Source: Antedon mediterranea (lineage: Eukaryota; Animalia; Echinodermata). Taken from it: a stretch of DNA of 64,000 nucleotides. The position numbers and the translations under genes were made by a program. Location: positions 12,276,001-12,340,000 of the forward strand of contig NC_092674.1 in the NCBI RefSeq assembly GCF_964355755.1, in the 5' to 3' direction. Each line of letters opens with the position of its first letter. The stretch's first letter is position 1. The notes beneath the pieces are model-generated. The model was not told the origin of the DNA and did no database searches. It worked only from the letters and a program-made list of their open reading frames with translations. Below are positions 1 to 64,000 of this stretch, in pieces.

Positions 1-184
1 CCGCCTCTGGGTATCACAACTAATGCATGACAATTTGCTTTTTTACAACATGTCATATATTTTAACATTCTACAATACAATAAACAGAAACTTGAACTTT
101 ATTTATTTATTTCTGATAAAGATCCATACCATTGTGTGAATCAAGTTCATTGAATGGTTTGATTGAACAGAACAACTTAGGCTG

Positions 185-587
185 TTTTGGTTGAATATGC
201 CATTTTAATATCACATAATATTTATTCACTTTAACCAAAAATTGTATTGAAAACAAAAAATCATTTACATAAAAAATCTGTAATTTAAAGTCAACAGTTT
301 TTTTTTGTCTTTTTATAAGTGTTTATTTTTTTTTTCTGTATAAGTGATTAATTAAAAAACTGCGAAATAGCCTTTTCAAAGTCTTTTTTATAAATTAATC
401 TTTAATTTTCATATTTGGGGAACAGTTGCATCTTTAAAGAAAAACCTTTGTCTGATCAGTGAGTTTTTTACAACTCCCTTGTCTGATAGAGTATGTTTTG
501 CTTTAATTTACAAAAGTTAATTTTGTGGACAAAGTGAATAACTATAGTATTATGTGACATTATTAAAATGGCATATTCAACAAAAAA
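185..587. mobile_element. Degenerate MITE; related end fragments at ~8330 and ~60810
   Basis: ttgaatatgccattttaatatcacataata is inverted against tattatgtgacattattaaaatggcatattcaa. Confidence 0.55.
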
Positions 588-1987
588 TAATAATATCTTA
601 TATCCCAGTGTCTTAAACTTGTAATATCAATTTAATAATTAATTTAATATTAATTTTATTTCATATAAAAAGGTACTTTATTTATCCAACATTCACAGGA
701 GATCTTAAATTGTACTGTATTCCTGTGACCTAGTTGCAATTGTTAATGGTAGACTACTTTTACAGTCTTACAATTTGTAACCTCTAATGTATGTTATGTA
801 CTTTTAAATGATGAACAAACAACAATTATTGGTTTTCCTTTTTTTTGAAGAACACAGTATTGTATTGTATTTGTTTATATCGTTAACAATTAAGATTGTA
901 AATAAGAAAATGTCAACAGACTAATTTTTGATTGAAACAATTTACAGTACACTGTCAGTATTGTCACGGTGGACTATGAGACACATTTTATCGAATATAT
1001 ACTAATATATAATTGCTGTTAAATGACATGAAGAAATGTCAAGATTTTGGTAGTTTAGTTTCTCTTATTTTATTGAAAACTAATTTTTTTTTTTTTTTTT
1101 TTTTCTCTAAAAGTCCAAATTTAGTTTAATTTTTATTATTACAAGAATGGGCCTATACATATTTTTATATATTTAAAAACAATAAAATGACAACATAAGA
1201 ATAATATTCTTATCAGTATTATTAAAATAAACTTTTAAATTGATAACTTCCTGTTATTATCATTAGTTTGTTTTAGTTGTTATTTAAATAAAGCTATGCA
1301 CTGTATATGTAACAAGTAGGTTATGCAGCAGACATAGGACACATTTCAAATAAAGGTGTCCTCAAGATATTACAGTTAAAAACACTCAATCCAGTTGTCC
1401 CTGTGCGATTTTTGGCTGCAATGCAAAATAATGGCTATTTTGAACAAATTACCATTTGAGCGCATTGTGAATTGATTATGGTAAATTTTTTTATTACAAT
1501 TTTATAAAAAAGGCTCTTTTCTTAATCGTAAAACTAAAAAATGAATCAGTTTTTTCAGTAAAGGTCTATAGTTGCATCTCAAGATGTGAAAGACAAGATA
1601 GTCAGTTGCATGTGCCCTTGTAAATCACTAAGTGAATCCTTGGTAGCATTACTCCTGACTGAATCATTAGCAGACTGGTGCATGCATATTTCATGTCAGC
1701 TATTTCATTTCCATATATGCATGTTTCATGCTTACCTTGTCAAAGCTATTATAAAAATCATTCATTTGATAGCGTTCTTTTGAATTATGTGATTACCTAT
1801 TTGAATTGATTCCTCGGTGATGGGTAGATCATTCAGTATTGAAATAAAACTTGCTGGGGGGAAAACTTATATAAGAATTATTTTGTTATGGTTTGAAAGG
1901 TGGAATTCTTTAATAAAGAAGTTTTGGATGTGAAGCCTAGGTCTACTGTTATCTAGCAAACAATGTATACAGACTCTAGTCTCTTGA

Positions 1988-4025
1988 GAGTGTTGACAAA
2001 GTGCGAGGCACGCGAGGCAAGCGCGGCATGCCAAATATTTGTGCGAGGCATCATTTTATCATTTCCAAAAGTGCGAGGCATGCGAGGCATATAGTTTACA
2101 ATTTCAAAAAGGTGCGAGGCATATCTTAACGTGCTATTATGATATATTATAGGCCTAATAATCAATCGATACAAGCGTATCTAAATAGATTCGTGTATAC
2201 ACTCATCATGTTGTTTATTTTTATGTAACGATTGTTTTTTCATTCAAGTCATATCGTGTCAAATTTTACTTTTACAAAAGTGCCCAAACTACGGTTCAAA
2301 AATCTGAACGACAGTCTTCAACTTTCAATAAACAATAATTGTTATAGCGACACACTCATCAAATGACTGCAATGTTTGTTGGCATTTCGAGCGTGTTCAC
2401 TCACATGTCTCTCGAACATAGCAGAGTGAAAATAATATTTTGTCACACCCCTGCGCCTAGATCCGGTAGACCTGAGAGATGGACAATCCCTCTTTACTAT
2501 TTAGCAGGTAGCGGAATGATTCAGCCCTCAGCTCAGAGGATTGTGGTGCATTCCCCTCCTATAGCACGTGGTTTCAGCAGCAACGCACAGACTTCTCTCT
2601 GAGCGGCGTGCCAAAGACATTTTTGACATTCCATTCTCTAGGAACAACACGTGTACCTCTCTCGCAAATAAGGTGAACAGCGATTGCCAGGACAAGTTCA
2701 ATAACTGGCGGTGAATAAAAGGTAACTGATATGCCGATCCAATAACATGCCGCAAAGAAAAAAATTGCGACAGAATTCTGGAGCGCGTGTGAAAAAAGAC
2801 TTACGTCCGACAATTGTAATACTAGGCCTAAAATTAAACTTTAGCTAATATGCTTAGCCCTAACCTAGATAAGAGGCCTATGTAGAAAATAATTTAATCA
2901 ATTTTGATAAAATAATAATTGGTGTAATATTTAATAATGATACACTATTCCTGTTTGTATTACGAACGATTTTTATTTATTGTTGTCCATGTACGTACTA
3001 ATAAACCTGGCGCTAGTTTCCTTCGCTTGTATTTTTACTCCAAATTTGATAACTAACTTTATCGTGTGAATACCACACCTTAGAAGTATACCTCATGAGT
3101 ACTTTAATGAAAGAATCACATAAAAAGTAACAAATAAATCCTTAAATTAATGATTTTACAGGCGTGTTTCTCGCACACTGTTCGCGAATTTCACTTATTC
3201 AATGTTCAATATTTTTGTTTCTATGGAGCCCCAAAAGAGCAACGATAATAGAGGACTAAAACTCAGTGGAATGCGTCAATTTCTCATGCATTTATTGGTG
3301 AAAAACACGTTTTATTTCAATATATTTGTTAATTTGTCAATAAAAATGTTGTAATATGTTACTGCTGATACTGTTCTGTTTTCAAAGAATAATAATCGAT
3401 CCTAAATCAACATCACTACCTAGTCTAGACCTAGGACATCCTACTAAGGATATTATGATGAATTTTTCTATTTTATTCTTTAAAAGGTTAACGAAACCGT
3501 GTACATTATCAACAGTAACATTTTTCCTTACTGACAGTGACAAAATCTATTGAAATTGTACTTGATTTTCACCAAATAATGCGTTAAATATAAATGGATT
3601 CCACAGAGTTTTTAGCCCTCTAATTAATTTTGCTCTTTTGGCGTTCCATAGAAACCAAAATATTGAACATTGAGTGTGCGAAATGCGAGAAAAACAACGT
3701 CTGTAAAATCACCAATTTAATGGATTTAGTGTTACTTTTATGTGATTTTTCTTCATTAAAGTAGGCCTACTAATTCTAAGCTGTGGTATTCAGGATAAAG
3801 CCTTGGTTAAATTACAAGGCAGGTGCAAAAGGAAACTAGCCTAGCGGGCCTAGGCCTAGGCTACTTCAATTTCGGTGATTTCCTGCCTTGCAATTTTGAG
3901 AAATGATAAAATGATGCCTCGCATTTTTTGATGATGGTAAAACGATGCCTCGCATAAATTTCTGACTTGCCTCGCATGCCTTCCCTGCCTCGCGTGCCTC
4001 GCTGCCTCGCACTTTGTTACTACCC
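1988..4025. mobile_element. Non-autonomous Mutator/foldback-like DNA transposon
   Basis: 9-bp TSD GTCTCTTGA (1979-1987 and 4026-4034); termini GAGTGTTGACAAAGTGCGAGGCA / GGGTAGTAACAAAGTGCGAGGCA (rc); many subterminal GCGAGGCA repeats in inverted orientation at the two ends. Confidence 0.85.
3010..3842. repeat. Long diverged internal inverted repeat (arms ~3010-3350 and ~3530-3842), probably a nested foldback/MITE
   Basis: ttcaatgttcaatatttttgtttctatgg..caaaagagcaa pairs with ttgctcttttgg..ccatagaaaccaaaatattgaacattga; ctagtttcctt pairs with aaggaaactag. Confidence 0.8.
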
Positions 4026-4250
4026 GTCTCTTGATAACCAGAGGAGTTTCCTAATAATTTGCATGATCTACTATCTCAATTTATCCCAATTATTGTGGGT
4101 ATAAATAAATATTGAATGTATATATTTATCATAGGCACTAGACTCCTTTTTCATGTCATTGAATTTTGTTGCATATGATGACTTGGAGCGGCGCCTAGAT
4201 TCTGCTACCAGTTCTTTTGATTGCACCAACTATGTTTGGATTTATTTTGT

Positions 4251-4457
4251 AACAAGGCCAACAGCCATAAGTCGCATGCTCTCAGAAAAAAATGAACTTT
4301 CAAAAAGTAATGTACTTTAAAACTTTTCTGTACATCAAAATAGTTCAAAGAGTACAGAAAAGCGATAAAACGCATAGTGATACCGGATGGACAGACAGAC
4401 CGACAGACCGACCGACTGTCATAGTGAACTATAGAGTCGCGTCCACGCGACTAAAAA
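4251..4457. mobile_element. Short DINE-1/HINE-like (Helentron-associated) element
   Basis: AACAAG start, agtcgc subterminal IR, GACA/GACC microsatellite, terminal hairpin agtcgcgtccacgcgact followed by an A-run. Confidence 0.6.
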
Positions 4458-4742
4458 TGATGGCGAACCACTGATGTATAATAGTTTTTATATTTTTAAA
4501 TATGTACACTTATTTATAATAAAAACATGTACTTTCAAACAAGACTTTTAATGAGGATCATTCACAGAATTGATGCTTGTTGAGAAACAAATTATGGGAT
4601 CTTTATAGAGGGCGGTATATCTTATAAATTACTCATCATGAAAATGTTCAAATGCATTTGGTGTACTCATTTTTATTTTTTGCTTGTTTGCTTGAATTTG
4701 TAGTTACTTACATTTTTCAATCATTGTTTGTTTCTTTTTTAG

Positions 4743-7700
4743 ACGTGATAATCCATGTTTTCTAGAGGGAGATTTTTGTGAACAACCTTATGGTTTTAGA
4801 AATGTCATTCCACTGGTTGATGATATTAATTTATTTGAGGTAAAATACACTCCGTTGAGTTCCTAGACTTTGTTGGTATTGGCATTGGCTATATTAAAGG
4901 CTACTGACATGGCTGAGGATTTAATGCTCCAAGCGCATATTAAACATCACTTGCTCACACAAAACAACCCATTCTTCGAATTGAAGACTTTTACTTACCA
5001 AATTTACTATTTTGTATCATGTGACATTAGTGATTTTGTTGCATTCAGTGATAACAGTGACATTCAATGGTCCCATTCAACATGCAAGTGAAAATGGTGA
5101 TGTCATGCGATAAGCCAAAAAATGTGAAAACCAACCAATATAGACTAAAATCAGAGCCTTGCTTTTCATAATTGACTTTGTTTAAATACCAAATTATCTT
5201 TTTTTATAATTGCACATATTCTTTTTTTTTCAGAGAACACTTAAAGATCAAACCTTTTCGATGAGTCTTGATAGACCAGAGGGTGGACTTGATGCCCTGA
5301 TGCAAGCTACTGTCTGCAGGGTATCTAATTTTACCTATTTACTTGTTTAATGACTCACATTTGAGATGTGGTAGTTTTTATGCTAAATTAACCTAAATAA
5401 TATTGATGGATCAAAAGTAGTTTATTATTTTATGTTTATATTGATTTATCTATCAATCAAAGGATGTGTCAATACTATTAATTTAATTTTAATGTATTAA
5501 CAATTTATAATTGATTTCACTGACATACAATAGTGGGCCTACTGTGATCATACTGTTTACAATGTTTTGTTTGATTTGTGTTTAATTTAACTGTTTCTTT
5601 TGACTAAGTTTTATAAGTTAAAACACTTTTTTTTTATAGAGAAGTGATTAACTTTATCAGAACTACAAAATTGCCTATTTAAAGTCTGTTTTTATTATTA
5701 GACTTAAGTTCAATTTTCATGTTTTTTTTCATCTTTAACATGAATTCAAAATGAAACCCAACCAAGAGAAGGCCTTCCACACTTTTAATGATCATTTTGA
5801 TGTCATTGATTTTTAGGAGCAAATAGGTTGGCGTAATTATTCAAGACATTTTATTATTTATATGAGTGATGCAGGATTTCACTTCGCACTTGATGGCAAG
5901 GTTTGTAGAAAAATGTATAAGATATCAGGGGTAGCTGGCTCATTTGAGAGATAGCTGGCTCATTTGAGGGGTAGCTGGCTCATTTGAGAGATATCTGGCT
6001 CATTTGAGGGGTAGCTGGCTCATTTGAGAGATAGCTGGCTCATTTGAGGGGTAGCTGGCTCATTTGAGGGGTAGCTGGCTCATTTGAGGGGTAGCTGGCT
6101 CATTTGAGGGGTAGCTGGCTCATTTAAGGGGTAGCTGGCTCATTTGAGGGGTAGCTGGCTCATTTGAGGGGTAGCTGGCTCATTTCAGAGATAGCTGGCT
6201 CATTTGAGGTGTAACTGGCTCATTTGAGGGGTAACTATATCATTTGAGCGGTAGCTGTCTCCAATTTTTTTTTTATTTTTCTTTTAGGTTGGCGGGCTGA
6301 CCTTACCCAATGATGGTGAATGTCATTTAGATGATCAAGGATATTATACTCATTCTGTAAAAAATGTAACTAATTTTCTGATTTACTTTTCCGATTTCAT
6401 TTTTCATTGTTGTGTTACTTATGTAAACTAGATGGTACGCTCGCTTCGCTCGTGTATTATCTAGGTCGTGCCCACAGATGGTTCTCGATTACACAGTAAT
6501 TTCAGCGTAACAAAACTGGCGATTTCAAATGTACTATTATATAATACATTGTCATTTTCAGAAACGAATAAATAGACACGATGATTTATGTAGTCAACTA
6601 AAATTAGCACACTGGGAATTACTTCCGAAGGAGAAACTTATCACAAAATGAGTCCAAATTTTTGATTTGGACTCATTTAAAGAAACCCAATTTGTGTTTT
6701 GTATGTAACATTAGGTTTGAGGGATGGGTAAGTGGATAGGTACAAAGAGGAACAATTTTTAAATATATTCTTTATCCACTCAGTAACGAAATATTTTGTT
6801 CATGTTTTATAGGCCTATAAATAATATAACTCTAAATACAGTAAAACATTTGCGATTTAATACTTTGTTCAATTCATCGACATTTTTATTCCATAATCAA
6901 AATAAATACATATACAAATACAATACAAATAATAAGATAATGGAATGGGATACAAAATAAGCACAAGTGCTTTAAGCATGTAACCCTAACAAAAAGATCA
7001 AACAATTAGAACAAACAAAAAGTTAAAACTGTCGCTGTCATAATCGATTGAAATATTAAAGTACATACACCACTACGACGTTTATATTATTGGTAGTTAT
7101 TAATTAATAATTAATACAAACGTTGAGAGGGAACTGTCAGTATAAAGTTTATTTGTATATAATAATGTGTTTATATATCTAACAGTGAAGCCTAACCACA
7201 ATCTCAGTATACAATTTGTATATATTTTTATATTACATCTAACAGTACGAACATTCACAGTAAGAAATTATGATGCTGTACTCTAGCTGTTCAACCGGTT
7301 TTCAGCTATTAAAACAATTATCGTAGGAGAAGATAGGAAAATGCGAAGCCTCCTCGCATTTTTGTGGTGGGTATTTTTCAAGATGGACATCCATATTAGA
7401 CAGTGTATACCACGATCGGGAAAACACCCCTATTTGGGGCAAATCGTTGAACCTAAATTTGTTTTAATCGTCATAACTAATTATCTAACTTAATAAACAG
7501 GGTTACATCAGGTGGTTAAAATCAGTACCGAAAGTACGAACCAACTTTTACCATCGAGTAAAAATTCTATAAGTAAATTGCGATTTACCGAATTTTGCCC
7601 TTACGTAAATTTATATATAGATACGGACAATAGTCCAAATATGAAATTAAATTTAAACCAAGTAAAATAATAAAAACACAAACACAATTAATTAAATTAC

Positions 7701-10700
7701 AATAATAATAATAATACGGTCAAGCCTACCAACTGAACTCTCTGAAAACTGGAAACTTTCCCAAAACCAGACGTAAAAATTAATTTCAAAACAAATTCTG
7801 AATACCAGAATTGCCAGACATTTAGCCCAGCCCAAAGATTTCTGATATTGGGAGAGTTGACTGTGTTATCTATTAAAAATCCACATAATTCTATCAGAGG
7901 GGAAACGAGACAAAATGGCGCATGCACTATCTGAATCCACGCTTTATCAAACGCATGTCAATTTCTTGTTATGCATTCCACTCCCTCTCTCCTATTATGA
8001 TAAAAAGAGGTCAATTCAAAGTATGATTGATATACATATTTTACATTTACTTTGTTTATTTTCAGGATTTTCCATCTTTAGGACAGCTTCATGAGAAATT
8101 ATTAGAAAGAAATGTAATTCCAATTTTTGCAGTAGCAAAATCAAAACAGCGTGATGATCCAGCTCTTTATCAGGTATTGAATATGTTGAATCCTAAAGAT
8201 AGAATACATTCTAGTATCTTGTGTTAAGTTGTTTAGAATACTCCACATGCTAGTCCTATTAGTGCATGGGTTTAGTATATCTGATCAACTTATATATATA
8301 TATATATATATTATCTGAAAAATAATGGTTGGATATGCCATTTTAATGTCATGTAATAGTTATTCCATTCCAAAAATTTGGTGGGAAAAAATGATTTACC
8401 TACCTGCCAACAGTACAGCATCTACCCAGATCAGCACGCCGGGAGATGAACCCTGCTTTTTTTTAATAATGTACCAAGTTCTTTAACATGCATTGTACAA
8501 GGGACCAGCAGCTTTATGTCCCATCCGGAGTATGAGGTATATTTTAATTTTGATTTCTTCATTTCAACAGGAAGTTGTAAATGAGTTTTTCCCAGGTGGA
8601 TCTGTGGGAACACTAGCTAGTGATTCAAGAAACATTATTGAACTTGTTCGTAGTAGTTATGATGTAAGTTTGGAGTTTTTCATAGCACCTTTATTTTTAT
8701 TTGAGATTTTTTCCCAGTAGTTTTTTTTTTACCAATTATTATGTCATTAACACAAAACCATCTAAGCAAACATTTATGCTGTTTGTGAAACAATTTTTGG
8801 ATTTATAGGCCTTTATCGAGTGTAAATAAAATTAGGCCTACATGCCATTAAAACTTCTTGAAAAATTGCTTTTTCTACAGACTTCGATGAATAAAGTACT
8901 GACGATTTTTAATGATATTGCAATATATTTTTGTTTTGTTTTTATAGTATTTATATGCATTTTTAATGTTTATACAAATTATATGTTATATGTATGTTAT
9001 ATGTAAATGTTTTTTATACAATCAGTGCAATAGGAGACCTACTAGATAGTGATTAAGGTCGCTTTTTAGGAATCCTGTCTCTGCCTAGTTTTGTGTGATG
9101 TTTTTCTATATTTATTCTATATTGTATTTTTATGGAGTCAAAAATAAATGAAATGAAATAAAGTTTGATGTAAATTTAATTTAAATTAAACATTTAACTA
9201 CATAAAAAGACTTAACCTCAATTAAAGTAACATTTTTATTGTTCAAAATTACTTTAATTTTGTAAAAAACATCTTTCACACAGATGTGGAGTTATACACC
9301 ATGCAGCGAAAGGATTAATGCACACATTTTGTTTATTGCACATGTTTTATTAGTTATTAGTATCATAATTAATTAAAAAAATTATTTTTATAGAAAATTA
9401 CATCTGAGATTCAACTTGTAGACACGGTGACAGCTCCTATTCATGTAACCTACTCAGCCTATTGCGATGGCGAGACATTGACGCCTAATTCGCAGAACTG
9501 TAGTAACATTCGCTTAGGAAATGTCATTAAATTTAAACTAGATGTTAGCGTTGATGAGTGTACAGCAAATCCTATCTCGTAAGACATGATTACATTGTTT
9601 ATTACCAATCACAAGTGAGGCATTAACCTTGGTGTATGCATTGGCACGCTTAAAATAAATGTTTCTGCTGCCCAAGCCTGACCGACCCAAAATTTGGTCA
9701 GCTTCTTTTTTTATTTGTTTAATTGTAGGAGCATTTAATGAAAAGCACAATTAAATTTAAAGGCAATATTATTTTCCCAAACATTTTTTGTCTTTATCAC
9801 GTACATTTAGGCTTTCTTGGACAAACATCTTTGTTTTTGTAATTGCATGCAAACATTTCTCTAGTGTCCTCTATTTCTATTGTAAAGTTTTGGCAATATC
9901 TAAAATTTATATTATTTATGCATAAAACACAAAATAGATAAAAAAAAATTGTCTTACTAATATGACCATGTCAATTGATGGTGTTCCTGTGCAACATAAC
10001 AATTTTTGTGTTTCTAGCATTTTAAATGCAGTGACATAATCAATAATGATGATTTTAATGGTGGCAATAAAGCATGATGATGACATAATAATAATATATA
10101 CGGCCATACTGCGGTGAAACACCGGTTCTCGTCAGGTCACAGAAGTTGAGCAATGTTGGCCCGGTTGCGTTCTGGATGGGAGACCGTCTAGAAATCGTGG
10201 CGGGTGCTGTACAGTATATACTGGAGAGTGATGGTGTAATGGTAATATCGGACTAGCATGTGATAGGCATGGGTTTGAGGTTATCTGTACCATACTAATT
10301 GCATCCTTAGGCAAGATGCTTTACTCTCATTGCCTTGCCCTTCGGATGAGATGATACTAATCATTAAGAAAAATGTTTTATTTCTTTAAAAAAAATTATG
10401 ATTATTATTATTTGTAAAATGTCCATTTATGGAATAATGGTATGGTACGATGATGATTAATTTTGAATACGCAGTGGTTGAACAAATAAGAACTTTCATC
10501 TAATATTAATAAGTTACAAGATACATGATGTGCTTGAATTTTTATCAAAATATTTAGTTTTTCAGTTAAACCTCTTGGATTTGAAGAGAACCTAGAAGTT
10601 GTCATAATAACAAATTGTGAATGTGAATGTACCAAATCTGTGACACCAGACAGTGAGCTATGTAGCAATGGTAATGGTTCACTGGTCTGTGGTATTTGTG

Positions 10701-13700
10701 AGTGTAATGAAGGCCGGTATGGAGAGGTCTGTGAATGTGATGACACTGGCTCAGACGAAACTGAAACACTTGCAGATAGTTTACCATGTCAAACGTAAGG
10801 TTTTTCAACTTCTTTACTTTATTTCCATTTTGGAAAAGCATGATATACCGCTAACCTAGTTTACTATTGTTTATTCATCATACATCAAGCATTAAAAAAA
10901 ATATTGCTGTTGAGTATTTTACAATTGTTTAACCATTATTTTCTAAACACATACTGTTAACTATAGAGGGCAGAAATCATAATTTTGATTTCTTATTTTC
11001 AATATCCAATCAATGAAATGATGTATAGGCCTGTTCTTGTATGTTTAAAAAATATTAGTCAAATCCTATTTTTATTTATTTCAATAGAAGTAACTCATCT
11101 TTGGTTTGTTCAGGTCAAGGGTCATGCATATGTGGGAAATGTGTGTGTAACAAGCGACAAGTAGGTGAAATATAATATGATTTTATAGTTTTCTTATTGG
11201 GGCATATCAGTAGGTCAACTATTACAGTATGTACTGTGAGTATACTATAGTGGGTCAATTAGAGGAAAAAAGAAGTTTTTTAAAATCTGTTGCTGATAAT
11301 TGACAATTAGTGCGAAAGATTAAAAATAATGTAACCCTATAAATAGAGAATGTCTCTTATATAGGGTTTGAGAGGAGGAGGCGAGACTCAAGGAGTCAAT
11401 TTGTTATTTATAACTATATTGTACATGTTATGTTTCTCTATTTCTAATAATAGTCAACCACTATACGATCACAGACACTGTTGTCGTGATCAGTTAGTTT
11501 AAAAAAATATATACAATCATTGTCATCATTATTACAGTTCAATAAAAATCTTATTACCATATTAACATGTTTATAATGCCAAGCTACATTATAATCCAAC
11601 CCACTAATTGTGTGCCAAATGTTGTAACCCGGATCCTTATAATATACTGGTCATATATTTTCTTGAATGCGATTAATATAATATAAAATGTATTATAAAT
11701 AGAGCTTTTTTGTTATGATTAATATTTTTTTCTTTTTCAAGAATCCTTTAGAAAAAATCACAGGAAAGTTTTGCAACTGTGATAACTTCTCTTGTCGCAG
11801 AGATTCTGCTGACCTCATTTGTGGTGGTATGTTCAATTTTGTTTATATTATTTTCTTTGGACTTTGGTCAATTTAAGCTCTTCTGACAATATTAAGGACC
11901 ATATCAGCATTTTTCTACTACAGTAACTAAATATCTGTTTCAAATGTAGAAGCTATGAGAGTCACTGCAATAATTTTATCCGTTTATTTTATATTGACAC
12001 TGTTGATTCGTCTATTTGTTTTTTAAATATTTTTATATAGTTTATTTTATATCATTGTTGTTACTTTGGGAGTACGGAACCTGAACTCTTGTTATAGTGA
12101 TTAGGTTCACTTTTAGGTTCCTGCCTACTCCCTTAGTTTTTGTGTTTTGTTTGTTTGTAACTGGTTTTTGGCAATAAATAATAATAATAATAATAATATT
12201 ATTACCCAAAAAAGATTATTAGATTATTGCATAAACAGGTTAAACAGAAACAATATAGTTTAGTTACTGCAATAACTGCAATAAGATAATCAATCTCTGT
12301 AGAAAATTTATTATATTATTTCTCAGTGATTTTTTTTTTTATTGTGAATTGCCTTAGAACATCATGAAAATGGTAGTATACAAATGAGGTATTTAATCTA
12401 TATATAAATTTACGTAAGGGCAAAATTCGGTAAATCGCGCCTTACTTCTAGAATTTTCACTCGATGGTATGTAAAGTTGGTTCGTACTTTCGGTACTGAT
12501 TTTAACCGCCTGATGTAACCCTGTTTACTAATTAAATTGAGTTAGATAATTAGTTATTGACGATTAAAACGAATTTAGGTTCAACGATTTGCCCCAAATA
12601 GGGGTGTTTTCCGATCGTGGTATACACAGCTGTCTAATGGATATCCATCTTGAAAAATACCCGCCAAAAAAATGCGAAGAGGCTTCGCATTTTTCTATCT
12701 CCTCCTACGATAATTGTTTTTAATAGCTGAAAACCGGTTGAACAGCTAGAGTACACCATCATAATGTTGAAGACAGGCCGATTTTCTTTAAAAAATACTA
12801 TTTTGATAGATTTAATATACAATTATACAAATGTATTGATTTGCGATGAATGGAACATCCCAATCTCTCAGTCTGCCAGAGTTTGGTTTAACACAAGTAC
12901 TGTAGGTAAATTTATGAGCCCTTGGTTTAACACATACGGTAGGTAAATATATGGGCCCTTTGAGAATAAACTTGCAATACTTTGACAATACTGTAAATAC
13001 CTATTAACTATTTTTCATTTGAATCGAACATTTCTTACTGTGAATGTTCGTACTGTTAGATGTAATATAAAAATATATACAAATAAACTTTATTACTGAG
13101 ACTGTGGATAGGCTCTACTGTTAGATATACAAATAAACTTTATACTGACAGTTCCTTCTCAACGTTTGTATTAATTAATAATTACCAAAAATATAAACGT
13201 CGTAGTGGTGTATCGTGACATGTACTTTAATATTTCAATCGATTATGACAGTGACAGTTTTAACAAAGTATTAAATCGCAAATGTTTTAGGCCTACTGTA
13301 TTTAGAGGTATATTATTTATAGGCCTATAAAACATGAACAAAATATTTCGTTACTCAGTGGATAAAGAATATATTTAAAAATTGTTCCTCTTTGTACCTA
13401 TCCGCTTTCCCATCCCTCAACCCTAATGTTACATAGCGAGGAGGCTTCGCATTTTCCTATCTCCTCCTACGATAATTGTTTTTAATAGCTGAAAACCGGT
13501 TGAACAGCTAGAGTACACCATCATAATGTTGAAGAGTGAAGACAGGCCGATTTTCTTTAAAAAATACTATTTTGATAGATTGCTAGAGTACACCATCATA
13601 ATGTTGAAGACAGGCCGATTTTCTTTAAAAAATACTATTTTGATAGATTTAATATACGATTATACAAATGTATTGATTTGCGATGAATGGAACATCCCAA

Positions 13701-16700
13701 TCTCTCAGTCTGCCAGAGTTTGGTATTCGGAAAATGTTAAAAACCAATTTCTATTATTTGAATCGGTAAACAGTTTCCATTTATTATACATTGATAATGA
13801 AACATGAAATATTCCTATTTATGTCCCTCGAGGTTCATTACAATTTATATTTAGTAGTCCCACGGACTTCATCTTAGCCACTCCCCCGAGTGCTAAGGCC
13901 AAATTTATGATACCCTACTTTCTATGTAAGTTTAGTTACAGTTAGTTCTTGACGATAATACAACGAATTTAGGTTACACCCTTCGGCCGCGAAAACGTTT
14001 CTGTACAAATCTGATACCGATTGGCTTTATTTCATTCAACAGCGACCATAATCTCGCCAATTACAGGATAGATAAACTATTTTATTATTGATGTGCTTAT
14101 AAATTAAGACTCATGTAAACAGCTTGATTACATCATTTTACAGACAAACGAAACTTTTTTAAACCTACTGTTTCAATAACTGAGTATAATACTGTATACG
14201 TTTTCATAAGTAAGCGCATATACATTTTCGTGTTTTCATTGACGAGATTGTAATAGTAACTTCAGTAACTATTACAGTACTTATTTATTATACGACACAA
14301 GACAATTGTATCTGACAGGTACGTACATTATTCTAAAAAATAAGTCTAGATAGATCCCTTAGGCGTCATAAATCACAGGCCAACAAATCAGTACTCATGA
14401 CAGAAATTCGACCCAGTTTGGTTCACACAAATGTTTACGGGAATTTCAACACCACAACCGATGATTTGCCCTAAATATTTCGGTAGACTACAGTTTAATT
14501 TTTCACTGAATAGGAGCTTGAATTTCCGATTTCCATTTCGCAGAATGTCTAGGTCTATTTATTTAGTTTGGTTCTTATAATATATAAATACAATCAACTT
14601 TATTACTGCGGTTCCATCACCACCACCACGTGCCGCCCAATTCCCGTACATACATTTCCATTTCTCCCTAATTTCTTTAATCCACATAAATTAATTGTCC
14701 AGAATCCAGTATTGGTTTTGTTGTCTCTATTTCTGAATACCCCAATTAGGGGGACACTTCCGTTTTTGTTTAGTGTCCCAAAAAAGTCCCCGTCCGTGGA
14801 TTCTACTGTATTCGAGAACCATCTGTGAGCACCCCTAGATGGTACGCGAGCGAAGCGAGCGTGCCATCTAGTTATTATTAATTATTATAAAAATGGTTTT
14901 GAGCATCTTGTGTATAATATACAGTATGCTGTGCTATATAACATGGACTTGATAGAAATAATTTATGACTAAGCTCTGTCTACACTATCACACTTTCTGT
15001 GCCTAAATTGACGTGCCGATGGACACGATGACATCATATCAATACCCTTTTTTTTGTCAAAAACTAGTGAGATACTGTAGACAGAGCTTATAGATATTTA
15101 TTAACTTTGATAGGTCCATCAAAAGGAACATGCATTTGTGGTCAGTGTGAATGCAAGCCAGGCTATAGTGGTCCTGATTGCAGTTGTCCAACGAGCATTG
15201 AAAACTGCCTAGCATCTACTGGAAAAGAGTGCAATGACGCTGGACACTGTGAATGTGGTGTTTGCATGTGTAATGCAACACTGGTCTACGATGGCCCAAC
15301 TTGTGAGGATTGTGATGTAAGTTCATTTATGTTAAAATCTTTAGTGCATCCTCAAATTCAAATGTATGATGTCATCATCATCAGGATTGATCAAATGCCC
15401 TATTCATAGAAATATTAATAAATTATTATCCATTAGTTCAATTTTAATTATTTTCTTTTATACAAAGCTTCTGGTTTCTTGAGACTCCATTTCATCATTT
15501 TAACATTGTACAGTACCATAATAATTTATACTGTACCATAATTTTTCCAATGATTTTTCTGATGATGAATAAATGTATATTGTATAATATACTTCTATTT
15601 TCTATGTAAAACTGTCTTAAGTTTAAGTCATGTGACACCCATCACCGAATCGTTCCACCTATTTTGTACTTACTGTACGACAGAACCCCAATTGAACATA
15701 ATCATATTTATTGATGTTTGTAGACATGTCCAGCTAAATGTGATCGTAATCGTGACTGTGTGCAATGTCTAGCTTACGGTACAGGTATATCTGAGGAAAA
15801 ATGCCAAGAGTGTCCTCAAAGAATTATACTTGTTGAGGAAGAAGAATTAATAGGTAAGAATTGTGGAAACATTTTAATTGAAAAGTAATAAACTCATTTA
15901 TTTTATTTTATTTGTCTTCAAGATTCTGTAAACCTTCTTGTTTCATTTCTTTTATTGTATTCATCCGATAAAAAAACTTTAAAAAGGATAAAACACATAT
16001 TAAATTACATTAGTACAATCCAATGTATTGAGTTGCCATGTTGTAATTGGTGGTTCACAATGTTGATAAACTATGAAGTATAGTAGGACAAGCATATGAC
16101 AATTTAGGAAATGTTTCTGGTTTGTTCAGGAAAGAGTGCCTTATGCATATGTTGCTTTCACGACACATGCATTGCGTACTACACTTCCTGTCAAAGAAAA
16201 ATGAACAAGTATTTTAACGAAACTTTTCTCTGAAAACTACGCTGAACAGAAATGAAAGCTCTTTATTAGCTCTCTGTTCATGATGTTATAAGAACTGTAT
16301 AATCTATACTGAGTTTTAGCAGGTACTGTATAATTTATGCCATTGTAAAATATTATTATAAGGATTTTCTTAAGCACTTAAAGGAAATCTTCTGTGATCT
16401 AATAGTTTTATATACTAGCTGTTTATTATCTTGAATTATTAAAGATTTGTAAAAAATAAAGATTATTTATAAGGAAAGAAGAAGGTTTAATTGGTAAGAA
16501 GTCGAAAAGTTGAAAAGTAATAAACTTATTTATTATATTTATTTTTTATTTAATTTCATTTATATATTCATCCGTTGATTAAATTGATTAAAAAATGGTC
16601 CTCATCATCTGTTTTCCATGGGGTTGTGTATTGCTGATCTAGCGAAATTATAGGGCTAGCCCTGTTTGTGTTAATCAAGAGCTTTCAGCACTTGCATATT

Positions 16701-19700
16701 GATGTTTCAGTTCATAAATTCCTTTCTGGGAGATTGGTTGTTCGAATAGTTTTTACTTTTTGCGAACTGAAAAAAAAATCAGGAATTGATGGAAGTAATT
16801 CTCGGGTGGGACATAAACCCATGACTTTTGGCAGTAATGACTGAAACATTATTTGCCAAAACATTTTATTTACAAGTTTCAAAATATAAATAAATAAAAA
16901 GTACTGCTCTATCCACTGTTGAAATATATCCCCTATGAAGAAAACTATGCATTGCTTTCTATAAAAACCTTGTATCTGCACATAGTTTTACAGGTGGATG
17001 CTTTATATTTTGTGCTAGGTAGGTGTGTAATGAATTGGAGAATGCCAGAGATTTCAGTAAAATATAAAACTTAACTAGATTTGAACTCGTCACTACGGAC
17101 GAGTTAGGTTATCCGCAGCGCAAAAGCCACGTGCACGTCATACGTTAGAATATTGCACTCAGAAAAAACAATTATGCCCTTGAAAAAATGTTAGTGCGCT
17201 CTCTATTTTGCGTCACGTCTAAGTATATACAGTATACACTATACTGTATACGTACTATACATACAGTGAAGAATAGGTGAAAATAAGTGACAAAAGTTTT
17301 TAACGCTTTTGAACATGATGACGTCATCACAATTTTTAAAATGGTGAATCATGCTAAAGATAATTGATTGACCTAGACAATATAAAAAAAATGGGAGAAA
17401 ATGATACGGATTAAGTGGAGATGCGCTCTATGTAATGTTGTGAGCTATGACGAAAGAGACAAAAATTCTATATTTTATATTCCAGTGGCCATACGATGAC
17501 GGCACAATGTCCAGTTAGCCATATTCATGCATGATTCGATATCTACAACTCATCAACTTCCAGAATATCTAATTTAAAAAAAGTTCACCACGTAGTTTAC
17601 AATCTATGACTGTTTTAAAAAAGGAATAATTTTGACGAATTTTTGAACTTTTTCATCAAAAACGCGCGCAAATTGTCAAATTGTACGTGCTCGTATGACG
17701 TGATTTTAAGTCAAATTTGTTTGAAAGTTGGTAAAATTACTAGAGAAAGCTGAAAAAACAAAAATCAAGCAAAAAAAGGATGTTTTTGACCTACGTGCGC
17801 ACGCGCGCGTAAAAAAATTGCGCATGCCTGGGAATTTTTGAAATGCTCAGAATGACATGAAACGCGTAGAAAATTGATTAGAAGTTGATTTTTCGCATTT
17901 TGAAATTTTAAACGCGCGTGCACGCGTAACTTTCTGTGCATCCTGCCATTTTTAATCCATAGAAAGTTTGCGCATGATACGACTTAAATTTTCCCCAAGT
18001 TTCAATACAAAATGACAATTAGTTTTTAATCTATGAACAATCATTGAAATTCATAAAATCGCGCGTAACTTACGCTGCGCGACTCGAAAATCAAAAATCA
18101 AAGTTTCTTGCACATCTACAGATATAGGTCAATCTTATGACAAAGTTTTACAATCTTATGTTAGCCAGAATTAGAGATATGCGTGCAACAAAATTCGTGG
18201 AAAGAAAGAAGAAAATAGAAAAAAAACTAGATTTGAACTCGTCACTTTGACGAGTTCGGGTTATCCGCGCAAACGCAACATGCACATACTTAACCATATG
18301 AACCTCGAAAATTATTATGCCATCCTATGACATGAAATAAATATGTTTACAGTGCTGAATTGTACCTATTATGTAGCATATATCATATTACAGTATTTTA
18401 CAGAATAAACTGTATATGTTATATACAGTGTAGCATAGACAAAATTACGAGACCCATCTTTTAAATCCAATTATTAACACGATGACGTCATCAAATTGAC
18501 ATATAAAGATAACAATTTTAGAAGATAATTATCTAAATAAGTACATTAAAACAAATTTGAAGAATTTTGGGCGCGTAAAAGTGAGATGCGCTCTATTTAA
18601 TGTGATGAGCAATAACGAAAGAGTAAAAAACCCTATATTTTACATTCGTGTGGCCATACGATGACATTATAACATCCTAGGGGTAAAGATTCTGCCTGAA
18701 TTCATATCTACAACATATCTACTTACATATAAAATTAAAAAAATTGGGGGTCGTGGATGATCCTGAGGAGCTAAAATAGATTCAAAATTGGCTTTATTTT
18801 GACAATATTTATAACTTTTTCAACTAAAACGCGCGCAAATGGTTTAAATCAACGTGTTCGTATGACGTCATTTTAATTTCAAATAATGTCAATCTTTTTT
18901 AAAATGACTAGGAAAGGTTGGAAAATCATAATTCAAGAGAAAAAAACATGATTTTCATGCTCCGTGCGCACCATACGCGTAAATTTGTTCGCGCGCGCGG
19001 GAATTTTTGACATGCTCAAAATGTCATGATCAGCGTAGAAAGTTGATTAGAAATTGATTTTGGCGCATTTTGAAACTTTAAATGCACGTGCGCGCGTAAC
19101 TTCTTGTGAAACATGCCATTTTTAATCCATAGAAAGTTTGCCCTTGATATGACTTCAATTTTCACCAAGTTTCAATACAAAATGACTTTTGGTTTATAAT
19201 CTATGACCAATCATTGAAATTCATAAAATCGCACGTAACATACGCTACGCGACTCTAACGTCATATAACAAAGTTTCCTGCACATCTACAGCTACAGGTC
19301 AATCTTATGACAAAGTTATACAATCTTATGTTGACATGGATGACCAACTGACGGATAACCAACTAGATTTGAACTCGTCACTACGGACGAGTTAGGTTAT
19401 CCGCAGCGCAAACGCCACGCGCACGTCATACGTTAGAAGATTGCGCACAGAAAAATGATTATGCCATTGAAAAAATGTTAGTGTGCCCTCTATTTTGTGT
19501 CACGTCTAAGTATATACAAAATAACACTATACATACGTACTACATACAGTTCAGAATAGATGAAAATAAGTGACCAAAGTAATTGACGCTTTTGGACCTG
19601 ATGACGTCATCACAATTTTACAAATGGCAAATCATTTGAAAGATAATTGATGGACCTAGACAATATAAAGAAATGGGGGAAATTGAAGACGGATAAGTAG

Positions 19701-22700
19701 AGATGCGCTCTATTAAATTTGACGAGCTATGACGAAAGAGAAAAAAATCCTATATTTTATATTCGGGTGGCCATACGATGACGTCACAATGTCCGGTTAG
19801 CCATATCAATGCATGATTCGAGAAAAAAAATCATCTACTTCCAGAATATGTAATTATAAAAAAGTTCACCACGTAGTTTAGAATCTATGACTGTTTAAAA
19901 AAAGGCATAATTTTGACAAATTTTTGAACTTTTTCATCAAAAATGCGTGTAAATTGTTTAATTCTACGTGCTCGTATGACATGATTTTAAGTCGAAATTG
20001 TTTGAAAGTTGGTAAATTCTCTAAAAAAGACAGGAAAAACAAAAATCAAGGAAAAAAATGTTTTTGAGCTACGTGTGCACGTGCGCGTAAAAAAATTGCG
20101 CACGTGTGGGAATTTTTGAAATGCTCAAAATGACATGAGCATTAGATTAGATATTGATTTTTCGCATTTTGAAATTTTAAACACGCGTGCGCGCGTAACG
20201 TTTTATGAAACTTGCCATTTTTAATCCATAGAAAGTTTGCGGATTATATGACTTAAATCTTCACCAAGTTTCGATACAAAACGACTTTTAGTTTTTATTC
20301 TATGATCAGTCATTGAAATTCACAAAATCGCGCGTAACTTACGCTGCGCAACTCGAAATTTGAAAAAAAAAGTTTTTTGCACATCTACAACTACAGGGCA
20401 ATCTTTTGACAAAGTTATACAATCATTTGTTAGCCAGAATTAGAGATACGCTTGCAACAAAATTCATGGAAAGAAAGAAGAATATCGAAAAAAAAAAAAA
20501 AAAAAAAAAAAAGATCCTGACAATAACAAGAGGTTATCCGCCAAGTGCGGATAACCAAAAAAAAGAAAAAAAAAAAAGATCCTGACAATAACAAAGGGTT
20601 ATCCGCCAAGTGCGGATAACCAATAACCAATGTGCGGATAACCAATAATAAATATATAATACATTTCTGGTTTTAGATAAGTATTTTGATAAAATGCCAC
20701 ACAGATTCCAGTAATAATAATAATAATAATAAAATTCTGGTTTTTATTATTTGGAATTATTTCACAATTTTTAAGACATATAATACAAGGGTTAGCCATG
20801 ATTTTGTAATAAATTTCTAGGAATCACTCTGATGTTGGTATGGAAACCAAGGAATTCACTCTGATATTGGTATAAAAACAAAGAATTCACTTTGATGTTG
20901 GTACGAAAACCGCATATTGTACAGTACAGTACAAATCAAAACTTTGTATGAGCCACTAAATATATGTGTTCCGACAAAAAACACAACATTTTCTGCTTTC
21001 TGATTGGCTGTTGTTCTGACAACATATTGGGTTAAAAAATATGGTATATATTAACAATATTTTATTGATGTTAATATAATAATCTGATGGCAATTGGATT
21101 CAATTTAGAAATGATAATACTAATATTGCTGGTACAATCAATGAAACATATGTAGATTACATTAACATCATAAAAAATAACTATTTGAAGCAAAGTATCC
21201 TTAAAAACGTATGGTGTACGTTATTGTCAACGCAATGGATTATACAAACTGTCAATTATGATTGGTCAACTCACTAGCGTTTGTAGCGATTTCTTTTTTT
21301 TAAATCATTTTTTTCTGATTTTAATTATTTTTTAAATTATTTTATTTATTTATAAATGTTGTTTTTAAGTGTTATATTTTTATGTTGTCTTGTCAAATTA
21401 TTTTGTACTAAGGGTCCCTATTATGATCAGCTTTATCTGGATGTACTATCCTTGTTAAATATTGTTGAAATAAAATAAATATGAGGACCACACCTTTTGG
21501 TTAAAAAAACATTTTTTGGATATTGCCACTTAACTTTATTTTATATGGAACGTACATAACCATGACTTTATGTTTGTTTAATGAAACGCATCATCATTGT
21601 ACTCTACAATTGTCTTAACCTTTTATTGAAATATCTGGTATCTTTATAGATAGAAAGTAGTTCACTACAGTTAAAATTATAAAAGTATATAAATATAAAA
21701 TAATAGTATGGAGGTTATGAATTTATTTATGCCAAATTGGTTGGCTTTTTTCACAGTAAATGGAACTGATCCTTGTACATACAAAGATGAACTTGGTTGT
21801 CTCTTCTCTTTTAACTTTGTTATGAATGGAACAATGGAGGTGATTCTGGTACAGAAAATAACATGTAAGTAATGTAAAAAGAAAACCCAAGCAAAATGAA
21901 ACCCAATACATTGTCTAAAGCTCTGTCTACACTATCAAACTTTATGTGACAAAAACATGTTATGTGCCCATATATGGTGATGAAAACTACCGTAATGGGT
22001 ACATTACACTTTTTTGTCAAACTATTTTGATAGTGTAGACATAGAGCTATATATCGAGATCTCTGTGCACTTCACACACGCGCACACACACCTTCATATA
22101 TACAGTATACATCCCCTCATTTGACAGGGACAATTTGATGGACATCAGCAGGCATACTGAACTTTTTTCACAAACAATTACGAAAGAGTACCTGTATTCA
22201 TTGTATATTAAACATCTTTTATTTTTCAATTTGAAACATGCACTTCATTATTATACTAGACTTGTTTGTACAAAGTATGTGAAATGCATGATAGAGTTAG
22301 AGTGAAAAAAAATGATTGTAATGGCTTTTTTGTAGGAAATATTTGCAGAAAAATAAATGTCAGTCAAGTGCTGCAAACACGGCTTGTCTTGATTCATGTT
22401 AATAATTTATATGAATATTTATCAACATGTCGTACTTTATTTTCAGCTTGCCCAGAAGGAATAGATGCCTTATGGCTGGCTATTGGCATCATTATTGGTA
22501 TATTACTAGTTGGTCTAGCCCTTCTGCTGGCCTGGAAGATAGCTACATATATATATGACAAACGAGAATATGCTAAATTTTTGAAAGAGTTAGAAAATGC
22601 ACGAACAGATGCAGTAAGGAATGATTATTTTGTTTATCTTGTAGTTAATGTTTATTTATTTATTATTTATGGTTCTCTTTAAAGACCAGACCATTTTTAT

Positions 22701-23108
22701 GTAGAGTCACCACTACATAGCATCCAAGTTCACTGTAGCTGACGTTCCAAGAAAACATTATTTATTTTAAACATTTCTATTTGCATTTGAACTCTCTATC
22801 TATCTCTATATCTATTTCTAGTATGATTATGATGTATCGTAGTATTGTAATTGAAAATGTTAAATCTAACAGTACTAGTAAATACCTTAAACTTAAAGTA
22901 TAAGTATATATTTATGTCAATTTATGTGATTAACATGCATTGCAGTGGAACATTAGCATTGAAAATACTAATTGAAATGTAATATGTTTATGAAAAATTA
23001 AACCAAGAAAATATTACCTAGACATACTTACTTGCTTTTTTTCAGAATATAAATCCCCTTTTTATATCTTCTACGACAACCTACAAGAATCCAACATATG
23101 GTAAATAG
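4743..23108 (+). CDS. ITGB: Integrin beta subunit, 5'-truncated (betaI domain C-half, hybrid, I-EGF repeats, beta-tail, TM, cytoplasmic tail); 15 exons, ~598 aa in window
   Basis: Exons traced with AG/GT and consistent phase: 4743-4839, 5234-5320, 5817-5900, 6288-6365, 8066-8173, 8571-8663, 9394-9578, 10558-10794, 11088-11160, 11742-11826, 15114-15316, 15724-15853, 21757-21864, 22447-22613, 23046-23108 (TAG). Diagnostic peptides: NPC..C..PYGFRNV, LDRPEGGLDALMQ, IGWRN, SDAGFHFALDGK, PNDGECHL, DFPSLGQL..LLERNVIPIFAV, CSNGNGSLVCGICEC, TM AIGIIIGILLVGLALLLAWK, DKREYAKF, NPLF...NPTY. The MIDAS exon was not found and is presumably upstream of the window. Paralog identity not determined. Confidence 0.96.
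5928..6257. repeat. 20-bp minisatellite (GGGTAGCTGGCTCATTTGAG)n, ~16 copies, in an integrin intron
   Basis: Directly visible register at 20-nt period. Confidence 0.97.
6428..7621 (-). mobile_element. Non-autonomous Helitron (family H1, copy 1)
   Basis: Minus strand: A|TCTATATATAAATTTACGTAAGGGC ... hairpin + CTAG|T; homologous to 12397-14871 and 54221-55376. Confidence 0.88.
10099..10350 (+). mobile_element. 5S rRNA + tRNA chimeric SINE head (truncated)
   Basis: 10099-10211 is 5S-like (TACGGCCATAC..CTCGTC..GAAGTTGAGCA..TGGATGGGAGACC..CGGGTGCTGTA); then tRNA-like A box TGGTGTAATGG and B-like GGGTTTGAG; ends TTCGGATGAG, resembling the Deu-domain start. Confidence 0.7.
12397..14871 (+). mobile_element. 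Non-autonomous Helitron (family H1, composite copy 2)
   Basis: A|TCTATATATAAATTTACG ... CTAGATGGTACGCGAGCGAAGCGAGCGTGCCATCTAG|T, no TSD; internal duplication (~13435-13720 repeats ~12675-12885). Confidence 0.9.
14970..15090. mobile_element. ~120-bp MITE, ending 24 nt upstream of integrin exon 15114
   Basis: TIR AAGCTCTGTCTACACTATC / GATACTGTAGACAGAGCTT; same family as 21916-22050. Confidence 0.75.
17075..20643 (-). mobile_element. Cluster of three ~1.15-kb Helentron/HINE-like elements, nested and tandem
   Basis: Units start at 17075, 18227 and 19363 with CTAGATTTGAACTCGTCAC..GACGAGTT (hairpin) then GGTTATCCGC; opposite ends GGTTATCCGCCAAGTGCGGATAACC end at 20556 and 20621, with a degenerate end at 19360. 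Confidence 0.85.
21916..22050. mobile_element. ~130-bp MITE, same family as 14970-15090
   Basis: AAAGCTCTGTCTACACTATCAAA ... TTTGATAGTGTAGACATAGAGCT. Confidence 0.75.
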
Positions 23109-24189
23109 AAGGTTTTATGCAAGATGTTGATACCTGTTGCCAAACAAGACCTCATTCAGAACCATCCAACAAGGCCTGATCAAATTGAAAACTGATACAC
23201 AGACTAAATGATATCAGAATAATAATTTATGGCAAAGTTCAGACTGTAACTGACAGATCACTCAAGCCTGTTATCAGAAAAAGAAATGCCCACCACAACT
23301 GACATCAGATCAAAGTACCATGAGATACTCTCCTCTGGGCCACACAGTAGGATATCAGATAAAAGTGGCTTGTCCAGATCCACAAGGCATGTCCAGATCC
23401 ACAAGGCATGTCCAGATCCAGATAAAGATCCCAGAAAAACATTCAAATGATATTAATTTTAATAATACCGGATGTCGTAGGCACACAACACAAAATATAC
23501 CACATAATTATATAAAATGGTCTGATACCAGAAACTAACAAACAGAGCATCTTGTCAAACAGAATTCACCACAGGTATCTGATAGAACATGACATTTCTG
23601 TAGTATAAATTGAGGTATTAATTATTTGGCTAGAGAGCTAACTCCATATTTAACAATAAATTGTTCTATTCATTACCCTAAAAAAATAAGTAATTTATAA
23701 AAACGGGACTGTACTTTTATGTATGTTTATATTTTAATATATATATATATATATATATTCTAACTCATGTATTCATAATATTGTAAGTTATTGTTTTATA
23801 TTATTAAATAATATTTTTGAACAGATACAGTGGATAATTTTTAAGCACCAACACTGTCCTCGTCAATTTGCTGTAACATAGTTAGCACTCTAGTCAATCT
23901 ATTACCTCCTCAACGGTACCTAGATCATGCTGAATTTGGTGCTAAGTTGCAATATGTGATAAAATTAGAGGTTGATATGACAAAAAAAAAATTAGGATTG
24001 AAGAATAATTTAGAGTAGCGTATAGTGGTGTGGCCATGTCTTCTGCCTTAAAAAAAGTGCTTTATTTTATTTAAGATAAATATTTTATATAAAACATGTG
24101 TAAATGCTGTTATTTGTTTGTAAAATTATAATAATATCTTTTCTTAGGATAGTATACAGTAGTGAGCCTATTAAAAGTAATACTGTAAT

Positions 24190-24480
24190 TGGTTACTCTA
24201 TAGTAAAGGAAAATATTAGATCCCGTCAATTAAAGTTCCTGGACCACGCGCTTCTAATGCCTGATGACGAACCATTCAAAGAGTACGCTCTGTATGTTCT
24301 TCAACATGGGAAAAGAAAACGAGGAAGTCAGAGAACCAACTTTCTGAGATACATCCAACAGCTTTTAGGGGATGAAGGAGGCATGATTACCTCTGATAAG
24401 CTGTCAGAGTTAGCCAAGAACCGTTGTGGTTGGAGAAAGCTTGTAGTCACCTGCTCCGCAGCCGACTGATGATTATGATA
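24190..24480 (+). mobile_element. 5'-truncated RTE-clade LINE 3' end
   Basis: IRSRQLKFLDHALLM..GKRKRGSQRTNFLRYI..LAKNRCGWRKLV..* followed by a TGA/TTA microsatellite tail. Confidence 0.75.
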
Positions 24481-27234
24481 GTAAACTTAAAAAACACAGT
24501 ACTGACTGTATAAATAAGAACTCCCAGCCAGTTTTTAAGGGAAACTCTATTCAGCTTGGTTCCCACTAGGACGCAGTACAAAGACGTAAGCCGCAACGCA
24601 AGCAAGCAAATAAGTCGAATGCATTGTGTCATATTGTGAACCAGACTTTAAGGGGACACTGGTGCCAAATGTGTCCCCATAATACAGTTTCCACTGTAAT
24701 ATTTATGCAGGTACATAAGAATGAAAATATCCTAAATATCTAGTTTTCTGATTTGATGATTATTCTCCAATTTATACATGGATATGTTTCAAAGGTTTAA
24801 CTGTTAAATTAATACATAAAACAGTAAAAAGAATATTTAAAATGTTTAAAGTATTGAAAATATCAAAAATCTTTTTAAAAGATGTTCATGTTTTCTGAAT
24901 AAATCTCTTATATTTATCCTTCCGATACGATATACACTTACTACTGTTTTTTTTTTACTTGTGCCATTTGGCAATGTATTCATTCACTATGTACAATCAC
25001 AGGTCAATACATAACATTTTTTCTGGTAAATTTGACTCAATTTACATTAGTGTCAAACCTGTACAAAGGGCATACAAAAGACAAACTGTTCCATACTGAC
25101 ACTATAAACATTAATAAGCAATACTGGTTGTAAAACAATATTGTAATATTACTACTTACTACTGTTTTAAGTTTGTTTTTATTATTACTTTGTTATTGTA
25201 TGTGTATATTATTATTACTTGTTTAAGACAGAAAAGACGTTTAATATATAATTTCAATATAAATTGTAATAACAAAATGAGATAACAACGTTTATGAACC
25301 ATCGTGGAACCACTTTCAAGATCAAACAATAATATACATAATATACCGTAAAACATCGAAAATAAGTCCATCTCGATATCAAGCCTATTAGGCTTCTTTT
25401 CACGATACTATGGGCTTCTTTTTCGAAATAGACTGTATTATAATGTCAAAGGAACAGAAGTTATGATCGTGTTATTATATGGTATGGATATATTAATGAC
25501 CTTGCAACCATTTTTAACCATGAACTCGTATATTTATTCTACAATGTATTGTTTTCCAAATGCTACTTTTATTTAATCTTGCATCTTCTTGTCTGCTTCC
25601 TTGACAAATATATAAAATTGGCAGAGAATGTTTTAAAAATCATATATGAAACGTCATTAATTTAATCTTTTTGCCATTAGATTTTGCATTAGAATTATTT
25701 AATTCAAGTTTAATGTCAATCTTTAAATAGACATTTTTGATGAAATAACCGTCTTAAAAAAACTGTTTACCGGTACATTATTGATTTTTGTTAGTATCAA
25801 TGTGGTAGTTATTAATAGTTCAAGGGTTTGAATTGTGTAAAAATTGAGTATTTAGTGAATTTAATATAAACCAAGTCTTATTGTAGGCCTATGTAAGAGC
25901 ACAAGCTCGTCCAGGGATGTCGGGTCGTTCGGTTCAAAATAATTATAATCCTAAGGTGCCCTTTTCAAGTTAGAAACCAGCAGCGAAAGTGGTAAATAGG
26001 CCTCATGACAATTATTTGGCAAATTCATTCATCTACTACTATACTAGGCCTACAGCTATATTTTCTTTTAAAAATCTTGGCTATGGACTAGGAACAGCGA
26101 AGAGTAAGACTCGTTCATCTTTTAAAATTACAGTACAAAGCTCCCGGCCCTTCAAAAAAAAACATCAACAATACCAAAATTGATATTGCTTTTTATTTAA
26201 TTGTGAATTACTATAAAATAGTGTATTTATGTAATTATTAAATAATATATACTAAACACGATCACATCTAACCCAATTCTGTGACAATAAAAAAAAAAGG
26301 TTTATCTGATTTTCCAACAGCATTTTTTATATAATCTTGTAATATATTTAGGCCTATAACTTAGTTTACACAATTTTATTTTTATTTATTTTTGTAAATA
26401 ATTGTATCTGATCATAATGTTATACTAGAAGAAAGAGATCGGCAATAATAAATAGCAATGTGTCGATTGGTCATGAAGGCACCAACTTCAATTTGTACAC
26501 CAGGTATAATATAGATCACGCGTTTATTTATTATGAGTGTTGATATTAACGTTACGTGTATTTTGCCATATACTTTTCATTAAATCAATTGACTTTAGTA
26601 CAACCTTTACGTAACGTTATATTTTAGAATTATGAATGCTGCTTTATTAGTAGTATGGCCTGTGTGGTATATTACGGCGTTGTATCGTCTTTAAAATCGA
26701 CAGCGTAGGACACTGCGATGTCTTGCAATGTCCAGCAGATGAAGTGGTGCGCGCTGCGAGTGCTGTCTTACAACCTTATGAATTTAGTGTATGTATATAA
26801 TGTTTGAAACATTAAATTAGTTAAATGTAATCCGTAAGTGCCTTGAAAAAAAAAGCTTGTAATATTTTGTATAGATATTTATAGTATTAACCGTACACAA
26901 ATGTTTTTATAATAGCTATATTATTATAGGATAATATCAAATAAAACACTTTATCACATCATTTTGCCCTTTGTGTTACGTCATTGAATATAGCCTATAT
27001 TCGTCTATTGATCCTTCTAATAATAATTATAAGTTGTCAAAATAAAGTACCGGCACAAACACTTCTTTTATTTTACGATATATAAATTTATATTATAACT
27101 TAACTTAACATACGAATGAACAGTAATCTTTTACTTGACCACCAGCAGATAAATATGGATACTGTAGGTAATAGGTCTTTACTGTATTCGTTTCTGCCAA
27201 AGATTTTTATTTTATAATATTGTCGCGTTTAGTC

Positions 27235-27520
27235 TGAACTACGCGCGATTTTATGAAATGTTATGATCATAAATTCGAAACCAGATATTTTCCAATACAG
27301 CACTGGTTTATAATATCAAAATAGTCAACTTTTTACAGAGCTTTACCATTTAAAATGCACACAATAAATGTCCTAAAACGTTGCCGGCTATTTTGAGCAT
27401 TTCAAATTATCATGTCATTGTCCGTCTTGTTAGCGTCACGCTCGTATTATGCACGGCGTACAAAACATACTTAACGAGGCCATTTTTTATGAACTAAAAC
27501 GAAACACGACATGCAATTTA
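27235..27520 (+). mobile_element. Old degenerate fragment of the 17075-20643 family, in opposite orientation
   Basis: tacgcgcgattttatgaaat and ttttgagcatttcaaa are reverse complements of motifs in the HINE units. Confidence 0.55.
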
Positions 27521-27926
27521 AACTAATAATTCGTGCGATTACAGCGCCTCAGATGCCAAAAGGTGACAATGAAAATTATAGATGTACAATTTTTTTTCCG
27601 ATCCGAAAAATCATCATATTGCAAACTTATTTTTAGGATAGAGGATAATCATATTTCCATCACCGCATTTATAGGTTCTATAGAGCGATTTGGCTTAAAC
27701 TTGGTAAAAAGAATAACACATGACGTCTTATACGTATACTGTATATATAATTCAAGCTTAACAGATACAAACTGGAACGCCCACTCACTGGAAATATTAA
27801 TAAACAAACAATAACTACTACAAACTTGTGGATCAAGTCTAGCGAATCACCTAACCGTAAAATGTACACACGCAACAATAGTGGACTAATCGTACACAGC
27901 ATAAAGTTTTATTAGCTGGTCTAACT

Positions 27927-27934
27927 TATAAAAG
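27927..27934 (+). promoter_or_regulatory. Candidate TATA box of the SLC22 gene
   Basis: TATAAAAG ~100 nt upstream of ATG 28033; supported by position only. Confidence 0.4.
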
Positions 27935-28032
27935 GATGATGGCTTCCAATTGGCAGTGCAGTGCAGGCCTCTCCTACTCCAGAGTTTTATTCATTTTATA
28001 TAGTCACATTGATATCAACTTCGTTTTACAAT

Positions 28033-31000
28033 ATGGATTTTGACGATGTTCTAAAACTTCTTGGCGACTTCGGTCGATATCAGAAGCGACAGTATGCCAT
28101 GGTTTGCCTAATCGTCATTCCTGTTGCAATACATAGCCTATCGCATGTGTTTATCTCCGCTAAAACAGATCACTGGTGTGTCGTACCGGAGTTACAAAAC
28201 TTTAATTGTACAAACAGTGATTCAGTCGAAAGGGAAGCGTGTATCAAAATAAAACAAAACTTAGCAAGACCTAAAGATGATGTAAATACAATACCAAATG
28301 AAGCACAATGCTGGATGTATACGAGCGAAGACATCACGGAAGCACTTTTTACAAACAACGTATCTCGAGAACTTGACATTACATTGTGTACAAATGGATG
28401 GGAATACGATACCTCTCAGTACAAGTCAACTATCATCCAAGAGGTAAAGTCAAATATAGGTAGTTACGTAAGCATCTAAAATTGTGTTAATATTAGTAGC
28501 GTGACATCACAAACGATGCCTCATTTTGTGTTCCTTTTCAAGTCAATACGGACATTTAGGTGTTTCACAATTTAGGGAATGGTTCTTTCTCAATAGTTAC
28601 TGTATAGGAATGCTTATAAATAGATGGAGAACTAATAAATAACTATGTGTACAAGCCCACACCACAAGCGTATTTTTTTTGGCTGAAAGAACATTATTCG
28701 CTGCAATAGGCCTCAGCAGAGAGCTTATACATTTGGTCTGTTTGGCATAATATTGATTTGGGCGGTATGAAGGGAGTTACACATAAAGTCTTGGAAGTTT
28801 TGTTAGAAAGAGAAAAGAATTCATGTTATGATATCGTAATGTTGGTAAAAGTCTCAAAATTATCTTGCTTCAGCACCAGTGGGATGAGGTGATAGAAATC
28901 ATCTCACCACCACTAACCACTGGAATCAGTGTATTGAGCTTCGAACATGTATCTTATATTTTGTATAATTAATTAATTCCAAGCTGGAACTTTGACAAAT
29001 TTTTATTTAATTTCCGGTCAACTAAAGGTCCAATTCTATAACTGGCTCAGTCGCGCTATACGTGTCTTCTGTTGAAAATCGTCGCCCACCACGGTCTTAG
29101 TGTATTTCAAATTATGCTGTTTTATATATTTTAATACAATTAATCGAAATCGTAATTGGTTGCTAATAAAGAATCAACTGTTTCTCAAATACGAACCCCT
29201 ATAAGAATTCTAGTTACGCGTTTGTTTCTTTTTGTAATACAGGTTTCTAGGGACACTGTCGAACCAGGGAGATACCTCCCGTACAATGGTTAGAGCACAT
29301 TATCTAGTATACAAACCCATCCGTTAACGACCAAAATTATCACAGAATTAGCGTTTTTTTGAGAAAAATATTCCAATGAGGGTTAAATGTCGACATTATT
29401 GTATGAGAGAATTTTAAGAGATATTGTAAGCGTTGATGTGAGCTGAATGGCATACGGTGGTAGAAAGTTTTCTGATTGGTTGATCAAATGACAGTTTGTC
29501 TTTCTTTGTGGTACTGCAAAGACTGCATTATGTGGTTGGGAACAGATTACTGGGACAGAATCTCCACTCACGCTCACGGAGGTTCAACTCTATTAACCAT
29601 TTAAAAAAAGAAATGATTTGATGGTCACTTTATCATGCACGATTGAGTGAGATGCTTTCCGTGTTACACTTTGTAGTATAGGATAAATATAAATTGCAAC
29701 GTTATATTGTCAGTATTATACAATAACATCTTTCATGAAATGTTTATTAAAATGAATGAGTCCATGACTCTAATTTTTATGATAGTAGGCCAAATGGTAT
29801 GCAATTTATAGCAATTAAAATTATGCCAAGAAAATGTCAATAATGTGTCAATATATTTGGTAAAATATCGAATAATAGTCATAAACTTGCCGCATACCGC
29901 GTTACTTACAAAACAAGACATTTCACTTCCGTATGAATGAATTGTGAGTATAAATTCCGGGGCCATCCAGTGAACTAATTATCACAACTCCAAACATTTC
30001 GTTTTATATTCAAATGACACACTGAAAAAAGACCCGAACGTATCTTTTTATGCTGTATCAACCCCTTTTTATCAGCTAATCTTTAAACAGTAGTTTGATA
30101 GTACATCAAATTTAATTTAGGTTTACCGAAAACCAAACTAAGTTGGTCAGGGTTATCAAATCTACGGTGGCCTGTAAGTGTCACGGCAACTTTTTTTAAA
30201 TATCACGGCAATTTACAAAAAAGCCACGGCAATTTACAAAAAAACACGGCATTTGAACAAAAATACCACAGCAACTTAAAAATGAACACCATGGCTTTTA
30301 AAAAAAATTACCGAGGTTTATTTTGTAAATTGCCGTATATTTTTTGAAAGTTGCCGTGACGCTTACAGGCCACCGTACAAACCGCAATCGAAAGTATGAG
30401 CGTTTGCTCTAATGACGTCCTAATGATTGTGGTGATCGTATTTTTTTCCCTTTGTTTGTTATTACGTTGGTTGGTGACATTGTTAGAGCTCATGAAGACA
30501 CTGAATAAAATCTCAAAGTAGCCTACTGCACATTATAATATATAATTTCTTGGCAAATTATGCATGTGATACGATTATAACGAGTTACACAAATCAAAGT
30601 TAACTTAACGACTACCATGTACAATTGTAGAATCACAAATTCGGCGAATCTCGGTCCGCATGAGAAGCTGTTCATCCTGAATCTGGACGTTGACTAGATG
30701 TTGTTGTGCACTTTAACGAAGAATTAATTTTTGTTGTGGATAGGAAAGACGACAATCGGCACAAAATAAGTAGAATACTAATGCCTTTTCAGAATGTTTG
30801 AATAAATAAAACACGAATGTTGAAAGATAGTTACAAGAAAGAGATAATAAACAAGGATCATTTATTTTTAATTTTATTTGTATATGCTGTACAGCTCACT
30901 GCATGTTTATTAAATCATTTAAAGTATCACATTTTGTAATGAAAATGTATAAACAAGAACGTTATTATATTATTACCAAACAGTGTTTAACGTTAAGTGT

Positions 31001-34000
31001 TTATCAGTTGTAAACCATTATCTTGATTTTACCAGTTTCTGTTTTATAATTTCAGTTTGATCTTGTCTGTAAAAAGGCCGAAAAGCCATCGCTTTCACAG
31101 TCAATTTTTTTTGTTGGAACACTAGTTGGTTCACTTGTTTTTGGAGCTTTAGCGGACAAGTAAGTATGTTAACATTTCCTAACTGAACAGACAACCGGCG
31201 ACGTATTGGTCTGTCTGTTGTTTTAAAATGTAGGGGTATATGTAGTTAGTAGATTTTGAATGGTCTTACTTATATATTATCATTGCGAAATTCATAATTC
31301 AAATTTATTTGCAACTAAACGCTTATTTAATAGAACATTCCAATTATTTATTGTTTTGTGTTGTTATATCAAATGATAAATCCTTGTTGGTGCTATGAGC
31401 TAAACAACGAATGTTGTAACCGTACACATAATTCCATTGAATTGCTCTATAATCAAAATCACAGTTCGCATAGTGTCACTCTTCCGTGACTTAAAAACCG
31501 AACCGAAATGTAAATATGTCCAATCTAACTCAGCCGAAACTTTCTAAAATCAATCATTCAACAGGACCCGTACTATGGGACTCCCTTAACAAGTTTAGCT
31601 ACTTGACCATACTTTCATCACATTTAAATACAAATTCAAAAATACCTAATATCACAATATAAAACCCATATTACAACTCAGCTTTTACCCTTTGTCTCTA
31701 GTGCATGTACCGTCTGTAACCCCTCTTTGTTAATGTATATTGATCCACATTTTAATAATAATGTTTTTCCTGATGGAACCAATATAAAAGCTCTTTGAGC
31801 TTATTTGGTCTGTTAGACAGAATGACAAAACTATTTACAGTATTATGTTTATCATACTTATAAATATTGCTTTGTTCGAATAAAAGAAACTTTTTAAACA
31901 TTAAACCGGTTTAAAATTAAAATTGGTAACAATCTGAAACAGATATGATACAATGGGACTAGTGCAGACCATTGGTGCTAATAATGGAGCTATACAACAA
32001 AAGTAAAGTAAAACTCTTGACTAATTGATTTGTTAAAATTATTTTACATAATATGCTATTTTAGCTATAACGCTAATTTAGAAAATTACTCTGGTTCATT
32101 CAATGTATTCACCGCACTAGTCCCGCACTGTATCTTGATGACACTGTATTTGGGATTATAATTTATTACATGATACAAATACGCATTTTTGTTATAATTT
32201 TCTTCATAGGTTTGGGAGGAAGCCTGTTTTGTTTTTAGCTGTAGGCTTGCAGTGTGGCTCTGGAATATTAACTTCGTTTGTGAAATCGTTTGCTGCTTAC
32301 ACGGCGTTGCGATTCATCACGGCGGCAGCGAACACTGCTGTTTTCATCACTGCCTTTGTTATAGGTAGGGTATTTATATATAGATATGCATAATCTTCGC
32401 TCAGTGCAGACCACCTAATTATATTATATATATTAATTATTTAGATAATTATGGTAGATCGAGTTTATTGTATTTCCAACAAAGATCGACACAATAACAT
32501 CTTGAAATAGTAGCTTGATGCTAAACATTGCTCTGCCTTACCTTTCTTTAGTCGATGTCTTTCGCGAAAGACAACAACAATAGTTTTACATTACATTCAT
32601 GTGAATAATGGATGAACAAATCACCTTGTTTGGTCCAATCATTAATCAAGTGCTTCACTCGTTCAGTGCCCATCTTAACCAGATGAGACGCATAAACCAA
32701 TACGTCTGAACAGGGGCTGCCATAAGTGTCAGCAGTTATGATTTCAAATGCCTAATGGAACCAAGCTCCATATATACATTATATACAGCACCCGATATTC
32801 CCAGATTATTGTCAAAGCTCTAACCGGACAAAATGTTGCTTAACTTCGGCGACCTGGCGAGAACCAATGTTTCAACGTGGTAAAGCCTACATTCATTATG
32901 CTTTAACGCTGACGAAAAATATAATTATAAACAATAGTTACTTTATTCCCGGAGCAACCCTTTAAAAGTTTAATGTAAGTATACTAAATGTCAATTTACA
33001 AAACGATCGTTAACGGTAAGCGGTAAGCGGAAAACAAAAATAGCCTATATAGAATCATGTTATTTCGTATGACCTTTTACAAAACAAGGAGCGATTGAGC
33101 GGAAACCCGCTCATGATAGATACAAATTCTACCTGGGACAAGCACAAGGTTTTCCACCAACCACTAACCGCTAAATCGTCTGTATAAATTGCCCTTAAAC
33201 TGTACTAAAATACACTATAATAATGGTAATCATTGTTTATCGATTACGATTATTATTATTATTACGATTTACTATCGATTCTCTTTAGGTACCGAGACTG
33301 TCGGTGTTTCCAAACGAACATATGCTGGACTTGTTATCGAATTCTTCTTTGCATTTGGTCTAATAATCATGGCAGGACTTGCATACTTTGTCCGTGAATG
33401 GCGAACTTTACAGCTTGTGGCTAGTGTTCCTGGGCTATTATATTTTCTTTATATACCGTAAGAGAACGTTACCAAAACACTGTATAAATACCGTAACACT
33501 TTTTGCATATTTTATTTTATTGTTTTATTCTCAAATATTCAAGTCCATAACAGGAGTTTTGCCTTTCTTTTGTAATTATTATAAATAATACAAAAAAAAA
33601 AGAATGAAAGTAAATTGAAGTGATTAACATTTTTTTTTAATTCATTTATTTGGCACTTTGACCAGTGTAATGGTAAAACATGTATGAACATGTTAAAAGC
33701 TATCAAATACGCTAAATTAATAAATACATTATTGTTTTGTTAAACTAAAATAGGGCATATGTTTTAACATTATAGGACTAATAGAAAATTATTTTAGTTT
33801 TTAACAAAACAATAATTAATGCATTTGCTCAAATTCTTGATCGAAATTACTCTCTTTAAATACTAATAATCTCTCTTTTTCAAGATTTTTCCCAGAATCG
33901 GCACGGTGGTTGATTTCTCAAAAAAGATATGATGAAGCAAAGAAGATAACTGAGAAGGCAGCAACTGTAAACAACGTTAATTTGCCAACAGATTTTCACT

Positions 34001-37000
34001 TTTCTGAACACATTGTACGTGTAATAGTTATTACATATAATTAGGTATATGAAACGTTATCGAATATTTCTTAATTTTAAAACAATGATTGTTTATAATA
34101 TTGAAAATTTTCAGTAATAATAATATTCATTCACATACAAGATACAAAATGTTTTTATTGGTTTTTCCTGATGGTAAAACAATTACAATATATACAGAGA
34201 TTTCAACAACGAACGGATTTAAAGAGGCATAGAGACATTACAAACCACCAGAGTTGAATACTGGAATTAATTTTTAAACGGTGAAGATGTATATGTATCT
34301 TATCCCGTATCTTTTTAAAAGTCAACATGGGCACATTTATCTTATTTCTTGGTTCTGGTATTCCTTGATAGACAAACGATAAAAATATGAAGATAAAAAT
34401 GTATACACCTACACACGAAACAAGGGTATTTTATTAAGTTATCAACAGCAAAAGATATGTATGTTTCCTAAATTTAAACGCACCTTTCTATTTTGCGGTA
34501 AAAGCTTCTTAGATATTTTGACTAGGATGTAATTATGTTTAAGTTATAACATTTCTTCTATTCACTTGCTGAACTTTTATATTTTCAGGGTAAACCATCT
34601 TCACCCATGTCGTTTCTTGATTTATTTAGACCATGGCCAGTTTGTAAGCGAACATTTAATGTTATGTTATGCTGGTAAGTTATGCTTATAATATATCTTT
34701 TTTTTAGGAAACACTAAACGTCTACACAAGCAAATTTTCATTTTGTTTACTGCATGGTGACAAAAACTTAAGGAACCTCAGGAAACTTCTGAAAAATAAA
34801 AGTTTGTCTCCACTTCCCTAAAGCATATTCTACACTAGCATAATTTACTTAACAATTTGGAGATGTTTTTTGTGTCTGTTGGACACTAGTTACTAGAGGC
34901 TTTTGACGATCTAACTTCTGCAAACTAAATAGTTTTCTTTAGTTTTGTCAAGTTTTCCGCTAACATACATTGGAAAACTTCCTTTGTCAAACTCGAAATT
35001 GGCAAACTAAAGCTGTCTAATACCTTAGCATCTACCATTGCTTGGAGAATTTTGTTTGCCTGCTGTTACTGGAGTCTGTCATTTTGCAGGCCTTCTTCAA
35101 ACGATGGTTTTCAGCAGTTTTCCAAAATCAAGTTTGCAAACTAGAGTTTGCTAGAGGATAGACTAGGCTGATTATCAATAGCGTGTTAGTATTATTCAAT
35201 AGTTACCATACGTCAAAGGCGACAATATATTTCAATTTTATCAATACCGTGACTATTTTTAATAATAATAATTGTTTAAATATTTAAATATTGTTTTTTT
35301 TTTAAGGATTGCTGTTAATATCTCCTACTTTGGCCTCTCTCTGAGTACTTCTGATTTTGGCGTTAATCATTACATATCTTTTCTTGTATCTGGTGCTACC
35401 GAGATACCAGCCTATGCATTGAGTATTGTAGCTCTGGACTATTTTGGACGCAGACGATCTTTATCAGCAACATTGTTACTCGGTGGCGTTGCTTGTTTAC
35501 TAACTATTTTTATTCGTAAGTAAACAACAACACCAATAATGATAATAATGATAATAATAAAATAATTTATAATGCCCACAGCTGCAGTATACATACATGT
35601 ATAAAACCATTTATGTTAAAAAATGAATAAAACAAGTTAAAATTCCATAAAGGTCTACGACAACTAGTGGTACTAAGGTAATTAAACTGTTTGTTTAAAG
35701 GATTTGGTATTTGCTTCCATAGTCAAATATAGAATTAGCTTTCGAAAGTATTACCTTTCGAAATCCAACGTAAAAACTTACACGGACACCTTTCAGTAGT
35801 TTTAATATACTACATTATTATAAGAATGAGGACAGTAACATTTCAGCACCTTAAGTCCTAATAGAAGTCTGTGTAATTTAAACAAGTCATCAATAGATAA
35901 TAATTCTAGCACTTTCAATCTATACAAATAAGATGTGTCACAGGAACCTTTCTAAACATCATTATCCTTGTTGCTTTCCTTTGTATACCGGTACTTTCTA
36001 TTCTATTAATTAACTTCTCATGGTGCCCACATTGACGATCTTGTTGTACGCGGTATAGTAAACTTCTCCATAACATTCTCCAGCTGTCCAAAGTCTGATG
36101 GAACTCTAAACAGTATAGTATCATCTGATGATCTAAGTGAGCAAGCTGGTTGATACGATACAAGATTCTACTCAAACAATAATTTGGAGCAATATTCTGT
36201 CGTGCTTTAAATGTGGTTATGAGTAATTCACACTTAATCCTGCGATGAACTGGTAGCCAATGAAGAAGATCTATGAATTAAAAGTTCCTCTTAATTATAG
36301 GTGATTCGTACAAGAATCACCTATTGATTTTTTATGAATAAATATAGTAAGACATCACTGTGTTTTGTTTATATCAATAATTGACTTTGTAATATATTTT
36401 TTATTTTGTTGAAAAGCAATGGGAATAGGACGACTGACAGTAGCGATGGTAGGAAAGTTTGGAGTAACCGCTGCATTCGGTATTATATTTTTCTATACTG
36501 CAGAGCTGTATCCAACTAACATACGGTTAGAAATATAATATTCTCCTATTTAGTGGTTATAGCTAGTCTAGTTCAATTGATAAAAGTTAAATATTGTGTT
36601 AAACGAGCAACTGTAATATTATAATAATTATAATTGTATATTCGACGTCCTGAGGTGGTGAGGACTTAAAGCACATCATCTTTTTACTCCCCTATTCACT
36701 ATCATCAAACTCATACAGAATAAAACAATGATTCTCGCTGATGATTATTTTATTTTGACATTATAATCTTATTAATTCTTTTTATTGTAATGTTGATGTG
36801 TTCTTTATCCATTCCATCTTCATTATGATGATGGCGTTATTGAATAAATGTATCTAGTTGTCAAACTAACCGACTGCTTTATTCATTTGGCAATAGGTCA
36901 GTTGCTGTTGGTATTTGTTCAACATCTGGTCGGATTGGAGCCATCCTATCACCATATATCCTCCACCTGTCAAGGTATTGGGCACCACTTGCAATGTTAA

Positions 37001-37638
37001 CATTCAGTGTATTAGCTATTTCATCTGGAGTACTTGTTTTACTTTTACCCGAAACTGCCAATAGAAAGTTACCAGATACAATGGATGAAGTCACAGAACT
37101 TAAAATGTAAGGGTTTGTTTGTAAATGTTTCAAAATTTTCATTCAGAATGTACTAATAAACCGCAGTCATTGAAATATAATGGGTTCAGTAAGATGTCTA
37201 ATCTATCAAGGCACGAATTATGATTATTATGTGTAATTTGTTGTTTTTTGTAATTATAAAGTTAATATTTGCATCAATTGTTGTCAGCGCTAGTAAGAGC
37301 ATGTTGCTTTGGTAGGTGTCTCTGTGTGTGTGGTTTATCTTCTTTCTAAGTTTATAGCATCGTTTCGACCAGGGAAGACGTGTAGACGTATGCTAATGTT
37401 ACAGGAATACGATCACTTTTGAATTTTATGGTCTGAACAAACATGTTAAAACGTAAAATAGCTATTTTATGTTAAACTAACCAGCCGTACCTTGAGTGTA
37501 TTTGTATAATTTCTTTCACTTTATTTTCTACACTATTTAATGTCGATTAATGATAATATTAACGTTTTATAATTTATTTTCAGATCTGTGACAAAATTAT
37601 CGTCAGCAGAATTAGGAGAAAAAGAAGCTATGACATAA
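28033..37638 (+). CDS. SLC22: SLC22 family organic cation transporter (Orct-like, MFS); complete, 10 exons, 545 aa
   Basis: Exons 28033-28443, 31056-31159, 32210-32364, 33289-33457, 33885-34014, 34589-34674, 35307-35515, 36417-36525, 36897-37106, 37584-37638 (TAA); total 1638 nt, in frame. Motifs: [78 protein letters not shown]. Confidence 0.96.
30163..30377. mobile_element. MITE with ~28-bp TIR and internal CACGGCAA repeats
   Basis: TACGGTGGCCTGTAAGTGTCACGGCAAC / GTTGCCGTGACGCTTACAGGCCACCGTA. Confidence 0.85.
32784..32890 (-). pseudogene. Diverged 5S rRNA-derived sequence (SINE head or pseudogene)
   Basis: rc: ..ACCACGTTGAAACATTGGTTCTCGCCAGGTCGCCGAAGTTAAGCAACA..CTGGGAATATCGGGTGCTGTA. Confidence 0.65.
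36100..36290 (-). mobile_element. L2/CR1-group LINE ORF2 C-terminal fragment
   Basis: rc encodes [13 protein letters not shown], the LHWLP.. RI motif; surrounding frame degraded. Confidence 0.55.
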
Positions 37639-37981
37639 ACAACATTGATATCATGAGAAACGTTACACCAACGTACCATGATAGACTTCCGTAAAAACGT
37701 GAAAAAACAGCAGTTCCAAAAAAAAAATAATCCAGTCTCCTTTGGCTTGCTCATAAAAGCAATTGGGATGATAAGGGTTATTAAATACTCAACGCTATTA
37801 CACTTTTTAATCAACATTATGATGTTGATTTGTATCAGTACTTCTAGATTTTTTATAGAATACTAGTATATCAACGTATACCAACAAATTAATGAAAATC
37901 CTTATAATAGGTAACTAAACGCATTTCATCAACTGGTTGTAAGTATTTTACACGATTTAAATTTAGACTTTGTATAGCATT

Positions 37982-38069
37982 ATTTAATTTTCTAAAAAGG
38001 CGAATTGATGCCTATTCTAATGGAATAACATGAGAATAGGCAGCAATTCGCCTTTTTAGAAAATTAAAT
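37982..38069. repeat. Near-perfect 88-bp palindrome downstream of the SLC22 stop
   Basis: 37-bp arms ATTTAATTTTCTAAAAAGGCGAATTGATGCCTATTCT / AGAATAGGCAGCAATTCGCCTTTTTAGAAAATTAAAT with one mismatch. Confidence 0.95.
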
Positions 38070-38517
38070 TTCAAATTTATAAAAATGTAGGCCTATTTAG
38101 AGTATTGGAAAAAATAAACAAATTAGCCAATTATTGAATTGTTAATGATAATACAATGTATAATTGTTATTGATGTACATACCGTATATTTTATTTTAAT
38201 GTATGGATGATGCTGCATGGGAAACTTTGTATTAACAGAAAAAGCCATAGCATCAAAATATGAAAATAAACAAAACAAAACATCATTTTTTTTACTGATA
38301 TGTAACAGTGATATACTAATTCTAAGTAAGTTATGATGTACTGAAATTGAAATAAAGTTTAGAGAGTGAATCTCACAAAAAGACAAACAACTACAGCCAG
38401 CAATTTGTTTTCTTCCAAAATACTTATAAAGTAAGCTTTTAAAACTAATTTGAATACATCATATTAAATATTAAAAAGTGTTTTCTAAGATCCACGCGTA
38501 GGCTCGCTATTTATTTA

Positions 38518-39175
38518 TTACAGGCATAGAAATAAATTATATATATATATATTAAATAGCCTATATAAATGCGTGAACGTGATTGGTTGAGTACGATGAT
38601 ATTGACTGAGTAATTGTCGAGTAATTATCGTGTCCCTGTCATTAAACATATATAAAATCCAGCAAATTCTCGAGTACGATGATATTGACTGTGTAATTTT
38701 CGTGTGGCAACATTCGCGTTTGGCGATAAATAAGTTAATAAAAGTAATAAAAGTCATCTACTGGGACTTGAACTCGCGATGAATTGTCACTCCATCACGC
38801 AACTTGCTTGAAGAAATTAATCAACTAAACTATTTAAACTATTCATACATAGCGCCCTCGCTTAGTTTTTAGTCCTCTCTAGATGTGACCTGATAATAAT
38901 ATTATTATGTATGCTTATTGATGGAAAATATTCTGTTAATTTAAACGGCCTAGGCCTAAGTGAATATTTTATTGCCAAGGAATCATTAATTAGTAATTAT
39001 CTGTATATTATTCTTCAGTGGTCTATTGGTTAGGACATATGCATTTCAATCAGAAGGTTCCGGGTTCGAATCTCGGTTGGGGCGACTTTTTCTCCTTCTC
39101 ACAGATTTCCTCATCTTCAAATTAATTAATTAAATTTCAGTATATCACGGTATAGTATTTATTCTGTGCCTGTGG
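38518..39175. mobile_element. Degenerate element with short terminal IRs, containing a tRNA-derived segment (39016-39085)
   Basis: ACAGGCATAGAAATAAAT vs ATTTATTCTGTGCCTGT; internal A box AGTGGTCTATTGG and B box GGGTTCGAATCTC without an acceptor stem. Confidence 0.5.
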
Positions 39176-39893
39176 TGTTTAAAATATATATATACTATAT
39201 ATCCCTGTTCATACTGTACATGTTGACTTTATATTTGTAGTAGAATAAATTAACTTTTATATTCGTTTGTAAAGTGAAAATGTTATTGACTTTATACGGT
39301 CATTTTTCGCAAAGGTAAGGTGAATTAGGCAGTCTTATTACTTAGGCTAGCCGACCCATACACTTTGCTACATTTTTTAATATAGCAGATGTAATATATA
39401 GTTCATCGAGAAAAATATCATTCCCTCGGGGATGTCAATTGTTATATTTCACCTCTAAAAAAGTAGGCAATATCTGTATAATAAAAACATTTGCAGTAGA
39501 GCAGAATCAGTGTCGTGAAATAAACCTTTATTTTTAAAAGTAATGCTACAAGAATATGTTTGTAGTACAAGATAGGAAATTCATCAAAATTGACTATACA
39601 TAATTATGTAAAATTGAGGCATTTTTCTTTTTAAAAAAAGTATATAAATATAAATCAAAAGAAAAATCAATTTAACACAATTTAAAAATACCATTTTATT
39701 AAAAATTATTACCCAGTTAAATGTGTGTAAGTCATTGAATCAAAATCAGTAAAATTCCAATCTTATAACATTATGAAAAAGGTGTAGCATCACATTATAA
39801 TACTTTGTTTTTAGATTTTCAGTGTAAAAAAGTAAGTAAGAATCTGCATCATTGTATATTTATTATATATATATATATATTTTTTTTTTTTAG

Positions 39894-40433
39894 TTAGATA
39901 AACTTGAAGTTGCAAGATTGAAGGAATTCAATTTAAGTGCTGGTGTAATACAGATATGGTGGAGGAAAATCCTGGCAACCAAAAGTAAACAAGAGGTCAA
40001 ACAGGTATTGATTGTAATAGTGTTTTGCCAAATATCTTGCAGGCATCATGCTGTTACCAAACCAAGCCACAGAAGGCTATTTTAACATTGAATTACATTT
40101 TATTCATTTTAAAATTTTTAAAATTAAACTAAATGTGTTTATGTACTGTTAGATGCTCAGTCACTGATTGATATGTTGTAGGTTTTAGAGGCTGGAAGGT
40201 GAGATAAGATGTAAAGAAACGACATGAGGCAGCACGTGTCATACACTATGCTATGATGCTGAGTCACTTATTAGAATTGATGTGTTGTATGTTTTAGAGG
40301 CTGAAAGGTGAGAGAAGATGTAAAGAGACGACATGAGGCAGCACGTGTCATACAGTATGCTATGAGTGGATATTCAATTCGTTTACATCAACGCAAGTTA
40401 GAGGAACAACTAAATGAAGTAGATTCAGACGAG
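39894..40433 (+). pseudogene. Decayed myosin neck (IQ-motif) gene fragment, resembling myosin XIX
   Basis: Exon-like piece from 39894 reads LDKLEVARLKEFNLSAGVIQIWWRK (converter-IQ junction). A frameshifted HHAVTK-QA piece follows near 40043. A duplicated exon reads FRG(W/*)KVR(*/E)DVKRRHEAARVIQYAMSGYSIR..LNEVDSDE|gt; both copies carry stops. No motor-domain exons seen. The MYO19 resemblance is from recall, not a search. Confidence 0.6.
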
Positions 40434-40488
40434 GTAGGCCTTTACTTAAAACTCTCAATTCTCAATCTACGCTGCACCAACATACTTT

Positions 40489-42869
40489 GGTTTACGATGA
40501 AGTCGGTCGCGTCTGAAATCGGTCGCGTTTGAAATCGGTCGCGATAAAATCAACTTCCGGTATTTTGTATGGCGCGCCGCTAGAGCTATACTTTTGATTA
40601 TATCGGTCACGTTTGAAATCGGTCGCGTTTGAAATCGGTCGCGCTATTTTGTATGGATCGAGCGGGATGCATGCTAGAGCGGGATATACATTTTTCGTTT
40701 ATGTAGATTTAATTGATATTTGTTTTACTTGGTTAATAAATATTTATTATCAATCTTCTAATTTCAATCATTAAATTAATTAATTTTTTTTGTATTTCAC
40801 AGGTCTCGGAGAAGGACTGTGTCTTTTCAAAATGGCCATTTCTAAACACGTTTAAATATTATATTAGGCATAATGTTATATTAGGCATATCATAATTTAC
40901 CTCTATTTATATGTACTGTAATTAATATATTATGTAGAGAATATACGTCTGTCGTGTCTTTTATTATGCAAACAATTACGTAAGAGAACAATTTATTTAA
41001 AAACAATAATTTTTACAATATAGCCCATAAAGCCAGCGTATCCATTTTTATACTTATGCATACTGTGGCAGATTATATCATATACATGTCGTTAACAACA
41101 TACAATTCGATCACCTTATTTTTATTTCTATTTTATTTCTATCCGTTATGTAGGATAATATTAAGTGTATAATGATTATTGTTGAGGCAAATCACGTGTA
41201 TACTTTTATCTCTAATGTTTAAAATAGTTTTTAGTGAAATGATCATTATATGCGGATGGTTAAAAGACGAGTTACTGAAATAAACCCCCGAATAAGCCAT
41301 ATTGGAGATGCGCCTTCTATGATCGTGCAGCTGTTTCCTCTAACAATACGTTACTTTGCTGACGGGGTTTCCCCTTTTTAAAAAACACGCACTTATTAGT
41401 GTGTCAAATCATGGACAAAACACGTACGATCGTTGTCCATGGCGAAGTAAAGATGACGTCTATTACTAATAACCATGTTTGAAACGTCTATAGGCCTCCT
41501 GCACGTGTTTTTGTGAAACGATCCAATGAGCTATAGATGCTCGACGCGATTATGAGATCATGTTCATTCATTCATTCTTTATTTAGCCTTTAAAATCGAA
41601 ATACATTTAAAACATAGGTAACCAAATCAAGACACGTGGAAATATAAGGAGGCAAGGAAAACAAAAGCAATTAAAATCGCTGTAGCTCACAGGCTTGCTT
41701 ATCCATAATAATTCCGAATAAAGCACTTTTTCTATAATTTGACAGTATGAAAAATACGAATTCACGTATATACGTCGGCGATACTAGATTTTAATTTGAA
41801 TATCTTTTATTTCTTCATTTATAATAATCATTTAATGTAAATAATTAAGTAAGTGCAACTCAGTGTCTCGCATTCATACGCCGTTCGTAAATCTAAATGT
41901 TTAAATATCAGTGCAGATTACCTCTTTGAGAATCGTGTCCACATTATCCATACATTATTATGTGAGTGAGTGGCCGAGCGGTTAAGACAGTGGAACCGTA
42001 ATTACGTAGCCATAACATCGGCAGGGGTTCGAGGCTCACTCACTCCATGGTTCTGGTGGTAGAACGAGTCTTCTCGGATAAGGACTATAAACCGTAGGTC
42101 CAGTGTACACATCTTGCTCGTGTGCACTTTAAAGAACCTAGTACATCTTTCGAGACGAGTAGGGGGTTACCCCGGTGTATTAGTACATCACAGCCACTGA
42201 TCACCAACTGGGCCTTCTGGGAGACCAGTCTTTGACTGAAGAGGTTACCCAGTATAAATATAAATTTCAATCAATCAATTATTCGCACACATCTATCATT
42301 GTACATCATAGTCCTCTGTAGGCCGGTAGATTGATTTATAACGGCATATTATCTATATATTTCATTAATATCCTAAAACCATACGTAGGCCTAATTGTTT
42401 GCATAATAAAAGACACGACAGACGTATATTCTCTATATAATATATTAATTACAGTAGGCCTACATATAAATAGAGGTAAATTATTATATGCCTAATATAA
42501 CATTATGCCTAATATAATATTTAAACGTGTTTAGAAATGGCCATTTTGAAAAGACAGTCCTTCTCCGAGACCTGTGAAATACAAAAAAAAAAATTAATTT
42601 AATGATTGATAATAAATATTTATTAACCAAGTAAAAAATATCCACATAAATAATCTAGTTCCTAAAAAATATCAATTAAATCTATATAAACGAAAAATGC
42701 ATCGCATCCCGCCCGATCCATACAAAATAGCGCGACCGATTTCAAACGCGACCGATATAATCAAAAGTATAGCTCTAGCGGCGCGCCATACAAAATACCG
42801 GAAGTTGATTTTATCGCGACCGATTTCAAACGCGACCGATTTCAGGCGCGACCGATTTCATCTGACACC
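40489..42869. mobile_element. Foldback/Mutator-like non-autonomous transposon with ~490-bp TIRs
   Basis: 8-bp TSD CATACTTT (40481-40488 and 42870-42877); arms ~40489-40978 and ~42390-42869 are near-identical inverted copies with tandem TGAAATCGGTCGCG subrepeats. Confidence 0.92.
41961..42280 (+). mobile_element. tRNA-derived SINE with Deu/Nin-like central domain, inserted in the foldback element
   Basis: A box TGGCCGAGCGG, B box GGTTCGAGGC; CTCGGATAAGGACTATAAACCGTAGGTCC..TAAAGAACC..GAGTAGGGGGTTACCCCGGTGT resembles the DeuSINE domain; (TCAA)n tail. Confidence 0.8.
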
Positions 42870-44005
42870 CATACTTTACCAAGTGAAGTATGTTCCTTCA
42901 TCCTCATGTACTTTAATGATGTTGAATTAACACATCATCATTGATATGTATTGAGTTATAAAACTAAAAATGTTGAATCGAGAATATTTAATTTACTGAG
43001 AGATCATTTAATTTTTAACTCATGAAATATTCTCACTATTCAAATCATAAACATTTAGTTTATGGTGTTTATACCAATCTAATACTTTTTTTTTCTTGAT
43101 ACAATTTAACATTTATTTTTACCAGTTTGTTGATTTGCTGAGCACCTGAATATAAAAAGTGTTACAGAAGAGAAGCCTGTAAATCAAGGAACCATCATTA
43201 ACAAGTTTGTGTAAGTTGCAACCACTCCTGCAGTTAATATAGCTTTTGGTATTGTGTTACTTGGTTTGTTGTAAGTATGTTAATCCAGGAACTACCACCA
43301 GTATCAAGGTTGTGTCAAATGCCGCAAATTGTCTACTATATAAATGTTGAAAGAAAAATGAATATTGACACAATTTTTTACATGCGTGTGCTGTCTTACC
43401 AATTTTTATTCACAATACAAACAATAATACAGTCTTTGTGAAGCTCTTTCAGCTTTGATTTGGTTTTCACGCATGAGTAAACTTTATGAAAATGAAATTA
43501 TCCTAATATTAAATTTTATTATAAACAAATCATGTAAAACTAACAATGTAAAACTAACAATGTAATTTCAGTAAATAACAATTATTCTCAGGAATATGAT
43601 TTAATTTTGTGTTTTTTATGTCCCATGCATTTAGGATCAATTGAAGATTTAAATGTTGTGTTGTTTTTCTATTAAATTCTTTTTATTAACCCTATTGGTT
43701 GCGTTGAGATTTTAAAAATGCAATACAAAAAAGTTAACAATATTGTATATCATTTATCATTTATTAAAATAGAATATGAAATATGTATTTATTTAGTAAC
43801 TCTACTAATAAATGTATATTTTTTAAGTTTAAATCAACAGCATGCATACACCACAACATTGTACTTTATCTTTACAAGAGTTATCTTGTAAATATAAATT
43901 TACAATTTTAGTTAGCAATTATTAATGTCATTTCCATTCCTTAAACCATTTTAAGTAAGAACTGTTCCCCTCACTATAATTAATGACAATATTTACAAAT
44001 ATCTT

Positions 44006-45092
44006 CAGGCCCGTAGCCAGGGGGGGGGGGGGGGGTTTATGGTTCGGGCGAACCCCCCCCCCCCCCCCCCCCTTTACAGCGAACCCCCCTTAACCAACTG
44101 CGAACCCCCATCCCCGACATGCCCAATACCTCACCCTCATCTCCAAAAATCCTCCAAATACGTGCCCCACAGTACAAAAAGTTGTTTGTAAATTGAAAAA
44201 TTCGTAAACTTGTTCGTGAACCTTCTTCTCTGTATGAGCGTCAACTAGTGATACGTGTCTGTAAATTTCTAAAAGCTGCAAATGAATTGCCGATTTTAAC
44301 CTGAAAAATAAATGTTTGGTCCCTGCATGTAACATGATATTGACGCGTCTCATAGCGAGCTGGCGCACGAACGATTCGTACAAAGGACACCGCCAGACAA
44401 CTGCGTACCTATAATTGTTTAGATCACTGGCAGTCAGGCAGCATGCATAAAGTATATAGCCTTCCGACGTACATCAGTATTTATGTGTGACTATGAAGTA
44501 TAATGTATCATAGAGGATTATAGTGAATATTAATATTTTACACTATAATATCTATGGTATCAAGTACTGACGTAGTTCACATTATGGCATCCGATTATTT
44601 TTTTCTAGACCACCAGCCGATACGTACTAAAATGTATCAATATCACCTATTTACATATTTATATTCCTCAACATATTGCTGTAAATAAATATTAAAGATA
44701 GAGCTAACAAATAGCATTTGCCTTCACCCAGTGTGCTTTTTTCGGGGCTGCTCCTAGATATACGTTCGCATTGAACTTGAACGCAAAACAAAATACGGAG
44801 TAAATGATCAAACAATCGGCGGTTCCACACAGAGCACGCGCATCTAACATACGGCAACAAATAGTTATCGTCATTTAAATTATCGACGTGTTTGAGGAGG
44901 AGGAAAAAAGTATGATCTTTTTGCTCATTGGTTATATAGCATGCTGCACGAGAGTGTCTTTTCCGGCCATCTAGGGGTGTCATTTAACAAAATTCGTTTC
45001 GCATCAGGCTGGGTGAGGGGGGGGGGGGGGGGGGGTTGACCCAAATATTTAGTGTCCGAACCCCCCCTTGACAGATCCTGGCTACGGCCCTG
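44006..45092. mobile_element. hAT-like non-autonomous element with 5-bp TSD
   Basis: TIR CAGGCCCGTAGCCAGG / CCTGGCTACGGCCCTG; ATCTT directly flanks both ends; long G and C runs inside both ends. Confidence 0.85.
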
Positions 45093-45696
45093 ATCTTAAT
45101 AATGTTCTCTCTCCTTGTAATGTTGCGTCAGTTGAGTCGGTTTTATTTTAAATTACCCTACTTACATTTTGCCAAATGCGCACAATAAAGAATCGATTAC
45201 ACGTAAATATTACAAAAGAGTTAATATTAAACTAGCATTCAAAGTCAAACTATTTTAGTCAAGACATTTTAAGGGAGTTTGCCTATTTATCAAATGCCTC
45301 ACAAACGTTATTTTAACTCAAAAGTTCGGAGGAATTATTCATAATTTATCTAACATATTTTTCCTAGAAAACACATCATGCTAATATTGGATGTGATTGA
45401 CTGATTGGAGGCATCTGTACGGTCAGTAAAAATATCTTATTTTTGTGATGAATGGGGAGAAAGGACCATTCTGTTTTAGGTTTTCAGAAGCCTGTTGATC
45501 GTCACACACACTAGACAGCAGCTGATTAGAATTCTGATTAAAAATTATTTCAAAACGTGTGGTTTTATAATCCCAAGTTATACCAAGTACGGCTTCTAAT
45601 CATAATAATATTTATAATCATAATATTGATGCTTATGATGCACACTATATATCATTGGCAGAGTTTAATGTGTCAAGACATCAAAATAAACAATGC

Positions 45697-46409
45697 AAAT
45701 AATGTAGGATAATTCAGTCCCTCTAATGGAATTCAACAACAAATAATTTAGGATAATTCAGTCCCTCTAATTGAATTCAACAACAAATAATTTAGGATAA
45801 TTCAGTCCCTCTAATTGAATTCAACAACAAATAATTTAGGATAATTCAGTCCCTCTAATTGAATTCAACAACAAATAATTTAGGATAATTCAGTCCCTCT
45901 AATTGAATTCAACAACAAATAATTTAGGATAATTCAGTCCCTCTAATTAAATTCAACAACACATCATTTAGGATAATTCAGTCCCTCTAATTGAATTCAA
46001 CAACAAATAATTTAGGATAATTCAGTCCTTCTAATTGAATTCAACAACAAATAATTTAGGATAATTCAGTCCCTCTAATTGAATTCAACAACAAATAATT
46101 TAGGATAATTCAGTCCCTCTAATTGAATTCAACAACAAATAGTTTAGGATAATTCAGTCCCTCTAATTGAATTCAACAACAAATAATTTAGGATAATTCA
46201 GTCCCTCTAATTAAATTCAACAACACATCATTTAGGATAATTCAGTCCCTCTAATTGAATTCAACAACAAATAATTTAGGATAATTCAGTCCCTCTAATT
46301 AAATTCAACAACACATCATTTAGGATAATTCAGTCCCTCTAATTGAATTCAACAACAAATAATTTAGGATAATTCAGTCCCTCTAATTGAATTCAACAAC
46401 AAATAATTT
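45697..46409. repeat. 44-bp minisatellite, ~16 copies
   Basis: Unit AGGATAATTCAGTCCCTCTAATTGAATTCAACAACAAATAATTT; a variant unit (TTAAATTC..CACATCATT) recurs three times. Confidence 0.97.
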
Positions 46410-47071
46410 CATGAGATGAAAATGTGTTTCTTTGTTCCCATTGCACAAATATAATACATTTGTTTTATTAACAATTTGATTGGACGATTGTGGGTCATAT
46501 GACATTAACTAAATGTACTACAGTATGGTACTGAAATTCAGTTTTATGAATTTATTTTTGTTAGAGAGATTGAGCAACCACACGCTTGAGAAGAGTCCAG
46601 GCTGTTGATTGATTAAGTAACCTGTAGAGGCCTGCAGTCTATTTGTTCAACTCCATGTCCAAAATTGGAATACTGCCTTTTTGAATGGCAACATTATATT
46701 TTGTTATGATTTAACCAGATACAAAAATACATACAAATATAACAATATTTTGTCATTCACATACCTGACATCTCATGATGTCAGGTACGTGACCTATGTT
46801 AAAGTACTTGTATTACTTTGGTCTATTAAAACATAGTTGTATCTTGCACTTTTAATAACATTATTTCAATAGGTCTTCTATATTGTCCTTTATTAACTAT
46901 GTATCTCCTATTGTTCATACAAATTGTTTATTTGTTGAACTGAGTTACCATATAGCTGCAGTTTATACGGTCTATTGTAGGTTTTGAATAGACACTTTAG
47001 ACTGTTTCTAGAAATTCTACAATATCCATTCTCAACTTCCATCAAGGCTTTTACTACTTCCTCTCGTTGGT

Positions 47072-49130
47072 TCACATCTCTTTCTTGGTTTCTAGTAATT
47101 CTACAATATCCATTCTCTCAACTGCTCTCAAGGCTTTTACTACTTCCTCTTGTTGTTTCACATCCCTTCCTTGCTTACATCGCCATTGTACCAGTGATTC
47201 CATTGTTGCTTCTACAGTCAGCGCTGAAAACCTTCTCTCAGTTTGTGATAGCTCAACATCAGCAATACCAAGATGCCTACAGAAATTCTTCCAATCTGTC
47301 ATCTTCTCAGAAATTATCAGGAAGTCCAAGTCTGTTAAGCATCCTGTAAAAACACATTTAATTGACTTCATTAAATAAAATACATTTGGTTGTTTTTCTT
47401 CAAACATTCAGGTGCTGAAATTAAGCAACATTTCTGGAATGTAACATTCTATTTGTATTGGCAGAAATCATGAATAATGCATGAGCATAATTACTAATTA
47501 TTTTCTTATTATTTTATTCTTAGAATTACAAGATAGCTAACCTATTTACTGAATACAAGAGAACTTAACCCTCGAAAATATACAAAGAATGTGTCCTTAC
47601 GTAAAATACATATTGCACAATTTCATCACAACAACATAAGTTACATAAATATTTGATCATACCCCTGAAACATGGGTCAATATTGGATGTAGTTTACTGA
47701 TTGGAGGCATCTGTATGGCCAGTAAAAATACACTTGTTTTATCGGTGATGAATGGGAAGGCATGGATCATTCTCTTTTATGTTTTTTTCAGATGCGTGTT
47801 CATTTTAGACACAGTTTTGTTTGTTTGTTTTTATATATCTAGGCAAATTTCCAAGGATAATCATAAGCGAATTCAATCACTATCCTTCTTAAGGTGGCAA
47901 TCCCATTCACAAGACAAACATATACACAAGATGCTCTACATAAACGAAGTCTTATTACAAGTCTTTAGGGGTGGAGTTGTATTTGTCATTATAAAACATC
48001 CTGACATATGACAGGAATTGAACCCAGGAGCCATGGATTGGTAGCCAAATTAGCTTAATCAAATTTAAAACATTTCTTGTTTATCGAATGATTGCAGATG
48101 ACAATAGAAAGTCAAATAGTGATTATTTCTACAGTAGTATCAGGTATACATATAACATTTGTTTTTAATAACAATCATTACCCACCTTGTCCTGATTGGT
48201 CTGTAAACACTGCAACTTCTAAACTGACATCATCTTTGTATTCATATCTTGTACACAGGCTATCAGCTAAATCAACACGTCCTTGTTGTTTTAAAGCCTT
48301 GATCATTGTAGGTAGTTGATGTGCTTCTGCATGTTGACAGTTATTTCTCCATTGCACCAAAACTTCCATTATGGCATCTTCTACATGTTTGTTTTTGTCT
48401 GCAATGTTATTAACGTTGTCCCATTTGATTCCAAGTCGCACTGCTAGTCTTCTCCAACTTTGATGTACATTTTCACAGATGAATAGGAGATCTTGATCAT
48501 CAAAACAAGCTGTGAAATAATAAAAGCAATAAGGTAATGAGTTTTATTTCAATTAAATTAAACTTATTATTCTATTCAATATTTTATTTCGGAATCTCTC
48601 ATTCATAGAAAATAATATATAAATATTAAAAATAAATAAAATAATTTTGTATCAATTAACAAATTTAAGTAAAAATATGTTTATTAGAATAAATTTTTTT
48701 AAAGCATTCAGTACTATGAGCAAGATTTTATAACACACCTAAGACGATTCTTAATTTATTTTGAGAATTGCGAGTCATATTTTATTTAAATGTGCTATTG
48801 CTCTCTTAATGACGTCAATGAGAGTGCAATGGTTTTATATATGCACAAAAGTACCTGCAATGTCACCATATTTGTGAAACAGCAGATCAGCAAGATCATT
48901 ACGACCATGTTGTCTTAGTGCAGTGCACAATACTTGTTGCTGATTAAGGTCACTACCAATGTTGCTCCTCCAATGTTTCAGCATCTTTGCTGTAGCTTTA
49001 TCTGTCTGATTTTCATTATCAAAAATAGTATTCACTTTAGACCATGAAAGCCCCAAACGAACACCAAATCGTCTGCAGGAAAGATCCATCTCTCTGGACA
49101 CTTTATCAATAGTTAGGTCATCCACATAGT
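47072..49130 (-). CDS. ROCO gene exons: three C-terminal death domains
   Basis: 48855-49130 (CRRFGVRLGLSW..MLKHWR..LCTALRQHGRNDLAD), 48186-48509 (WRRLAVRLGIKW..VLVQWR..IKALKQQGRVDLAD), 47072-47343 (DWKNFCRHLGI..LVQWR..VKALRAVERMDIVE). Confidence 0.9.
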
Positions 49131-49328
49131 CTATATCAAAAAAACAAAATTATGAATCAATTGTGCTTTTAATCCTTCACAATAATAACTAAACATAATA
49201 CTAATTTTATCATTAAATATACCTTTGTAATCCTTGACATCTGACATACTCCTTTGTTTACTAGATCCCTTAACTTTTGATTTAAGTGATGTTTTCCCCT
49301 TTGTCATTTTATGAGCCTTAGCAACAGT

Positions 49329-49359
<31 letters not shown>

Positions 49360-52300
49360 GTATCAGATTCTGGATCTATGTTCTTCTGTCTACCAGCTTC
49401 TTTTGAGCTAGAAGCTACAATGACAATAAAACAACAAAATAGTGATAAAGTTAAACCAAGATGTACACTTGCTTGTTTTGTATTGTTATTTACTGTAATA
49501 TTACTCTTTCAGATCTAATAATCATAAATTTGATTTAGCAAAGTCATTTATAAATGCATTAGTTTGGCAATTCAGGAATTTGATTTCAAATGATGATTTT
49601 CAAAAATATACACTAATTATAATTTCTGTATCAGCTGAATTGAATAGTTTTTCATTTATAATAAATCCTTTACCATCAACTTGTTGGCATATATTGCGCT
49701 ATATAGTGTTGATATTATTTATATAGTGTTGATATTATATCTGTGAAAGTCAATTGCATTCATTCTATCGCATGATTTAAACATTAAAAACCTAGCATTG
49801 TACTGTAAGATGTTGATGACAAATATTCATAATAAATCTGTTACTGCATCTTTGTTATTCTTGGAGAAAATTAATCTCTTCACTTTACCAGTGATTCTTT
49901 GAAGTATTGAAGTAGAAGCTTGTGCATTGCTGTGACCATCACTGTCAGAATCTAGAGCTATGCTTTGTTTTGTACTATCTCTCGATTCAGATGCTAAACA
50001 AAAATAAATCGAAAAGCAACATTTTAAAAACTGTATAACCTAGATGTACATTTACAATAATACTATATTTTTTTAATTCTTGGATTATCATAAATGATGA
50101 TGACACAGACTTATTATATAAAAATCTGATAAAAGTTTTTTTTTTTACTTCAATCATTTTATGGCAATTTTATAATAGTTGAAAAATCGTAACTTCTTAT
50201 AATGAAGTAACATACAATTACTATTCATTTTTACATGAATAATAAAAGCAATCAAATAAAATATCTTATATCCATTAAGTATACTTAAATAAATAAAAAA
50301 TATATTCTTTATTTTCAAAATTGTTAACTTCCTCATACATTGTGTTTGGGTTGAGAAAAATTGTTTTTTTTTTTATTTTAGCCTATATCAGTGAAACTGA
50401 TGGATACTAAAAACACAAATCCTCTACCTTTTAGTACAATGTCTCCAAACAGATTACGGTAACGTTTCACTTCCATTCCTCTGCTTCCACATGGCAACAC
50501 ATCTTTGTCAAATTTGCGTATAACATGCATATGAGTATGTTCACCTTTTGAACCACACACACAAGGGATGTACATCTTTACTTTAACACCATGTGCATTC
50601 TTCTCACTCAAATAGTTCAATTCTCTTTCAAGAAAAGTTAGTACCTATAAAATTTAATAATTATACAAACTAAAAATTTGTAAATAGAGCAAAGAATGAT
50701 AACATGTAAGCGTGTTTCAGAATGGGATCACCAAAACATATTCAAATACAAAATACATTATTATTTTACTATTAAAGTGTACATTCAAATTTGCTTTTCA
50801 ATTATGTATAAGTTTTATAAATGATCAGAAAAATATTTACGCTTACAACTGGAACACAACATATCCATTTTGTTTAGAACAGAAAAAATAAAAGCTTGAC
50901 ATATTTGATTATTTGCACTGCAGCCTCAAGTTGTCCATGTTTAAATAAAGTAATTATTAATTATTGTTTAGTTTTCTTTAATCATCAATATTGTTAATAC
51001 TCTACATATCCAACTCATTATTTTTACATTAACTTACGTTCTTACAGATGCTAGGTTTTGGATCATCATCTTCAGCAAGGCCAGCAGCATTCATCATGTC
51101 TGTTCTAACTATTGTTGTCTTTGGGTACTATTACTTACCTTCTTACAGATGCTAGGTTTTGGATCATCATCTTCAGGAAGGCCAGCAGCATTCATCATGT
51201 CTGTTCTAACTATTGTTGTCTTTGGGTACTATTACTTACCTTCTTACAGATGCTAGGTTTTGGATCATCATCTTCAGGAAGGCCAGCAGCATTCATCATG
51301 TCTGTTCTAACTATTGTTGTCTTTGGGTACTATTACTTACCTTCTTACAGATGCTAGGTTTTGGATCATCATCTTCAGGAAGGCCAGCAGCATTCATCAT
51401 GTCTGTTCTAACTATTGTTGTCTTTGGGTACTATTACTTACCTTCTTACAGATGTTATGTTTTGGATCATCATCTTCAGGAAGGCCAGCAAGATTCATCA
51501 TGTCTGTTCTAACTATTGTTGTCTTTGGGTACTATCACTTACCTTCTTACAGATGCTAGGTTTTGGATCATCATCTTCAGGAAGGCCAGCAGCATTCATC
51601 ATGTCTGTTCTAACTATTGTTGTCTTTGGGTACTATTACTTACCTTCTTACAGATGTTATGTTTTGGATCATCATCTTCAGGAAGGCCAGCAGCATTCAT
51701 CATGTCTGTTCTAACTATTGTTGTCTTTGGGTACTATTACTTACCTTCTTACAGATGTTATGTTTTGGATCATCATCTTCAGGAAGGCCAGCAACATTCA
51801 TCATGTCTGTTCTAACTATTGTTGTCTTTGGGTACTATTACTTACCTTCTTACAGATGCTAGGTTTTGGATCATCATCTTCAGGAAGGTCAGCAGCATTC
51901 ATCATGTCTGTTCTAACTATTGTTGTCTTTGGGTACTATTACTTACCTTCTTACAGATGCTAGGTTTTGGATCATCATCTTCAGGAAGGCCAGCAGCATT
52001 CATCATGTCTGTTCTAACTATTGTTGTCTTTGGGTACTATTACTTACCTTCTTACAGATGCTAGGTTTTGGATCATCATCTTCAGGAAGGCCAGCAGCAT
52101 TCATTATGTCTGTTCTAACTATTGTTGTCTTTGGTACTATTACTTACGTTCTTACAGATGCTAGGTTTTGGATCATCATCTTCAGGAAGGTCAGCAGCAT
52201 TCATCATGTCTGTTCTAACTATTGTTGTCTTTGGGTACTATTACTTACCTTCTTACAGATGCTAGGTTTTGGATCATCATCTTCAGGAAGGCCAGCAGCA

Positions 52301-55300
52301 TTCATCATGTCTGTTCTAACTATTGTTGTCTTTGGGTACTATTACTTACCTTCTTACAGATGCTAGGTTTTGGATCATCATCTTCAGGAAGGCCAGCAGC
52401 ATTCATCATGTCTGTTCTAACTATTGTTGTCTTTGGGTACTATTACTTACGTTCTTACAGATGCTAGGTTTTGGATCATCATCTTCAGGAAGGCCAGCAG
52501 CATTCATCATGTCTGTTCTAACTATTGTTGTCTTTGGGTACTATTACTTACCTTCTTACAGATGCTATGTTTTGGATCATCATCTTCAGGAAGGCCAGCA
52601 GCATTCATCATGTCTGTTCTAACTATTGTTGTCTTTGGGTACTATTACTTACCTTCTTACATATGCTAGGTTTTGGATCATCATCTTCAGGAAGGCCAGC
52701 AGCATTCATCATGTCTGTTCTAACTATTGTTGTCTTTGGGTACTATTACTTACCTTCTTACAGATGCTAGGTTTTGGATCATCATCTTCAGGAAGGCCAG
52801 CAGCATTCATCATGTCTGTTCTAACTATTGTTGTCTTTGGGTACTATTACTTACGTTCTTACAGATGCTAGGTTTTGGATCATCATCTTCAGGAAGGCCA
52901 GCAGCATTCATCATGTCTGTTCTAACTATTGTTGTCTGCAATATCAAAAATCAATTTTTATTTTCTTTTCTTTTGACAATTGTTTCTCTTTAATTTTCAT
53001 TAAAGCAATTGCCACTTAATCTATAATCTATATATAATCTATTATGATCTATATATATATATATAATAATTAATATTATAAACATATAAGATAAATGATA
53101 AAAACACCTTATAATGTAGATAATTGCCATATTTTCACCGATTTTCTGCCAACATGTTTCTGTTTGTCTGTCCTATTTAATGCTTAGTGTGTTTTATTTA
53201 TATTTATATTAATTTTTATGCAGGTAAATGTTGAACAAGCATTTGCTTTTTATTTTAGTCTATTTCAATTTTACTGTTATTTTATTATGTTATATCTATA
53301 ATGGAGAATATAACTGAAAATCTAAAAACTGATAATGTTTCCATTATAATTCTATCTGAGACTGATATTTTCTCAGAGGTAATTAAACATTTATAGTTAT
53401 GTTCCTAAGATGATACTTTCTCAGATTTAGTTTTTAGTCTTATAACATCAAATTTATTAAGTCTACCTGAAACAAACGGCAATTGTTGATGGTAGCTACA
53501 TTTAGAACCACAAAATGATGGCCATCAATATGCAGTTCTACATGCTCATATGACAATGTAGGCTCAACATCTTCCATTTGAAATTCCTCAATAAATTTTG
53601 TTGAGACACGTTGGAAGAGATCATCTGGTAGGTAGCCATCAAAGTCATGAAAGAGAGAAATAGCACGTTTCTCTTCATATTCAACAGCCTTTGTATCATC
53701 ACGTTGGGGCTTTAGGCGTGAAAGAACATAGAACGTTCGTTCAACATTCTATAGAGACAAAAATGGAACATGAGTAGTAGATGGAATATATGAAAAAATA
53801 ATTGAACTAAATATTTTAAATAAAATGTAAATACCTCTTTACTCCTTTTTTCACACATTAACCCAAAGGTTTGCATCAGAGACACAAAGAAGATAATCAT
53901 CTCAGCTGAATCATCCTTCCATATATGCCGCAGCAGTCTTTCATCTAGTTTACCCCCATTTAAATTTCTCCAAAGCTGTTTCATAGATGGCTAAACAAAT
54001 ATAAAAGCACAAGTGTAATTTGTCAATGCAACAAAGTAATTACTGTTCTTCTGGTCAGTAAAACCCCACCTTTGGGAAAACCTTATTGAAACTTAATTAC
54101 TTGTGCAATGAATGAGGTTAATATCACAGATAACATCTATTAAGGGGACACTTTGTTGGGTCTTCCCTTAATGGGAGTGCTACACTAATACGTTTACAAG
54201 CATATATTTTAGTATTAGAATCTATATATAAATTTACGTAAGGGCAAAATTCGGTAAATCGCGCCTTACTTTTAGAATTTTTACTCGATGGTATGTAAAG
54301 TTGGTTCGTACTTTCGGTACTGATTTTAAACACCTGATGTAACCCTGTTTACTAATTAAATTAAGTTAGATAATTAGTTATCGACGATTAAAACGAATTT
54401 AGGTTCAACGATTTGCCCCAGATAGGGGTGTTTTCCGATCGTGGTATACACTGTCTAATGGATGTCCATCTGGAAAAATACCCGCCACAAAAATGCGAGG
54501 AGGCTTCGCATTTTCCTATCTCCTCCTACGATAATTGTTTGTAATAGCTGAAAACCGGTTGAACAGCTCGAGTACAGTATCATAATGTTGAAGACAGGCC
54601 GATTTTCTTTAAAAAATGCTATTTTGATAGATTTAATATACGTTTATACAAATGTATTGATTTGCGATGAATGGAACATTCCAATATCTGTGTCGTTCCA
54701 CAAGTGTCTATTCCCTCAGGCGTCGTAAAGGAAAGTACTGTATACTCATAACAGAAATTCGATCCATTTTTTTTCCCATCTGTGCTGCAGAGGTTGGATA
54801 TAATTTTTTTTTAACGGATAATGAGCTAGCGTTTTCAGTCGCCGTAATTTAATATTTATTACCGATTAAATCGAATTATGAGTTGCCCCGAATAGAGGTG
54901 GTTTTCACAAATTGTTTAACATTATATATAAACATACGTCGTAGTGTATCGTTACATGTACTGTACTATTTATTTCAATCGACTACGACGCAATGTTTTA
55001 CTGTGTTTAGTGGTATATTATTTGTAAAACATGTTAATTAATATTTCGTTACAAAATAAAGAATATATTTAAAAATTGTTCCTCTTTGCACCCATCCTCT
55101 TCCCCATCTCTCAACCATAATGTTACATACAAAACACAAATTAAGTTTGTTTAAATTTGACTTAAACAATTGGTCTCATTTTGTGACATCTTTCTCTTTC
55201 GGAAGTAATTCCCAGTGTGCTAATTTTAGTTAATCTATTTAATCGTTCCTGTAAACAACATATATTATTGTACATTTGAAATCGCCAGTTTTTTAACGCT

Positions 55301-58300
55301 GAAATTACTGTGTATTCGAAAACCATCTGTGGGCACGACCTAGATGGTACGCGAGCGAAGCGAGCGTACCATCTAGTATAATAGAATTACTGAGGTATAA
55401 TTTCGTTCTCTGTGTGGCAGATATTACATGTTTACAGCTAAATCCTAAATGTTTACATATGATATTCACCAATGACTGACACCACTCAAAGAAGTGAAGT
55501 TTGCAAACCTGAAGGCTGGGATCTATAACTGTGATGATTGTTTTAAACTTGTCAACTACTCCCATCAAATCTATAACAATTTTTTCTTTGAGGATCTTGT
55601 CATCTGGGTAGAACAGAATCTCACCGATGTCGTGCAAATACTCAAGAAACTGTTTTCTGTCAGTTATCTTACAACTAGCAAGTAAATCATTAATCTAAAA
55701 GGCAAATAAATATTATAATGAAAAATGTAACGAAAACAAAATTATTGAGTAATTACAAACTGGTTTTCTGCTGATGTTATCAATCATTTCGTTAATGTTG
55801 AAAGGTTGTTTATATAGGATATAATACTTCATCATGCAAGGGTAGATTTGAAATCTGAAAGTTTCCTAACCAACAGTAAACTCAAGGTTTACCACTTACT
55901 TACTTCAATAATTGTTATTGCCAAACAAAATGTTCATTTTGTTTTTGGCACAATTGGTACTAAAACAATTGTACCATTCCTGTTTGATACACATTTGTTG
56001 AAGATTCACCATAAACAGTCAATTAACACAGACAGCAAAGCAGGGATACTGTTAATGTTACTATCAATAACAAGTTTTTTTTTCACTTTAACACCATTCG
56101 ATGCAGCAATAAAAAAACAGGGTTTAATGCTTTAATGTGATTTAAGAATAAACAAATGTAATGGATGTTAAACACTTATTATTAAAACACATTGTTCAAT
56201 CAATTTTTTTTTATATAAATGTATCTATTCTAACCTGAGATATTGGTAGATACAGTTTGTCTTTTCGTAACTTTTGTATTTCCTGCAGTACTTGTAGCCA
56301 TTTGATTGGCAAAGTAAGAATCATCATCTGGACTAATTTTTGTATTTGGAGAATGATTTTAGAAGCACCGCTCTTTTCAAATGAGACACTGTTTTCAATG
56401 GTAAAGAGCTCTTCTTGAAACACCATGTCCTCAAATGGTTTTCCTTCCAGGGCTTTCCAAAGTTTTTTCTCTATTGCCTTTACCTAAAATAAATAACATC
56501 ACTGTAACATGGTGGGACCAAACCCTATTAGTCACACAGGCTATTCACCCCTTACTCTCCCCGTTGTCTACTTAACTTGGAACACTACATTCCTGAGGTG
56601 GGTCTTCCAAGGAAAGTCAATCAGGATGTGGTACCATTTAATTAGTCATCCTTCCTGTCCCCTTAATATAAATATATGTTTTGTAGTTAAGTTAGTTAGT
56701 TCGGGTATTGATTCTTGAGACTATAACATCAGTCAGAATCACTACGTTTCACATTGTTTTATAATATTACTTTTTGATTGAATAAATATTATATTTTGTA
56801 CATTGAATAATTGTGTGCCATCGTTATTGTCTTGGCCCTCGACACGACTACCGTTACAATCACATTGGAATTAAACGTATGTCATGGGAAAATTTAAAGG
56901 GTGTCGTACCAGCCAAGACTCCACCCCCACCCCATTTGTAAACTGCAAGAAGTCTTTTATTTAATTTATGTCACGCATTTATGTACCCAGTGTACACTGG
57001 TATAATTATACCAATATAAGAAAATGTGTGCTAAATCATACATATTTGTATACCCTTTTATTTGTTTTATTATTATAACAGATGGAACATTATTATCACA
57101 ATGAAAGCGCACATACTGTAGTATCTCATTTATGAAAAAATCTTCGATTTTTACAAAAAAATATCATTTGAAATACTTTTAATCTTTAGCCTACATTTTT
57201 TTAAAAATTGAAATTAAGGTAAGATAATCATTTAATCATAAGCCAGCACAGTACAGTAGTATGTGCATGCCATGACAATGAAACAACTGTCCACCTGATT
57301 ACATAATAGGGACTTTACGAAACAGGATGGTTAGTTTTCTGTGTTCGCTGGAGCACAAAATTATAAACAAGACATAGCCGTTTTATTAGTTACCCACCAC
57401 GTGAAGACGACAACGACCGGTCAGAGAGAGAGAGAGAGAGAACCACGTCTACTAGCCTACTAGACTATAATAGGGCTACTCTAGCTAGGGGACCTAACTA
57501 GGCTACTTACTAGATATGGGTGTATTGATTTGGGTTTATGGCCTAAAAGCTAGAACAGCATTATCTCTAGTCTCCCTCCCCTGTCTCACGGGGTCCCTAT
57601 TGAATCTCTTTGCCTTGGTGGTACGACATATGCTTTCTAGCTAGGGACCTTGCAAACCAACGCCGCGCAAAATGTATTGCACGGCAGCAATTTTAATCCA
57701 AAAACAATGTTATTTCGTTAAACAATTAAATTAGAAGTGAAAATTACACTTTAAGTGTTTTGAACTGTATATTTAAGGTTATATATACTAGTTGTATTTC
57801 TAATCGTTCTTCATGAGCACCTAATAGTATGAGCATGACATGACGTATAAAACAATCGCCCACCTGATTACGCAATATATGGTTGCCAATGTTAGGGATG
57901 AAACTACATATTGTTTCCAATGAATCAATTACAATATACAATTTTGTAATGTTTAATGAAACAAAATATGATAACATATGTACCATTTGTTGTCTTTCTT
58001 GTTCAGTTTTACCAAGGCTCTCATAATGTGTACCAATCAGCATTATCTTGTTTTTCTGTCCTGTTCTTACGTTTACAAAAACTGAACGAATCCAAAACAG
58101 AATGAACTCAAGATTTGTCATTCGATGTTCATACATTTTTCCCTAAATCACAAAGAAAATGAACACAATTTTCATTTTAAATTCTTAAACAGGTAGTTTG
58201 AAAACATTGTGGAAAATTATCTTATTATTGTGGTAATAATAGCAGCACACATTTATATAGAAAAACAACACTATCATGGAAATGGAAATAACAACAATCA

Positions 58301-58786
58301 TGTATCAGGCCTCTGCTATTTGCACAGTTTTTGTTAAGGTAAAGGAAGATTTAGATTTTAAGATTTATATATATTTTTATATGGTATAGTTTATTCCATT
58401 CTGTAAGGGGCGGGTTTCCCGCTGTTGAATGAGTTTGAATAAAAATAAAATAAAATAAGAAATAAACATTTTATGTATATTCAAGTACATAGAACATTTT
58501 AAATTTGTAAAATCTACTTACAGTTGTTGGATCACGAACTTTAGCTGGGGCATCAAGATCTTGTTTCAGGTTAAATACCACACATACAACAGCATAAGAC
58601 ACCATGAATATCTATTAAACATAATCATAATTGTCAGTATTAAAAACCGTTTTCACATGTGTCAGTATACTGGCACAACTAAATATTTGATACTTATTTT
58701 TTTCCTCACAAACTGCATGTTCATCTTGGAAACATTTACAATCTGAAACATTGGTTTAATAAATAATGAATGTTTTATTATTACAT

Positions 58787-58818
<32 letters not shown>

Positions 58819-61800
58819 CCCCCTTGCTATCCATCTATGCTAATATTACATTATGGTAGACATCAATGAATACTATTTTATTAAAAGTCTCCCAAACCTG
58901 GATACCCTTCGGCTGGCAAAATATGTCTGAGTTTACAGAAATTCTGATATTCCAAATGTATTTTTAAAGGTAAAAAGAATTTTTAGTTTCTGGTAATTAG
59001 AGACTAGAGACTGAGTTGACTGTATTCAATTAAATGAAGAATAAAATAATTTATAATATTGTAATAATAATAATTGTATTTTATAACAGATATACTGTTA
59101 CCATATTAGATCAACAGATAACATTTTTGTAATACCTTAGGGGTAGATTATTACTTCAAATCAAGTGTCAGTGGTGAAATTGTAACGAAGCCAAAAGACA
59201 ATTTTACTAGATCCTGATCCCAACACAACCTCAGAAGGAGGTATATGTATTAATAAGTACAAACTCTTTAGTAAGGTACAAGTATATCTTTATTCTATGG
59301 TGTCTCAAACTGAACTGTACAAAGTTATGGGTAAACGGTGATCAGTGATTGGCTATTCTGGCATGATAATTATATTACTACTACTGTAGTATTGTAACAG
59401 GAGGCATACTAAATTAAAGGCAAAACTAAGAAATTAGGTAAATCAATACAATTTACCCGTTGTATCACATGGTATATAGGCTGCCCTCCAAAGTCCCAGA
59501 AGTTCATAACAAACTTGTTGCTGTCCACTTTAGAGTCACCACCTATTCTTATAGAGCGAAGTTGGCTTTCAACTTTGTTCACGACCCCTTTAGGAATTTG
59601 TGGTCTATCAAGTTTTTCTTCATACACTGGTTCTGTTGTGGTAAAATAATAATACGCAATACAACAGTTTAATTCAATATCATTTCAACATTTAAAAACA
59701 AAATAGAAATCCATCATAATAAAGCTGTTCCTTTTTACTTAAATCTTTGATAATTGTAAAAACAGACAAGACAGATGGGGGCAGGCTGAGAATATAGGAT
59801 GACACTATAACTTTTTTGTTAAAAGAAAAGGTAATTCCAATGCAATATTTAAGTATTCTAAACCTTATCCTTTCCAATCAATGGTTTAGTGATGAGTTTA
59901 TTTAACCACATTGTACTGCAAGTTGAATAGATTACACAGCAGTGTCATACAATATACAAATACTAGTATTAACTGTCAAAGTAACTTGCAGGATAATATG
60001 TTCATTAGCATACACTGATGATTATGATTACATTTCCGCTTCTTAAATCATTTCAATATTTCTGATATCATTACTATGCATGAACAGCACAATCAAGCAC
60101 ATTTCAAAATAAATATTTACCCTCCTTTTGTGGGCTTGGCATTGGATTTGAACTTTTTGATGTTTCAGCAAATTTGACTTCCTGTTTTGATGTTGATGCT
60201 CCTGTGGGGTTTTTCTCTTTCTCATGTCTACTTTCTGAAAAATGTGTTGATATAATTAAATATGATGCTATCTTGTGATAAGGAGCATAATACATTAACA
60301 TTAAATAACATTAGGCTTTAAATTCAAATTAACTTTACCAGAATTAAAGTTTACAGTAATGAATCATTTTTTGTATAAACATGTCTTTTTATATTAAATT
60401 GTATATGTATTAAATCATTTTTGTACCAATTTGTGGTTTTGTATTGTTCAATTTATATTGACTACTTTTTTAAACAGTTAAACATGTTTTACAGCAGATT
60501 ACAATAACAATAAAGACATTTTAACTAAATTTGAATTAACTGTAATTAACATCTTTTACCAGATTTGGTTTTCTCCTTTGATGGTCCTGCTCTTGGTGTG
60601 TATCCTTCTGTATAGCGTGGACTTTTCAACATTTGTTTAACTGTGACATCAGTGACAGCATCCTGATACATGTCTGAAGCTTTTTAATAAAAAAAATGTT
60701 AATATATTCACATTATATTATTTTTTACACTGTTACATATTGGTTTTTAAAAGCATTGAAACCATTTTAATGTTGTTGTTGCAATAATTGATCCTCCTTG
60801 GTCAAAGTGGATAATTATTATATGATATTAAAATGGCATATTACTTATTTGGAAAAAAAAATACAAAAACACATTGTGGCATGATAGAGCATGTCACAGG
60901 GTGAATTTAAAAAAAAATATTTTGGTTGTTTTTTAACAGCAACATGTATCTGAATAAAGTGAATACTTACAAATATCCTGCGTTGTTTCTTTCAACATTT
61001 GCTTGTTACTGGGATCTGGTGTACACACCGTTGTTTTAACCATTGCATCGGTTATTAGATGCACTGGATTAAACCTATGGCAAAATGACATTATATAATT
61101 CAGAAAAGAATGTTTGCATTAATAATCTAGAGACACATAATTTGATGGTCTACTGTAAATACTTTGTTTTTACGTTGAATTATAATCTTATTTTAAACCG
61201 TATTTTGAGGTTCACAATATCATGTTGAAAACAAATTGAAAGCATCAGTTAACGTTTCTATCATTACTTTTTCACTTATCCTTACAGACAGTATAGACCC
61301 TCAACAACGTGTGTTCACAGGAACTATGCGTGTACAGTTATATACCAATCAAACAATAATACATCTACGCAATAAAATATTTAGGACACTGTTCCCAACT
61401 GCAAGTAGCAAACAATCAATCAACAAAAATATAATATAATGGGCTTACTCTTTTCTTAAAAGAGAAGTTATAGTAGAAGTTTTTCCAACATTCTCAAGTC
61501 CTACAAAAATAGTTCTTCCTTGATTAAACTCTGTTTGTCCTTCTTCGAGTGCATTTTGAAATGCTTTCACCGCATCAGGTCCTCTTGCCAATATCTCCTC
61601 TGGAACATGTATATCTTAAAATAAACAAAATAAATTATTGTATAATTTTCATTTTTTCATGGAAATTCTAAAGATGTTGGTATCTGAAATATATGCCTGT
61701 CATTGGCAGAAAATACAGTGCCAACTCATTATTTCACATAGGCTATTAAACAAGAAAACTCAGATCTAGAAAACTCAGAAATATCCATTATTAATCAGAG

Positions 61801-62844
61801 GGATTAAAAAAAATATTGTATACCTTTATAAAATATTTCGTTGCAGTGTTATAGATAAGGGTTTGCATAATTTGATTAATGTTTTGATTTAATTATTAAA
61901 TTTAATATATTAGCTGAATATTATTTAACAGCGTGGTAACCTGAATAGCAGAATAAAATCTGAGTTTTCTAGAACTAAACAATTCAGATATATCTGAAAT
62001 CCGAGTTTTCTAGACACCCATTAAACAGTGCATACATTTATTGTAATCTTTATCAGGATTTTCTTTTCTTTATTTATTTATCCAAATTGTGAGAAATAGC
62101 AAATTAACAAGAGTGTAGGAGATCACAAAAATATTGAGAGATAACACTCATACAATTATTGGAAGAGTTGGGAGGTCTGAGTTAGTCTGGAAGTTAGCAT
62201 ACAGCCAGCTGTCTTCACTTACCTTCAATTGTATTTGCCAACTCTTTTTCATCAGATTTTCTGAGCGCTTTAACAAGTTGCGAACGCTTGGACTCAGAAG
62301 TTGATAATTTCATGGCCCAAGCATTCAGCATTTTATAAATCATGTTAACTTTATTATCAGGATTATCTTGTTTAAAATGATCGATATCTGCCATGGTAAA
62401 CTCAAGATTTACTGCTAGTTGTTCCCAATTACCAAAAACCTTAGTGGCTATGTTGATTAATTCTTTGGTTGTTATATCTATATAAAATAAGACATTCTCA
62501 TAATTTGTAAAACGCTCAATGCGAAAGGAGATACATAAAACACAGTGTTCACAGACAGCTCCAGCATGTCTATGTCATAATTGTCTCCAAATCACTGTGC
62601 ACAGGCTTAATTGAATCTTTGGCTGAAATATTTTCAGGAAATATTATTAACAACTTTGCTACTGACATTTGGCAAACACGTTTTCATTTTTAAAAACACA
62701 CACACACAAACCCTTTCACATTTCAGCCAAATCTGTAATATGAAAAACCCAGCAAATCAGTGTAAACTGTACCTCTATAGTATAAAGGTTGTTAAAGAAT
62801 ATTCATACCTGATGATGTGATATCTATGAATGGTAAAGGTCCGC
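47072..62844 (-). CDS. ROCO-family GTPase with multiple death domains (Death-ROC-COR-Death x3), 5'-truncated; ~1185 aa in window
   Basis: Exons in transcript order, all AG/GT with consistent phase: 62809-62844, 62223-62477, 61449-61614, 60971-61074, 60560-60679, 60121-60234, 59457-59632, 58522-58611, 57984-58142, 56235-56483, 55509-55694, 53835-53990, 53467-53748, one 81-nt repeat exon (e.g. 52855-52935), 50428-50644, 49889-49993, 49223-49414, 48855-49130, 48186-48509, 47072-47343 (TGA). Motifs: VPEEILARGP..ALEEG, P-loop GLENVGKTS, WDFGGQPIYH, LIGTH, LPIKW, YLHDIGEILFY, FYVLSRL, GYLPDDLFQR. Confidence 0.92.
50428..55694 (-). CDS. ROCO gene exons: COR domain region, including the 19-copy exon array
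   Basis: FLEYLHDIGEILFY..IVIDL, GKLDERLLRHIW, LMQTFGLMC, FYVLSRL, YLPDDLFQRV; the frame continues through the 27-aa repeat exon into VLTFLERELNYL. Confidence 0.85.
51038..52935 (-). repeat. 101-bp tandem array: 19 copies of an 81-nt ROCO coding exon separated by 20-nt GT..AG spacers
   Basis: Minus-strand unit ACAACAATAGTTAGA...ATCTGTAAGAAG (TTIVRTDMMNAAGLPEDDDPKPSICKK) + gtaagtaatagtacccaaag. Outermost acceptor ttgatattgcag at 52936 onward; outermost donor gtaagttaatg below 51038. Confidence 0.95.
54221..55376 (+). mobile_element. Non-autonomous Helitron (family H1, copy 3) in a ROCO intron
   Basis: A|TC start, same 5' ~450 bp as copy 2, ends CTAGATGGTACGCGAGCGAAGCGAGCGTACCATCTAG|T. Confidence 0.9.
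56235..61614 (-). CDS. ROCO gene exons: ROC small-GTPase domain
   Basis: G1 GLENVGKTS (61449-61614), G3 WDFGGQ (59457-59632), beta strand AVVCVVFNL (58522-58611), G4 MLIGTHYE (57984-58142), G5-like FTIENS (56235-56483). Confidence 0.9.
61753..62019. mobile_element. Small MITE with AGAAAACTCAG subrepeats
   Basis: CTAGAAAACTCAG is inverted against CTGAGTTTTCTAG; flanked by the direct repeat ATTAAACA. Confidence 0.6.
62223..62477 (-). CDS. ROCO gene exon: N-terminal death domain (phase 1-1)
   Basis: DITTKELINIATKVFGNWEQLAVNLEFTMADIDHFKQDNPDNKVNMIYKMLNAWAMK...LVKALRKSDEKELA; fits the death-fold pattern W..LA..L, ML..W, L..AL. Confidence 0.85.
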
Positions 62845-62894
62845 CTAAAAAAGGAAAATACATGAGTAAAAAACAGTTAATTTTGAAGGGTGTT

Positions 62895-63105
62895 ACAACC
62901 GCTAACAACAGCTAATGTCGAAACAACTGTTAATGTAGAACAATCCACCGCTAATGTAGTAAAACCGCCAGCTAATGTAGAAACAACAATAGCTTATGTA
63001 GTAAATAAAATCAACACGAGCTAATGTAGAAACGGTCAACATGTTATGTAGTAACGAAAATTGCCTCCCAGCTTATGTAGTTACTATCGCCATCTAATGT
63101 AGAAA
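62895..63105. repeat. Degenerate tandem repeat with GCTAATGTAGAAAC core
   Basis: About 8 irregularly spaced copies. Confidence 0.8.
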
Positions 63106-63114
63106 ATATTTCAC

Positions 63115-63845
63115 TAAATCATGTGCAAATGCATCGATCTTTACTTAGCTATCAGTCTTTCCACCTCTTGTAAGCAACCAACTTTCTAAACGACCACGCA
63201 TCGTAATCAACCATCTCTGTTTTTTGCTTTTCATAATCGACCACCTCTCATAAGCAACTACCACTCTTAACGACCACACCTCTCGTAGTAACGACCAACT
63301 CTTGTAAATGACCCCCTCTATTGAACGACCACCATCACTGTTAAGGGACCGCTTCTCATTTATTTTTTGTCTCAGGACATGTCTACCAAATTCGGTGCCT
63401 AAACAGGGACGATGGTCGTTCAATAGAGGTGGTACTGTAACTTTCGAGAGGTCGTTCTGACGGGAGATGGTCGATTATGAGAAGAGGTCCTTTAATAGAG
63501 GTCGTTAAGAGATGTGGCTGCTTAAGAGAGGTGGTCGATTATGAGAAGCAGTCCCTTAATAGAGGTGGTGGTCGTTCAATAGAGGTGGTCCTTTAATAGA
63601 GAGAAATAGGTCTTAAAAGATACGGTCACTAACGAGAGGTGTGGTCGTTAAAAGAGGTGGTCGCTTACGAGAGGTGGTCGATTATGAGAGGTGATGATTC
63701 CTTACGAGAGGTGGTCCATTATGAGAAGCGGTCCTTAACGGAGATGGTTGCTTATGATGTGTGGTCGTTTGAGAAAGTTGGTTGCATACGGAAAGTGGAA
63801 AGACTGACAGACTAAGTAAAGATCGATGTATTTGCACATGATTTA
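63115..63845. mobile_element. Foldback element with GAGGTGGTCG/CGACCACCTC internal repeats
   Basis: TAAATCATGTGCAAATGCATCGATCTTTACTTAG..AGTCTTTCCAC is inverted against GTGGAAAGACT..CTAAGTAAAGATCGATGTATTTGCACATGATTTA. Confidence 0.85.
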
Positions 63846-64000
63846 TGTATATATAATATATATCGTTTCAAATTAATTATATATATATAAACAAATAAGG
63901 CAAAGAATATTAATTCTAACCGCCAGGTGATATACTGAAATTTAATTAATTTGAAACGATAAAGATGAGGAAATCTGTGAGAATGAGAAAAAGTCGCCCC

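Follow-up and report, generated by a model that had tools for sequence, protein, structure and literature searches.

Minisatellites that reiterate a splice donor have been described in several human genes. The units measure 100 bp in LMNB2 (10-15 copies), 81 bp in PDGF intron 4 (16-18 copies) and 37 bp in F7 IVS7 (5-9 copies), with 15-20 units in CBS IVS13 and a further case in IFI6 (6-16); F7 uses its first donor only, via upstream-first selection, while two further donors are in use in CBS and IFI6 (PMC1557585). Across this class, use is limited to the one to three most upstream donors, and copy number differs among individuals. In Dscam1-type clusters, tandem exon duplicates of equal length and phase lie too close for adjacent joining (PMC6071210; PMC5740500), and 57 human clusters (9%) are attributed to mutual exclusion by a donor-to-branch distance of <50 nt (PMC5740500). 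Brown-algal ROCO genes carry shuffled 72-bp exons, each of which encodes one self-contained LRR; the exons are under positive selection, their splice variants are annotated, and the genes have a candidate immune role (PMC11378527). Animal introns of <30 nt are reported only from myxobolids and Dicyema, reduced parasites with short introns genome-wide (PMC13644364).

The locus considered here lies in a 64,000-nt window, i.e. the whole stretch of DNA that was analyzed, from the crinoid Antedon mediterranea. Like the donor-reiterating minisatellites, it consists of head-to-tail, near-identical units of similar size and copy number, the first of which lies across an exon-intron border, so that a long series of donor copies precedes a single real acceptor. 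Apparently unlike those of LMNB2, PDGF and the others, the Antedon unit takes in an entire in-frame exon and the AG in front of it, so that every copy has the appearance of a full exon. The Antedon spacer also differs from those minisatellites in occurring in at least two paralogues. With Dscam1-type clusters the array shares equal length and phase and a spacing too short for adjacent joining, but the Antedon copies have a mean pairwise identity of 97.8%, the internal acceptors (five tested) are without signals of their own, docking-selector pairing is not clearly above background, and the peptide is predicted to form a COR loop, not the Ig domain that the alternative exons of Dscam1 encode. 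The algal genes are comparable as ROCO GTPases with tandem short exons and a candidate immune role; the Antedon exon, in contrast, is predicted to start mid-strand and end mid-helix of COR, carries no selection signal, and belongs to a protein with death domains in which no LRR was found. The spacers recall the introns of myxobolids and Dicyema japonicum in being GT..AG segments of about 20 nt with A residues before the AG (PMC13644364), but as introns they would be 18 isolated cases in a gene whose introns otherwise measure at least 86 nt. On these comparisons, the array would be a variant of the known donor-reiterating minisatellites, from which the whole-exon unit with its AG appears to set it apart. 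A literature search confined to main texts and largely to papers outside subscription turned up no account of this locus, nor of any array of whole exons with spacers of this kind.

Structure of the array and its host gene

The features referred to below are as follows.

47072..62844, minus strand: host gene, 20 mapped exons, in the order death domain, ROC, COR and three death domains
62223..62477, minus strand: N-terminal death-domain exon (Pfam PF00531, E=2.4e-11 on 62224-62484)
53467..53748, minus strand: upstream constitutive COR exon, 282 nt, phase 0
51038..52935, minus strand: tandem array of 19 copies of an 81-nt phase-0 COR exon and 18 GT..AG spacers
52855..52935, minus strand: copy 1, the sole copy with the gene's native T-rich acceptor; last residue Asn
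52835..52854, minus strand: first spacer, with 6 nt as in the true downstream donor, a 12-nt middle and a terminal AG
52825..52827, minus strand: TAG at which read-through into copy 2 ends; it is codon 734 in the ORF as mapped, and the stop of RefSeq model P0030
52129..52147, minus strand: the single 19-nt spacer (one-base deletion), after copy 8
51038..51118, minus strand: copy 19, adjoined by the native downstream intron
50428..50644, minus strand: downstream constitutive COR exon, 217 nt
47072..49130, minus strand: three C-terminal death-domain exons (48855-49130, 48186-48509 and 47072-47343; three Death stretches in paralogue P0001)

Tandem Repeats Finder (TRF) reports the repeat at 51032-52937, with a period of 101, 18.9 copies and 98% matches. 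The tight capture of the exon by the repeat unit is real. A sequence-only reading of this DNA had described 19 minus-strand copies of an 81-nt phase-0 exon with 20-nt spacers; the copies stand as described, as do 17 of the 18 spacer lengths, and the exception, the 19-nt spacer, is the lone indel that the same reading had placed in a spacer. Only the first 6 nt of the spacer are shared with the true downstream intron and only the last 2 nt with the upstream one. For the 12-nt middle, comparison with the rest of the gene yielded no template (longest match 8 nt), and no match covering it occurs elsewhere in the window.

By its sequence matches the gene is a death-domain ROC-COR (ROCO) gene of Antedon mediterranea, in keeping with the earlier call: PF00531 is matched in the window, while the ROC and COR matches were made on paralogues. 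Paralogue P0002, identical at 622 of 658 positions to the 5' half of the window's gene, matches Pfam Roc (E=4.6e-10) followed by COR-A (E=6.5e-16), and the model of paralogue P0001 matches the COR of C. tepidum Roco (3dpu/3dpt, E~2e-7). P0001 was considered as the orthologue of the host gene and rejected, being a paralogue; the host gene is RefSeq P0030 (724/724 aa match), whose first 65 residues were not located among the mapped exons. The peptide had been said to sit in frame with its flanking exons, and the 20 mapped exons with copy 1 alone indeed form one intact ORF of 1185 aa. In a low-confidence COR model (pLDDT about 50-60), the exon would supply the end of a strand (321-330), a loop (residues 331-346) and the start of a helix (347-360), which places the array peptide in a predicted COR loop and not in a known recognition domain.

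Reading through a spacer does lead to a TAG, as had been noted, although the stop is not inside the spacer: nine residues are added before the TAG, which is met 8-10 nt inside the following copy. Whichever of donors 2-19 is joined to acceptor 1 (18 joins), the frame ends in this way at codon 734, and any spacer-keeping transcript would lose the three C-terminal death-domain exons. The use of the copy-1 acceptor with a later donor, always with a premature stop, is a fourth outcome beyond the three models proposed earlier, i.e. alternative cassettes, micro-introns and use of copy 1 only.

Splice signals and variation among the copies

Only the 5'-most copy had been credited with a pyrimidine-rich acceptor, and this is borne out. 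At the five internal acceptors tested the T fraction is 0.21, against 0.42-0.74 in all 20 real acceptors; positions -25 to -4 hold 3-4 AGs (0-1 at real ones), the AG-free stretch is 6-7 nt (16-90 nt), and a YTNAY branch-like motif is present in none of the five (16 of 20 real acceptors). The AAG acceptors at 60680 and 36416, earlier put forward as precedent, both have upstream T-tracts, unlike the spacer. Scored with a position weight matrix against 428 decoy AGs from introns, the internal acceptors rank in the 34th-51st percentile, although this small matrix is a weak discriminator, since the real acceptor 60234 scores as low as the spacer (-3.9, leave-one-out). The in-frame TAG 9 nt upstream of the internal copies was tried as an acceptor and did no better (29th percentile). 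By such features the later units look like pseudo-sites in an array with a single functional acceptor context. At donor position -1, copy 1 has C and 15 of the 19 copies have G, so the later donors look stronger.

Docking-selector pairing of the unit with the downstream intron reached -25.0 kcal/mol, a value matched by 0 of 100 shuffles and then by 3 and 4 of 300, and three other pairings were at chance level. The signal beats shuffles but not natural tiles (17 of 155 as low).

The 19 copies comprise 11 distinct exon sequences and 10 distinct peptides; nine share an identical peptide, from which the remaining ones are 1-3 residues away. Out of nine variable exon sites, eight are non-synonymous, one is synonymous and none creates a stop. 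The variation fits neutrality (1 synonymous change seen vs 1.9 expected, P=0.42), and while all copies are free of stops and indels as previously stated, the absence of stops is no more than chance would give (P=0.80). Recurrent variants are found in non-adjacent copies at exon positions 38, 65, 68 and 81. The peptide quoted in the sequence-only reading ended in Lys; copies 1, 5, 8 and 19 end in Asn, so that both terminal copies differ from it.

Annotated models, paralogues and sequencing contigs

RefSeq breaks the host gene at the array: P0030 reads through a spacer, and P0036 restarts in copy 19, the only copy that its start matches. No RefSeq model of the host gene joins copy 1 to the exon at 50644. 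The break can be a multi-mapping artefact or real use of a distal donor. Paralogue P0031, which differs from the host gene at 10 of 290 aa in COR, ends in the same nine residues of spacer read-through, so the array would not be unique to the host gene; arrays in paralogues are deduced here from RefSeq protein ends. About six paralogous loci, those of P0029, P0031/P0035, P0034, P0002 and P0037, share the 31.9-Mb scaffold of the assembly. In COR the host gene is nearest to P0034 (2/290) and P0031 to P0029 (4/290), and both P0029 and P0034 are continuous models. The RefSeq 3' halves of both spacer-bearing genes start inside the exon. Between two isoforms of the paralogue, P0032 and P0035, the sole difference is Asn or Lys as the last residue of the exon, as if donors of two copies were used. 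Among 37 homologous proteins, the motif was matched once in 29 and not at all in eight, which are fragments or else models whose start lies within the exon or whose end precedes it; more than one copy of the peptide was found in none of the 37. A search on the array region returned six matches, all of them single-copy models already found.

The contig comparison drew on four of 13 runs, X10 with just 4 fragmentary contigs being set aside. In run X5 (tentatively taken as RNA), one contig links 53467 and 52935 across GT-AG ends, and in another, whose loose end is at 52852, the end of the exon is followed by the opening bases of exon 50644; single-exon junctions thus exist for the host gene or a near-identical paralogue. 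The two junctions are on separate contigs, possibly from paralogues, and no molecule spans the array. No exon-end to exon-start joint was among the X5 contigs listed; this is given no weight, as contigs show presence only and the DNA run, with the spacer at the edge of its stretch, offered no positive control. A 126-nt contig of run X6 (organism B) starts at the upstream acceptor, covers the exon and continues in the native downstream intron, which is a single-copy state, and contigs of both X1 and X6 have the exon followed by that intron, as copy 19 would also give. Depth at 52912 vs 52960 (3378 vs 330 in X1; 316 vs 269 in X6) was considered as a sign of the array in a second individual and dropped, as depth does not measure the number of copies; neighboring exons carry paralogue pile-ups of 1300-3200, and X1 is possibly the assembly's source.

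Likely fate and meaning of the array

We consider it likely, at a probability of about 0.62, that the array is a recent minisatellite removed as an intron, and not a set of Dscam-like cassettes or micro-introns. The repeat unit comprises a complete COR exon, its GT donor and a bare AG; it would have arisen by short tandem duplication with filler, grown and mixed its copies by unequal exchange, and spread or persisted among neighboring paralogues. Since the T-rich acceptor is found in copy 1 only, the spliceosome would probably take this copy together with the most upstream donor; copies 2-19 would leave inside one 2,210-nt intron, and the product would be an ordinary single-copy ROCO protein. 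This agrees best with the earlier model in which only copy 52855-52935 is used. Precedent for copy-1 use comes from human LMNB2 and PDGF, where only the first donor is in use (PMC1557585), upstream-first choice having been shown in mammals, not echinoderms. A slip to a later donor would keep a spacer and stop at codon 734, so that leakage would lower output and add no protein diversity.

A rival reading, to which we assign an appreciable but clearly smaller chance, is that the array puts the gene largely out of action or cuts its product short. Here the copy-1 acceptor would be joined to later, stronger donors, or spacers would be retained, and most mRNAs, with their stop at codon 734, would be degraded or would yield a DD-ROC-partial COR protein that lacks the three death domains of the C-terminus. 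The uniform stop, the G at -1 of the internal donors and the matching ends of P0030 and P0031 are as expected from it, as are the extra donors used in CBS and IFI6; on the other side, no donor but the first serves in F7, LMNB2 and PDGF (PMC1557585), the single-copy ORF is intact, and split models would also be expected from shortest-intron mapping of multi-mapping reads.

Use of the internal copies as cassettes or micro-introns is unlikely. In an incipient Dscam-like system, which we regard as improbable, they would serve as mutually exclusive or combinatorial cassettes via the AG of the spacer, with donor n spliced to acceptor n+2 or a more distant one. The exon stays in frame at any copy number, its predicted loop might tolerate extra copies, 10 distinct peptides are on offer, and the 20-nt spacers fall within the donor-to-branch distance of <50 nt known to cause mutual exclusion (PMC5740500). 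Against this, the internal acceptors look like decoys, without T-tract, AG-free zone or branch-like motif, the near-identical peptides vary as under neutrality, the pairing does not clearly exceed natural background, and the Asn/Lys isoforms, although differing at just the copy-specific residue, could be explained by a difference in donor or by cross-mapping of paralogue reads alone.

An assembly artefact, accounting for all or most of the array, is very improbable: the X1 and X6 contigs are compatible with it, but the 11 exon sequences, with variants common to non-adjacent copies, and the second gene with the same spacer tail speak against it, and arrays of this kind are more prone to be collapsed by assemblers than to be created by them. 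Least probable of all are true 20-nt micro-introns, adding up to 19 x 27 aa to the COR loop, since despite a perfect donor and terminal AG in register, and despite myxobolid introns whose median length is 22-27 nt and similarly short ones in Dicyema, those parasites have short introns and reduced signals genome-wide (PMC13644364), whereas the other 18 introns of this one gene measure 86-1518 nt, all with T-rich acceptors, and the repeated peptide is in no annotated homologue.

Taken as a minisatellite that is spliced out, the array explains the RefSeq splits of at least two, possibly three, cluster genes at one exon. It would serve as a naturally occurring test case of how splice sites are chosen in an invertebrate deuterostome, with 19 donors carrying diagnostic variants set against one acceptor, and near-identical paralogues annotated with and without the break. 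Its importance would be far greater if the internal acceptors or 20-nt introns were used. In that improbable case, the array would be a live splicing module spreading through the crinoid death-domain ROCO cluster, its spacer AGs serving 121-nt skip-one introns or 20-nt micro-introns; mRNAs would differ in copies or copy numbers, an acidic COR surface loop would grow in 27-residue steps, and the locus would be a Dscam-like cluster at birth at minimum spacing, or the first case of sub-30-nt introns in a free-living deuterostome.

The host gene and its RefSeq models

When the exon upstream of the array was used as a query, 27 proteins were matched, each belonging to one of two crinoids, Antedon mediterranea or Anneissia japonica. 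The joined 5' exons of the window gene agree with P0030 (XP_071950750.1) at 724 of 724 residues, and its 3' exons exactly reproduce P0036 (XP_071950749.1). The window is therefore the A. mediterranea locus of both models, which RefSeq has split at the array: P0030 runs from copy 1 across the spacer and stops at a TAG within copy 2, and the start of P0036 matches copy 19 only. A single open frame of 1185 aa results when the 20 mapped exons are joined with copy 1 as the sole array copy. The features concerned are the following:

62223-62477, minus strand: exon with a death domain (Pfam)
53467-53748, minus strand: exon upstream of the array
51038-52935, minus strand: array of an 81-nt segment present 19 times, with 18 intervening GT..AG spacers (20 nt in 17 cases, 19 nt in the other)
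50428-50644, minus strand: exon downstream of the array

Pfam domains in two paralogues add Roc and COR-A (P0002) and three death domains (P0001). The structure predicted for P0001 from a 26-row alignment has a mean pLDDT of 66.7, with weaker values in COR, and matches the COR domain of C. tepidum Roco with an E of ~2e-7; ankyrin-like N-terminal repeats were judged by eye in the near paralogue P0034. A putative immune role for the gene had been proposed in the sequence-only reading. A trinucleotide run (49329-49359) codes for poly-Asp in exon 49223-49414 and varies in length among paralogues. The last coding exon has its end duplicated in tandem (86 bp, 47004-47173) immediately beyond the stop codon, and degenerate repeats of 17-35 bp lie upstream of the first mapped exon (62904-63754).

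Young minisatellite arrays are common in the window, as two more were found at 45696-46409 (44 bp x 16, 96%) and 5927-6261 (20 bp x 17, 89%). Short 16-bp and 17-bp arrays lie at the two ends of 40498-42860 as mirror images in opposite orientation, and are suggestive of an inverted-repeat mobile element. On the plus strand, ORF pieces at 10538-22682 and 27940-37110 presumably resemble an integrin beta subunit and an SLC22-type transporter.

Anatomy of the array and its place in COR

TRF reports a period of 101 with 98% matches, and this, together with copy-by-copy reading, bears out the sequence-only reading of 19 exon copies, each free of stops and indels, with GT-AG spacers between them. The copies vary at nine exon positions and fall into 11 sequences, which encode 10 different peptides; the peptide is identical in 9 of the 19 copies, and mean pairwise identity is 97.8%. 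The last residue is Asn in copies 1, 5, 8 and 19, and Lys in all others. At so few changes the stop-free frames are a chance expectation, since only 6 of 243 possible single changes make a stop, which gives nine changes a probability of 0.80 of creating none; one synonymous change was observed against 1.9 expected.

The spacer matches the native downstream intron in its first 6 nt (without gaps, at 10 of the initial 13 positions) and the native upstream intron in its last 2 nt, so that the duplicated piece is almost exactly the exon plus minimal splice signals; this is striking, but the array had been picked for such a look. For the 12-nt spacer middle, no template longer than 8 nt was found in the rest of the gene.

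In the predicted structure the exon, P0001 residues 326-352, covers the last part of a strand (321-330), a loop of low confidence and the first part of a helix (347-360). Its ends are conserved (T326, T327, I328, P345 and C350 in 24 of 26 alignment rows) and its middle is variable (positions 331-344 conserved in 6-16 of 26). The loop is not known as a recognition surface. Of the 37 proteins examined for the exon motif, 29 have it once and none has it twice; the other eight show no match, being fragments or models that begin within the exon or stop short of it. A search on this region among proteins of 30-755 aa gave six matches among nine candidates, all already-seen single-copy models.

Splice signals and the fate of the copies

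In each of the gene's 20 real acceptors the T fraction at -22..-4 is 0.42-0.74, AG occurs at most once at -25..-4, and the stretch free of AG measures 16-90 nt; a YTNAY motif is present at -45..-15 in 16 of them. By the same measures, five internal array acceptors show a T fraction of 0.21, 3-4 AGs and an AG-free stretch of 6-7 nt, with YTNAY at -45..-15 in none. Scored with a PWM built from the 20 real sites and ranked against 428 decoy AGs from introns, four of them reached the 34th-51st percentile; the PWM is weak alone because one real acceptor scored equally low in leave-one-out. The AAG acceptors at 60680 and 36416, earlier put forward as purine-rich precedent, both have T-tracts. Donors are good in all copies, with G at position -1 in most internal copies and C in copy 1. 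The other 18 introns of the gene measure 86-1518 nt.

From these acceptors, and from the upstream-first donor choice shown for human F7 (extracts of PMC1557585), carried to an echinoderm by inference, we consider the array probably (about 0.6) a donor-repeating minisatellite. The minisatellite would repeat the splice donor, copy 1 would be defined as the exon, and copies 2-19 would leave inside one 2,210-nt intron. According to the same extracts, only the first donor is in use in LMNB2 and PDGF, and two more donors are in use in CBS and IFI6. The array would work like such human donor-reiterating minisatellites, but differs in having a whole in-frame exon and AG per unit and in recurring in paralogues. 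Of the three earlier models, the acceptor signals thus favor an expansion with only copy 52855-52935 used; Dscam-like cassettes and 20-nt micro-introns are poorly supported.

Thirteen public runs contain part of 52835-54000, and contigs of four were examined. In X5, a run guessed to be RNA, contigs join 53467 to 52935 and 53835 to 53748, each join having GT-AG at its ends; at 52852 there is also a loose end that continues with the first bases of exon 50644. Both the upstream and the downstream junction of a single exon copy are therefore present, in the window gene or a near-identical paralogue, on separate contigs that do not indicate the copy. In none of the data sets was a molecule seen to cross the spacer. 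Another X5 contig skips 669 nt (52938-53608), from inside the upstream exon to the copy 1 acceptor region, possibly through an alternative donor inside exon 53467-53748 or as a paralogue form. One 126-nt contig of X6, from an organism labelled B, runs from upstream acceptor through exon to native downstream intron, i.e. the single-copy state; its exon differs at position 24 (window 52912), which is also altered in copy 9.

The main rival, which we hold to be rather unlikely, has later donors chosen so frequently that the gene is truncated or silenced. Acceptor 1 joined to any of donors 2-19 leads to a stop at codon 734 and loss of the three C-terminal death domains, an outcome missed by the earlier models. 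The RefSeq split literally models such use, but is equally explicable by multi-mapping reads.

Use of internal copies as cassettes is improbable. The steric precondition, spacing <50 nt, is present (extracts of PMC5740500), but acceptors suitable by sequence and divergence are absent in comparison with the Dscam-type systems in extracts of PMC6071210, and no docking pairing stands above natural background. Pairing of the unit with the downstream intron reaches -25.0 kcal/mol around a core of 10 bp (50874-50883) that is perfectly complementary to exon positions 11-20, and shuffles were as low in 0/100, then 3/300 and 4/300; as a docking candidate it is unsupported, because natural sequence is as low in 17 of 155 tiles, i.e. 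no excess. Additional copies would only lengthen a COR loop, so the predicted structure would not forbid cassettes or micro-introns. It is similarly improbable that spacer AGs are live, as skip-one 121-nt introns or 20-nt micro-introns, giving mRNAs with differing copies or copy numbers. An assembly artefact is very improbable given patterned variants among copies and a second gene with the same spacer-derived tail. True micro-introns are hardly credible, animal precedent in extracts of PMC13644364 being limited to myxobolids and Dicyema, with genome-wide shrinkage.

Brown-algal ROCO exon shuffling, with self-contained LRR exons under positive selection (extracts of PMC11378527), is a different thing. 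Literature searches, with supplements and subscription papers outside their scope, found no published account of the array locus.

Paralogues with the same arrangement

RefSeq splits at least two, and possibly three, near-identical ROCO paralogues with death domains at the array exon (P0030/P0036, P0031/P0035, P0002, P0037; 31.9-Mb scaffold). P0031 (XP_071950043.1) differs from the window gene by 10/290 aa in COR and ends in an identical 9-residue read-through tail. Its adjacent accessions, P0035, P0032, P0033 and P0028, all start inside the exon, and two of them differ only by Lys versus Asn at the exon end, a difference that segregates among paralogues and also within arrays. The start of P0037 likewise falls within the exon and P0002 stops shortly before it, so that the two may represent one more split gene, the third. 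The models P0029/P0001 and P0034 run through unbroken with a single copy.

In COR, the window gene differs from P0034 by 2/290 residues, and P0031 from P0029 by 4/290. Since the two spacer-bearing genes are thus not each other's closest relatives, the array would either lie beneath the whole cluster and be spliced across, or have been moved by ectopic exchange, or have been lost twice.
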